A stretch of DNA of 64,000 nucleotides from Azolla caroliniana. Its lineage: Eukaryota > Plantae > Polypodiophyta. The stretch covers positions 9,114,001 through 9,178,000 of the forward strand of contig JBHGNT010000020.1 in NCBI GenBank assembly GCA_043228905.1, read 5' to 3'. Position 1 is the first letter of the stretch. The number at the start of each line of letters is the position of its first letter. A program made the translations under genes and the position numbers. Below are positions 1-64,000 of this stretch, piece by piece. The notes under the pieces are model-generated. The model was not told the origin of the DNA, made no database searches, and worked only from the letters and a program-made list of their open reading frames with translations.

Positions 1-258
1 TCAATAATCGGTATTTGGCATATATATTCGGAAGCGAATTGGGCTCACTCCGACTCGGCAACATTCGGGAAGACCAGTCGGTTCTGTCCCTCAAGTTACC
101 GAAGTCAATTCGAGCAAGTTCAACAATACATATATCCGAAGCCGAACCGACTCGGGTTCAAATCCGACTAGAACGATATCGGGTGAGCCGACCGGCTGCA
201 CTCCAACAAGGTTTGTAGTCAACTCCGAACCGAGCTTCGTCAACCGAAACCGAATCTA

Positions 259-3200
259 ATGGCATCAACATCTGGCTCATCGGAAATGAGTCTAAGGAGG
301 TTCGACGGTTCGAACTTCAATTTTTGGAAGGAGCAAATGCAGGACTATCTTATAGTCAAGGGTCAGATCGATCTGATTGAGAATGAAACTGCTCCAGAAA
401 TATACAAGGCAAATGAGTGGCCGAAGCTGGACCGAATCGTCCGCGCCACGATTCGGATGCACCTGTCGGAGTTAGTGTACTTCACAGTGCAATCGTGCAC
501 GACAACCTTCGAACTTTGGAAGAAGCTATTGGAAACCTACGAAAAGAATGTCGCCTCAACGAAGATGTATTTGATCCGGCGCCTCTACAACTTGCGGATG
601 AAAGATTCCGATTCGGTTCAGGCACACCTTAACGAGTACGAAAGTTTGAGCTCCCAAATCTTGTCACAGGGGACGACAATCGAGGATGAACTCAGAGCAA
701 TGATACTCATGAGCAGTCTCCCCTCCTCTTGGGAAACCTTCATTACAACTGTGTGCAACGCATCTACGACTGCCATCAAGTACTCCGAAGTCACAAGTGT
801 AATCCTAACTGAAGCAGCTCGGAGAAAGTCTTTCACCAAAGACTCGGCAGAAGAAGCCTATGTAGTACAAGGTTCGATTGACCGATCAAACAACCGGGGA
901 AGAAGCTCTTCCCGAGATATTGACGACCGACCTGAACATATTGTCCATAGAGAATCCAGTCGAATCAGAAGTTCTGCTTATGACTGAGGAATCGAGCACA
1001 TGGCTTCTGAACTCGGGCGCGTCGTATCACGTGACACCTCACTGATCACAGTTTCGACAATATTCGGACCGGGACTCCGACTCAGTTCGGGTCGGAAATT
1101 CGCAGCACTGTGCTATCATCGGAATCGGCACCGTAGAGCTCAACCTTCCGGGTGGCTCTACACTCGTACTACACAACGTCCGACACGTTCCTGAGCTCTC
1201 ACGATCCCTGATCTCCGTCGGACAACTTGATGAAGCTGGCATCCGTGCTGGTTTCTCATCAGGAGGGTGGACACTCCACAGAGGGAACCTCCTGCTTGCT
1301 AGAGGACCAAAGTTACACTCATTGTACCCTTTGTATGTCACACTCAGAGAGGGTATGAAGCTGGCATCCGTGCTAGTTTCTCATCAGGAGGGTGGACACT
1401 CCACAGAGGGAACCTCCTGCTTGCTAGAGGACCAAAGGTACACTCATTGTACCCTTTGTATGTCACACTCAGAGAGGGTGACTTATTTCTGGTAGATATC
1501 CCTCTATCATCCTTATGGCATGGACGACTTGGACACCTCAGCAAGGCCGGCATCACGCACCTATCCAGAGCCGGATACATCCCGAAACTCTCCTTCTCGG
1601 ACCATCAGTTTTGCGAGCATTGCTAGTACGGCAAACAGGTAGCCGCATCACACCTGACATCAGCACCAAGAGAGTCGAGCCCGCTCGATTTGGTCCACTC
1701 GGACGTCTGTGGCCCGATGCCACATCAGTCACTCGGTGGTGCCTCATACTTCGTTAGTTTCATTGACGACTCGACTCGGAAGGTGTGGGCTTACCCCATC
1801 AGAACCAAAGATCGGGTGTTCTCGATCTTCTCAGATTGGCTCGCAATGGTCGAAAACCAGACCGGTCGGAAACTGAAGTGTCTCCGAACCGACAATGGAG
1901 GTGAGTTCAAATCTAATGAATTCGTCAAATTTTGCTGAGAACGCGGCATTAGACGTGAATATACGGCACCATATAGTCCAGAGCAGAACGAAATCGCAGA
2001 ACGCATGAATCGGACGATTCAAGAACGCGTTGTATCCATGCTCCAACACTCCGGACTGTCGGATGGCTTCTGGGCAGAGGCTCTACTCACGGCAGTACAC
2101 ATAATCAATACGTCGCCAAGTAGACCTCTAGGACTTAGGATACCTCAGGAAAGTCGATTTATGATAAGCTGAGGATTTTCGGTTGCGAGGCATACGCCCT
2201 CATACCGAAAGACGACCGCCGAAAACTCGAACCGAGATCAAGGAAATGCGTTTTCCTCGGGTATGGACCCGACGGCGAGATCGGATACCGACTCTAGGAC
2301 CCCGAGCACAGGCAAATCGTCCGAAGTTCGGACGTCGTGTTCAACGAGTCGACTATGCACAAAACGGCCGAAAGGCCTATTGAAGTCCAAAGGGTAATAT
2401 TTTCCGAAGTGCCAACCCTTCATGACGGCCCAACACACAACACGAGACCGGTTTCACGGGTAACCAACTTCTCTCGCACCGAATCCATAGATTCGGCACA
2501 GCCGAATGGCTCAGCTTCCGACCATCTGACATCGACACCCGGTGCAACTAGTCCAGTCATACCTCGAAGATCCAAGAGAGTGTCGCAACCTCCGGAGAGG
2601 TACTCTCCCGCAATTTTCTTCACCGACACCGGCGAACCGACGTCCTACGAAGAAGCATCGGTAGCTGCCGATTCAGCCACCTGGCATTTGGCAATGGAAT
2701 CGGAAATGCACTCCATCCGCGCCAACAAGACTTGGGATCTGGTCGACTTATCAAAGAATCGACGTGCTCTTCCTTGCAAGTGGGTCTATAGACTAAAGGA
2801 GACGTCCGACTCGACCACCCCAAAGTACAAGGCCAGATTAGTTGCGAAGGGATTTCGACAGGAATATGGCGTCGACTTCGACGAAATCTTTTCACCAGTG
2901 GTGAAAATGACAACCCTTCGTTTCATGCTCGGTGTTGTGGCTGCCGACAATTTGGAGCTGATTCAGCTAGATGTGAAAACGGCATTCCTCCACGGTGATC
3001 TAAAGGAGGAAATCTACATGGAGCAGCCGAAAGGCTTTGTGGCCACCGGTCAGGAACATCTAGTCTGCCGACTCAGGAAGAGTCTTTACGGCCTGAAACA
3101 GGCACCCCGACAGTGGTACAAGAAGTTCGACGATTTCATCCAGTCGGTCAGCTTCTCCAAGAGCGATGAGGACCACTGCCTCTTCACCAAAACAGCTCAA

Positions 3201-4210
3201 GACGGTTCTCCCGTCTTCCTCATCATCTACGTGGACGACATGCTACTCTCCGATCGGCATACCGGAGACCTCACCGAACTCGTTCGGAAACTGCGATTGA
3301 AGTTTGCCATGAAGGACCTCGGTCCGGCAAGACACATACTCAGAATGCAGATTAGTCGGAATCGCGCCAAAAGACAACTTTTTCTATCTCAAACCGACTA
3401 CATCGGACGTGTCTTGGAACACTTCAACATGCAATTGGCCAAGTCTGCTTCGACCCCGCTCCTCGTTCATCTTCAGTTGTCTCAGCGAGACTGCCGACAT
3501 CCAGTCCGGAGGGGGAAGACATGAAGTCGGTACCGTATGCACCGGCAGTAGGCTCTCTTATGTACGCGATGGTCACGACACGGCCTGATATTTCCCACGC
3601 CGTAGGAGTCATCAGCAGATTTATGCACAATCCCGGTCGATCGCACTGGAACGCAGTCAAGCATGTGTTCAGATATTTAGCTGGCACAAAAGACCACGAC
3701 ATCCTTTTCGGTCCGAACTCAACTTCAGGCGTAGTCGGTTACACCGACTTGGACTTCGCCGGCTGTGTGGACAGTCGCAAGTCAACAACCGGATATTGCT
3801 TTAAATTCGGCAATGGAGCAATCTCGTGGAAGTCGAAACTTCAAGAGTGCACAGCCACCTCAACGACCGAAGCAGAATATGTAGTTGCCTCCGACGCAGC
3901 GAAAGAAGCTTTATGGCTCGGTCGGCTGGCGCACACGTTTCGGCAAGTCGACTCCGACTCGGCTCCAGTTGTCTACAACGACAGTCAGAGTGCCGTTGCT
4001 TTGTCGAAAAATCTAGTTCATCACAACGCCTCCAAGCATATCGAAGTTCGATATCACTTTGTTCGGGACTGCGTCATTTCCGGGAAAATCGGTTTAGAGA
4101 AGATATCCACAACCAATAATGTCGCAGATGGAATGACCAAGTGTCTTTCGGCAGACCGTTTCCGGTCTCTTCGGCAACAGATGGGCGTAACAACATATCG
4201 GTCCGGTTGA
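259..4210 (+). pseudogene. Disrupted copia gag-pol polyprotein
   Basis: ORF pieces 259-987, 1690-1938, 2337-3524 and 3521-4210 in different frames; in-frame stops at about 1622 and 1936. Confidence 0.9.
1230..1479 (+). repeat. 125-bp tandem duplication inside copia pol
   Basis: ATGAAGCTGGCATCCGTGCT...CTCAGAGAGGGT at 1230-1354 and again at 1355-1479; length not divisible by 3, so it shifts the frame. Confidence 0.95.
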
Positions 4211-4404
4211 AGCCGGACATAGTGCAGGACGGTTTCGGACAACAGACATCGGTTCACTGACGACCAACTTCAGCTTTTCCGACCCGACCAATTTGGTCTT
4301 CTGTCTACGGATCATGCCGATTCGAACAAAACTGACCTGTCCGAGAACCTATGCCTATACCCGTATTTTTTAGATAACCCATGTATACGCCCATTACGGG
4401 GGAG

Positions 4405-4718
4405 TGTCTAATACAAATGTATAATGGACGTATTCACACTATCCTCTTAGAGAGCCCAAGTTCGGGCTATTTCTGTAAATAACATAAAGGGCAATTGCCC
4501 TAAGTGAGTCACTATATAAAGTGACTTTGTAACCTTTTGTAAAGGTTGTTGTAAATGTTGCCCTTTTATGAATATAGATATATGCTTTGTGCCTCTCTCT
4601 CTCTCTCTATCTCCCTGTACGTAATTTGTTCTTGCCTCTCTCATACGCAGGTATTTCTTCCTCACAGATTCATACTGTGTGATCTCTTCCGCACTGACGG
4701 CTTTGTCCATTCCCTACA
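4405..4718 (+). repeat. 3' LTR of copia element A
   Basis: Starts TGT directly after the PPT, contains TATATAAA, ends ...CCCTACA. Right end is inferred because the partner LTR is not in the window. Confidence 0.7.
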
Positions 4719-6144
4719 AAAACTCCCTATTGCATCTAGGGGTATAAATTGAATGACAATGTCAATATCAAATATTTCATCACCACCATGGTAGAATTAC
4801 TAAACCATCAAGTTAATAACAAACTTGGTATCAAGTGAAAACAAGTTATCACCATACATGTGGAAGCAAAAACGTGATCAGCACCGGTGGGTGTATGCAA
4901 CACATCTCCTTGAGATTACATCATAATCAAACCACCCTCAATATCACTACTTCTTGTCCTACCCTCCAACCACACCCACTCCATAACACAAAGAAGAAGG
5001 TAACAAGGTTTACATGTGTATGTGAGTAGTGCGTGAGATGAATTGAGAAAAGAATCTCGTGACTCTTCCATAGACGATAGAAATAGGGGTTTGGTGTCAA
5101 TCGAGATCAAGGTTGTGTATAGATTCCTTCACTTTCTAACTGTCTTTGTCTTGGTGTTCCGATCTCTCCGTCATGGGTAAACATCCCATTATTGTAATAA
5201 ATTGTCTCATGGGCCAAATTTGGTCTTAGAAGACACTAATATATCTTTCTTTTTTTCTCACTCTTTGTTTTCTAATCTCCCATTCCCAATATATGTTTTC
5301 AATATAAAGCTTATGCACGTATTGTTCCATCTCTTCATTGGTGAATTCACTAACTATACCTTCTTTTTTGCCCATGAGTTGTGTCCATGCTAACTTTGGT
5401 TGGAGTTTAAGCATTAGCATTTTTAAATTTTCTTACATTTATTAATATTGTCTGTTCTTTCTCCTCACAATTCTTCAATGTTGATACAACATTAAGGACT
5501 TCTTCATTTTTTATTTTTGCGCGCCTAAATCCTACACATCAAGGAGTCCAAATTATTGAAAGAATTTTGTTGGATGGTAGAGCTCTCCAGTGGAACATAC
5601 AGATTTCAGTCCTTAATCGCTAGCTGAGTGGAGTTCACCATCAAAGAATTGCTGATATTAGATCCTAGTCCATAGCAGGATGTACTCCAACGAGTAAAAG
5701 GTGAATTCCACATGGAACATGGGGAATCTATGGTGATGACATCACACGAGCATCTGCTACTCTTCAACAGAAGAGACTAGTAGCTACACCTTTCAAAGCT
5801 TATGACTTAGTTTCATGCTCTCCATGAAGGTAAATGGTGTGACTAGCAAAGAGTTAACATCCATGAACTTCACATGTTGTTTCCCGTGAGCAACAATAGA
5901 GGAGCACCACACATGTAAAGTCCTAGCTAAGAGGACATCAAAGTCGAAACATATGGATGATACTCTAAGCATTCAAATCCAATGACCACATCTTGAACTA
6001 AACAAATCTAAAATTTGCTAATTCTCACATCCCACTTCCTTTTTCTCCACCTCTGTTTGATGATGTCTCACTTGATGCCTAAGACCAGTAACCTTTCTGT
6101 CCCACATACATATGTACATGCGCAAATTTATCTTTGCATATTTA

Positions 6145-6470
6145 TATGCATGAAGTATTTGAAAACATAAGGTGATTCAGATTACTGACAATGAGCTTTG
6201 ATATTCTCTTGTGGTTCAATGTTAAGTGATCTTCCATTCTGGAAGTTATAACCAGCATCCATAGTTTTTCCTTCATATGTATTGATGAATGCGCAAGTGT
6301 TGACCAACTCCACATGATATCCATCTAAAATAACCTTTGCTCATTGTAAATACCGGTCTTCTGACTCATCTGCGGCAGAATATTTTAACTTTGCATAAAT
6401 ATCTAAGTTTCGAAGTTGTCCTGTATCATTTGAAAATGGTCTAAAGTTTCTACTCGGATCGGTTCACACA
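6145..6470 (-). pseudogene. Frameshifted E+/DYW-domain remnant behind PPR gene 1
   Basis: Alternate minus frame reads V*TDPSRNFRPFSNDTGQLRNLDIYAKLK...GYHVELVNTCAFINTYEGKT, then ISKL in another frame; collinear with PLS E+/DYW consensus. Confidence 0.65.
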
Positions 6471-9339
6471 TTCCTTGCAGCATAAAAGTAGCATATTTCA
6501 ACCTCATTGCATCAACTTTTCTTGCGTCCTCATCCATACCAGCAGCAACAAAAATATTAGCCATAAGAACAAACGCAGTAGCACAACTATGGTCCATTTT
6601 AACTGTCTCATCAAAAGCCAATCTCCCAAGCTTCACATTCCCCCATTTTTTACAAGCACCTAGTAGTGCAAGCCAAACATCAGGATAATCGGATGACGGC
6701 ATTGCCCTAATCACTGACATTGCCTTTTCAAAGAGCCCTGCACCTCCATAAACACCCACCATACAAATATGGTGCTCTAAATTTGGAAAAATGCCATATT
6801 TAGTGCTCATATTCCCATAAAGCATTTGAGCCTCATTCAACAATCCTGAGCAACGACAGGAATTTAAAACAGATCGTAGGGTGATTGCATCTGGTGAAAT
6901 ACCTTCATTTTGCATATGTTTCAAACAGTTAAGTGCTTCATGGCCTTGCCCTTGTTGAGCATACCCTGCAATGAGCACCGACCAAGAGATTACATCTCGA
7001 ATAGGAAGTTCTTCCAATACTTGGCGTGCTTTTGCAAGCATGCCACATTTAACATACATATCCACCAAAGCATTGCCTAGTACAATATCATCCTTGAGTA
7101 GGCCCCTACTCTCAACCTCTTCATGTATTTGTTTGCCTTTATCTACAGCTCCTATGTTGCCACATACATTTAAGATGCAAATGAATGTCACAAAACTTGG
7201 AGAGTGACCCTCACTTTGCATTCGATCAAAACAATCCAAAGCATCATGACATTTCCCATATTGGGCATAACCCACAATGAGAGTATTCCAGGAGACATCA
7301 TCTCGAACAGGAAGTTCTTCAAGCACCCGTTGTGCTTTTCTAAGCATACCACATTTGGCATACATATCTAATATTGCATTTCCAAGCACAATATCCTTCT
7401 CCAGCAACTGCATCCTCACAATGTGGCCATGAATTTGCTTTCCCTTGTCAATAGTTCTGGTGCTGCTACATGCCTTTAAAATACAAATGAAGGTCACTGA
7501 ATCTGGAGACAGTCCCTCGCTTTGCATTCCTTCCAAGCAATGAAGTGCTTCATGAATTTTCCCTCGTTGGACATACCCAGAAATCAATGCAGACCAACAT
7601 GCTACATTACGAACAGAAAGCTCATCAAGAACCTTTTGAGCTTTTGTAAGTATACCACATTTGGCATACATATCCACCAATGCAGTGCCAAGCATGATAT
7701 CCTTCTCCAACAAGCACCTATCCATGATCTCATCATGAATTTGTTCGCCCTTCACTATAGCTTCCATGCTAGCGCATGCCTTCAAGATGCAAATGAAGGT
7801 GACCTTATCAGGAGAGAGGCCGTCACTCTTCATCCTTTCAAAACTATTCATTGATTCATTGCATAACCCATGTTCTGCATACCCTGAAATCAGCGCATTC
7901 CAAGACACAACATCTCGAACTGGGAGGTCTTTCAGCACCTCTTCTGCTGTTTTAAATGCACCAAATTTGGCATACATATCAATCAAAGCATTTCCGAGCG
8001 CAATATCTTTCAACAAACCCCTTATTATAATAGCATCATGAAATTCTTTGCCCTTTTCTATAGCTCCTAGATCACTGCATGCCCTTAAGATGCATATAAA
8101 AGTGATTGCATCCGGAGAGAAGCCCTCGCTTTGCATCAGTTCCAAACAGTTCAGCACTTTATAAGCTTGCCCATATTGGGCATATCCTGACATTAATGTG
8201 TTCCAAGTCACGACATCCCGGCTAGGAATCACTTCAAGAACTTTCTCAGCTTTTGCAAGCTCTCCACACTTTGCATACATATCTAACATAGCATTGCAAA
8301 GCACAAAATCCTTTTGGAACAAGCCCCTATTGATAATTTCATTGCAAATCTGATCTCCCTTATCTATAGCTCTTAGTCTGCCGCAAACAATCAATATGCA
8401 TGTGAAAGTCACTAAATCTGGAGTCTGACCTTTACTTTGCATCCATCCAAAACAATCTAGTGCTTCATGATATTGTTCTTGTTGGACATGGCCTGATATT
8501 AGTGCATTCCATGAGGATACATTTCTACCTGGGATTCTTTCCAGGACTTGTCGTGCTTGTGCAAGAAGCCCACATTTGGCATACATATCTACCAAAGCAC
8601 TGCTCAGTACAGTATCCTTCTCTAACAAGCCCCTATTCACAATATGTTCATGAACTTGTTTGCCCTTCCCTATAGCTCCAATGGTACCACAAGCCTTAAG
8701 AATAGAAATGAAGGTGACTTCATCCGGAGAGATACCCTCTATTTGCATCTGTTCTAAACAGTCTAGTGCTCTATAACCTTGTCCTTGTTGGGCAAATCCT
8801 GCAATTAAAGAATTCCAAGAGACTACATTTCGTATTGGAAGCTCTTTGAGCACTTGTATTGCTTTTGTAAGTGCCCCACATTTGGCATACATATCCACCA
8901 GAGCACTTCCAACAACAACATCTTTCTCAAGCAAACCCCTCCTAGAAATTTCATCATGCATTTGTTTGCCCTTGCCTATCGCCCCAATTATTCCACATGC
9001 CTTCACAATGCAAGTATAAGTGATCACATCGGGAAACAAGCCTTCATTTTGCATCCTTTCAAAACAGTTTAAAGCGTCGTGACCTTTTCCTTGCTGGGAA
9101 TACCCTGCAATTAGAGCATTCCATGAGAATTGAGTCCTGAAAGGAAGAGTATCAAGCACTTCTTGTGCTTTCGCGAGCATGCCACATTTGACATACATGC
9201 TAATCAGACTGCTTCCTAGATATGAGTTTTTTTGCAGCAAACCCTTACGCAAAATCTCAATATGTAACCGTCTTCCTTCACACAGGTCCTTCTTCTTGGC
9301 ACAAACCTTGAGCAAGGCCACAAAAGTACAACATTCCAT
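6403..9339 (-). CDS. PLS-class pentatricopeptide repeat protein with E1/E2 (978 aa), no intact DYW
   Basis: Intronless ORF; about 26 motifs in L-S-P triplets (TFICILKAC / LGNALVDMYAKCG / VSWNALISGY) ending P2-L2-S2, then E1 'DVWLALLGAC' and E2 'AFVLMANIF'. Confidence 0.93.
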   Translation of the reverse strand: MECCTFVALLKVCAKKKDLCEGRRLHIEILRKGLLQKNSYLGSSLISMYVKCGMLAKAQEVLDTLPFRTQFSWNALIAGYSQQGKGHDALNCFERMQNEGLFPDVITYTCIVKACGIIGAIGKGKQMHDEISRRGLLEKDVVVGSALVDMYAKCGALTKAIQVLKELPIRNVVSWNSLIAGFAQQGQGYRALDCLEQMQIEGISPDEVTFISILKACGTIGAIGKGKQVHEHIVNRGLLEKDTVLSSALVDMYAKCGLLAQARQVLERIPGRNVSSWNALISGHVQQEQYHEALDCFGWMQSKGQTPDLVTFTCILIVCGRLRAIDKGDQICNEIINRGLFQKDFVLCNAMLDMYAKCGELAKAEKVLEVIPSRDVVTWNTLMSGYAQYGQAYKVLNCLELMQSEGFSPDAITFICILRACSDLGAIEKGKEFHDAIIIRGLLKDIALGNALIDMYAKFGAFKTAEEVLKDLPVRDVVSWNALISGYAEHGLCNESMNSFERMKSDGLSPDKVTFICILKACASMEAIVKGEQIHDEIMDRCLLEKDIMLGTALVDMYAKCGILTKAQKVLDELSVRNVACWSALISGYVQRGKIHEALHCLEGMQSEGLSPDSVTFICILKACSSTRTIDKGKQIHGHIVRMQLLEKDIVLGNAILDMYAKCGMLRKAQRVLEELPVRDDVSWNTLIVGYAQYGKCHDALDCFDRMQSEGHSPSFVTFICILNVCGNIGAVDKGKQIHEEVESRGLLKDDIVLGNALVDMYVKCGMLAKARQVLEELPIRDVISWSVLIAGYAQQGQGHEALNCLKHMQNEGISPDAITLRSVLNSCRCSGLLNEAQMLYGNMSTKYGIFPNLEHHICMVGVYGGAGLFEKAMSVIRAMPSSDYPDVWLALLGACKKWGNVKLGRLAFDETVKMDHSCATAFVLMANIFVAAGMDEDARKVDAMRLKYATFMLQGMCEPIRVETLDHFQMIQDNFET

Positions 9340-9646
9340 GACTTTTTTACTTCAAACTGTAATGCCATTGGGCGGCCTAGTTAATTTTCTTAGTGAAACA
9401 TAAGAGTATATATACAAATTTTTCTTTTTTTCTTCTTCTTCTTTTTTTGAATTTCCATGGCATGATTGAAATCATTTGCAGGTTTGTTAATTCTTCTTAG
9501 ATTCTCTCTGTATTTGTCTCTTGGCTAATTATGGTCTCATATTGTCAGAACTACAGTCTTATACAAACCTTGACATAAAATTTCCTTTCTCTCCTCCTCT
9601 ATCATGGAGTGATTTCTATCACATACTCAACATTGTTTTGGCTTTC

Positions 9647-9674
9647 TCTCCTCCTCCTCCTCCTCCTCCTCCTC
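9647..9674. repeat. (CCT)n microsatellite
   Basis: Direct reading of the sequence. Confidence 0.85.
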
Positions 9675-12600
9675 TGCCCATGTGATGATTCTTATCATTT
9701 TATTGATTGATTCTATCTCTATCTCCGTCTATCTATACATCATTTCACTTTCTTATGTCACTTTCTCTCTCCCTCTCTCTGTGTGTCTCTGTTGCTGTTT
9801 GTATTCATTCACCCTGCTCATCGGTAGCCTCCTCATTGCCGCTGTAATTGGTCTCAATGGTTTTCTTTATTTCCCCAAATGCCCCTTGTCCCAAACCCCT
9901 CGTCCCCTCGGGCCCGACAAGACGATGGGTCCCGTTCACAGTATTGACTGCACTAATTGCATGCATACATGAGTATGGGGGATTGGTTCATTGGACACGT
10001 CCATCACTGCCAAGGGCATCTCAGAGAAATTTGAAAATTCTTGGTTTAATAATGCCACATTATAACTCAGTCAAGAAGAATCGATTAAGTGGCCATGTCG
10101 TTGCTCGAGTGGGCCTCATAAAGTACATTTTGGAGAAATCGCAAACGCATATACGCATTTGGGGATATATAGGAGAAACTTGTGTATATTTCGGAGTTTT
10201 TCTATACAAAATATTTATAAGCTTTCACATTTTACTTTTTCTGCATGAGATAGATCTTCGTAACCATGAAAATCCACCATAGAGAATACAAACAATATTT
10301 TAAGATATTTTTTGTGAAATCCAACAAAATGGGAATCTAGAGCATTTCTATATTGCATGTCTTCAAATTTGACTCCATGCTTCTTTGTAAACATATTACT
10401 TTTGCATTTTCCCAATTCAAAGTCATGACGTGGTGTTATCCTCTAATCAACATGTAATGATCAATATCTTGCATCAAAACAAAGTAATGGATATTCATCA
10501 ACGTGATGGTGGACGAAGACAAGATGGTACAAATCTGCCTCGGTGGTCTAGCGCAAAGGTACAGGCCAATCCGGACAACGATCTACACTCGAGAGAAACC
10601 ACCGTCTTTCTTTGACTTGCAATAGATGCTGATGGTTGAAGAAAACCACGCAAGTGGGTCCAGGACCACTCAATCGGATGGCCGGATACTATACCCATGG
10701 ACGTGGTGGACGAGGTGGGTTGGCACGCAATGGAGGCAATGCAAGAGTAGGACAGAAGGCACAGAGATAGTGCCGACAGCAGTTCCGAACCCTCCACAAG
10801 CAAGGGGAGTCAAAGCGGGCGTCAAGAACCGACAAGGAAAGGCCGACACAGAATGTTGGTACTGTGGCAAAAAGGGCCACAGGGAAAGCGAGTGTTGGAA
10901 GAAGCGCGCCAATTCGGACAAATCCGAATTCGGGAAAACCGGTCGGGAAAACCGGCAAAGCTCGCACTATGTAGAAGGATCGGAAGGATCCAAAACCAGG
11001 AAGACTTGTAAAGGGCCGGCCTTCGTGATGAAGCACAAGGCTAACTCGATGAAGAAGACTACTTCCAAATCGGCGAAAGTATGGTTCATTGATTCCGGTG
11101 CGTTGAACCACATGACGAGCCATAAAGAGTGGTTCTCTTTTCTAGAGAAATCGGATCAACCGAGAGTTGTCGAAACCGGAGATGACACTCCTCACCCAAT
11201 TGTGCATGTCAGAGAAGTCCCTTTGAGCCATATTGGACAGAGGGGGAAGCTAATGAACGTATTACACGTTCCGACAATCACAAAGAACCTGGTGTCAGTC
11301 GAACAAATCGTCGACCAGGGGATGCAGGTGTGGTTTACGCACCTCGGGTGCTTCATCGAGGAAGAAGGCCAGATAATCGCGCAAGGGCGCAGAGACGGGA
11401 GGATGTTCATCCTCAACACTAAGGACATCGGCACCGCTATGTTTGCAAAAGGGCAGAAGGTCGAGTCGGACATCGACCTATGGCACAAGCGGATCGGCCA
11501 CGTCAACCACCGGAGACTTTAGAACCTGCAATCGAAACAAGTTGTTTTCGGTTTGCCGAAATTTAGCGGCCGAAAAGCCGAAATTTGTGAAGCATGCCAA
11601 CTCGGGAAGTAACACCGGCTTCCATTCCCTGTCGAACGAAACCGGAGCCATAACAAGCTCGACCTAATCCATTCGGATGTATGGGGACCGGCACAAAACA
11701 TTAGTCTTGGCAGGAGTCGATATTTCGTCTCCTTCATCGACGATTATAGCCGGCACACATGGATCTACCTCATCGAGAGGAAGAGCGAAGTTTTCGAATG
11801 TTTCCGAAACCTTCAAAGCTTAGTTGAACGGGAAACAGAGAGGAAGATCAAGTGCCTGCGGTCGGATTGCGGAAAAGAATACTTTTCCGGCTAATTCAAC
11901 AGTTATCTGTAGCAGAACGGAATTCACAGAGAATTCAGCTATCGGTACACATCGGAACAAAACGGTGTGGCCGAGAGGAAGAAGCGATCAATTGTCGATG
12001 CGACAAGGGAAATTCTGGAGGAGAAGAGCATGCCCCAATTCTACTGGGCTGAGGTGGTCCGGACGGCCGTCTACATCCAAAACCGGATCGGTGACAAGGT
12101 GTCAGCACATGAGCTGTATTTCGGGCGGAAGCCGAATTTGAGGCACCTTCGGATATTCGGTAGCATAGCATATGTGCATGTACCGGATGAAAAGCGGAAG
12201 AAGCTCGATCCAAATTCGGAGAAGTGCATCCTAGTCGGTTACTAGCATGAGCAAAAGGGGTATAAGTGTTATAACCCCTGAACTAAGCAGGTCTGAGTAA
12301 GCCGAGATGTTGAGTTCAACGATACGGCTTTGTGGTACTCTCTACCAACTCCGACTTCCGACTCAGACCCGATTCTGGAAGATGAGGCCAGTGAGTCTGA
12401 ATCGGTCCAGATAGAAGCCAACGAGCTTGAGACTCTAGAAGAGAGTCCGGAATCGTTTCGGTTGAGCAGACCGAACGAGCGACTGGGTCAAAGTGACCAG
12501 TTGGATGAGCAACCGGCGAGTAGTGGAGACTCTATCGTGCTCTCCCCGCGCAAGGAACCGAGGAGACGGTTCACGCGCAAAGAGAAGGGGAAGAAGAAGA

Positions 12601-13684
12601 TGTCGAAATACGAAACCGGCAACGTTGAGTCGGATCGGAGCGAATCCGACTCCGGTAAGGATGAAGGCGGATCTTCGGGAACGAAGTCCGAACCGGCTAA
12701 GAAGGGCCCCAAACCAGGTGATGACAAGTTACGTCGATCTTCCCGCCAGAAGAACCCCGTTACGCGGTACGGGTACAATGGGTTCATGGCACATCACTAT
12801 GCGTACATGACCAAAATGGCGAAAGTGCGTGATCCGGAGAGCTACGCAAGAGCGGCGAAGGACGCAAATTGGCGTGCCGCTATGGAAGAAGAAATGCGGG
12901 CACTCAATGCCAACGACACATGGGAACTCATTGACCCTCCTCGACCCTATAAACCGATCGGTTGCAAATGGGTGTACAAAGTAAAGTACAATGACGACGG
13001 TTCGGTTAACTAGTACAAAGCCCAGTTAGTGGCGAAGGGATACGCAGAGACTCACGGAATCGACTACGACGAGACCTTCACTCCGGTAGCGAAGATGACG
13101 ACGGTTCATGTGGTACTGGCGGTTGTTGCGGCAAGGGGGTGGCATCTTCACCAGATGGACGTGAAGAATGTGTTTCTTCAAGGTGACCTTGAAGAACGGA
13201 TCTATATGATCTAACCTCCCGGTTTTCAGTCGGCGGTGTGCCAGCTTAAGAAGTTGCTTTACAGTCTGAAACAAGCCCCCCAAGCTTGGAATGTGAAGAT
13301 CACGCACCGGTTGCATAAGATGGGGTTTGTGACCTCTAAATCCAACTCATCGTTGTTCATCCGGCAAGGTCTGGATGGTCTGGTTTGCATCTTACTTTAT
13401 GTAGATGATTTAGTCATCACCGGACCCGACTCAATGAAATTGGCCGAGTGAAGTCTCAGCTATCGGATGCATTTGAGATGAAGGACCTGGGGGACCTTCA
13501 TTATTGCTTGGGATCGAGGTGATCCGAACCCCCGATGGCATATTGCTCTCACAACGCCATTATGTGTTGAATATGTTGTACAAGTTCGGCATGACGGAAT
13601 GCCGACCGATCTCCACACCCCTGGACCGGAACCAGAAGCTCTGCCCCGACTCCGAATCGGCTTGCGATGAGAAACGGTTCCGAC

Positions 13685-14037
13685 TGTCAAGATTCGAACT
13701 CTTGACACGACCATGTTATAATCTACTATTATGAGTTAACCAAGATATCTAGTACTAGTTATGTATGTAATTGGTCCTTATTATTTTGCTAGCATCATGT
13801 GCATAGTTGCTCCCTTGTAGTATTTACACTTGGCACATGCATGCATACCTACATGCTCTATTGTAGATTCACATGCGTGCAACAAGTGTGCATGCCATGT
13901 AGTATAAATAGAGGAGTTCACCTTGAAGGAATTCAAGGTGAACAACACCAGTTATGGAGTCTTTCCTTTAGTACTATCTTCTTTCTTGTCCATTTGGTTA
14001 TCTTCTTGGTTGTCTCTTGAGTTTATGATCCGTGACA
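13685..14037 (+). repeat. 5' LTR of the chromovirus
   Basis: Direct repeat of 18622-18974; TATAAATA at 13903-13910. Confidence 0.97.
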
Positions 14038-14039
14038 GT

Positions 14040-14050
14040 TTGTTCACCTT
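14040..14050 (+). promoter_or_regulatory. Self-priming primer-binding site TTGTTCACCTT
   Basis: Exact reverse complement of AAGGTGAACAA at 13935-13945, 32 nt after the TATA start; no TGG-type tRNA PBS after the LTR. Confidence 0.8.
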
Positions 14051-14087
14051 CCCATCCTCATAGCTCTCCCTCTCATAAGCCATAGCT

Positions 14088-15104
14088 ATGTCCGACTCAA
14101 CTAGTGAGTTAGGCCAAATAATGGTAGCCTTACGACAACTACAGCTTGAAAATGAAGCTCTTCGAAATTCTTTACAAGAACTTCAAGTCGGTACCTCCGT
14201 ATCCTCACAACCCCCGAACCCTAGTCTCCCACAACAACCTAGCCTAGAGCCCGATCTTCTACCAACATCTAGCCTAGCTTCGTCACAGTTTCTTGAGCCT
14301 AAGGTTAGCCTCCCAGAAAAATTTGATGGAACGAGGTCGCGTTTCCGAGGGTTCATCAACCAAGTTCGACTTATCATTCGGCTACAACCTCAACGTTATG
14401 GAGATGGTCTTCGACAAGTCGGTCTTGTGGGCACCCTTCTCTCCGGTCCGGCCCAAGCTTGGTTTGCACCATTGGTAGAAACCTCATCACCTTTATTGGA
14501 GGACTTTCCCGCCTTCCTCGCCGAGTTAGAGGCCACATTTGGAGAGACGGACCGACGACGTACAGCTCTTAACAAGATTTATGCACTCGAACAAGGTTCA
14601 CGTGCAGCTTCGGTCTATGCTTCCGAATTTCGACAACTAGCATGCGACGTCAATTGGGATGATCAAGCTTTAGTTGATCACTTTCGGCGCGGTCTTCGAA
14701 GCAATGTCAAGAATCTTCTCTTAAACTTTCCGGAGCCCACCTCGTTATCCCAAGCGATTTCACAAGCAGTCCATTGTGACAATCGTCTTTTCGAATTTCG
14801 CCAAGAAGAGCGCCGAACTTGGGTTCCACCTCATTCACTTCCACGCCACGCCCCAGTCATACAACCCCAAGCATCCTCACACTCCCCTACTTCGGCAGAT
14901 GCTCCTGTCCCCATGGAAATTGATCAAGCCCGATTTCGGCCATTGACTGATGCTGAACGACAATTTCGGCGGGCTAATGGCTTGTGCATGTATTGTGGCG
15001 CCTCCGGTCATGTCGTTCGCCATTGTCCTAGGAGTACTCGCCCACAATTCCATCGAGCTAACGGACCCCAACATCCGGAAAACGACATCGTTCGGTTGCA
15101 GTAG
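14088..15104 (+). CDS. gag: Gag (PEG10/retrotrans_gag-like capsid plus CCHC zinc knuckle), 338 aa
   Basis: 'PEKFDG..FRGFINQ', 'LEQG..ASVYASEF', 'PVPMEID', CMYCGASGHVVRHC. Confidence 0.95.
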   Translation: MSDSTSELGQIMVALRQLQLENEALRNSLQELQVGTSVSSQPPNPSLPQQPSLEPDLLPTSSLASSQFLEPKVSLPEKFDGTRSRFRGFINQVRLIIRLQPQRYGDGLRQVGLVGTLLSGPAQAWFAPLVETSSPLLEDFPAFLAELEATFGETDRRRTALNKIYALEQGSRAASVYASEFRQLACDVNWDDQALVDHFRRGLRSNVKNLLLNFPEPTSLSQAISQAVHCDNRLFEFRQEERRTWVPPHSLPRHAPVIQPQASSHSPTSADAPVPMEIDQARFRPLTDAERQFRRANGLCMYCGASGHVVRHCPRSTRPQFHRANGPQHPENDIVRLQ

Positions 15105-15127
15105 GAGCCATGCAACTGGACATCTCC
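15077..15127 (+). promoter_or_regulatory. Putative -1 ribosomal frameshift signal
   Basis: G GAA AAC (15077-83) in the gag frame, 7-nt spacer, stem 15091-15100/15111-15120; the -1 frame is open and in phase with pol. Confidence 0.75.
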
Positions 15128-18100
15128 CGTCGCCCACATTCTCTTGGTTCCATTGCCGGACCATCAGGCAATTTCACATTGGAGGTATGGCTTTCGTTTA
15201 ACTCTAGTTCCATTCAATCTGTTGCTTTACTTGATTCTGGGGCATCTTCTTGCTTCATCGACGTCGCGTTTGCCCAAGCACATGGCGTACCTGTCGTTGG
15301 CCTCTCAAAACCCATTCCAGTTGAAGCCATCGACGGGTGCGTCCTCTCGTCAGGTGCAATTACTCAAGCTACAATCCCATTAGGGCTTCGGGTGGGCTCA
15401 CACCAAGAGGAGCTCACCTTTTACCTCATCGCATCTCCTCGACATCCGATCGTCTTAGGACTAACGTGGTTGGAGGCGCACAATCCAATAGTAGATTGGT
15501 GCAACCGCTCGATCACATTTAGCAAGCCAAGATGCTCGTGCAAAAGTATGAAGGTAAATTCAGTTTCCTATCCTTCGGAGACGGTCGACTCCGAATTGAC
15601 TACCCCATCATCCGTCCAGGATGGGTTTGTCTGTGGCGCCATTTCTAACACACTCCATGTTATTCCCGAAAAATACCAACACTTCTCCGACGTATTTGAA
15701 AAATGTAATGCTGATCGGTTGCCTGAACACCGGCTCTACGACTGTCCGATTGATCTTCAAGAAGGTGCGTGTCCACCCTTTGGTCCTCTATATGCGTTGT
15801 CTGCACCAGAGTTGAAGGCCCTTCGTGTGTATCTTGATGAGAACCTCGCGAAAGGCTTTATTCAACCTTCTAAGTCACCAGCCGGGGCCCCCATTTTATT
15901 TGTGAAGAAGAAGGACGGCTCTCTACGCTTATGCGTCGACTACCGAGGTCTCAACAAACTCACTGTGCGCAACCGCTATCCGCTACCTCTGATCCCCGAA
16001 CTCCTTGATCGGCTCCGAGTTGCGCGTGTCTTCTCCAAAGTTGATCTGCGTGGCGCATACAATCTAGTACGCATCAAGCCAGGGGATGAATGGAAAACTG
16101 CATTTCGAACACGGTATGGGCATTTCGAATACAAGGTAATGCCTTTTGGTCTTACTAACGCTCCCGCAGTTTTTCAACATATGATGAACGATATTTTCCG
16201 GGAATATCTTGATCTTTTTGTTGTCATTTACCTCGATGATATTCTCATTTTCTCGCCAAACATGGAGGAGCACACTCGCCAAGTCCGATTAGTTCTGGCC
16301 AAACTTCGCGAGCATGGCCTTTATGCCAAAAGCGAGAAATGCGAGTTCGACCGTACCTCGATCGAATTTCTGGGCTACATCATCTCGCCCACTGGCATCA
16401 CCATGGATATGAAGAAGGTCTCTGTCATTCAGACGTGGACGACTCCAAGGCGACTTAAAGATGTGCAATCCTTCCTCGGCTTCGCAAATTTTTACCGTCG
16501 CTTCATCAAGGGGTTTTCCACCCTAGCACAACCTCTTATCGCTCTCACCCATAAGGGCACTCCATTTTTATGGACCTCGGAGGCACAAAATGCGTTCGAC
16601 TCACTCAAACACGCATTCATCACTGCCCCGGTGCTGCTACATGCCGACCCCACAAAACCCTTCCAAGTCGAAACCGATGCCTCTGACTTTGCCATCGGCG
16701 CCATCTTATCCCAAGCAGACAACAACAACCTAATGCACCCAGTGGCTTACTATTCCCGAAAATTTACGGCATCCGAAATCAATTATCCCATTTACGACAA
16801 GGAGCTTGCTGCTATCATTGCTGCCTTTGAAGAATGGCGACCCTACTTGGCCGGCGCACAACATCGTGTCCAGGTAGTGACTGATCATAAAAATTTAGTT
16901 TATTTTTCCACCACTCGTACTTTGAATCGAAGGCAGGCCCGTTGGTCTACATTTCTCGCTGACTACGATTTTGAGATTGTATTTCGACCTGGTGGCCAAC
17001 ATGGGAAGGCTGATGCCCTTTCTCGCCGAGCTGACCTTGCACTCCGCCCTGGGGATGCTGCTTATGCTCAACAATCTAGACGTTTGTTGAAACCCGACCA
17101 ATTGCATATGTTTGCCACTTGTATGTTGCAGGATGATTCTTTACTCCAACAAATCACTGATGCATCCAAGACCGATGCGTTCGCCAACGAGATTCGAGAT
17201 AGTCTGCAAAACCCCTCCAAGGCGACCAAAAGGAAGGATCTTGACACCTTCACCATACAAGAGGGTTTGTTGTTCCGAGATCATCTCTTATACGTCCCAG
17301 AGGGCCCATGTCGCACCCGGGTGTTGCGGGAATGCCACGATGACCCACTTGCAGGTCATTTCGGGGTCGCGAAAACCCTCGAGCTAATCTCTCGGGGGTA
17401 TTGGTGGCCACAACCATGGAAGCTGGTCAAAGAATACATAAAGAGTTGTGAGGTTTGTGCTCGCTCCAAAGCCATTCATCATCGGCCATACGGCTTACTA
17501 CAGCCGCTTCCATGTCCTCGTCGTCCTTGGGCCTCTATCTCTATGGACCTGATAACTGATCTACCCTTGGTCAATAGCTATGACTCGGTGTTGGTCGTTG
17601 TCGATCGGTTTACGAAGATGGCTCACTTCACTCCATGCTCCAAAACCATTTCCGGAGAAGGAATGGTGCATCTCCTACTCAACAATGTAGTACGCTTGCA
17701 TGGACTCCCCGATGATGTCATCTCGGATCGCGGACCCCAGTTTGTCTCTCACTTCTGGCAACGCCTGCTACAAACTTTAGGCATCTCTGTCAAGTTGTCC
17801 TCCGCTTATCACCCCCAAACTGACGGGCAAACGGAGCGTGTCAACCAAATCCTTGAGCAGTATCTTCGGTGCTCGGTTAGTTACCAACAAGATGATTGGG
17901 TCAACTTACTTTCGCTCGCGGAATTCGCCTACAATAATTCTCTCCATGCATCGACTGGCGTCACTCCCTTCTTTGCCAACTATGGTTTACATCCTCGCTT
18001 CAACATTTCCCTTCCTACCACTTCTGTGAACCCTTCGGCGGAGGATCGTGCCCGCATTTTGGAAGAAGTACATCATGATTTATCCTTGGAGCTTAGTCTT

Positions 18101-18658
18101 GCTAATGAACGATACAAGAAGCAGGCTGATCGCCATCGATCTTCCACTCCACACTTTGTCGTTGGAGACATGGTCTGGTTGTTACGTCGACACATCTCTA
18201 CTACTCGTCCATGTGCGAAACTTGATTACAAGAAGTTGGGACCATTCCGTATCATCGAGTGCATCAATCCCGTCGCCTTCCGGCTCGCCCTTCCATCCCA
18301 CTTCCGGATTCACGATGTTTTTCATGTCTCCCTCCTCGAACCCCATTATGCTTCACAACTCCCAGGACGTCAAGCCCCACCACCACCACCTGTGCAATTG
18401 ACGACAGGGGAGGAATACGAGGTCGACCAAATCCTTGACTTGCGTTGGCACCGTCGACACTTGCAATACCTCGTCCTATGGAGGGGTTACCCCATGTCTG
18501 AGGCCACATGGGAACCATCGGCAAATTTACAAAATGCCCCAGAGGTCGTCCAAGATTTTCATCACCGATATCCCCACAAACCAGCGGCCGATTTGGGAAG
18601 GCGGCGTAAGAGGGGGGATAATGTCAAGATTCGAACTCTTGACATGACCATGTTATAA
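15110..18658 (+). CDS. pol: Pol: protease-RT-RNase H-integrase-chromodomain (1182 aa from first ATG; probably expressed by -1 frameshift)
   Basis: LLDSGA; YLDD; TDASD; HHCC 'HDDPLAGH..CEVC'; SDRGPQF; GPF; chromodomain 'EEYEVDQILD..YLVLWRGY..TWEP'. ORF reads through the PPT and stops inside the 3' LTR. Confidence 0.96.
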   Translation: MQLDISRRPHSLGSIAGPSGNFTLEVWLSFNSSSIQSVALLDSGASSCFIDVAFAQAHGVPVVGLSKPIPVEAIDGCVLSSGAITQATIPLGLRVGSHQEELTFYLIASPRHPIVLGLTWLEAHNPIVDWCNRSITFSKPRCSCKSMKVNSVSYPSETVDSELTTPSSVQDGFVCGAISNTLHVIPEKYQHFSDVFEKCNADRLPEHRLYDCPIDLQEGACPPFGPLYALSAPELKALRVYLDENLAKGFIQPSKSPAGAPILFVKKKDGSLRLCVDYRGLNKLTVRNRYPLPLIPELLDRLRVARVFSKVDLRGAYNLVRIKPGDEWKTAFRTRYGHFEYKVMPFGLTNAPAVFQHMMNDIFREYLDLFVVIYLDDILIFSPNMEEHTRQVRLVLAKLREHGLYAKSEKCEFDRTSIEFLGYIISPTGITMDMKKVSVIQTWTTPRRLKDVQSFLGFANFYRRFIKGFSTLAQPLIALTHKGTPFLWTSEAQNAFDSLKHAFITAPVLLHADPTKPFQVETDASDFAIGAILSQADNNNLMHPVAYYSRKFTASEINYPIYDKELAAIIAAFEEWRPYLAGAQHRVQVVTDHKNLVYFSTTRTLNRRQARWSTFLADYDFEIVFRPGGQHGKADALSRRADLALRPGDAAYAQQSRRLLKPDQLHMFATCMLQDDSLLQQITDASKTDAFANEIRDSLQNPSKATKRKDLDTFTIQEGLLFRDHLLYVPEGPCRTRVLRECHDDPLAGHFGVAKTLELISRGYWWPQPWKLVKEYIKSCEVCARSKAIHHRPYGLLQPLPCPRRPWASISMDLITDLPLVNSYDSVLVVVDRFTKMAHFTPCSKTISGEGMVHLLLNNVVRLHGLPDDVISDRGPQFVSHFWQRLLQTLGISVKLSSAYHPQTDGQTERVNQILEQYLRCSVSYQQDDWVNLLSLAEFAYNNSLHASTGVTPFFANYGLHPRFNISLPTTSVNPSAEDRARILEEVHHDLSLELSLANERYKKQADRHRSSTPHFVVGDMVWLLRRHISTTRPCAKLDYKKLGPFRIIECINPVAFRLALPSHFRIHDVFHVSLLEPHYASQLPGRQAPPPPPVQLTTGEEYEVDQILDLRWHRRHLQYLVLWRGYPMSEATWEPSANLQNAPEVVQDFHHRYPHKPAADLGRRRKRGDNVKIRTLDMTML

Positions 18659-18974
18659 TCTACTATTATGAGTTAACCAAGATATCTAGTACTAGTTATG
18701 TATGTAATTGGTCCTTATTATTTTGCTAGCATCATGTGCATAGTTGCTCCCTTGTAGTATTTACACTTGGCACATGCATGCATACCTGCATGCTCTATTG
18801 TAGATTCACATGCGTGCAACAAGTGTGCATGCCATGTAGTATAAATAGAGGAGTTCACCTTGAAGGAATTCAAGGTGAACAACACCAGTTATGGAGTCTT
18901 TCCTTTAGTACTATCTTCTTTCTTGTCCATTTGGTTATCTTCTTGGTTGTCTCTTGAGTTTATGATCCGTGACA
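18622..18974 (+). repeat. 3' LTR of the chromovirus
   Basis: Follows the PPT and is followed by TSD CCGAC. Confidence 0.97.
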
Positions 18975-21413
18975 CCGACAAATAGTCGGAAGGCTGATAT
19001 ACTTGAAAATCACCCGACCTGACATCAGTTATCCGATCGGAGTGATCAGCCAGTTCATGCAGAAGTTGACCGTTGAGCACCTTCAGTGCGCACACCGGAT
19101 ACTCCGGTATGTTAGCGGCACGAAGGACCGGGGACTGTTATACCGACACGGTATAACTAAAGAGCTAGTCGGATACACAGATGTCGACTGGGCTGGTGAT
19201 GAATCGGATCGCCGATCCACCTCCGGGTACATGTTTTCCCTTGGTAGCGTAGCTGTCGCGTGGACCTGCAAAAAGCAGCCAACAGTGGCTCTGTCAAGCA
19301 CTAAGGCTGAATACCAAGGCACTACCAATGCCACATGTGAAGCTATATGGCTTCGGCGACAACTGCGAGATCTTCGGATCGAGGTGTCGACCCCGATCCT
19401 AATCTACTACGACAACATGAGCAGCATTCAGCTCGCCAAGCACCTTGTGTTCCATACTCGGACGAAGCACATAGAAGTCCACTATCACTTTGTGCGTGAG
19501 CAGGTTTTGAGCAGTGAAGTCAAACTTCGGTATGTTCAGACGGATCGGTAGGTTTCCGACATCTTCACCAAACCGCTCGGATCAGACAAGTTGTAGCACT
19601 TCACCGAAATGCTTGGTGTACAACATCTCGACGTGCCGCACTTGAGGGGGAGAACAGGAACGAGCAAAGGTACTGGTGATGACACCGGACAAGGAGCCGA
19701 AGAGGAAGAAAGAACCAAGGGGGGAGATGAGCAAAAAAAGGTAGCCGAGTCGAACGAAGGAGTCGGCACATCCGAACAAGTCAGAGCAAGCGGCAACGGC
19801 GGCAGAGTCAAGAAGGACAGAGGCGACCAGAAGAAGGCCAAGACCCGGACATGGTTTGATGTGGTGAAGGGCCTAAAAACGAAAGACAAGTTGGAAACTA
19901 CCAACTCGGACAAGAGCTGGAACGAATCGAAAGAAGCCGATTCGGTTCAAGATTCGGAGAAGCCGGATCAACTAAAGGCCAAACAGCAAAGGAGCTGAAA
20001 TGGGCCTGTTGAGCAGACAAGCCGACCGAGGAGGTCGAGGTGCGCAGAAACAGAAGGGTCACATCAAACAGAACCGGACCGAACAAGGAGCGCGAGCAAG
20101 ACAGAGCAACGCCAGAAGGAGCCGGGTAGAAGAACCGGCTGCCACAGACACTGACATATAAACGAACTAAGAAAACTCTCAAAATACATATAAACGAGAT
20201 TAAACTTGGTTAATCACTCTTAATTAGTTGATATGGAAGAGTACGCAAAGAAATGAGGAAGTATTAGAATAAGCACAATCAATGGTTTTAAGAGATACCT
20301 TACAAGTTACAATCAACCCAAAGGCTTAAGATAGGAGCGGGGCACTTTGGGGCTTACTTATCTTAGTAATTAGATTAAAGAAGTGATCATAACTCGGTTA
20401 CAACTTACAAGATAAAATTAGAAGAGGCTTAGCTCTAGCACAAGTTCTCAAAAATGACAAGAAGCAACTAAAAAGACTTTAACATTGTCTTTTATAGTGC
20501 TTGCAATGCGCTTAGGCCTTTTCACACTAATTCGTCTCTCTCTCTACTCTTTTACATGTCTTTATTCCTTTGTCTTTTTCCTAGCTCCTTCATCTCTGAC
20601 CAAGGTTCCAATTATTTATTGGAGTGTGGGGCCTTTGATGAGGTCAAAGCTCATATCCTACTTGGGATGATCGTGCTTGTGAAAGTGCGAGTGTGCACAC
20701 ACTCTCATGCAAAGTAGGATGCGAAGGTGGTGGGAAAAAAAGGATGGTGGCCTAGAGAGTTGGATCCAAGACATCCAGGTGCCCATATGTGAACTCTATC
20801 GTAGTCTAGTCTGGAACACTCAATCCTCAGTGGGTCATGGGGGGCTTTGCGATGTTTCGAGAGGCGCTGCCATGACTGATGCCCCCTCAACATAAATTAA
20901 CAATGTTGGTCCGGACTGATCTGATGTCGGGGAGGTCCTCGTGGTGAGCTCTTGTTGCCGTTGTAGAGAGGTCATGAGCTCTTCGAATATCCTATATCTC
21001 CGGCTTCCTTGGCTTGGTAGGTCTCCTCTAAGGTAGTCTGTACCTGAACCTGGGCTTCTTGTTGCAGAACCACATGTGGTTGTTCCTGGAGATCACTTGC
21101 TCAAGCAAGTGCTTGTCGACCACTCAGCCATCCAAAGGACAATAAGTTTTTGGACATTTTGCCATTGTTCTTGCAAGTCTGCATGGTCTTTTGCACATCA
21201 GAGAGAAGTATGTCAGCTTTCTCTGAAGACTTCACTAGCATCGGCAAATGATGAATAAGGCTGAACACAAAACTGTCTTAAGCTTTCTCAAGCTTCAAAA
21301 GCATAGGAAATCAACTCTTATACCAACACCAAATCTTATTGCTCATCATGTTCAATTCACACGAGGACACCCAGATGCACTCATTGAATTTTGTCATAGC
21401 TTCGCTCCACCAC

Positions 21414-21524
21414 CATTATTGCCACCCACCCATGCTCTATCTCGCTTAAATCCTTGCATGAACACATCATTATTGCCACCCACCCATTCTCTATCTCGCT
21501 TAAATCCTTGTATGAACACATCAT
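21414..21524. repeat. 54-bp tandem duplication
   Basis: CATTATTGCCACCCACCCAT...GAACACAT at 21414 and 21468. Confidence 0.92.
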
Positions 21525-21742
21525 AATCACACAATGAGATTTGATAGACAATGAGATTTTATTCTGGAGAACACCCTTAGTATAACGGTCAAATCCATCT
21601 GGCACTCTCAAGCTAATGATGCATTGAGATCTGAATCCAGGTCCTAAACCCAATCACGATTGTAATCCCATAGGCCCTTGAAACAATGGTCACTGCATGG
21701 GTAGTCATACTTTTCCCTTTCTCAACTGAATAATCCCTGCTA
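21450..21742 (-). pseudogene. Possible decayed DYW-domain remnant behind PPR gene 2
   Basis: After the stop: QGLFS*EREKYDYPCSDHC, RAYGI, ISLRVPDGFDRYTK and MCSCKD in changing frames, in DYW order. Confidence 0.4.
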
Positions 21743-24700
21743 TTAGCCCCAACACACATTCGGATTATATCCTCCATGTAGCATTTTGATGGCAGCAGCT
21801 TTCACCAGTTCATACATTTCTTTATTTTGAGAGTCAGTTGTAGTCAGAGAAAACGAATCATCAAGATGCGCATCTGAATATGCCCAAGTCCATATTTGTT
21901 TCTTGTTCACATCACTATATTCCAGTCTCAAAGCGTCAAGTTTTTCTGCATCCTCTTGCATGTCAACAGCTGCAAAAATATTAGCCATAAAAACATAAGC
22001 TGCAGCACAAGTATAATCTAGTTTCACTATCTGATCAAAAACCAATTTCCCAAGCTTTTCATTTTCCCATTTTGTACAAGCACTCAATAATGCTAGCCAA
22101 ACTGAAGGATAATCATGAGACGGCATCGCTTTAATCACAGACAGTGCCTTGTTGAAATGGCCTGCACATCCAAGAACTGATACCATGCATGTGTGGTGTT
22201 CTAAGTTTGGAGCAATGCTATATTTTTCAGTCATATTCCTGAAAAGAAATTGTGCCTCTTCTAATAGTCCTGAGTGGCCACATGAACTAAGCACGCCAAG
22301 GAATGTGACCTCATCAGGAGAGATACCTTGAATTTTCATTTGCTCAAAGCAGTTTAAAGCTTCATGACCTTGCCCTTCCTGAGCATATCCTGCGATTAAT
22401 GTATTCCAAGAGACTACATTTCGATTAGGAAGTTCTTCAAGAACTTGGTGTGCCTTTGCAAATGCACCACATTTGGCATACATATCCACCAAAGCATTTC
22501 CAAGTGATATGTCCTCCTCTAATAAGTCCCTGGTCACATAATTGTAATGAATTTGTTGGCCCTTGTCTATAGCTCCTGTGTTACCACATGCCTTCAATAG
22601 TGAAACGAAGGTTAACGCATCCGGGTAAAAACCCTCTTTTTGCAGTTGCTCGAAACACTGGAATGCTTCATGGCATTGTCCATGTTGAGCATGCGATGCG
22701 ATAAGTGTGTTCCAAGAGACAATGTTTCGGATAGGTAGCTCTTCAGCCACCTGTTGTGCTTTTTTAACCGCGCCACATTTACAATACATGTCCACCAAAG
22801 CATTTCCAAGTGCAATGTCCTTCTCTAACAAGCCCTTACACTTGACTTGCTTGTGAATTTCTTTACCCTTCTCCAAATCTCCTACGCTGCCGCAAGCCTT
22901 CAAGAGGCAAATGAAAGTGACTTCATTTGGTGACAAGCCCTCATTTTGCATGTGTTCAAAAGTGTTTAATGCTCCATAGCCTTGCCCTTGTTGGGCATAG
23001 CCTGAAATGACTGAATTCCATGAAACTATATCTCGGGATGGAAGTTCCTCAAGCAGATTGTGTGCTTTAGCAAGTTCACCACATTTGGCATACATATCCA
23101 ACAAAGCAGTGCCAAGCACAGCATCTGTCTCCAGAAAGCCTCTACCCAGAATCTCATCATGAATTTGTTTGCCCTTCTCTATATCTCCTATACTTCCACA
23201 CGCCTTTAAGATACAAATGAAGGTCACCACATCTGGATAGAGATCTTCGTTTTTCATCCATCCGAAATACATGAATGCTTCGTGATACTGCCCCTGTTGA
23301 ACATAACCTGCAATTAGTGAGTTCCAAGAGACTACATCTCGATCAGGAAGGTTTTCAAGAACTTGTTGAGCTTTTCCTATCAAACCAAGTTTGGTGTACA
23401 TATCAACCAAAGCATTACCAAGAGCAATATCCTTCTCCAACAAGCCCCTATTCACAACCTCCTCATGTATTAAGACAGCCTTGTCTATTGTTCTCATGCT
23501 TCCACATGCTTTCATTATGCAAGAAAATGTGAGGGCATCTGCAGAGAGGCCCTCACTTTTCAACATTTCAAAACAATCTAATGCTTTCTGACCTTGTCCC
23601 CATTGAGCATATCCTGCAATTAGTGCGTTCCAAGACACTAAGTTTCGCATAGGAAGTTCTTCAAGCACTTTATATGCCTCAGCAAGCATCCCAGATTTGG
23701 CATACATATCCACTAGAGCATTTCCAAGAACTATATCCATCTTTAATAAGCCTTCATTCAAAATCTTCTCATGAATTTGTATGCCCTCTTTTATAGCCCC
23801 TGTAGCACCACAAGCCTTTAATAAACAAACAAAAGTGCTTGCATTTGGGGAAAGGCCCTCGCTTTCCATGCATTCAAAACTACTCCATGCTTCGTGACAT
23901 CGCCCATGTTGCACACACCCTGCAATAAATGCATTCCAGGATATTACATCTCTAACAGGAAGCTGTTTGAGTACTTGCTTAGCTTTATCCAATGCATTGC
24001 ATTTGGCATACATATCCACCAATGCTGTACCAAGCATGACATCTTTCTCCAACAATTTTGTACTCAAAAGCTCATCATGAATACATATTCCTTTCTTTAA
24101 ATCTCTTGTGTCACTACAAGCCTTCAAAATAGAAATAAATGTGATTGCATCTGGAGATAGGCCTTCATTTTGCATGTGCTCAAAACATTGTAATGCTTCA
24201 TGACCCCGCTGCTGTTCAGCATATCCTGAAATTAGTGAAGACCAAGAGATTGTATCTCGAAAAGGAAGCTTTTCAAGCACATTTTGTGCTTCTGAAAACA
24301 TATCACATTTAGCATACATATCAACCAAAGCATTACCAATCACAATAGTTTCATCGAGCAAACCTTTACTTACAATCTCATCGTGAATTTGTTTGCCATT
24401 CTCTAAACCTCCTTTATTGCCACAAGCCTTCAAGATGCAAATGAAGGTAACAATATTTGGAGAGACACCTTCACTTTGCATATTCTCAAAACAATTTAGA
24501 GCTTCATAAAGTTTCCCTTGTTGAGCATATCCTGAGATAAGTGCTGACCATGTGACCACATTTCGATAAGGGATCTCCTCTAATACTTGCTGTGCTTTTG
24601 CAAGATTACCGCATTTCGCATACATATCCACCAGGGCAGTTCCAATGACGACATCCTTCTCGAGAAATCCCTTACTAACAATCTCATCGTGAATTTCTTT

Positions 24701-25093
24701 ACCCTTCTCTAAAGCTCTTATGCTACCACAAGCTTTCAATACAGAAATGAAAGTAACATGGTTGGGAGGGAGTCCTTCTCTTTGCATTTGTTCAAAACAG
24801 GTCAAAGCTTCTTGAACTTGCCCATTTTGAATATACCCTGATATTAATGCATTCCAATGGACTACATTCTGGTTGTGGATTGATTCAAGTACTCTTCGAG
24901 CTTTTGCAATGGCGCCACATTTGGCATACATGGTGATCAAAGCACCAACTAGGTAAGGGTTCTTTCCTAACGTCCCTCTTCTGAGGATGTCATTGTGTAA
25001 TTTGGTTCCTTTGTTAAGATCCTTCGTCTTTGCACATGACTTGAGCAAGGAGACAAACATCAAATCTTCTTCCATACTTAACCCTCTTGTCAT
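21743..25093 (-). CDS. PLS-class PPR protein, E/E+ type (1116 aa)
   Basis: Intronless ORF, about 29 L-S-P motifs, E1 'SVWLALLSAC', E2 'AYVFMANIF', E+-like tail ending 'KEMYELVK..KMLHGGYNPN'. Confidence 0.93.
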   Translation of the reverse strand: MTRGLSMEEDLMFVSLLKSCAKTKDLNKGTKLHNDILRRGTLGKNPYLVGALITMYAKCGAIAKARRVLESIHNQNVVHWNALISGYIQNGQVQEALTCFEQMQREGLPPNHVTFISVLKACGSIRALEKGKEIHDEIVSKGFLEKDVVIGTALVDMYAKCGNLAKAQQVLEEIPYRNVVTWSALISGYAQQGKLYEALNCFENMQSEGVSPNIVTFICILKACGNKGGLENGKQIHDEIVSKGLLDETIVIGNALVDMYAKCDMFSEAQNVLEKLPFRDTISWSSLISGYAEQQRGHEALQCFEHMQNEGLSPDAITFISILKACSDTRDLKKGICIHDELLSTKLLEKDVMLGTALVDMYAKCNALDKAKQVLKQLPVRDVISWNAFIAGCVQHGRCHEAWSSFECMESEGLSPNASTFVCLLKACGATGAIKEGIQIHEKILNEGLLKMDIVLGNALVDMYAKSGMLAEAYKVLEELPMRNLVSWNALIAGYAQWGQGQKALDCFEMLKSEGLSADALTFSCIMKACGSMRTIDKAVLIHEEVVNRGLLEKDIALGNALVDMYTKLGLIGKAQQVLENLPDRDVVSWNSLIAGYVQQGQYHEAFMYFGWMKNEDLYPDVVTFICILKACGSIGDIEKGKQIHDEILGRGFLETDAVLGTALLDMYAKCGELAKAHNLLEELPSRDIVSWNSVISGYAQQGQGYGALNTFEHMQNEGLSPNEVTFICLLKACGSVGDLEKGKEIHKQVKCKGLLEKDIALGNALVDMYCKCGAVKKAQQVAEELPIRNIVSWNTLIASHAQHGQCHEAFQCFEQLQKEGFYPDALTFVSLLKACGNTGAIDKGQQIHYNYVTRDLLEEDISLGNALVDMYAKCGAFAKAHQVLEELPNRNVVSWNTLIAGYAQEGQGHEALNCFEQMKIQGISPDEVTFLGVLSSCGHSGLLEEAQFLFRNMTEKYSIAPNLEHHTCMVSVLGCAGHFNKALSVIKAMPSHDYPSVWLALLSACTKWENEKLGKLVFDQIVKLDYTCAAAYVFMANIFAAVDMQEDAEKLDALRLEYSDVNKKQIWTWAYSDAHLDDSFSLTTTDSQNKEMYELVKAAAIKMLHGGYNPNVCWG

Positions 25094-26399
25094 GGTTTTC
25101 CTTCAATTCTTCATGTGTTCGTTCACTTCTGGATATGTCTGTCTCTCTCTCTCTCCATCCGTGCGTGTCTCTGTTTCTATGTTGATCGATCATCACGGCA
25201 TAGCTTCTTCTTCGTTTCTTAAAACTTGTTTAAATTTCATGTTCAATTAAGCTAATCTTTCCTTAATCACCTGGCATAGCTACATTAAGCTAAATCTCTC
25301 ACTGCAATATCGGCTCATTAATCTCGGTTAAAGCTAACCTTAATTATGCTCTCAATCTTTAATTTTAGCTTAATCATGCTCTTGTAGTAGCCCTCGTTAT
25401 GCTTAATTGCATGATTATGAGCTTGGGCTCGTGGTTGCTCATTGCTTTTTATGAGTGCATTATGTACTTGTCGGCGAGTGTGGAACTTCCACCCTTACCT
25501 TCACCTCTCGATCGTGTTTTTATCTAATTAAGATTGATGCCCTCAAATGAATATGCTACCTAGCCATCATGAGCTAGATATAGATAGATAGTTCATGATG
25601 TCCACAAATTTTGTGGTTAAATTATGATATTCAATCTGATTAATTAACCCAAACTTTGCAAGATTTAGCAACAATGTTCAAATGTCACTACTACACATGA
25701 TCCCAAAGCTTTGACGTTTATGTAAGGTTAGGCCAGTCTAGTAGTGGACAAAATGCTTTTCCACAATCATGTCTAAAGGTCAAGGGTAGTATAAGAGTAT
25801 CAACAAGGATGGTAACACTTACCCATGTGGCAACCCCTTTACATTCTCGTGTTATTATGTAAACATCATATGGAGACACGTGGCATTCTCTTTCCTCATC
25901 TTAATATCCAACAATTAGTTAAACGTGTACATGGTTAGGATAGTTGAAATACTTTGATAAAAAACCTAGCCAATGTTGCAAATTTAGGATGTGTGAATCT
26001 TGAATGATGAAGAAGCAACGATTATAGTTTTTGGGGTATTGAGAAAGGGCTTTTCCTCTTGATTGGAAAACATCACTCTCAAATCTAATGCCATGATAGA
26101 CCAAAATGTTTAGAGTTTTATATGAATGATGATGTATTGTGGTCAAACACTTGGGTGACTATAATTGATGACAATATCCTCCAAATGAAAGTTCACCACA
26201 TATGCTCACTATGAGATGATACAAAGACGGATGCAATGATATGCTGGGATTAGTAATATTGGATAAACATGGTGATCACACAACATATCGTGGTTAGACT
26301 AATGAATGACCACAACATACAACAAAACGGCATCTAAATGTTAATTCGACCCCATATGTTCACAACAAGGTGATCTACCTAAGTGAGTAGTATTGTATA

Positions 26400-26720
26400 T
26401 GTTATAGGCATGACCATATAATACCCTGTGGTGAGAATTTACTGTAGTATTCTATACACGTGGATAAGTGTGAGGGTGTTGCTATAAATAGAGGCCTAAC
26501 TACCCTCATTACGTGTGGAAAACCCGAGAGTGTAAAGAAGGGGCGGATTACTTTTAAATCCTCGGGATTGAGACAACCCATTACGCCAAGTGTGAACATG
26601 GCTAGGGGCCTTGGGTATCGCTATAAATAGAGGCCTAACTACCCTCATTTCATTATCCACGTGTATAGAATACTCCGGTAAATTCTCACCACGGGGTATT
26701 ATATGGTCATGCCCGTAACA
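26400..26720. mobile_element. Fold-back/MITE-like element with ~67-bp terminal inverted repeats and TG..CA ends
   Basis: 26400-26466 is the reverse complement of ~26654-26720 (about 5 mismatches); flanks GTATA/ATATA; internal 30-bp direct repeat at 26481 and 26620. Confidence 0.7.
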
Positions 26721-26862
26721 ATATACGAGTGAAGATTGCAAACTGTATCATGGTCACATGCTCGTGGATAACCCCAATAGAGATGAAGAACAATATTAGA
26801 AATGTTGAGTCGACATTGCGTTGTTCACTATGGGGTGATCCCAAAATCTGATTGCAACAATA

Positions 26863-27576
26863 GGCCAAGCTGTTCAATATTCGATACAAGTGATGATTGC
26901 ACCAATGTATCACGGTCAGACTCATGGGTGATTGATGTTAAGTGACGTTTGAATCTCATTGCGATAGGCCAAGTTGTTCAATATTCGATACAACTGATGA
27001 TTGCACCAATGTGTCATGGTTAGACTCATGGGTGATTGATGGTAAGCGACGTCCGAATCTCGCTACGATAGGCCAAGATGTTCAAGTATTCGATACAGGT
27101 GATGATTGCACCAGTGAGCGTGTCATGGGACAGACTCATGGGTTACTGACTATAAAGTAATGTTCGAAGGCCAAGCTGTTCAATATTCAATACAACTGAT
27201 GATTGCACTAATGTATCATGGTTAGACTCATGGGTGATTGATGGTAAGCGACGTCTGAATCTCGCTACGATAGGCCAAGATGTTCAAGTATTTGATACAG
27301 GTGATGATTGCACCAACGAGTGTGTCATGGGTCAGACTCATGGGTTACTGATTGTAAAGTAATGTTCGAAGGCCAAGCCGTTCAATATTCGATACAACTG
27401 ATGATTGCACTAATGTATCATGGTTAGACTCATGGGTGATTGATGGTAAGCGACGTCCGAATCTCGCTACGATAGGCCAAGATGTTCAAGTATTCGATAT
27501 AGGTGATGATTGCACCAGTGAGTGTGGCATGGGTCAGACTCATGGGTTACTGGCTGTAAAGTAATGTCCGAAGGCC
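26863..27576. repeat. Tandem array of 104/98-bp monomers (A-A-B-A-B-A-B)
   Basis: GGCCAAG..TGTTCAA unit starts at 26863, 26967, 27071, 27169, 27273, 27371, 27475; array ends at GGCC 27573-76. Confidence 0.93.
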
Positions 27577-27684
27577 GTTTTGCCACGATGTTCACTACGA
27601 GATAAGAGTACATACATACACATGCATCCATCCATCCATATATATGTACATACATATACATACATATTGAATCCGGACAAGGTT

Positions 27685-27814
27685 TGGGCTATGGAGGCCA
27701 TTTTCTAAGAAGAGCTTTGAAACAAGGCTATGTATGTTCCCAAACCCCCCCCCCCCCCCCCCACCTCTTTGGCTTTGGCCAAATGTGAAAGGAAAAATCT
27801 AAAGAGAAACCCTA
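27685..27814 (+). promoter_or_regulatory. Site II (TGGGCT) and telo-box (AAACCCTA) upstream of RPS7
   Basis: TGGGCT 27685-90 and AAACCCTA 27807-14; this pairing is typical of plant ribosomal-protein promoters. Probable 5'UTR intron at 27921-28049 (GT..AG). Confidence 0.6.
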
Positions 27815-28059
27815 GACAGACCCCTGCCCCCTCCCCTTTTCCATTTCCTTCCTTCTCTCCTCGTCTCCTCCTCTTCTTCTTCTTCTGGTGGTCTCTGCGA
27901 GAACTTCGGTCCTCACGCAGGTAAGATGGAAGCCATTGCCCTGTTCTCTGTTTTCTCCGGGTTTCTCTTCTCTTGTCTCCTTTTACTTACTCGATTTGTT
28001 ACGCGTTACCTACTTCCTCTGTTTCTCTCTCCCTTTTGCTCGTATTCAGATCTGTCACC

Positions 28060-30976
28060 ATGTTTACTGCTCGTAAGAAGATCCATAAGGAGAAAGGCCT
28101 CGAGCCCGATGATTTTGAAGAGTCTGTTGCACAGGTTTGTCTCTCTTCCTTCATCTGTTTCCAGTGTTGCTTCGGTTCTTATATGTAGCTGCGTTTCTCT
28201 AGATTTCCTTTGGTCCCATTGGTTTGGTATGAAGACAGTTTTTTCAGATCAAGCATATAAATTTTATGATCAGTATCGGTTGTTTCACGTGTGTTGTGAA
28301 ACACTGGAATCTTAATTGAACCTTTTCAGGTTTCTAGATTCTTGTTCTCCTATCGGAATTCACTCTTTGGCATCAACTCACAAATATACATATGTGAATT
28401 GTGAACGAGTGCATTTTGTCCCCGAGTTAAAAAAAATATTCGTGATGTAAATGGGTGACTGTTAGGTGATTTCTTGTCTGTGGCCAGCTTTTGCTGTTTC
28501 ATGGGTATTGTGGGGTTCTGAACGATTAAGTTGTTTCTTTTGAGGTTCTAGATCCTTTATGCATTTGAAATCTCTGTTTGGCCATGATGTGAATAGGTGC
28601 ATTTTGGGCAATTTTTTCCCTAGTTCGTTAACTCTTTGACCTCTAAATTAAATCTCTGTTTTCAAAGCCTGCATTTGTATTGTTTGGTGTCATTTTAACT
28701 GTACAAATCAAAATAATCCACGTACAGTGTATGTCCATACATTTCGCTTCTTCTAGCAGAGAACCTGCGGTATCTTGTTTTGTAATGACATGTTCCGTAT
28801 CTCAAAATGTCGTCAATTTTTTTTTGTTTCAAAAGTCTTTGATTTGTGGGATTCTGTGTTTATTTCGAAAACAAGACAATAATTCAGATGCTTTCTAGTT
28901 TCTGCACTGTCAAATATCAGAAATGTGAGACCTGTTTTGTAGCTCTCCCTTCTCAAGTCTACGGTGATCTTTGGAGTGTTCCTTCTGTTTAAGATTAGTT
29001 TGATGGCTAGGCACAGGTTCATTTGTGCCCTGTGATAATTTCTTTTGGTTACACTTGAATCAACTGGATTCTCCGTGCGAGTTTTCACTTTTGTACTTGC
29101 GTCTTAAACCTCACCGAGATCTTAATTTTTTTGTCAGTTTCAAAACCTGTAACTGAGATTACTTGCATTACTGTGATTACTTTGATTTAAACTTAGTTGA
29201 GCTGTTTGAATCGTGATATATCAGGAATATATCGTGTACTGTTTTTTTATTTGATTGCATCTAAATCTATGTTTAATTCTACCTTGTTTGTCAAGGTTTT
29301 CTTTCTGGAAACCGTTTGGTTTATACAACATTACTAATCACTGACACTTCTAATCTGTTGTTATTTCTAAAATTGGTTTTGCTTTGTCCACTGAAGGCTT
29401 TCTTTGGAATTATTTGTTCCTAAGTTCTGTGCATAGTTTGAAACCTTACTTTGAGCTTATATCATCTTCTGATTCTGCATTTGCAACGTTACCTACCTCT
29501 AAATTTCTTTGTTTCTAAATTGTTCTTTGTTTTTATTTTGAAGGCTCTCTTTGATCTCGAGAACACTAACCAGGAGCTAAGAAGTGACCTAAAGGATCTA
29601 TTCATCAATTCTGCAAAGTAAGAGTTTAATATCCTTGTCTTCTTTATTTGAACTTAATTTTAGTTGGCTAAGGAATGCCATGTCTTCTGTTCAGGCAAAT
29701 AGATATCTCTGGAAGCAGGAAGGCTGTCATAATCCATGTGCCATACAGACTGAGGAAATCATTCAAAAAAATTCACAACCGTCTTGTCCGTGAACTTGAG
29801 AAGAAATTCAGTGGCAAGGTATGTCAATGAGTCTTCTTCAATTACTTATTTGATTGAAAATATTATTTTATGTAGAGAAACATGCATATTTAAATATCAA
29901 GCATATACATCTTGCTGGTTCTTAGCATTTAGCTATTTACTGAAGACTAGATACTAATTTTTTCCACATTTAAATAAGTGTAGACAACTTATTGTTAATG
30001 GTTTAAATCATATTCTTGAATGCTGTGTTTTAGGTGCTAAAAATATATTATGAGTCCTTTTTGCTATTAGCTATCTTCTAATTTACTCGTGTTTGCTCCT
30101 TCAGTCACCAATCTCATATTATTTTACTCCTAATGATGTAGATGCAAGCATATACATTTCACTGGTACTTAAAAAGCATTTAGCTTTTTACAAAAGATTA
30201 GATATTAGGTTTTTTCACAACATATAAATAAGTATAAATGACTTATTGTTAATGGTTTAGACTATATTCTGGAATGCTGTGTTTTAGGTTGTAAAAATGT
30301 ATACTATTCCTCCTATTCTCTATTAACTACTTTCTATTGTATTGGTGTTTGCTCCTTCAGTCGCCTATCTTGTGTTATTTTATTCTTAATGATGTATATG
30401 ATTAATTAACCTTTGGAATCCCGTTTTTATGATCTCTGGGATCTGTTATTGAATTATCTGCCTCTTTGCCATTGATCAGGATGTCATTTTCATTGCGACA
30501 AGGCGCATTATGAGGCCTCCCAAGAAGGGAACTGCTACTGCTCGTCCCAGAAGCCGTACATTAACATCTGTTCATGAGGCTATTCTTGAAGATTTAGTCT
30601 ATCCAGCAGAGATTGTGGGAAAAAGAGTTCGTTTCCGTCTGGATGGTTCACGCATAATGCGAGTATGTGTTCATACAATTAGATCCTTTTTTCATCATCA
30701 GTGACATAAATGTTGGCTTTTCAAATTTCATTCCTAACTGTTGGTTCACGCATAATGTGCGCAGGTTTTCATACAATTAGACTTTTTTTTCATTAGTGAA
30801 ATAATTGTTGGGTTTTCAAATGTTATTCCTGACTGTTTTCCTAAATTGTATAGGTATATTTGGACCCAAAGGAGAGGAACAATACTGAGTATAAGCTAGA
30901 GACTTTTGGTGTTGCCTATAAGAAGCTAACTGGAAAAGAAGTAGTGTTCGAGTACCCTGTACAGGAAGCTGCTTAA
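28060..30976 (+). CDS. RPS7: 40S ribosomal protein S7 (eS7), 192 aa; exons 28060-28134, 29544-29617, 29695-29818, 30480-30662, 30854-30976
   Basis: Spliced product [37 protein letters not shown]...[43 protein letters not shown]...[14 protein letters not shown]; all introns GT-AG; total 579 nt. Confidence 0.96.
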
Positions 30977-31499
30977 AGACATTTTATCATAGTTTTTGAG
31001 CTTTCAGTTTTTTTTGCACTTTATGGTGTAAAATTCATTTTGTAGGAGTTCAAGGTATCGATGGAGTCATCATGTGTACGTTTGTCCTCTGTAAGGATAT
31101 ATTAGAGACATCCTTTTTTCTGCAATCTATTTCTAGAAGTGAGGCAAATATGAGCAGCATGGAAATATATTCAATAGGGATCCTATTGCTTCAAATATCA
31201 GATGTGCAAAATCTTTTTGTTATAGATGTGTGCTAACTATGAGGAGCTTTATTATCTATCTGAACTTTCTGAAACTCAATGTATGTATTTGTAATGCACA
31301 TATCCAAAACCTAACTTTGCTAGGAATTCGCTCACAGTTCCTGAAGTTTATACGATTAATGTTAATGTCTTTTAGTTAATGACTGCTGGAAGGTATACTC
31401 CTGTCTTGGTGCTGCTTTTTAAAATGTCACAGAATTCTAGATTGGAAACCTATACCAAAAGAAAGTTTGTATTCGAAATGTGTGTATGAATCCATTTGG

Positions 31500-34450
31500 A
31501 ATTGTTTTATGAGAAAGGTAAAGAGGTAATGTTTTAAAAGCATGCTCATTGAGGTCTTCCAATGACTGCTCTTTAGTGACGTGATGCAAATGCAGGTTCT
31601 GTAGTTAAATGAAGACCCTGGGGGCCCTGTGCACTGCAATAAGTATGTTATTGTTGCATTTGCTGGTGTATGACAGGGAGAAATGCAGTGGTAACATTTG
31701 ATGGTGAATTAGATGAGGCTGTGGTACCCTTGTCCGAGGCCTTAACATGGCATAGCACTTGAACTTTTTGGTAACATTTACCTGTCAGCACATGGAGGGA
31801 AAATATGTTCATTTGTAAAATGACTGTCCAAATCAAAACACAACCACTACTATAATTTCTAAGGGAAATGGTATATTGAGACATTTCAGTTCATATTGTT
31901 TATAGTAATATGTAGAGGGTCCTAGCATTTGGATGTTGTGATTTAGATATGATTCATGTTTGAAAAATGTGGGAGATGTTCATAGCACTTTATTCCTTTG
32001 TAACTCTTTGAGTACTAATCTAATGTTATACCATTCAAAATTCACTACTAATGGGGAAAAGATAAACGGACCAACAAATGATGGAGCAAAAGCTTGAGAA
32101 ATAGATTGAAGAAGAGGTCAAACAAATTCCTAGACATACTCTAAAAAAAAGTGAGGACATGGGTACCACAAGAATAACGAAGTAGAATGAAAACACGAAG
32201 CTAAAGAACAAGGCAACAATAGAAGCATCGACCAACAACTACGTTTGGTTTGAGGTGATGAAGTCAATATACAATAAATGTATTACATGGAAAATGCACA
32301 TATGATCCACTTTTGTCAAGGCTATATAAGAAAATTGAGAATTCTACGCCATGTGATCATTTAAAGAATGCTCTTGATATATTTGAAGATGCAAATCTCT
32401 TTTGTCTAGGGAGTACCGTGGTAATCTTTTGGTGAAGACAAATGCATTTGCAAAAGATTGGTTACAAGTCTTATGCAATTATTTTGGGAAGGATTTATGT
32501 GCATTGATTAATCAAGAAGAATGTAAAGGAGAAACATGATCCTTTACTATGAGGAGGAGAAGATATTTTTTTAGAGATAAAAACATACATTACTCTTGGA
32601 AGATTATTGTAATATTGATGAATGGGTTCATATGGATGAATGAATGGATGGAAATATAAATGTATGTGGGAGGGGTAACATCACCCCTAGAACTACTTGC
32701 CTCTACTTAATCCAAGTTATGAAGGATGAAGTGCTTCGGAGAGTTTTGTTTGAATGGTTAACTACTACGAGATTTTTTAATAAAGAGGTGTAGTTACCTT
32801 GTCTTATAATTGTTTCTCTGGTTGTATATTGAAGGAAGTCCATGCAATCTCAAAGAAAGGAAAGAATGTTGATTTTTGGAAAAAAAGAAAAAAAAGGAAA
32901 GAACGTTGGTGCATGTGGTCGTCTTTTGAAGGTCGGCTGACACATGAAGTATTGTCATCAATGGGTGACATGGATGGATCGAGGGGGGAGGAGTGGGGCA
33001 TGCACATGTATTTCTTTCTTTCCTAGATTTAAGTTTAGTACATATGGAGTATGCAATAAAACCCAAGGGTTGATCCTACCTTGGGAGGGACATCGTGGCA
33101 ATGGAATGGAGTGCTACCATCCATCCCCAATATTGATTGACATTTGTAAGCATGAATACATCATATGGGACCAAATTTGACGAGGTTATGTGGGGCAAAT
33201 GCGTTGAAGCTTAGAAGGATTTGAAGAATAGAAGAATTGCATAATTGAAAATGACATATGTCGATAATTGAATATTTGGCATTCCATTAAGACTACTATA
33301 TTCTAAAAACTGAGCGTCCCATGAAATTGTAGGCTGCACATCAAATCCTAACATTGGTCAAACGTTAAATAAGCTTGGGACAATTGGTTAGCTCATGACG
33401 ATACCGTATGCAAGTCAAAGTGCCAATAAATATGACAAGGTTAGGATAGTTGAACCTATTAGGAAGTAGAAACTATGCAAACTAAACTTCACAAACCCAT
33501 TTGTAATGTGCATCTCCATATCAAGAGGGTGGCCAACACATTTTATAATATGCATTAAATAATCAATATATTTTATAGTATACATAAATAGTCCAATAGA
33601 AATACACAAGTTTTTAACATGATATCCAATTATTGTCTAGAGAAGAAGTTTGGTAATTGAGGAACTATCTTGTAGAAGATTGAGTATTAAGATGGAACTC
33701 CAATTGATCAAATAAACTTTTTTTGTGGAACATTGGGTAATACGCTAATGTGACATTCCATGATAAAGTCCAAGTGATCGTAAAATGTAAATGTTGACCG
33801 TGTGATCGAGATAGTATGAAGTTAGTACACATACTTGAGTCGTCAATAGCTATGTACACGGATACCAAGGAATTATATCTATTTAGGGGTTTAATCACAA
33901 GCCAAGTAGTTCAAGACTACTACACCGCCCAATGAGTTGGAGCACACTATGCCGTTATATCTATTGAAAAGCTCCTAGAATTAAGCGCTTATTGCTTTAG
34001 GAAAGATAGGTGGATAGGACCGATATTTGCATGCAAGCATTGGCCAATGGTTATAGGATTGATAATGTGTATGTTGATATTATATGGTTGATGAGTATTT
34101 ATAGTACACTATATATTTCTTTGTCATTTAGTATCCATCCTAACATTACATGACATTTGTTAGTAGTGGGCGTCTTCCTTCCTAACGTAAGAACAAATGT
34201 TGCCAATCATAAAAGCATTCATAAGCATGAGTGAATGGAGGAGAAGTTAATGAGGGTTCAGGAATGAGAAAGCTCATAATTTGGTGATGGTGTATGGTAG
34301 GCATGGATTGGCAATATTGTCTTCCATTCCGGGCTGTATGTTTTAAGTGCTCTAAGGGCTATGATTGGGCAATCACCCTTACGAGAGATGCTTTATGGAG
34401 GAATATTGCCAATGGTATATGTTTCCTTTGTATTGTATCACGATAAGTGT
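31500..34450 (+). mobile_element. Possible very decayed LINE remnant
   Basis: Only faint traces resembling WRPI-LL (~33277) and SIRQGCP (~33515); no ORF. Weak support, boundaries uncertain. Confidence 0.25.
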
Positions 34451-34509
34451 GGACAAATATATCGATTGTGTGGGCTTCCATAACTAGAGCTTCAAAGTCC
34501 CCATCTCAA

Positions 34510-34598
34510 AGGCATACATACATACATACATGTGTATGTGTATGTATGTATTATATACACAAATACACATGGTGTATGTGTATATACATTTGTACACG

Positions 34599-34641
<43 letters not shown>

Positions 34642-35199
34642 TATTATATATATATATGTACTATTTATACATTGACCTCCAAGAATGACACTCCTTTCTT
34701 GCCACTTTCAGCCACCAAAATGGCTCGATCACAAAGGAATCAAAAACCTTGTAAAATGTGTTTTTTGTTTTTTTTTTTACACTAATGAAAGAAGGATATC
34801 TTCTTTGGAAAAAACAATACACACTATTTATAAACACATATACATATATATATGTATGTACATGCATATAAGATATATGTATGTATGTACACAGTACATG
34901 CATATATGTATGTTTACAGGTATATGTATATGTATATATACATAAATATACGGTGTAAGTATATATATATAGGTATACAGATCGTGCTTTCTGTTGCTGC
35001 AGATGATGGTGGTGGTGGTGGTGGTGGTGGTGAAGATCATGGGGGGGGTAACGATGGAATCGATTAATTCATTTGTAATTCCGCACGCCTTGCCAATTAC
35101 TGATAGATATACCATGACTGTCCATCATCGAGCTAAGCTTGACCTGTTGCTCTAGATCTTAATATACCAAATTATATATTCTCAAAGGAAGAACACATG

Positions 35200-35239
<40 letters not shown>

Positions 35240-35460
35240 CTTCTTCTTCCTTCTCTGCTTCTGCTTCTGCTTCTGCTCCTCTTCCTGTGTACAGAGGAGT
35301 GGTCTGATTCGAAGCCATTCCCGTGTACAATTTGGTTTATAGAAACTGTCTGCAGCTTTGATTTCTTATAACTAGTATAAGAGTATATACACACACACAC
35401 ACACACACACACGCACATATATATAATTAGAGAGAAAGAGAGAGAGACAGAGCTAGTATT
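34510..35460. repeat. Microsatellite cluster: (CA)n, (TA)n/(TATG)n, (GGT)n, (TC)n
   Basis: Direct reading, e.g. (CA)n ~34601-34638, (GGT)n ~35008-35031, (TC)n ~35205-35236. Confidence 0.9.
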
Positions 35461-35677
35461 TCTTAGGGCAACAGTGGTTTTCAAAAGATACAGTCAGACT
35501 TGGAAGAAAGAAAGGTTATGAAAGGAGATCTGGAAGAAGTTCACAAGTCTACTAGAGATACATAAAACGTCGAATAATAATAATAATAAGCAGCAGCAGA
35601 AAAAGATTCATCAGAAGAATCAGAAGAATCAGAAGAAGAAGAAGAAGAGGAGGAGGAGGAGGGGGAGGAAGAAGACG

Positions 35678-38600
35678 ATGAAGATGAGGGCGACGAGGCT
35701 GGTTGCTTCTGGTGCTGCCATCGGAAACATGCTCAACGGATGGGATAGTGCAACTCTTGCAGGCAATCTATTCTCTACTGTATGATGTATCTACTACCAC
35801 ATAAACCCTAATTCTGTCTCGACAATAATCCACCCTAAACCCCCTATTATACATCTACTACCACATAAACCCTTGAATTTTCTGTCTCGACAATAATCTG
35901 TACCCTAAACCGAATCTTTTTATCTATCACATAAACCCTTAATTCTGTCTCTAAAAACCCTAAGAACTTAATACATCTTCCATGATCATGGATCACCGTT
36001 GGGGGCTTTGGCTTCCACACAATATTGTCAATCCTACCCCCATTCACACTACACACGCTTCTTTAGTCACAATCATAATCTAGGTTGTGCACCCTTGAAT
36101 TTTGAGACGTCCATCAGTAAAATTCTTGAGCATCAAATCAAATCTAGTGAAATCATATCAACATGGATCACTACTGAAACACCCCAAACGCGGCATTTCC
36201 TTTTTAGTTCGGGGGACATTATAGCGGAGGATGATATAATCTAATTGCTTTCTAATTTTTGCAGTATTTCACGAAACTATTGTATTGCACATACATACAT
36301 ACATACATTACATACATGTACATTTATACATACATACATTCATTCATACATACATACATACATACATACATACATACATTACATACATGTACATTTATAC
36401 ATACATACATACATTCATTCATTCATACATACATACATACATACATACATGCATGCATGCATGCATGCATGCATTACGTACTGATACACCATAGCATCAA
36501 AGTCATAAAATTGAGAGAAAACCCAAGCTTGACACTCTCCATGGGCTAGTCTCCGTCTCATAGATCGTAACCAGTTTCCCGTGGATCATACAAAGATATC
36601 TATATCTACTTATTTGTAAATGTATGTGTGACAAATAAATGGCATCTTGATGTGTCCACTATGTCTAATCACATATTCTATCTACACACAATTGAAACAT
36701 ATGTAACAATCCAATATGTTATCAACTTCCATGTAAACCCTAAACCCTAAACCAAACCCACCATAACTACTGTACAAGTTTGCGAACAAACCCACAAGTA
36801 ACGTTTGTCAACAACCCTACCAATCAATTTGTGTCTCCAAACATTCGGTGTGGCCTCTCTTATAAAATCAAATCGTTAAATGTTACAAGCCATAACCGAT
36901 GAATGGGGGGGGGGGGGGGAACTTGTCCGAGAGTCTCTTGGAATAGTCCAAAGTATGAGTCTATAAGTTCCATCCAACGAATTTGGTTGTACTCACACAA
37001 CAATCTTTTGCAATGTGCAGGAGCCCTGCTGTACATCATTCCCGAGTTCGGATTGGACACGCGCACCATCCTCGAAGGCTTCATTGTCGCGGCCTCCCTA
37101 GTAGGTGCTGCTATTAGCACCACATTCGCAGGGCCGGGTGCAGATCGGCTTGGCCGACGCCCGATTCTGTGCATATCTGCCACATTGTATTGTCTTGGTG
37201 CTTTGCTCATGCTATGGTCCCCCAATGTATACTTGCTGGTGGTAGCGCGCCTGATCGATGGGGTCGGGGTGGGCCTAGCCGTGACAACAGCCCCGCTCTA
37301 CATTTCGGAAGTCTCTCCGGCCGAAATCCGTGGAGAATTGAACACTCTACCGCAACTCTTAGGCACATCGGGCGTATTTCTAGCGTATTGTATGGTATTT
37401 TTCATCTCGCTTACCACCGATCCCAGCTGGAGGTTGATGTTAGGGGTCATGCTCATCCCGTCGGCCATTTACTTAGCCATAGCTTTCTTTTTTCTACCTG
37501 AGTCTCCGAGGTGGCTCGTCAGTAAGGGCCGTACGAGAGAAGCAAAGCAAGTCTTACAACGACTCCGGAATAAAGAAGATGTGTCAGGTAAGGTTTTATG
37601 TCAAATTTCTTGTTCACCAACATGTAGCAAATATTGTTTCGAAATGTTCCTTTTAAAGATCAAGCTTAATCAGGATCATTTCGTAAAAACTTGTACTGAA
37701 TTGTTACTTATGTTTAGATTTGGTCAATGCATTCGCTGTTACTTATGTTAGATTTCATCATCGTATTCAAGTTATTTGTGTTCATGACACAATTATAACT
37801 AAATTTGATCAATGGGTTCATCATTTGTGTTTGTTATATGCAATAACCTTTCACGTAATTAGAAAGACATACCTTAATTTTCAATAGATTTCATCAATGT
37901 CTTCATCATTTCTGCTTGGTATACAATAACCTTTCATGTGAGAAAGAAAATGCTTAATTTTCACCCGGTAATTTATTCCATGCCACTTTAATTTGCGTGT
38001 AATGTCTCTGTCCTTTTTTTAATTCATGATCATACCTCAGGTTACTTCTCTCTTTTAATGTCATTTCACCAGGAGAAATGGCTCTTCTAGTGGAGGGACT
38101 GGATGTGGGTGAAGATCCAGCCTTGGAAGAGTACATCATCGAGCCGGCCGAGAATTTGGTGAAAGATTTCGATGAAGAGAACCTTGGTGGTGAAGAAGAA
38201 CCTCATCTTAAAATTGTCGCCCAAAATGGGGAGACGCAATTCATCGCGAAGCCCATCTCTAGTCGCACTTCATCTCAGGGCGTAATCCTTTCGAGGCCCA
38301 CAAGTGTTGCTCATCAATTATCGAGCCTCGGAAGTTTTCCCAATTTCATGGACCCAATGGTCGGCTTCATGGGAAGCTTAAAGGGCTCTTTCGTGGACCA
38401 TCGTCGGCTTGAGTTTGAAGATGAAGATAATGAAGAGAATGCGATAAGGAGGCCACATGAAGAAGACTTACACGATCACGATATTGGCAATGCCGAGAGT
38501 GATTACGGAGATGGGGATCTAACTAGTCCTTTACTCTCAAGACGCGCTCGTCATTCCAACGATAACCCGGACATAGTCGACCCTACATTAGGAATTAGGT

Positions 38601-40174
38601 CTCCAGGTATAAGTGGCCAACATGGCAACCATATTGTTGGGTCAGTTAGCAGTGCCGACATCGGCGGTGGTTGGCGTGTGGGTTGGATGTGGTCCGATTC
38701 CATTGAAACTAGTGATGGCAACATACCTAGTGGGCAAACTGCTGGAAGCTACAAGAAGGTATTTCTGTTCGAGAATTATGGAGATGGAGCTCACATGGAA
38801 TCGTCGCATACACTTCATGATCACCATGGTCCTGGTCATGAGGAGCATGAAGTGTATCATTCCGTCCCTGCCGTAGCTATAGTTAGTCGGCCATCTCAGT
38901 ACAGCGTGAAGGATTTTGCTTTAGAGAACCAAGTTGGACCTGCGGTGGTACATCCCGCGGAATCAGCCCAAAGGAAACCATCGTGGTCCGAGCTATTCGA
39001 AGGCGGTGTGAGAGAGGCTCTCATGGTCGGCGTCACGTTGCAGATACTTGAGCAGGTTGAACCTCCTTTGCCTTCTCCTTGAATCAAATTTGTTGAGTTA
39101 AATATGTCCTAGAAGACTCACCTAACAAATGGCTATATAATTATCGTAAATTTTTCGCCAAAAGTTTGGGGGCATCAATGCGGTTCTAAACTTCGCCCCG
39201 GAGATACTTCAGGAGTCGGGAGCGGATGTGTTGCTGTCGAGTATGGGGATTGGGTCCGAATCCGCCTCCATTCTCGCCAGTGCTGCCACCCAGCTATTAG
39301 CCATTCCTTTCATTCTAGTGTCAATGAGGCTAATGGATGTAGTGGGGAGGAGGTAACCAATTGATTTGCAGCATGTCTATTACTCTAAGACAACATGTAA
39401 CTAACTAGCATATATAATTCATACAAGTACTTGGAAAGAGCAGTTGAATCACCAACTAATTCTTGTCAAAAACATATGCATAATGCTTGTCAAAAACATA
39501 ATGTATAATGCTTGTCAAAAACATAATGTATAATGCTTGTCAAAAACATAATGTATAATGCTTGTCAAAAACATAATGTAGAATGCTTGTCAAAAACATA
39601 ATGTATAATGTATATATTATATGTTCCATTCTCTCTTATGTATGAGGAGGAACTTATTTATTACCCACTGAATTGGAATCTATTTTGCAGAAAAATACTT
39701 TTGATCACCATCCCCATCCTAGTGCTAGCATTGTCATGCCTCATCATCATCAGTGTTGTACCCACGAGCGATGCTGTCTTCTCGTCGGTATCATTCCTGG
39801 GCTTTGTCGTGTACGTTATCTTCTTCGTAACGGGGTTCGGGCCCATTCCCAACATGTTGTGTGCCGAGATATTCCCGACGAGGGTGAGAGGCATTTGCAT
39901 CGGGATATGCCAGACCGCCATGTGGGTGACTAACATACTAGTGACCGAACTATTCCCGTCCTTGGATGCCACTCTCGGGACTGCGATGACCTTTGCGTTC
40001 TTCGCCTTCTTCTGTATAGTCGCGTGGATCTTTGTGTATGTGAAGGTACCTGAAACCAAAGGCATGCCATTAGAGGTCATCGTGGAGATCTTTTCGATAA
40101 GAGCCGCGGACAGAAAGAAATCGAACGCAGCGAAGAATAATAGTAAGGAGACGGAGAAGAAAGCTGACATGTGA
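35678..40174 (+). CDS. Tonoplast sugar transporter / monosaccharide-sensing protein-like MFS transporter, 768 aa; exons 35678-35762, 37021-37587, 38073-39055, 39165-39352, 39691-40174
   Basis: 'AAIGNMLNGWDSATLAG-ALLYI', 'DRLGRR', 'YISE..P.EIRG.LNTLPQ', PESPRWL, long acidic central loop with 'DIGGGW', 'GFGPIPNMLCAEIFPTRVRG', PETKGMPLEVI; exons sum to 2307 nt. Confidence 0.92.
36288..36476. repeat. (ACAT)n/(GCAT)n compound microsatellite in transporter intron 1
   Basis: Direct reading of the sequence. Confidence 0.9.
39462..39610. repeat. 25-bp minisatellite, 6 copies, in transporter intron 4
   Basis: CTTGTCAAAAACATAATGTATAATG units at 39462 (24 nt), 39486, 39511, 39536, 39561, 39586. Confidence 0.95.
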
Positions 40175-42104
40175 TCACACAAGTGACTGAAGTTCGAATT
40201 TTGTTGTCCAAAGAAACTGTCTTCTACCGAGAACCTTAAATTATGTTGCTCTATAAACACAGAGTAGCAAGACATGATCACATTGGAAAAATCACCATGA
40301 CTGGCATATCTGCATTCATTAGATGGCAAATACTCATATATTGCCTCTCAAATAATGGCTACTTGAATGTATAATCCTTCTCCAAGTTTTTGTTACAACT
40401 GATGTTTTTGGATCTGATATCAGTTTCTAACTCATCAGAACTTTTGACAACTGCTCTTTTTTTGTTCATTGTCTCCCATTAAGCATTGAAGGGCATATGT
40501 TTGCATTATTTTCTCATTGTTCTTGATTCTCATAGGCTGTATCGATTCTTCATGGTTCATTTTTTCCTCGCATCAGTGGTTTCCAGATAGGTCTATTATG
40601 ATGTACTTCTAAAAACCGAAAGAGAGTGGTAATATACTAATAGGTGGAGCCACCCAAAAATGCTCCAAAGAAAAGACCTCAGTAAATTAATTGTGGATTT
40701 GTTGAGCTTGAAGAATGGGCAAGATTTTCTTTTGGGCCAAATAAATACGCATTGTTGAGAGTTTTAATGGGCAAAGATTTATTGTTGCAACTTGAGTGAG
40801 TATGTGGGATGATACATAACCAAGATTGCAATATGAATGGGAAATTCTTCCTTAATGTTTCATAGATATATGGTGTATAACATGTAAGACTATAGCTAAC
40901 CTCAACTTTAAAGTGAGTTCAGACATTCTTGTACCAAATGAGACATAAATTGGGTAACAAAAGATCAACTTACATGAGCACAAGCCTTCTCTATATCTAG
41001 TTGTATCATTATAATTTCTTGTTTTGATTCCTTTGCATACTCCATGATCATTTGGGCCTTCAAAATGTTATGAAGGATGGCCTTCCCTCAATAAACCCAT
41101 ATTGTATAGGATGGACCATAGATGGTAACACCATTTGAAGTTGAATTGCTACTACTTTGGCAAAAATATTGTACAACGCAACCATTAAATGATGTCGGTC
41201 TTCATTGACCAAACGAAACAAGAGAATCAACTTTTGGTCTAAGCTTAATGAGACCAGATTTCATGAATTGTAAGAGGGCCTTTGAGTTGTTGAACGGAAG
41301 CTTTAACAAACTCATTTGAAATTCTATCCCAACCTAAACTTTTGTCATTTGAGAGATGTGATAATGCACACTCGTCCTCTTCCTTGATATCCTCATCCAA
41401 TGTGATCATGACAAAAAATTATCCTTGATTGATTCTAATAACGTTAATTGTGGTTGCCTCATCTCATCATTTAGGCAACATTCTTGGCCAAAACGATTTG
41501 TAAAATTTGTAATTACTTGGGAATTTGTATTGAAAGAAAGTTCCATCAATATTTTGGCATACCACATTCACTCTAGCGTGGGATGCATGCAACTCTCTTC
41601 TTTTATCAAGTTTTTTGGTAAAAGCACACAATTATTATTAATTGCATGTAAAACCCAATGTTACAATTTCTTGGTTTTCTCTAACTATGTAGGTAGAGGG
41701 ATGTCCTCCAAACACATTAAAAAACCTAATTATACATGTGAGGAAATGATCCCCACTAGCACGTTATGAATCTCTTGCAAAAAGGACTCATGATGCATCA
41801 TATACATTTGGTCCAATATACTCCCAGTTTCCTAATATTGTATAGATTGAAATCATTTCCATGTATCCAACTTCAAAACCTCCTATGTATATTTGTCCCA
41901 AACAATTTGCTTAGAAAAATCCAACAACGAGAATTGTGAAGTAGATTGTGATGCATCATCAAGACAAATGTTAAAATCATACATCAACAAACCTGCTTGA
42001 CCCATTGATAACCTCGTATACATAGAAGACCTGATTAGTAATGTTAAATGTATAAATTTCTACGAACCATATCAAAGGACTTGAGTTCCATCACCAAAAA
42101 GCGT

Positions 42105-45100
42105 TGTCTAGGTAGTCGTGGTTCGTGTGGCGAAGTTACAGGGACTTGGGGTAAGGGGAGTTTGAGCAAAAATTTAGAAGGTTTGTGCTACGATGTCACC
42201 GAGATTAAGGATAGGAAGAATAAGAGATAAAAATAATGTGCAAGAGAGAGACGAGCAAGGACAAGAGGTATAGACAAAGTATGATTTAAGAAGCAAGAGT
42301 ATGATTTAAGAAGCAAGAGTATACGATAAGAACATGTTTTATATTAAGAATACAAGACTTTACCAAAGTTACAATGCTCGATCATAGAGATGGAACTTTT
42401 ATTTACCAAACTCCGCATCTGAACCCTTAACTTCAATTTCAAGAGACAAGATACTTCCCACTCGAGCTAACTTGTTTGATTAATTATTTGATTTTCTTAA
42501 CTTAATTCCTTCATAGCCCTTGATTCCTTTTTATAGGTGATGTGAGGGTGTATGTGATGCATGATGGCCATTTGGCACACATGCGTTACATGTGATGCAT
42601 GACAGCCATCATGCTCAACTGAGCTCCCATGTATGAAAAATAAACATGCCATAAGTATGATGATGAAAAATAATTTATCTTCATGGTATGTGCTATGTAC
42701 TTATATACAAGGTTATGGGTTTAAGTTTCTCAAACCTCACTTAATATAATATTTGAGTTTATTTTTACACCGTGAAATAATTTCTTCATGACACCCACCC
42801 CCTCTGAACTTGCACATTGGTAGTGGAGAGTTCATCCAAAATCTTGGAAAACCTCTTCATTCACCTCCCGAACTAGATGTTCCCTCAAGCGTTCTTTGTT
42901 TCTTTCATGGTTAGGCCTTACGGTTAAGAATTGGATCATCTTCCTTCCATCCTGACTCTTGATCCTCGTGAAAACCGAACCATCATCTATCACCTTTGTT
43001 TTTAACCTTATTGTGGTGATGTATGGCTGACCAAGGATGCGGGGTAGGTTGATCGATCTTGCACAAAGAAATTTTGATCCACCAATACATCTCCAATTGT
43101 TACCTTCACATTAGGACATGCTCCGAATAGATCCTCTGTCGTCTCCGTTGTAGATCTTATCTTCCACCCAGGATTCTTGTCAATCGGCCACCGCCTTTGA
43201 GCGTAAAATTCTGGCGACATCATGTTAATATCTGATCCACGATTGATCAAAGCAATACATGGAATTTGTTGCTCCCCAATTTTTCAGGCGCCTCCATCGT
43301 TGCTCGAGCCTAATGGTTCCTTGTATAATGATTCCTATTCCCTTCATGAATCCCAACACCATTTCTGTTTTTTACACTTGCAACATTGATGGTGCCAACA
43401 CCTAAAGCTTGGAGTGTTGCTGCAGACCCTCTTGTAACTTCATCTGTCACCTGTCTTTTTCTATTATAACTTCATGAAATTCTTTCTTTGCAATACCCAA
43501 TACCTCCCTAAAAGTAAATTCCACTTTACTATTTAATGTTCTTGTTTCTAGTACCTATTTATATCCGTCACCACTTCTATGTCTGAAGCAAGCTTGAAAC
43601 CCGAGCCTGTCTTCCTTTTTACTTTATCAACTTCCTTTGGCTCAGGAGCACCCTTTTCTATCTCTCTTTTCTTTTGTTCTCTTGTCTCATGTCTTTTTGT
43701 CGGATCAGCCTCCTCAACTCTCTTCCACTTCTCTCCTACTAGTACATCTTGTGCATCCACTTGGGTGAATGTTGATAATGCATCTACCGGATCATTCCAT
43801 CCAGTGAAGTTCTGTATTTGATCTCCCACTCTTTTTAATTCATCACTTGAACCTTCCCTTTTCTTGTATATACTCCATCATATCTTGCCAAAAGCCAGAT
43901 TCACCACATGAGTCTTTTGCGCGCAACCCTAAGGTTGCCACAGATTGTATCACTTGAATTGTTTTTCTCTCGACAACTTCCATTAGCTTTTTCATTCCAC
44001 CTTGCCCGAAGTTAAGTTGGAGTGGTTGTCGAGTTGCGGTTGAGTGAATCTTACCATCTTGATAATAGATTTTATCATGATTGGTGTGTATCACTTGAAT
44101 TGTTTTTCTCTCGACAACTTCCATTAGCTTTTTCATTCCACCTCGCCCAAAGTTAAGTTGGAGTGGTTGTCGAGTCTCTGTTGAGTGAATCTTACCATCT
44201 TGATAATATATGTTATCATGATTAAGTGCATCTCTATGTTCTTGACAATCTTTTCTTCTGGTGGGTTAATACTGTTGCACCACATGCACCACATGCACCA
44301 CATGCACCGTCAAACCATTCCACCTCACATTTGCGAGGTCAAGCTTTGTCCCGATTCCAACTTCGTCACTTTGACTGACAAGTCTTTCATGCCTTTCACC
44401 AATTCTTGTAAGAGCGACTCTTCCACTTTCTTTTCTCTTGAGTTGTTCCCTGTTTCTTCTCCCTTTGTCTCTGACAGCTCCATAAACCATAACTTTCTTT
44501 ATAGAAATGGGCACAAGCTCTTTTCACTTCCTCCTAGTCTTCGGTAAGTCCTCTTGGACTATTCTGATCTTTGAGAAGTATTCCCAAGTCTTTCCTATCT
44601 TTAATATTAGTGGCTTGTAGAAACAAAGTTACTTTATCTGGCATTATTATATTTCTATCCCTAACATTTAATGACTCAAATATTTCTGAAAACTATTTTA
44701 ATACTTCTAAAACACTTAAATGTTTATCAAACTCTACCCAATCCATGAAAGCTCGCCTTGTCATCTTTGACATATCATTGAGGTTGTATTCATCCACTAA
44801 TGCTCTTTCAAAAGTCAACCATTTTTTATGCTCCCAATGTAGCTCTTGGATCCTTTCTTGTAGCCCAATCGCAACGACTTGACTAAAGGTATTAATTTTT
44901 GTAGCTTCGTTGACGCCTCAGTTAAGCATTTCCTCATTGTAAATCTTCAAAAATCTTGTTAAATTCAAACCTTCGAAGATTCCTACTCGTGCAAGAATAT
45001 TGTCAATGGCTTTGTCGATGCTTGACATCATCCCTTCTCCCGCACCATTTGTTCAATCATCGTACACATAAGCCTAATTTGCTCCTACATTTCTCCTTGT

Positions 45101-45737
45101 TGCCGCCTTCATGTCAGGTTCACCAAATATGTCGGGATAGTTGTGGTTTGTGCGGCGAAGTCACAGGGACTAAGGTTAAGGGGAATTTGAGCAAAAATTT
45201 ATAAGGCTTGTGCTACAATGTCATAGAGATTAAGGATATGAGGAATAAGAGATTAAAATAACGTATAAGAACATATGATTTTACCAAAGTTACAATGCTC
45301 GATCGTAGAGATAGAACTTTTATCTACCAAACTCTAGATATGAACCCATCACTTCAATTTTGAGAGACAAGATACTTCCCAATTGAGTTAACTTGTTTGA
45401 TTGATTATTTGATTTTCTTATCTTGATTCCTTTTTATAGGTGCACTCATGCATATGATGATGTGAGGGTGCTGTGATGCATGTGATACATGATGGCCATT
45501 TGGCGCACATGCGTTACATGTGATGCATGATAGCCATCATGCTTAGCTGAGCTCCCATGTATGAAAAATAAACATGCCATAACTATATTGATGAAAAAAT
45601 AATTATAAGAAATAATTTATCGTGATGGTATGTGTGACATACTTGTTATACAAGGTTATAGGTTCCAAGTTTCTCAAACTTCACTTAATATAATATTTGA
45701 GTTTATTTTTATATTGTGAAACAATTTCTTCACGACA
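42105..45737 (-). mobile_element. Non-autonomous Ty3/gypsy element (gag plus protease remnant only) with tRNA-Trp-type PBS
   Basis: Diverged LTRs 42105-42793 and 45130-45737 (TGTC..GACA); PPT complement CCCACCCCCT 42794-42803; PBS 45108-45125; protease 'ALINRGSDINMM' (~43250); no RT/integrase in the 2.3-kb interior. Confidence 0.85.
43946..44228. repeat. 141-bp in-frame tandem duplication in gag
   Basis: GTATCACTTGAATTG at 43947 and 44088; peptide MKKLMEVVERKTIQVI occurs twice. Confidence 0.9.
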
Positions 45738-46176
45738 ACATTTGTATGGATCATTATGCATTGTAAGTGGACAAAACAAATCACAAATAATAATGACTAC
45801 ACATGAATAATGATAGAATTACCAACTTGCATAATATGCAGAATATCCATACAAATGTATCTTAGATCTTCTTAAATCATGTCACTTAAATTCAATTGCA
45901 CATAAAACATTCCATAATATATATATTTCTTAATATAATATTTGAGTTTATTTTAATATCATGAAACAATTTCTTCACGACAACGTTTGTATGGATCAAT
46001 ATGCATTGTAAGTCAACAAAATAAATCACAAATAATCATGACTACACATGAATAATGATAGAATTACTCACTTGCATAATATGCAGAATATCCATACAAA
46101 TGTACCTTAGATCTTCCCAAATCATGTCACTTAAATTCAATTGCACATAAAACATCCCATAATATATATATTTCTT
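45684..46176. repeat. 245-bp tandem duplication spanning the LTR end and LINE flank
   Basis: CTTAATATAATATTTGAG at 45684 and 45929, with matching sequence following each. Confidence 0.92.
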
Positions 46177-46755
46177 ATGAGTAGAAGATTCCCCTCACAC
46201 ATTTCATGATACCATTTTCGTTTAATACCTCTCATAAGAACTTGCTCTTTACGAGCAAGCATATGCATAAATGTATTAACTACTTGTTCAAGAACCGCAT
46301 AAGGATTTGTATGTACTACATCCCCTCCATTACATGAAGAAAGTTGTTGTCTAGCCCCACAGGTACAAAATCCTTGATTAAATCAAGGTTGCACCACCCT
46401 TCATGAAGAATCAAACTTTAAATAATTAACCAACCTTTGATTTCACACTAAATGTTTTTGCCAACGATTTCTTTATGTCATCCTCCTTCATTCTCAAGTT
46501 ACCTTTTATTAATGCATTATCGGTAGTACATATTGTGTCCCTTTGTATGGCAACACCCTTCCTTTTTATCTTATTGTTGCAACTAATATTGATGCTTATT
46601 TCCTTGTCAAACTGAATTCCTCATAAGCAACAAAGAAAAGAAGCAGAAGACAAAGAAGATTAATGATGATTCGTTGAAGATTGATGGATGTGGATATCAT
46701 CTCCATTTGCTGATGTGTTTTCCCTCCTCATGGGAGAAGAAGTCTAAATGATACT

Positions 46756-47187
46756 TGTTGAGATACAAGCTCAACATTGGCCGGATCGGCTGTGCAAGCT
46801 GAGAACCGGATCGGTTGGGATCGATCGGTTAGGCTGGACCGGTGCGTAAACCGGGTGTGCAGACCGGTGCGCAACGAGAAGCCGTAGCGGTGCGTAAACC
46901 GCGAGGCCGTTGGAAAGATATTCCGCATAGGAATATATTTTGGGAGTCAGTGTAGAGCTCATTTATGAGCATTGAAGTACGTGTTAGTACTTCTGTCAAT
47001 CCGTATGGACTTGTATAAAAGTGCCCACTGAGCACATCCTATGTACAGCTTGAGTATTATTTTGAATTGAATTTCTGTGTGTTCTCTCTCTGTCTCTCCC
47101 GCGTATTGTGTATATTCAAGCTCTCCATTAAACCTGCGTATTTTCTGTGTTCGGTTTTCTACTTGCTTCCGCACGCTATTCTTTACA
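46756..47187. mobile_element. Solo LTR (432 bp) with 5-bp TSD ATACT
   Basis: ATACT|TGTTGAG...CTTTACA|ATACT; internal TATAAAA. Confidence 0.85.
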
Positions 47188-47666
47188 ATACTTGGGCGTT
47201 GACTAGAGTTACCTGAAAGGTCGGAAAGGGCTGTAAGGCCAAAAGAAATAAGTATATGGACGAAAGCTAAAAGTGTGTGTATATATATAAATAAAGCGAA
47301 GATAGGGTAAACAGACATATAGACAAAAGAGAGCAAAAGCGAGAGCCATGTGAGAAGATCCTGTAGGTGTAGTGGCATCTAAGTTTAACCTGTTCTGATC
47401 GACGATCATACAAACTCTAAGTGGGCACAATTGGATTGTGGGTTCCTATCCTCCAAATCAGGTTCTAATGCTCTAAGTTTCTTGTTTTTTTTAGTTTTTC
47501 AATCCACCTTGTTGGATGAAGACAGTTGCCAAGGTTGTTGCCTTGATGCTTGGGTATTCCTCTAGTGGTATCTAGGGAGGTTGTACCCACTTGTACATTG
47601 AGTTATAGTGAAGTTTTGGTACCCAAAGGGTCCCATGGTTTTTCCTTGATTTGGGGTTTTCTACGT

Positions 47667-48184
47667 TGTCGTGAAGATTTCCGGCTATAGTGTGAAACCA
47701 GGGTGGAATGTGCAAATCGGTGGTGTGCAACATGTGCACGTGTATACTAGGAAATGGTGTGTAGAAAGAAGAGGGGAATTTTATCCCACATTGTAAGGTT
47801 CCTCCCTCCTTGGGCTATAAAAGGAAGGGAGGGGTCACTTATGAGGGGTTGCCTATTTTTGAGGGAGAGAGGCATACCACTTAGGTCGAGGGTTTCCTAT
47901 TCGGTTTTAGGGTTTCGGTTAGGGTTTTCTTCTTGGGTTTTCCTTTAGGGTTTTCTCATAGTCGTTTGGTGCGGCCATGGCGGCCACCATCGTAAAGCGT
48001 TTATGTTTCCTTAAGCTAACTTGTTGAGCATCTTGCCCCGTCTATTCTATGTTATTGTCTTATTCTTTCTCACCTCCTCTTGAGCTAAGCTTCCATTTTG
48101 TGTCTTATTCTTTCTCCTCTACTCCCTAGTCCAAGACCCCCGTGGTCCCGCCCCTTCTACACGCACGCACGTAACAACGCGACA
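47667..48184 (+). mobile_element. Solo LTR (518 bp) with 4-bp TSD ACGT
   Basis: ACGT|TGTCG...CGACA|ACGT; removing it restores a copia-LTR-like motif GGGGTTTTCTACGTAGAATT. Confidence 0.85.
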
Positions 48185-49367
48185 ACGTAGAATTCTCATG
48201 TGTTTTTCTTAGTACTGTTTCCTATCGTATTGTCCACTACATGTAGCTTGCCCATCATATCCTGTCACTGGTTGTGGACAGATTCAGATTCATCTCATAA
48301 CAAACTCGTATTAGAGCGATAGGTTCCGATGGATGGGAAGAGTAATAGCTTTAAGGGAATGATAGTATTGAACTCGAATAATTATTCAGATTGGAAAATT
48401 AAGATGGAGGATCTCTTGATTGTGAGAGATTTGTATGAGCTGATTGATAGAAAGAAAATACCAATGGGGGTAGTAGAATTTGGGTGTAAGATTCTTCATA
48501 GAAAAGTTGTAGCAATGATGAGACAATTCGTTGATGTGAGTATACTTCATGTTGCCAATGACATGTATGCCTATGCATTGTGGCATAAGCTTGTTGGCAT
48601 GCCCTTAACAAGGCGTCATTGATGAGAAAACTTGTGAGTTTGAAGTACTCAGTTGGTGAGAGCATTGTGGTGCACACTAATACTTTTATGGGCTTGGAGA
48701 AACAGTTAGCCTCAGCCAAGATGCCATTAGATGATGAATTGTAGGCCATGTTGTTACTTTCCTCCCCACTAGACAATTGTGAAAGTCATGTTGTGTCACT
48801 AAATAATTCTTGTCAAGAGGACATGTTGTCTTTAGAGGTTGTAAAAACAAACCTTCTAAATGAAGAAACAATAAGAAAAGAAATGGGTGCCTCGTCTCAA
48901 TCAGAAGCTGCAAATTTGGTACAAGATTCTAGTAGAGGAAGGAGCAAGTAGAAGGGTTCTCAGAACCAAGACAAGTGCAAAGGGAGATCAAAGTCTAGAG
49001 GAAAACTCCAGAGGAAAACTCACGTGCTTCGATTGTGGGGAACCGGGCCACTTCCAAAAGAATTGCTTAAATTTCAAGAGGGACAAGGGAAATGATGATA
49101 GGATAGAGTAGAGAAAAACTTTAGAAGAGAAAAATACCTGTCAAGAACAGTACTAAGACAGACAGAGAGGGAATTAGTACTAAAAGATGCGAATTAGTAC
49201 TAAGAGAGAGAAAAGGGTGTAGAACTCACAAGAGAAGGAGAGAGAGAGAGAAAGAGAAGAGAGAATGATGATAACAAAAGATATATTATTGTAAAGAATC
49301 AAGAGATGGATTCTTGTGAAGCGAAATAGGTGTGAACTCTATGTGTGTGTGTGTGTGTATGAGATAG

Positions 49368-49420
<53 letters not shown>

Positions 49421-51715
49421 ACGCAAGGTTAAGTATATTAGCAAAGGAGAAAGACTCAACACTATACAAGGTGGGAGGAGGGTGCTTTATGTAGTCACCC
49501 TCTCTCTTCATTAACTACAAGGCTCATGGAGCATGGGGAATGTGAAAGCTCATAAGTTATGTGTCATAGAATATGATTCTATGACTCATACTAAATGCTA
49601 GAATACAAAGAGGTGACTTAATGGTGACTCTTGACCGTTGGAGTGTCTATTCGCTCTCAAGGTGAGTTCACACACTAGACCAAGTTGAGCTTGATTCTCA
49701 ACACGCCCCCTCAAGCTCAAGTCGGGTCGGTTTCAGACGGTATCCGAAATCCGCTTCGACTCGCATTCCGGAGTCCGCGTCGACTCGTGTCGACTCGCTT
49801 TATGCGGAGTTGCGGAATCCATGCTCCAGCTTGCGTTGTGCGTAGTTGCGAAGTCTATGCTTCAACTTGCGTCTTTCTTCGCGGCTTCGTTGCGTGGTTG
49901 CGTAATCCACGCGTTCTTGCGGGATCCACGCGTTATGCGTAATGTCTTCAGGACTCCCCCTCAAGCTTGGCAGGTCAGGGATCGTCAACCGAGATCGGTC
50001 ATGAATTGCCATAGCTTGTCGGCTCCTAAGGCTTTAGTGAAGATGTCAACCGTTTGAAGATTTGTGCTAATGTGTTGTAGGTCGACATCGCCAGCTAGAA
50101 TGCGCTCTCGGATGAAGTGATAATGCACTTCGATGTGCTTTGTCCGCGCGTGGAACACCGGGTTCCGAGCTAGATAGATACTGCTCATGTTGTCGAAGTA
50201 AAGGGAAGTCGGATCCTTGATGGGTACGCCCAGATCCTTCAAAATCCTCTTGAGCCATACGGCTTCACACGTAGCTACGACTGCACCCTTGTATTCCGCC
50301 TCCGTACTCGAAAGAGCGATGGTAGGCTGCTTCTTGCTACTCCAAGGTATTGCTCCGCTACCGAAGGAGAAAACAAATCCGGAGGTTGATCTTCTATCAG
50401 CTTTGTAGCCGGCCCAATCGGCGTCTGTGTACCCCTCGAGTCGTATTGGCATCGCGGTCTTGTAGAGGATGCCGCAATCCATTGTGCCGCTCACGTAGCG
50501 TAGAACTCGCTTAGCGCAATCCAAGTGATTATCACACAGTGTTTGCATGAATTTGCTAAGGAGACCGACCAGATAACTGAGATCGGGTCGAGTGATTGTG
50601 AGGTAGATGAGACTCCCGATGAGTTGCCGATACTGAGTCTGCTCACATGCTTTGGTGCCGGAGTTCGCATCCAGTTTGAGATTGCGATCGAGCGGGGTTG
50701 CTGCGGATTTGCACTCAGCCATACCGAACTTGTATAACAAGTTGAGGATGTAGTGCCGTTGAGAGATCATGATTCCGGCCGGAGTCCAAATTACCTCGAT
50801 GCCGGGGAAGTAGTGGAGCTCCTTCATGTCCGTCATCTCGAACTTGTCGGAAAGGAGGGATTTGACCTTATTGATTTTGACGAGATGCTCACCTCCAATG
50901 ACTAGGTCATCACATATAAGATGATGACGATCGGACTTGTGGAATCGCTTCGTATGTAGAGGGAGTTGTCCGATTTTGACATACGGAAGCCGATTTGATG
51001 AAGATAGTGCGTTATCTTCGAATGCCAAGCACGCGGTGCTTGCTTGAGGCCGTAGAGGGGCTTCTTGAGTCGGCATACAGCTTTCGGATGGGTGCTTGAG
51101 TTGAAGCCGGGTGGTTGTATCATGTACACCTACTCTTCTAATTCGCCTTGTAGAAAGGCGTTCTTGACGTCCATTTGATGGAGGTGCCACCCTTTCGCCG
51201 CGGCAAGCGCAATTAAGGTCCGCATCGTCGTCATCTTCGCCACTGGGGCAAAGGTCTCCTCGTAGTCAACTCCGTGAGTTTGAGCGTAGCCTTTCGCTAC
51301 GAGTTGCGCTTTGTAGCGGTTGACGGAACCGTCGGCGTTGTACTTCACTTTGTAAATCCATTTGCATCTGATCGCCTTTTTGTGTGGTGAGGTGGGAACG
51401 AGATCCCACGTCTCGTTCTTGCGTAAGGCCTGCATCTCCTCGTTCATGGCTTCGATCCATCGCGGATCCTTGGCTTCTTCGGAGAATGTTTCCGGCTTGC
51501 GTACTATCGCCACCTTCATCATAAAAGCATAGTGATATGCCATGTAGTCGTTGTAGCCGAATCGGCTACCCGGATTCTTTTCACGGGTGGAGCGACGGAG
51601 CTTTTCATTTGGAGAGATGAGGGCTTTCTTAGCTCCGATTGGAATATCGAAGCCGCCGAACTCACTGTCGAGTGAGTGAGTTGATGCATCGTCGTCGAAG
51701 TGATCTTCTGCATAT

Positions 51716-54700
51716 TGTCGTGGAATACGCAGAATAATCTCCGGCGACAACCGAAGGGTAAATCACTTAATACAATCGAACACAGAAGAAATGGGAATGG
51801 AGGTAAGTGCACGAACAAACAAAAGAGAATACACAGGATATTAACGTGGAAAACCGTGAGAGGGAAAAACCACGGGAGTCGATAGACTCCAAACTATCAC
51901 TATGTAAAGTAATACAACAGGGAGCACAGAGGCAACAACCTCTTGCTCACAATCTTCGCCTCGTGGCGGTTACAACTGAGACACAATCTCTGTATGTCGC
52001 TGTCTTTCTCTCTCTTACGCACTGTACAGAGGTTACACCAATAACTCTATCATCATAGTTATTAAGTTTGCCCTAGGTCATATTTATACTAATATGACTT
52101 TCGGGCTATTTACAAATATAGCCCCAGTGGGCTCTCTGGAACATATTTACATATATGTCCCTTCCATCCAATGAGAGGTTCTCACAGGGCCTGCAACATC
52201 CGGTTCTCACCGGGTCTTCTGTTGCCGGGTACTCCACATCCGGTTCTCACTGGGTCTTGCGTTGTTGTGTACGCTACATCCGGTTCTCACCGGATCTTCC
52301 GTTGCCGGGTACGCCACATCCGGTTCTCACCGGGTCTTCCGTTGCTGGGTACGCCACATCCGGTTCTCACCGGGTCTTCTGTTGCCGGGTACGCCACATC
52401 CGGTTCTCACTGGGTCTTCCGTTGCCGGGTACTCCACATCCGGATTCGGCCGAGTTGCTCATCAACACGGGTCTTCTCACTTCCCATCCGGAGGGACTTG
52501 TTTCCTAACAAACTCCCCCTTCACTCCGGCATGGGATGTCTTACTAGTCCGATCCGCTTCCGAAATGCATCCAGCTTGTCAGGTCTTAGTACTTTGGTCA
52601 ACATATTTGACCCGTTCTCGGCCGTGTGGATCTTCGTCAACGCGAACTCTCGATCTTCTACTCGCTCCTGGATACAGTGATACCTACGCTGGATATGCTT
52701 CGTCCTGGAATGGTACGCTGCATTCTTGGCAAGGTGGATGGCACTTTGACTCTCGCAATAGAGTCGGTATTCCTCTTGCCGGATACCGAGCTCACTGATG
52801 AAGTCCTTCATCCATAATATTTTCTTGCTGGCTTCCACAACCGTACTCCACCTCCGTGGTTGACAACGCAACCATCTTCTACAGCCTCGACTGCCACGAA
52901 ACAACTCCCCTTGCATATGTCATTACATACCCGGATGTAGACCGGTTGGTATCCACATCAGCTGACATGTTTGAATCGGGAAAACCGTCAAGTTGAGGTT
53001 TACCGGAGCCGAATCGGAGACACATATTCGAAGTGCCCTTCAAGTACTGGAGTATCCATTTGACCGCGTTCCAGTGCTCCTTGCCGGGATTGCTCATAAA
53101 CCGGCTCACCAGTCCGACTGCGTATCCAATATCCGGTCGAGTACACACCATTGTGTACATTAAGCTCCCGACGGCAGAGGAATATGGCACCTTCATCATA
53201 TCCGCCTTCTCTGCTTTCGTCTTTGGGCTTTGCTTACCGGATAATCTGCAGTTTGCCGGAAGTGTCGATCCGACCGGTTTCGCGTCTGACATGTTGAACG
53301 GCTGAAGCACCTTTGTCACGTACTTCTCCTCTGACAACCACAATTGCTTCTTTGGCCGGTCCTGGATGATATACATCCCCAACATCTGTCTTGCCGGACC
53401 CAAGTCTTTCATTGCGAAAGTTCGGTTGAGAGCCTTCTTCAGCATCCGTATTTTGGCTTGGTCCCGTCCGACGATCAACATGTCGTCCACGTACAGAAGG
53501 AGTATCAGGAAGTCGCCTCCTTCGAACTTCTTCACAAACACGCAGTGATTGGCTTGCGTCTTGTGGTACCCTTGATCGGTCATGAAGGAGTCGAACTTCT
53601 GGTACCATTGTCGGGGAGCTTGCTTCAGTCCATACAAGCTCTTCTTCAACCGGCAAACCAAGTGCTCCTTCCCTTTCTCCAAGAATCCTTCCGGTTGCTG
53701 CATGTAGATCTCCTCTTCGAGGTCACCGTGAAGGAATGCCGTCTTCATGTCCAACTGCTCTACCTCGAGGTCCATGCCAGAGACACAAGAAAAAACTTGA
53801 ATTATGAGGTATGGGTCCCTACATCACATCAACCATCATGAAGACATGTGAGTGCACGTTGCGAACACTAGACAAGTGTGTGGTTCCTTACATGATACCC
53901 ATGCGCAAAGTTTTCGAATCGGCCTACTCTACTTAGCACCGTCCGGATGGAGGTCATCTTTACTACTGGGGAAAATATCTCATCGAAGTCCACGCCCTTC
54001 TTCTGTTGGAACCCTTTCACCACGATCCTGGCTTTGTATCTTGGGGGGTTGCCGGCATCTCCCGGTTTAACTTGTACACCCACTTGTTTCGAAGTGCCCG
54101 CTTTCCCTTCGGCAACTCCACCAATTCGTACGTATGGTTCTCATGCAGGGAATCCATCTCATCCTGCATGGCACTTAACCATTTGCGGCTATGGGCATCA
54201 CTTTTAGCTTCCTCGAAGCTTTCTGGCTCCCCCTCATTGGTTAGCAGCACATGCTCTGCATCTGCAAATCTCTGGGGGGCCCTTCTCTCTCTGAGAGGAT
54301 ATCTCTGTCTTTGGCTTTCGGCAACTGGCTCCTCTATTTGTTCTTCATCCGAATCCGATTCGGGGTCTTGGCCAGTTCCGGTTTCACCTATTCCTTCTTC
54401 TTCAGCCTGTCTTGTCTCCTTACCGTCACCGGCCGGTTCATCGAGTGCTAACCGGTCTCTTGCCGGTTGGGTCTGCTCATCGTAGAATTGATCCTTACTG
54501 GTCGACTCGGAGTTCATTATCTTCTTCTCTGACTCCCAGTCGGCGAGCATCTTGTCCTCCATGAAGATAATATCTCGACTCCGAATACCTTCTTGTCGGC
54601 CAGGTCCTACACTCGGTAGCCGAACTCATTGTCGCCGTAATCGAGGAATATGCATGGCCGAGTCTTCGGATCTAATTTTTCTCTCTGGTCCTTAGCTACA

Positions 54701-57333
54701 TGCACATACGCAAGACACCCGAATACCTTCAGATACCCGTAGGACACTTCCTTACCGGTCCAGACTCTCTGTGGTGTGTCTCCGTCCAAGGGTAATGAGG
54801 GTGATCTGTTTATCACATATGTTGCCGTCAACAGTGCCTCAGCCCAAAACTTCTTGGGTAATTTTGCATGCGCCAGCAAATACTCCGGACCCTCTCCATT
54901 ATGGTCCGGTTCATCCTCTCGACCAGCCCGTTTAGTTCTGACGTCTTCGGCACGGTAAATTCGTGCCGGATTCCCTTTGAGCGGCAGTACTCCTCGAACT
55001 GTCCCCGGTATTCTCCTCCGTTATCTGCTCGAACCGCCTTCAGCTTCCGGCCGGTTTCTCTTTCCACTCTCGCGTGGAGTTCTTTGAAGACGGATAGCAC
55101 CTGATCCTTCGTCTTCAATGGTGTGGCCCACAACTTCCGATTGTGGTCATCTATGAACGTCACGAAGTACTGCGATCCGGCATGTGACTTCGTGTCCACT
55201 TCACACACATCAGTATGCACCAACTCCAGTGGTGCATTACGTCTCATCGGTGGCCTTGGTCGGAAGGAGGTCCGGTTTTGCTTACCGGCCAGACAATCAG
55301 TGCACTTCTCCAAGTGCACGTTCTTCACTGGAATGAGGTTGTCGTCTGCAAGCCTCTTCATCCCCTTCTCACTCATGTGACACAACCTCTTGTGCCACAG
55401 CTCACCGGCAGTGTCGGAAGCCATGTTCACTTCTTCCGGGCATAACCGGGCATTCATCAGGTACAACATGTTGACCTTCCGGATCAGGCTCCCTTTGCTG
55501 AATTTCATGACTCCGTTCTGGATGCTACCCTTGTAGCCTTCATCATCTAGCCGACCGGCCGATATCAGGTTCAGTCGGACCTCCAGAATGTGTCGGACAT
55601 CCTTTAGGAACAACTTGCATCCGGTTGGGGTTGTCAACCACACGTCTCCTATGCCGACAATTCGGCATGTACCTTCATTCCCCATCCGGACACAACTGTG
55701 ATCACCAGCTGTGTAGGATGAGAAGTATTTATGGTCCGGGGTAAGGTGGAACGACGCTCCGGAATCAACTACCCAGGTCATTTCATCGCTGGCAAGGTTT
55801 AGCTCACTCTCCTCGGTGATGAGCATCAACTCTTCTTCACTTGCCGCGATTGCCGTCATTCCCTTCTGGTCCGGCCCCTCTGGTCTTTATCGTTCCGGTC
55901 CGGTGTCCGCTTCGAATTGGTGCCATCGGTTTCCTTGTCTTTTCGGAAGTGCCGACAGTTTTTCTGGAAGTGTCCCGGCTTGCCGCAATAGAAGCAAGTA
56001 GGCCTCCCCCTTGACTTCGATCGTGTCCCCGACTTCTCTAGGTTCTGGGGACTACGGTTCCTTTGTCTTCTGCGTTCCGATTTGGTGAGGAGCGCTTTGG
56101 AGTCGGAGCTCGTATCCTTATCTTTCCGACGCGCCTCCTCATCTAGCAAGCTTGATTTCACTCTTGCTAGGGATAACCGTTTCGCTTCCGGCCCGGCGTT
56201 GCCCAAAGTGACAACCAACGTCTCCCAGCTATTTGGGAGGGAACCGAGCAGGAGTAGTGTTAGTACCTCATCAGCTAGAGGTACTTCCAATGATGTTGCC
56301 TGGTGAATCAGCCCCTGGAAGGCATTCATGTGCTCCACCATGCTGGAGCCATCTTGGTACCGAAGTCTTACTAGCTTCCAAAATACTGAAACCTGATTAA
56401 CAACATTTTTGTTTTGAAACATAATGCCGATCTTCTCCTAGAGCTCATGAGCCTTGCTCTCTTCATTGAAGTTGTTGTATAGAATCATGTCAATGAAGCA
56501 CCGTATGTACGCCGTTGTCTTCATGTGCATCACCTCCCATATCGTGGCATCGATTTTGTCCGATCTCTTGTCCCCGAACTGAACCGGCAACCAAAGATCT
56601 TTAACCACGAGCATGTCCCTCATCTTCGACTTCCACACGGAATAGTTGGAGCCGGTGAGCTTGAACATGCCTCCCAACGAATCATCCATTTTTCTGTGTC
56701 GTTTTGCTCTGATACCAATTTGTCGTGGAATACGCGGTATAATCTCCGGCGACAACCGAAGGTTAAATCACTTGATACAATCGAACACAGAAGAAATGGG
56801 AATGGAGGTAAGTGCACGAACAAACAAAAGAGAATACATAGGATATTAACGTGGAAAACCCTGAGAGGGAAAAACCACGAGAGTCGACAGACTCCAAACT
56901 ATCACTATGTAAAGTAATACAACAGGGAGCACAGAGGCAACGACCTCTTGCTCACAATCTTCGCCTCGCGGTGGTTACAACAGAGACACAATCTCTGTAT
57001 GTCGCTCTCTCTCTCTCTCTCTCTTACGCACTGTACAGAGGTTACACCAATAACTCTATCATCATAGTTATTAAGTTTGCTCTAGGTCATATTTATACTA
57101 ATATGACTTTCGGGCTATTTACAAATATAGCCCTAGTGAGCTCTCTGGAACATATTTACATATATGTCCCTTCCATCCGATGAGAGGTTCTCACCGGGCC
57201 TGCAACATCCGGTTCTCACCGGGTCTTCTGTTGCCGGGTACGCCACATCCGGTTCTCACGGGGTCTTCTGTTGCCGGGTACTCCACATATGGATTCTTCT
57301 CACTTCCCATCCGGAGGGACCTGTTTCCTAACA
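51716..57333 (-). mobile_element. Full-length degenerate Ty1/copia element E (Tnt1/Tork-like) nested in D
   Basis: LTRs 51716-52510 and 56721-57333; TSD CATAT/CGTAT; Met-i PBS 56706-17; PPT complement AACTCCCCCT 52511-20; gag, 'WVVDSGASFH', 'RADNGGEY', YVDDML. Confidence 0.95.
52196..52445. repeat. 40-bp tandem repeat in LTR: 6 copies plus a partial one (2 plus partial in the partner LTR, 57205-57296)
   Basis: ACATCCGGTTCTCACCGGGTCTTCTGTTGCCGGGTACGCC units every 40 bp. Confidence 0.93.
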
Positions 57334-60300
57334 CGTATTCTGCCATTTTTGACTTGCCTTTGTCCATCTTCGGGCTAGGCCGTGATGTGCTTTGATCGCT
57401 CAAAGGCTCTTGTGGTCCGCTCAGTCGGGTTGTGATCAGACTTTCTTTGAACATACGCGTAAGGCGTTCTTGTTCGGTGGATTCTGGCGCGAGCGGAGTC
57501 GGAGTCGAAGTTGTCTCTGGTGCGTACCAGGATGCGGACTCGTCAAAAATGACGTCTTGACTTACTCGAGATTTTCGAGTTGAGGGGTTGTAGCACTTGT
57601 ACCCCTTTTGCTCCAGTGAGTATCCTACGAGGATACATTTCTCCGACTTCGGGTTGAGCTTTTGATGCTTCTCGTCGGGGATGTGCACGTACGCAATGGA
57701 GCCGAATATCCGAACATGTGATAGGTTCGGCTTCTTTCCGAAGAATCTTTCGTGCGGAGTGACCTCGTGCACGCCGGATGTTGTGCACCGGTTCATTAGG
57801 TAGACGACCGTATTTGCAGCTTCGGCCCAATAAGACTTAGGCATATGCTTCTCATTCATCATTGCCCGCGCTACTTCGAGGATGTGCCGATTTTTGCGCT
57901 CGGCTACCCCGTTTTGTTGCGGAGTGTGTCAGCAAGTGAATTCTCGCCGAATTCCTTCCTTTCGGAGATACGCCATGAAATCGTCCGAGAAGTACTCCTT
58001 GCTGTAATCCGATCGAAGACAATGTACATGTCGGCCCGTGGCTTTCTCAACTTCATTCTTGAATTTTTGGAAGTGTCCGAACACTTCGCTCTTTTGTCGC
58101 ATCGGATAGATCCAAGTGTGCCTAGAAAAGTCGTCGATGAAGAGCACGTGATATCGGCATCTGCCGAATGTTGCCGTTTGAGCCGAACCCCATACATCGG
58201 AATGAATTACGTCGAGTACGCCTTTGCTCACGTTCCACTCCTTCGGAAATGGGTGTCGGTGTTGCTTGCCGAATTGTCACGCTTCGCATACACCTTCAAT
58301 CTCCTTCTCTTTGAATGTCGGGAGTCCGATGATGACTCCTTTCGATTTCATTACTTTGAGTTTGTTGAGATTGATGTGGCCGATTCGCTTATGCCATAAC
58401 TCTATGTTGGAGTTGGCTTTCGTGCTTTTCGGGAACATGGCGGATTTCATCTCGTGCGAATCGAGAATGAACATCCAACCCTCTCTTCTTCCGCGTGCGA
58501 TGATTTGGCCTTCTTTTTCGATGAAACACCCTTCTTGGTCGAATCGTACTTGCATCCCTTGCTCAACCATTTGGCCGACTGAGACCAAATTCTTCGTGAT
58601 GGTGGGAACATGCAAGACATTTTTAATGTATGTTTGCTTACCTCTTTCGCCGAACGGAACATTGCTGATGTGCCGAATCAGGTGCGTAGTGTCATCTCCG
58701 GTTTTGACATAACAGGGTCGCTCCGGCTCTCGAAGTTCGAGAAACCATTCTTTATGGGATGTCATATGATTTGAGGCTCCGGAGTCAACAAACCATACGT
58801 CCTCCGGATTGAAGGCACTAGTTGAGGTAGAGGCTGACATAGAGTTTGCTCTATGTTTCATCATGAACATTCCGCCACGGTCGGAGTTGTACACGTACAT
58901 TCCGCTATACTCTTCGTAGTCGGAATTGTGTGCGTAATTCGTGAGTTGTCGGCTTGTGGAAGCCAATTCACGCATCTTCTTTTGGCACTCTTCTTCGTGG
59001 TGGCCGAGCTTTCCGCAATATCCGCATTCGGTTGCGTTTTGACGGCTCGGGTCGGAGTGGAAGCTCCCCCTTCTTGCGAAGGTTCCTCGTTGGCCTCCGT
59101 TTTGTGGCCGAAATTGGGAGTTGTTGTCGTAGGTCGGACCTCGTCCGCCTTGTCCTTGGCCGAATCGGCCTCTCGCTCGTCTGTGTCCTCTTCCTCCATT
59201 AGAGTGCGTGTAGAGCATGTGGCCTTCCGACTCATTGCTCCTTATACGCACGTGGTTTTCTTCGACCAATAGCATTGATTGGAGCTTGAAGAAGGAGGGA
59301 GATTTCTCTCGTGCTAGAACGACGGTTCACATTACGCCGAACCGTGGTGCGAGGCCGCCGAGGCATATTTTCACCATCTCATCATCATCTATACTTACGC
59401 TTATTGAGCCGAGCGAGTCGCAAAGCTCCTTGATCTTCAAGGTGTATGTCGTGATGGACATGTCCCTTTGTTGAATGTTGTTCAACTCTTGGCGGAGTTA
59501 AAGCTTCCTCGCGGTCGTGTTGGCGGCGAAAATCTTTCGTAGATTTTCCCACGCTTCCTTCGGCGTCTTGGCTTCTCGAATGTAACCGAGCATGTGATCG
59601 TGAACACATGTCACCAAACAATACATCACGCGGCTTGTGGCTTGCTCCCATGTCGCGTATCCGAGAGCCGCTTCGGCGGGTCAGTCTTCATGCGCTCCTT
59701 TGATGTAGCTCCAATAGCCTTGTCCGACAAGGTATTGGTGCATCTTGTACTCCCAAGATGCGAAGTTGTTTCGATCCAACTTCTCGATAGGGAGAGCGCT
59801 CCCCATTTGAGTATTCATTATGTCGATTCTTCTTTTTCTTCTTCTCTCTTCGAATGCGAGATATGTAGCGAAGCTACGATAGCGATGAGCTGGTTCTTGG
59901 TCGTCCACGTGGAGCACAACACATGATCACGATGAGGCGAATGGGCTAGATCGAGCTACCAAATCGCTCTGATACCATGTAAAGAATCAAGAGATGGATT
60001 CTTGTGAAGCGGAATAGGTGTGAACTGTGTGTGTGTGTGTATGAGATAGATAGATAGATAGAGAGAGACACAGAGTATACGCAAGGTTAAGTATATTAAC
60101 AAAGGAGAAAGACTCAACACTATACAAGGTGGGAGGAGGGTGCTTTATGTAGTCACCCTCTCTCTTCATTAACTACAAGGCTCATGGAGCATGGGGAATG
60201 TGAAAGCTCATAAGTTATGTGTCATAGAATATGATTCTATGACTCATACTAAATGCTAGAATACAAAGAGGTGACTTAATGGTGACTCTTGACCGTTGGA

Positions 60301-63300
60301 GTGTCTATTCACTCTCAAGGTGAGTTCACACACTAGACCAAGTTGAGCTTGATTCTCAACAATTATATTATATGAAGAGTAAGTACAAGAATAGCTATGA
60401 GGCTTTAGACTGACGTTGAACCGATTTGGTTTGAATAATGCCTTGTACCTCCTTTTATAGTGTTTTCAGGAGTACTCCTGAAGTTTCTAGAATGTTCGAG
60501 AGAAATCTAGAAATATACATCGATTTTCTATAGTGAAATAATAAATGAAAATAATATTCTTCGTATTACAATATATAATCTAATGGCAAGGGATCGATCC
60601 ATGTAACATAAGGTCATGGGTTCGAATCTTGCCATATCATGACACTATCCTTCCTTTAAAACGACGAGTGTTACGAGTCGTTTTGGATTGAGGACCTGAT
60701 TTGTCTAGATATTGACGATGGAAGTCTTCAAGAAGAGCACGAGCATTGGTCACATTCGCTATTGGTTCCCAAGTACGCTTGCTAGGGCTATATCCTAGCC
60801 AATCGACCAAATAGTAGAGGTTGCTGCGAACAATCTTGGAATCAAGGATGGCGGCAACCTTGTACTCAGGTCCATCTTCAAGTTCAATCGGAGGTGGAGG
60901 TGGTTTGATACGACCTGGGATAGTGTTGTCCAGATAGGGTTCTAGAAGAGAACTATGAAATACCGGATGTATCCGTAGTTGCGGAGGTAGATCGAGACGA
61001 AAAGCGACATCATTAATTTTTTCGATAATACGGAAAGGACCCAATCGCCGATAATCCAATTTATCGCATGGACAAGTAGTCTTGATGTGTCGTCGTAATA
61101 GCCATACCCAATCTCCAATGGTATAATTGGATGGAAGTTGATGACGATTCGCATAATCCTTGTGTGTTTGTTGAGCTTGTTGTAAATGAGTAGATAAATC
61201 CGCCTGTATCTTGCGTAATTGCTCCAAACGATCCTCTACACAAGGATTTGTGGGTAATTCCGGAGTTTTGAATACACACCACCGGGGATGATAGCTTGTA
61301 TAAGCATAAAATGATGTAACCTTAGTCGATGAGTGGACAGAGTTATTATACGCAAATTCGGCGAAGTGAAGAAGATCTGCCCAATCATCTTGGTTATAGC
61401 TTAGAAAACACCAAAGATACAATTCCAATGTTTGATTTGTTCATTCTGCTTGTCCGTCTATTTGCGGTTGGTAGCCGGAGGAGAGATTACAAGTGACCTT
61501 GAGCATTTTGAAGAGGGGCTTCCAGAATTTCGAGACGAACTGGGGTCCACGGTCACTGATGATACTATTGGGGAGGCCATGATGCCGACATACCTCACGC
61601 ATGACAATTTCAGCGGTTTCTTCACTAAGGATTTCCTTAGTACATGGCAGGAAATGGGCCATCTTTGTATATCGATCTACTATTGTTAAGATCGCATCGA
61701 ATCCCTTAGAAACTAGAAGATCTGTGATGAAATATAGAACAATGGATTGCCACGTCTTGCTTGGAATTGGTAATGGTTCCAATAAACCATATGGATGATG
61801 TCTTGGCATCTTTGCTCTACAACATGTATCACATGTCTGAACATAATCTTAGAGAAATCGTCGCATATGGGGCCACCAAAATGATCGTTGTACTAAATCT
61901 AACGTTTTAGTACTACCAAAATGCCTAGCTGTATATGTGTCATGACAATTTTGGACTACTTGAAGGTGACAAGAACCATTAGGAACATACAAGAGCTTCG
62001 TAAAGAATAGTAATCCATCATGACATTCGAATTGTCGATAATTCGTACTTGGTTGTTGGGACTATGAACAAGATGCTCGAGAGGGATCAATTTGTGATAG
62101 AATAGCTTGAGCGAAAGCATCTGTCTTCAAGTCCTCATGTATGGTATGGATAATGTGGGAATCCAATGGCATATCGAAAACCCGCGTTGCTTGCAGTCGT
62201 GTTGGTCCCAAGATTACTTGTTTTTGGTTATCGAATGCTAGCTCACCGGGATGCGGTGCTAGATACGAATGCCGCGATAACACATTTGCCTTCCCTTGCT
62301 TCTTCCCAGGACGATATGTAATTTTGAAGTCGAAATAAGTGTAGATTTGGGCCCACAGAGCTTGACGTCGATTTAATACACGAGCATTCTGGAAGTAGGC
62401 AAGATTTTTGTGATCGCTAAATACGGTGACTTGATGAGAAGATCCCTCCATTAGGTAAAAGAGTCCACTATTGCTAATAGCTCTTTATCTTGAATTTCAT
62501 AGTTGATTTCGGCAACGTCAAGCTTGCATGAGTGGAAAGCCACAAGATGTAGCTTTTCATCATCGCCTTGTTGTGAAAGAATGCTACCCAAGGCGAAATC
62601 CGGCGCGTCTGCCTCAATGATGAAAGGTTTTGCTGGATCAACATGAGCTAGAATAGGAGCTAATGTGAATGCCTTCTTAAGAATCTCAAAAGCCATGTCC
62701 ACTTCTTTAGAACAAACAAACGACTGCCCCTTCTTGGTGAGGTGTGTGAGAGGTAGAATAAGCTTTGAGTAATCCTGGATAAACTTGCGGTAAAAATTGG
62801 CAAAGCCTAAAAAGCATTGCACATCTCGCAACGAACGTGGAGTCTGCCACTCTATCACAACTTTGACCTTAGCTGGATCCATAGAGATGCTTTCCGAGGA
62901 GATGACATAGCCTAGAAATTACACCTGGTTGCACTCGAAATTACATTTTTTTAGTTTTGCATAAAGTCCATGTTCTCGAAGCCGTTTTAGTACTAACAGT
63001 ACATTAGAATCATGCTCTTCTTGGGTCTTCGAATAAACCAGTAGATCATCTAAATAGATGATCAAACAAACATCCAAGAGATCTCAGGATATATCACTTG
63101 CCATGTGCTGGAAGACTGCTGGTGCATTAGTGAGACCGAAGGCATGACCGTATACTCGATGTGCCCATATTTGGTGCGAAACGCGGTCTTCCATTCATCT
63201 CCTGGTCGGATCCGTATGAGGCTATATGCTCCTCGTAAGTCGATCTTTGTGAAGAACCTTGCACCATTGATCCGTTCTAAAAGACTTGAGATAAGGGGGA

Positions 63301-63591
63301 GTGCATACCTATTCCTGATGATGCCCTTATTCAAGCCACGGTAAGCTACGATGAGACGAAGTGATCCATCCTTTTTCTTGACAAAGAAAATGGGTGCGCC
63401 GGCTGGAGATTTCAAATTTCGAATAAAACCATTTGCCAAATTGTCATCTATATAGGCTCGAAGGACTTCTAGCTCAGTTGGTGACGAGTTGTAGATCGGG
63501 CCCCATGGTGGCTCTTTTCCCGGTTGTAAATCAATGGGGCAATCATACGGTCGGTGGTGAGGAAGCTTATTGGCTTGTACCTTATTGAAAA

Positions 63592-64000
63592 TGTTACCCG
63601 TATAGGTGTACGAGAGGGTTAGGTATAATGTGGAAGGTGGTGTGTAAGGTGTAGTATGAAATGTGAATGTGTGAGTGTTAGGTGAGGTAAGTAGGTGTAA
63701 CTAACCCACTTGGCTTTTTATGTACTAATCTTGTACTATTTAAACCCCACTCGTAGGGCATGGAAAAAGAAGGAGAAATATAGTGAAGTTACCCTCAAAC
63801 CGTGTTTGTTTCAAATCTCTCTCCCTCTCTCATTAATTCTCTTTGTGCATCTCACTCTCCCTCTCCCTCACATTCAAAATCCCTTGGGAGGGGGGTGGAG
63901 CTGATCTTGGCTCCACCCCCCACCCATAAACACATGAAATGCCCTACGGCCTAACCCCCCTTGAGAAGAAGTCTCTCTCTTTCTCCCTCTCCATCACTAA
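63592..64000. mobile_element. Probable further insertion (LTR-like) interrupting chromovirus C pol
   Basis: pol similarity stops abruptly at 63591 and non-coding sequence starting TGTTAC follows; the other end lies outside the window. Confidence 0.5.

Follow-up and report, generated by a model that had tools for sequence, protein, structure and literature searches.

Introduction

Retrotransposons of the Tf1/sushi group (Tf1 and Tf2 of S. pombe, and Tj1, Tosmo1-3 and Tcry1) are described, in the available portions of the sources, as carrying a 5' self-primer of about 11 nt, together with a PBS adjoining the LTR, a flanking duplex between R and the end of U5, and an integrase with a chromodomain (PMC7175516, bioRxiv 10.1101/2022.12.06.519325). 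For Tf2, the start site has been reported to determine whether a transcript is able to self-prime (Persson et al. 2016, PMC5341516). In plants, self-priming has been predicted for 83% of 1500 Tcn1 elements (Neumann 2019, PMC6317226). The available text of that paper describes this clade (REXdb; SM-Tcn1 of Selaginella and PpatensLTR of Physcomitrella) from mosses and lycophytes, the only plant groups named for it there and in a second survey, with a 5-bp target-site duplication (TSD), overlapping gag and pol frames and an aromatic-cage chromodomain (PMC6317226). For SM-Tcn1, in contrast, evidence of tRNA- or self-priming was reported to be absent (PMC2864245, as far as its available text goes).

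Here we describe a Tcn1-like element from a fern, Azolla caroliniana, found in a 64-kb stretch of genomic DNA that we call the window. In its sequence and predicted fold it shares the Tf1/sushi and plant Tcn1 features listed above, and its length falls slightly below the 5,466-9,444 listed for plant Tcn1 elements in the part of the source available (PMC6317226). Fern genome papers may hold a prior annotation of such an element. Self-priming is not new here, since published work has predicted it for plant Tcn1 elements. The new part is a hairpin at the inferred U3/R border which, on comparison of related LTRs, appears to be a conserved and apparently undescribed RNA element atop the known mechanism.

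Results

Architecture and setting of the element

The window contains an intact Tcn1-like Ty3/gypsy chromovirus of 5,290 bp (13685-18974, plus strand, as are all features of the element given below), whose target was a decayed copia element. Its insertion is flanked by the 5-bp TSD CCGAC, the left copy (13680..13684) lying inside the copia element and the right at 18975..18979. The 5' LTR (13685..14037, TGTCA...TGACA) and the 3' LTR (18622..18974) are 353 bp each and differ at just 2 of 353 positions, and the insertion is therefore young. The gag gene (14088..15104, 338 aa) matches Retrotrans_gag and Ty3_capsid and is overlapped in the -1 frame by pol (15062..18658), which encodes protease, RT, RNase H, integrase and chromodomain; from its type of motif we take GGAAAAC at 15077 to be a candidate slippery site. 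A polypurine tract (18606..18621) precedes the 3' LTR.

The features of a Ty3/gypsy chromovirus are thus present (TG...CA LTRs, TSD, the order gag-PR-RT-RH-IN and a C-terminal chromodomain), as are two features of the Tcn1 clade, the overlapping gag/pol frames and a TSD of 5 bp. The chromodomain matches PF00385, with Y, W and Y at what we take, by assignment from HP1, to be the aromatic-cage positions. Gag matches that of the fungal Cetraspora, and the element resembles SM-Tcn1 by eye.

Other Tcn1-like sequence also lies in the window. The 3' LTR of a second element (60230-60640, minus strand) sits as a nested insertion within a copia element, and pol remnants occupy 60637-61440 and 63062-63700; this LTR has another predicted primer, AAATCGGTTCAA, 32 nt past TATAAA, and an arm of 4 bp only. 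On either side of the retrotransposon nest stands a long PPR gene that lacks introns (6403-9351 and 21743-25102, minus strand), both having a repeat unit of 306 nt (102 aa), and nearby PPR genes match Streptophyta clusters. A neighbouring sugar transporter has its best named matches in Adiantum and Ceratopteris (38-44% identity), those in seed plants reaching at most 38%. These matches indicate a land plant, and probably a fern; the finding of a Tcn1-like element in such a host concerns 13685-18974 and 38030-39082.

The primer, the PBS and the leader fold

A TATA-like box, TATAAATA, occupies 13903..13910, and 32 nt from its start begins the predicted self-primer AAGGTGAACAA (13935..13945), its first base A13935 standing in a C|A context and being the inferred start of transcription. 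The PBS, TTGTTCACCTT (14040..14050), begins 2 nt past the LTR end (…GTGACA, 14037) and is the exact 11-nt complement of the self-primer. None of 2000 dinucleotide-shuffled LTRs contained an 11-nt complement to the 20 nt past the LTR. The original prediction had held that an LTR-complementary site, rather than a tRNA PBS, follows the 5' LTR; this is borne out, as are all of its coordinates, including those of the inverted repeat at 13916-43 and 18853-80. ARAGORN found no tRNA genes over the 64-kb window, and the Rfam 15 covariance models gave no match to 13685-14100 at E up to 1.

In predicted folds of an RNA starting at 13935, the primer pairs with the PBS and the pairing is extended by a second duplex between 13951..13958 and 14029..14036, the latter at the U5 end; this duplex, which the original prediction did not include, completes what is, in the model, a Tf1-like fold. 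When the RNA starts at 13880, a local hairpin is predicted to form instead of the primer-PBS pairing. For RNAs starting at +1, primer-PBS pairing had a probability of 0.85-0.97 in all 25 loci folded, and the second duplex shows changes on both sides among relatives (for example L012, L019 and L032).

The motifs CAACACCAGT and ACAG.TTG (13946-13952 and 14034-14042) hardly vary among all the primer-bearing loci, even between families whose primers are unrelated, or in SM-Tcn1. Possibly they are marks of the RNase H cut site and the integrase end. By eye, SM-Tcn1 has the motifs CAACACCAGT and GACAGTTTG in common with the window element. Inspection by eye of supplement 1 of PMC2864245, in its available portion, also shows a 12-nt LTR segment of SM-Tcn1, aatctgaatcaa (395-406), about 32 nt past a TATA-like run; its exact complement is found at 499-510, 2 nt past the LTR end.

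The PBS follows the primer among relatives

A Gag search and an alignment of 61 Gag proteins provided 78 related loci on metagenome contigs, with Gag identities of 45-95%. They come from the best 80 of 475 confirmed stretches. In 35 of these 78 loci, the site 2 nt past the LTR end has an exact complement of 10-12 nt within the LTR. Six primer sequences are represented (in 19, 5, 4, 4, 2 and 1 loci). The primer lies 31-33 nt from the TATA in 32 of the 35 (38-40 nt in two, unmeasurable in one), and C|A stands at the primer start in every case, one 12-nt match having been trimmed by its leading C. No primer-PBS pair of at least 10 nt was found in the other 43 loci, of which at least six have no sequence upstream of gag and some others are short, rearranged or decayed. 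In L018, L042, L051 and L063 the PBS has one or two mismatches to the primer. No Gag or RT-region relatives were found in viral contigs.

Two mosaic loci, L019 and L036, have a U3 end and a primer like those of L006/L008 together with Gag from other branches. In both, the PBS matches the acquired primer and not the flanking U5 and Gag type, as it should do when the primer is the template from which the PBS is recopied. Self-priming of the window element is hence well supported by comparison with its relatives. In these four loci the U3 end, arm and primer travel between Gag lineages as one block; exchange near the U3-R junction has been reported for fission-yeast elements in the available part of bioRxiv 10.1101/2022.12.06.519325. 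The AAGGCGAACAA primer occurs in three Gag branches, and three independent origins were considered for it and rejected: the loci agree at 81-97% of the final 37 bases of U3 and were therefore counted as one origin, spread by recombination.

Two features set some loci apart. In L069 and L073 the gap of 38-40 nt between TATA and primer holds a hairpin that ends just short of the primer, leaving it uncovered. In L051, L063 and related loci the gap between PBS and gag is about 480 nt, versus 20-100 nt in other families.

A conserved hairpin covers most of the primer

The inverted repeat forms a perfect stem of 12 bp. Its left arm (13916..13927), at the inferred U3 end, is an anti-primer that repeats 9 nt of the PBS; the loop is GGAA (13928..13931); and the right arm (13932..13943) consists of 3 nt of U3 followed by +1 to +9 of the primer. 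The stem thus takes in nine of the 11 bases of the primer, most of which the original prediction had placed in the right arm. A perfect 12-bp stem appeared in one of 2000 dinucleotide-shuffled LTRs.

We aligned 21 LTRs with AAGG-type primers. In this alignment 95.2% of the stem cells are paired, with changes on both sides at 4 of the 12 pairs; none of 500 column shuffles matched the observed pairing, and slid controls were 23-47% paired. The loci are related and mosaic, which inflates covariation counts, and the independent compensatory events accordingly number about five rather than 21: one affects primer +5, the L023 and L042 types are one each, and the inner pairs account for two or three. 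Per-column conservation is 90% in the left arm, 60% in the spacer and 63% in the loop, where the 21 rows show 11 different four-column strings. The outer end of the stem lies at the same column in all 21 rows, and a G-A mismatch is fixed in six of them. Leaving out the bulged L023, the non-Watson-Crick pairs include G-U in three haplotypes and A-C in none, a pattern that would fit, weakly, pairing in the sense strand (RNA). The stem of the L023 type and of L048 extends past +11 into the transfer acceptor. Contigs aligned to the LTR list no variant in 13914-13948, variants near contig ends being unlisted, and their summed depth peaks over the hairpin and primer but is not a copy number; neither observation was given weight.

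Taken by motif and by a TATA 28-36 nt upstream, there are 36 distinct LTR contexts, of which 35 were folded, one having no upstream sequence. The hairpin is present in all 23 contexts of the AAGG primer group to which the window element belongs, and the AAGG loci form one Gag clade with support of 100/99 in a midpoint-rooted tree of 35 selected loci and the window element. Among the 12 contexts with other primers, the primer is significantly covered in three (L048/L077, L076 and, weakly, L078). L048/L077, in a separate Gag clade, has its own perfect stem of 11 bp, which differs in geometry and covers an unrelated primer. Significant covering is absent from the other nine, L053 being borderline and the remaining eight, which include the second Tcn1-like LTR of the window, showing none. 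By eye, no arm is seen in SM-Tcn1 of Selaginella in the available part of the supplement to PMC2864245, though a self-primer is present there.

From these comparisons the hairpin is very probably a real structure conserved in one clade. The same comparisons point to an accessory of that clade and not a requirement of self-priming, because most of the distant self-priming relatives are without it.

Folding energetics of the hairpin

The predicted cost of opening the primer is 9.9-17.6 kcal/mol in the 23 AAGG contexts and 3.4-6.9 kcal/mol after shuffling of the 24 upstream bases (p 0.01-0.02). As a control, a motif scan of viral (phage) contigs gave 120 apparent chance matches, two of which attained 9.9 kcal/mol. 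Inclusion of U3 lowers the predicted binding of the 3' piece to a piece with the LTR end and PBS by 7.5-14.2 kcal/mol in all 17 AAGG loci tested, and binding of the masked 3' piece to the PBS is still predicted to be favourable (-2.7 to -14.1 kcal/mol). L069 and L073 show no such penalty from U3.

Further folds were computed for transcripts starting upstream of +1. With starts up to 15 nt upstream, primer-PBS pairing is kept in all 20 AAGG loci (P at least 0.54). When the start is moved to 37 nt upstream, equilibrium favours the hairpin in 9 of the 20 loci and the PBS in 10, the last locus being split; in the window element the hairpin beats the PBS from a start about 25 nt upstream. Folding during transcription would presumably favour the local hairpin over these equilibrium figures. 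The proposal that read-in transcripts fold the hairpin and hide the primer thus agrees with the nine loci at 37 nt and fails for starts at or below 15 nt.

We also considered the hairpin as a precise check of the start site and rejected this, as primer-PBS pairing survives starts up to 15 nt upstream. Any tie between the hairpin and correct initiation would, on these models, be weak and coarse at most. The original prediction had priming tied to correct initiation by the hairpin, a claim that fares poorly given that the hairpin wins in just 9 of 20 loci and is absent from most of the distant self-primers.

Discussion

A speculative model for masking of the 3' primer copy

Our best reading of the novel hairpin, to which we give slightly less than an even chance, is that it masks the 3' copy of the primer. 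The element probably self-primes, and the 3' copy, locked by the hairpin at the inferred U3/R border, would compete poorly for the PBS. Transcription would begin at A13935, as suggested by the spacing and the C|A context. Bases +1 to +11 would then pair with the PBS, assisted by the second duplex; sequence and covariation point to this pairing, and the fold is a predicted one. By analogy with Tf1, RNase H would cut after +11 and RT would extend the primer. With a start at 13935, both arms would be found only in the 3' LTR part, the copy at 18853..18880 being the sole two-arm copy in such an RNA. In this U3-bearing part the conserved left arm is predicted to take up bases +1 to +9 of the primer's 3' copy in a duplex. 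Cutting or priming at the wrong end, either of which would destroy the acceptor for minus-strand transfer, could thereby be prevented. A point that counts against masking is that the 5' primer, about 100 nt from the PBS and made first, could win unaided.

A broader proposal, which we put forward a little more tentatively, is that some lineages have solved the problem of a primer at both ends more than once, the anti-primer arm at the U3 end acting as an end-discrimination switch. The Tf1 model lacks such a helix, which would be the fourth. It would be inherited together with the primer, the two forming one module, while the PBS is rewritten from the primer each cycle.

Alternative explanations

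Priming by a tRNA or tRNA fragment, with a chance match to the LTR, is scarcely credible, since the PBS does not begin with TGG, follows the LTR sequence through six variants, and in the mosaic L019 and L036 fits the acquired primer. If self-priming is accepted, the hairpin could still have a function other than masking. It is conceivable, though unlikely, that TATAAATA doubles as the poly(A) signal of the 3' LTR and that the hairpin folds out 28 nt, bringing this signal close enough to a cleavage site beyond the conserved R bases, so that covering of the primer is a side effect of the short distance. R/U5 holds AATAAA in none of 22 loci; the variants AATATA, AATACA and AATAAT occur in 5 of 17 AAGG loci versus 5 of 5 others; the arm starts at a fixed place past the TATA; and in AAGG contexts folding cuts the 55-56 steps that separate the TATA end and +31 to 7-30. 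HTLV-1 and BLV likewise have their signal in U3, where it is thought to be bridged by RNA structure (PMC12789967, in its available text). Nevertheless, these path lengths scatter widely, L048 combines a strong hairpin with AATACA, and families without the hairpin have an equal distance from TATA to primer, with no other structure taking its place (z -0.7 to +0.7 in eight contexts). A role in joining the RNA ends seems distinctly less plausible. Here the left arm would be a second PBS at the 3' end of the RNA, and a swap of partners (the 5' primer taking the arm and the 3' copy the PBS) would bring the RNA ends together and aid minus-strand transfer, much as end-pairing aids strand transfer in Ty1 and Ty3. 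The arm does repeat 9 nt of the PBS and tracks changes in the primer, and by arithmetic the number of base pairs is similar after the swap; but compensatory changes also affect pairs further inside the stem, beyond the primer (alignment columns 25-32 and 26-31), and these are explained by a local hairpin only, and closing a 5-kb loop would carry an entropy cost.

The palindrome might also have no function at all. Quasi-palindrome correction is a known mutational process, and fold-back template switching of nascent cDNA could copy the right arm onto the left, so that the repeat maintains itself; this would account for double changes without an unpaired intermediate, and many active-looking families lack the hairpin. 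We regard such an origin as rather improbable, as frequent correction would erase the mismatches, wobbles and bulge that persist, the outer end of the stem, fixed in all 21 rows, shows no outward creep, and the stem is kept across Gag identities down to 58%. The remaining alternative, that the repeat acts as DNA, is in our view a slim one. At the plus-strand strong-stop stage R would normally be in a duplex with the minus strand, which speaks against a hairpin in cDNA, for instance one that stops the 3' end of plus-strand strong-stop DNA, ending in the PBS, from folding back on the R primer copy. A palindromic protein site between TATA and start is hard to reconcile with pairing that is kept while the sequence changes, and the preference for G-U over A-C, three to none, is likewise contrary to a role in DNA. 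In its favour, a DNA hairpin is predicted on both strands (-12.7 and -12.3 kcal/mol), and a single-stranded PBS at the 3' end is described for about half of Tf1 cDNA in the available part of PMC11042837. Masking of the 3' primer copy hence remains the reading that we prefer.

If it is true, a primer present at both ends would be a built-in problem of self-priming retroelements. How such elements avoid the 3' copy is not addressed in the Tf1/Tcn1 literature surveyed, as far as the available portions of those papers go. A short covarying hairpin permits a direct test, and natural variants with and without the arm exist. Furthermore, the comparison gives sequence-level support to plant Tcn1-like self-priming, which has so far rested on prediction, and shows that the PBS follows a primer acquired by recombination.

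Comparison with known systems

As in Tf1/sushi elements, the PBS of the Azolla element adjoins the 5' LTR and is complementary to LTR sequence about 30 nt past the TATA box, whereas the overlapping gag and pol frames of the Azolla element set it apart from Tf1/Tf2. The Tf1/sushi leader forms a 'pretzel' of three duplexes, all downstream of the start, and the available text mentions no arm in U3 (PMC7175516, bioRxiv 10.1101/2022.12.06.519325). Two of the three, the central and the R-U5 duplex, were identified here and co-change in relatives. Pairing between a U3 arm and a self-primer is not described in the available portions of PMC6317226, PMC2864245, PMC3601003, PMC4600332, PMC5341516, PMC7175516, PMC11042837, bioRxiv 10.1101/2022.12.06.519325 and PMC12789967; more widely, our search of the Tf1/Tcn1 literature, which ran outside the original Tf1 publications and those of Butler (2001) and of Goodwin and Poulter (2001), yielded no description of it in the texts available.

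The closest published idea that we found in these sources is the start-site control of Tf2 (PMC5341516). According to the part of that paper available, this control is imposed by the host, nucleosome and chromatin remodelers moving the start downstream of the primer (PMC5341516). In the Azolla element, by contrast, an RNA arm encoded by the element itself would act on RNAs that carry U3. A further parallel is offered by the poly(A) hairpin of HIV-1 and the Rex response element of HTLV-1, where structure gives identical copies of R different fates (PMC12789967, available text). These retroviral LTR hairpins act on polyadenylation signals, whereas the hairpin described here would act on the primer.
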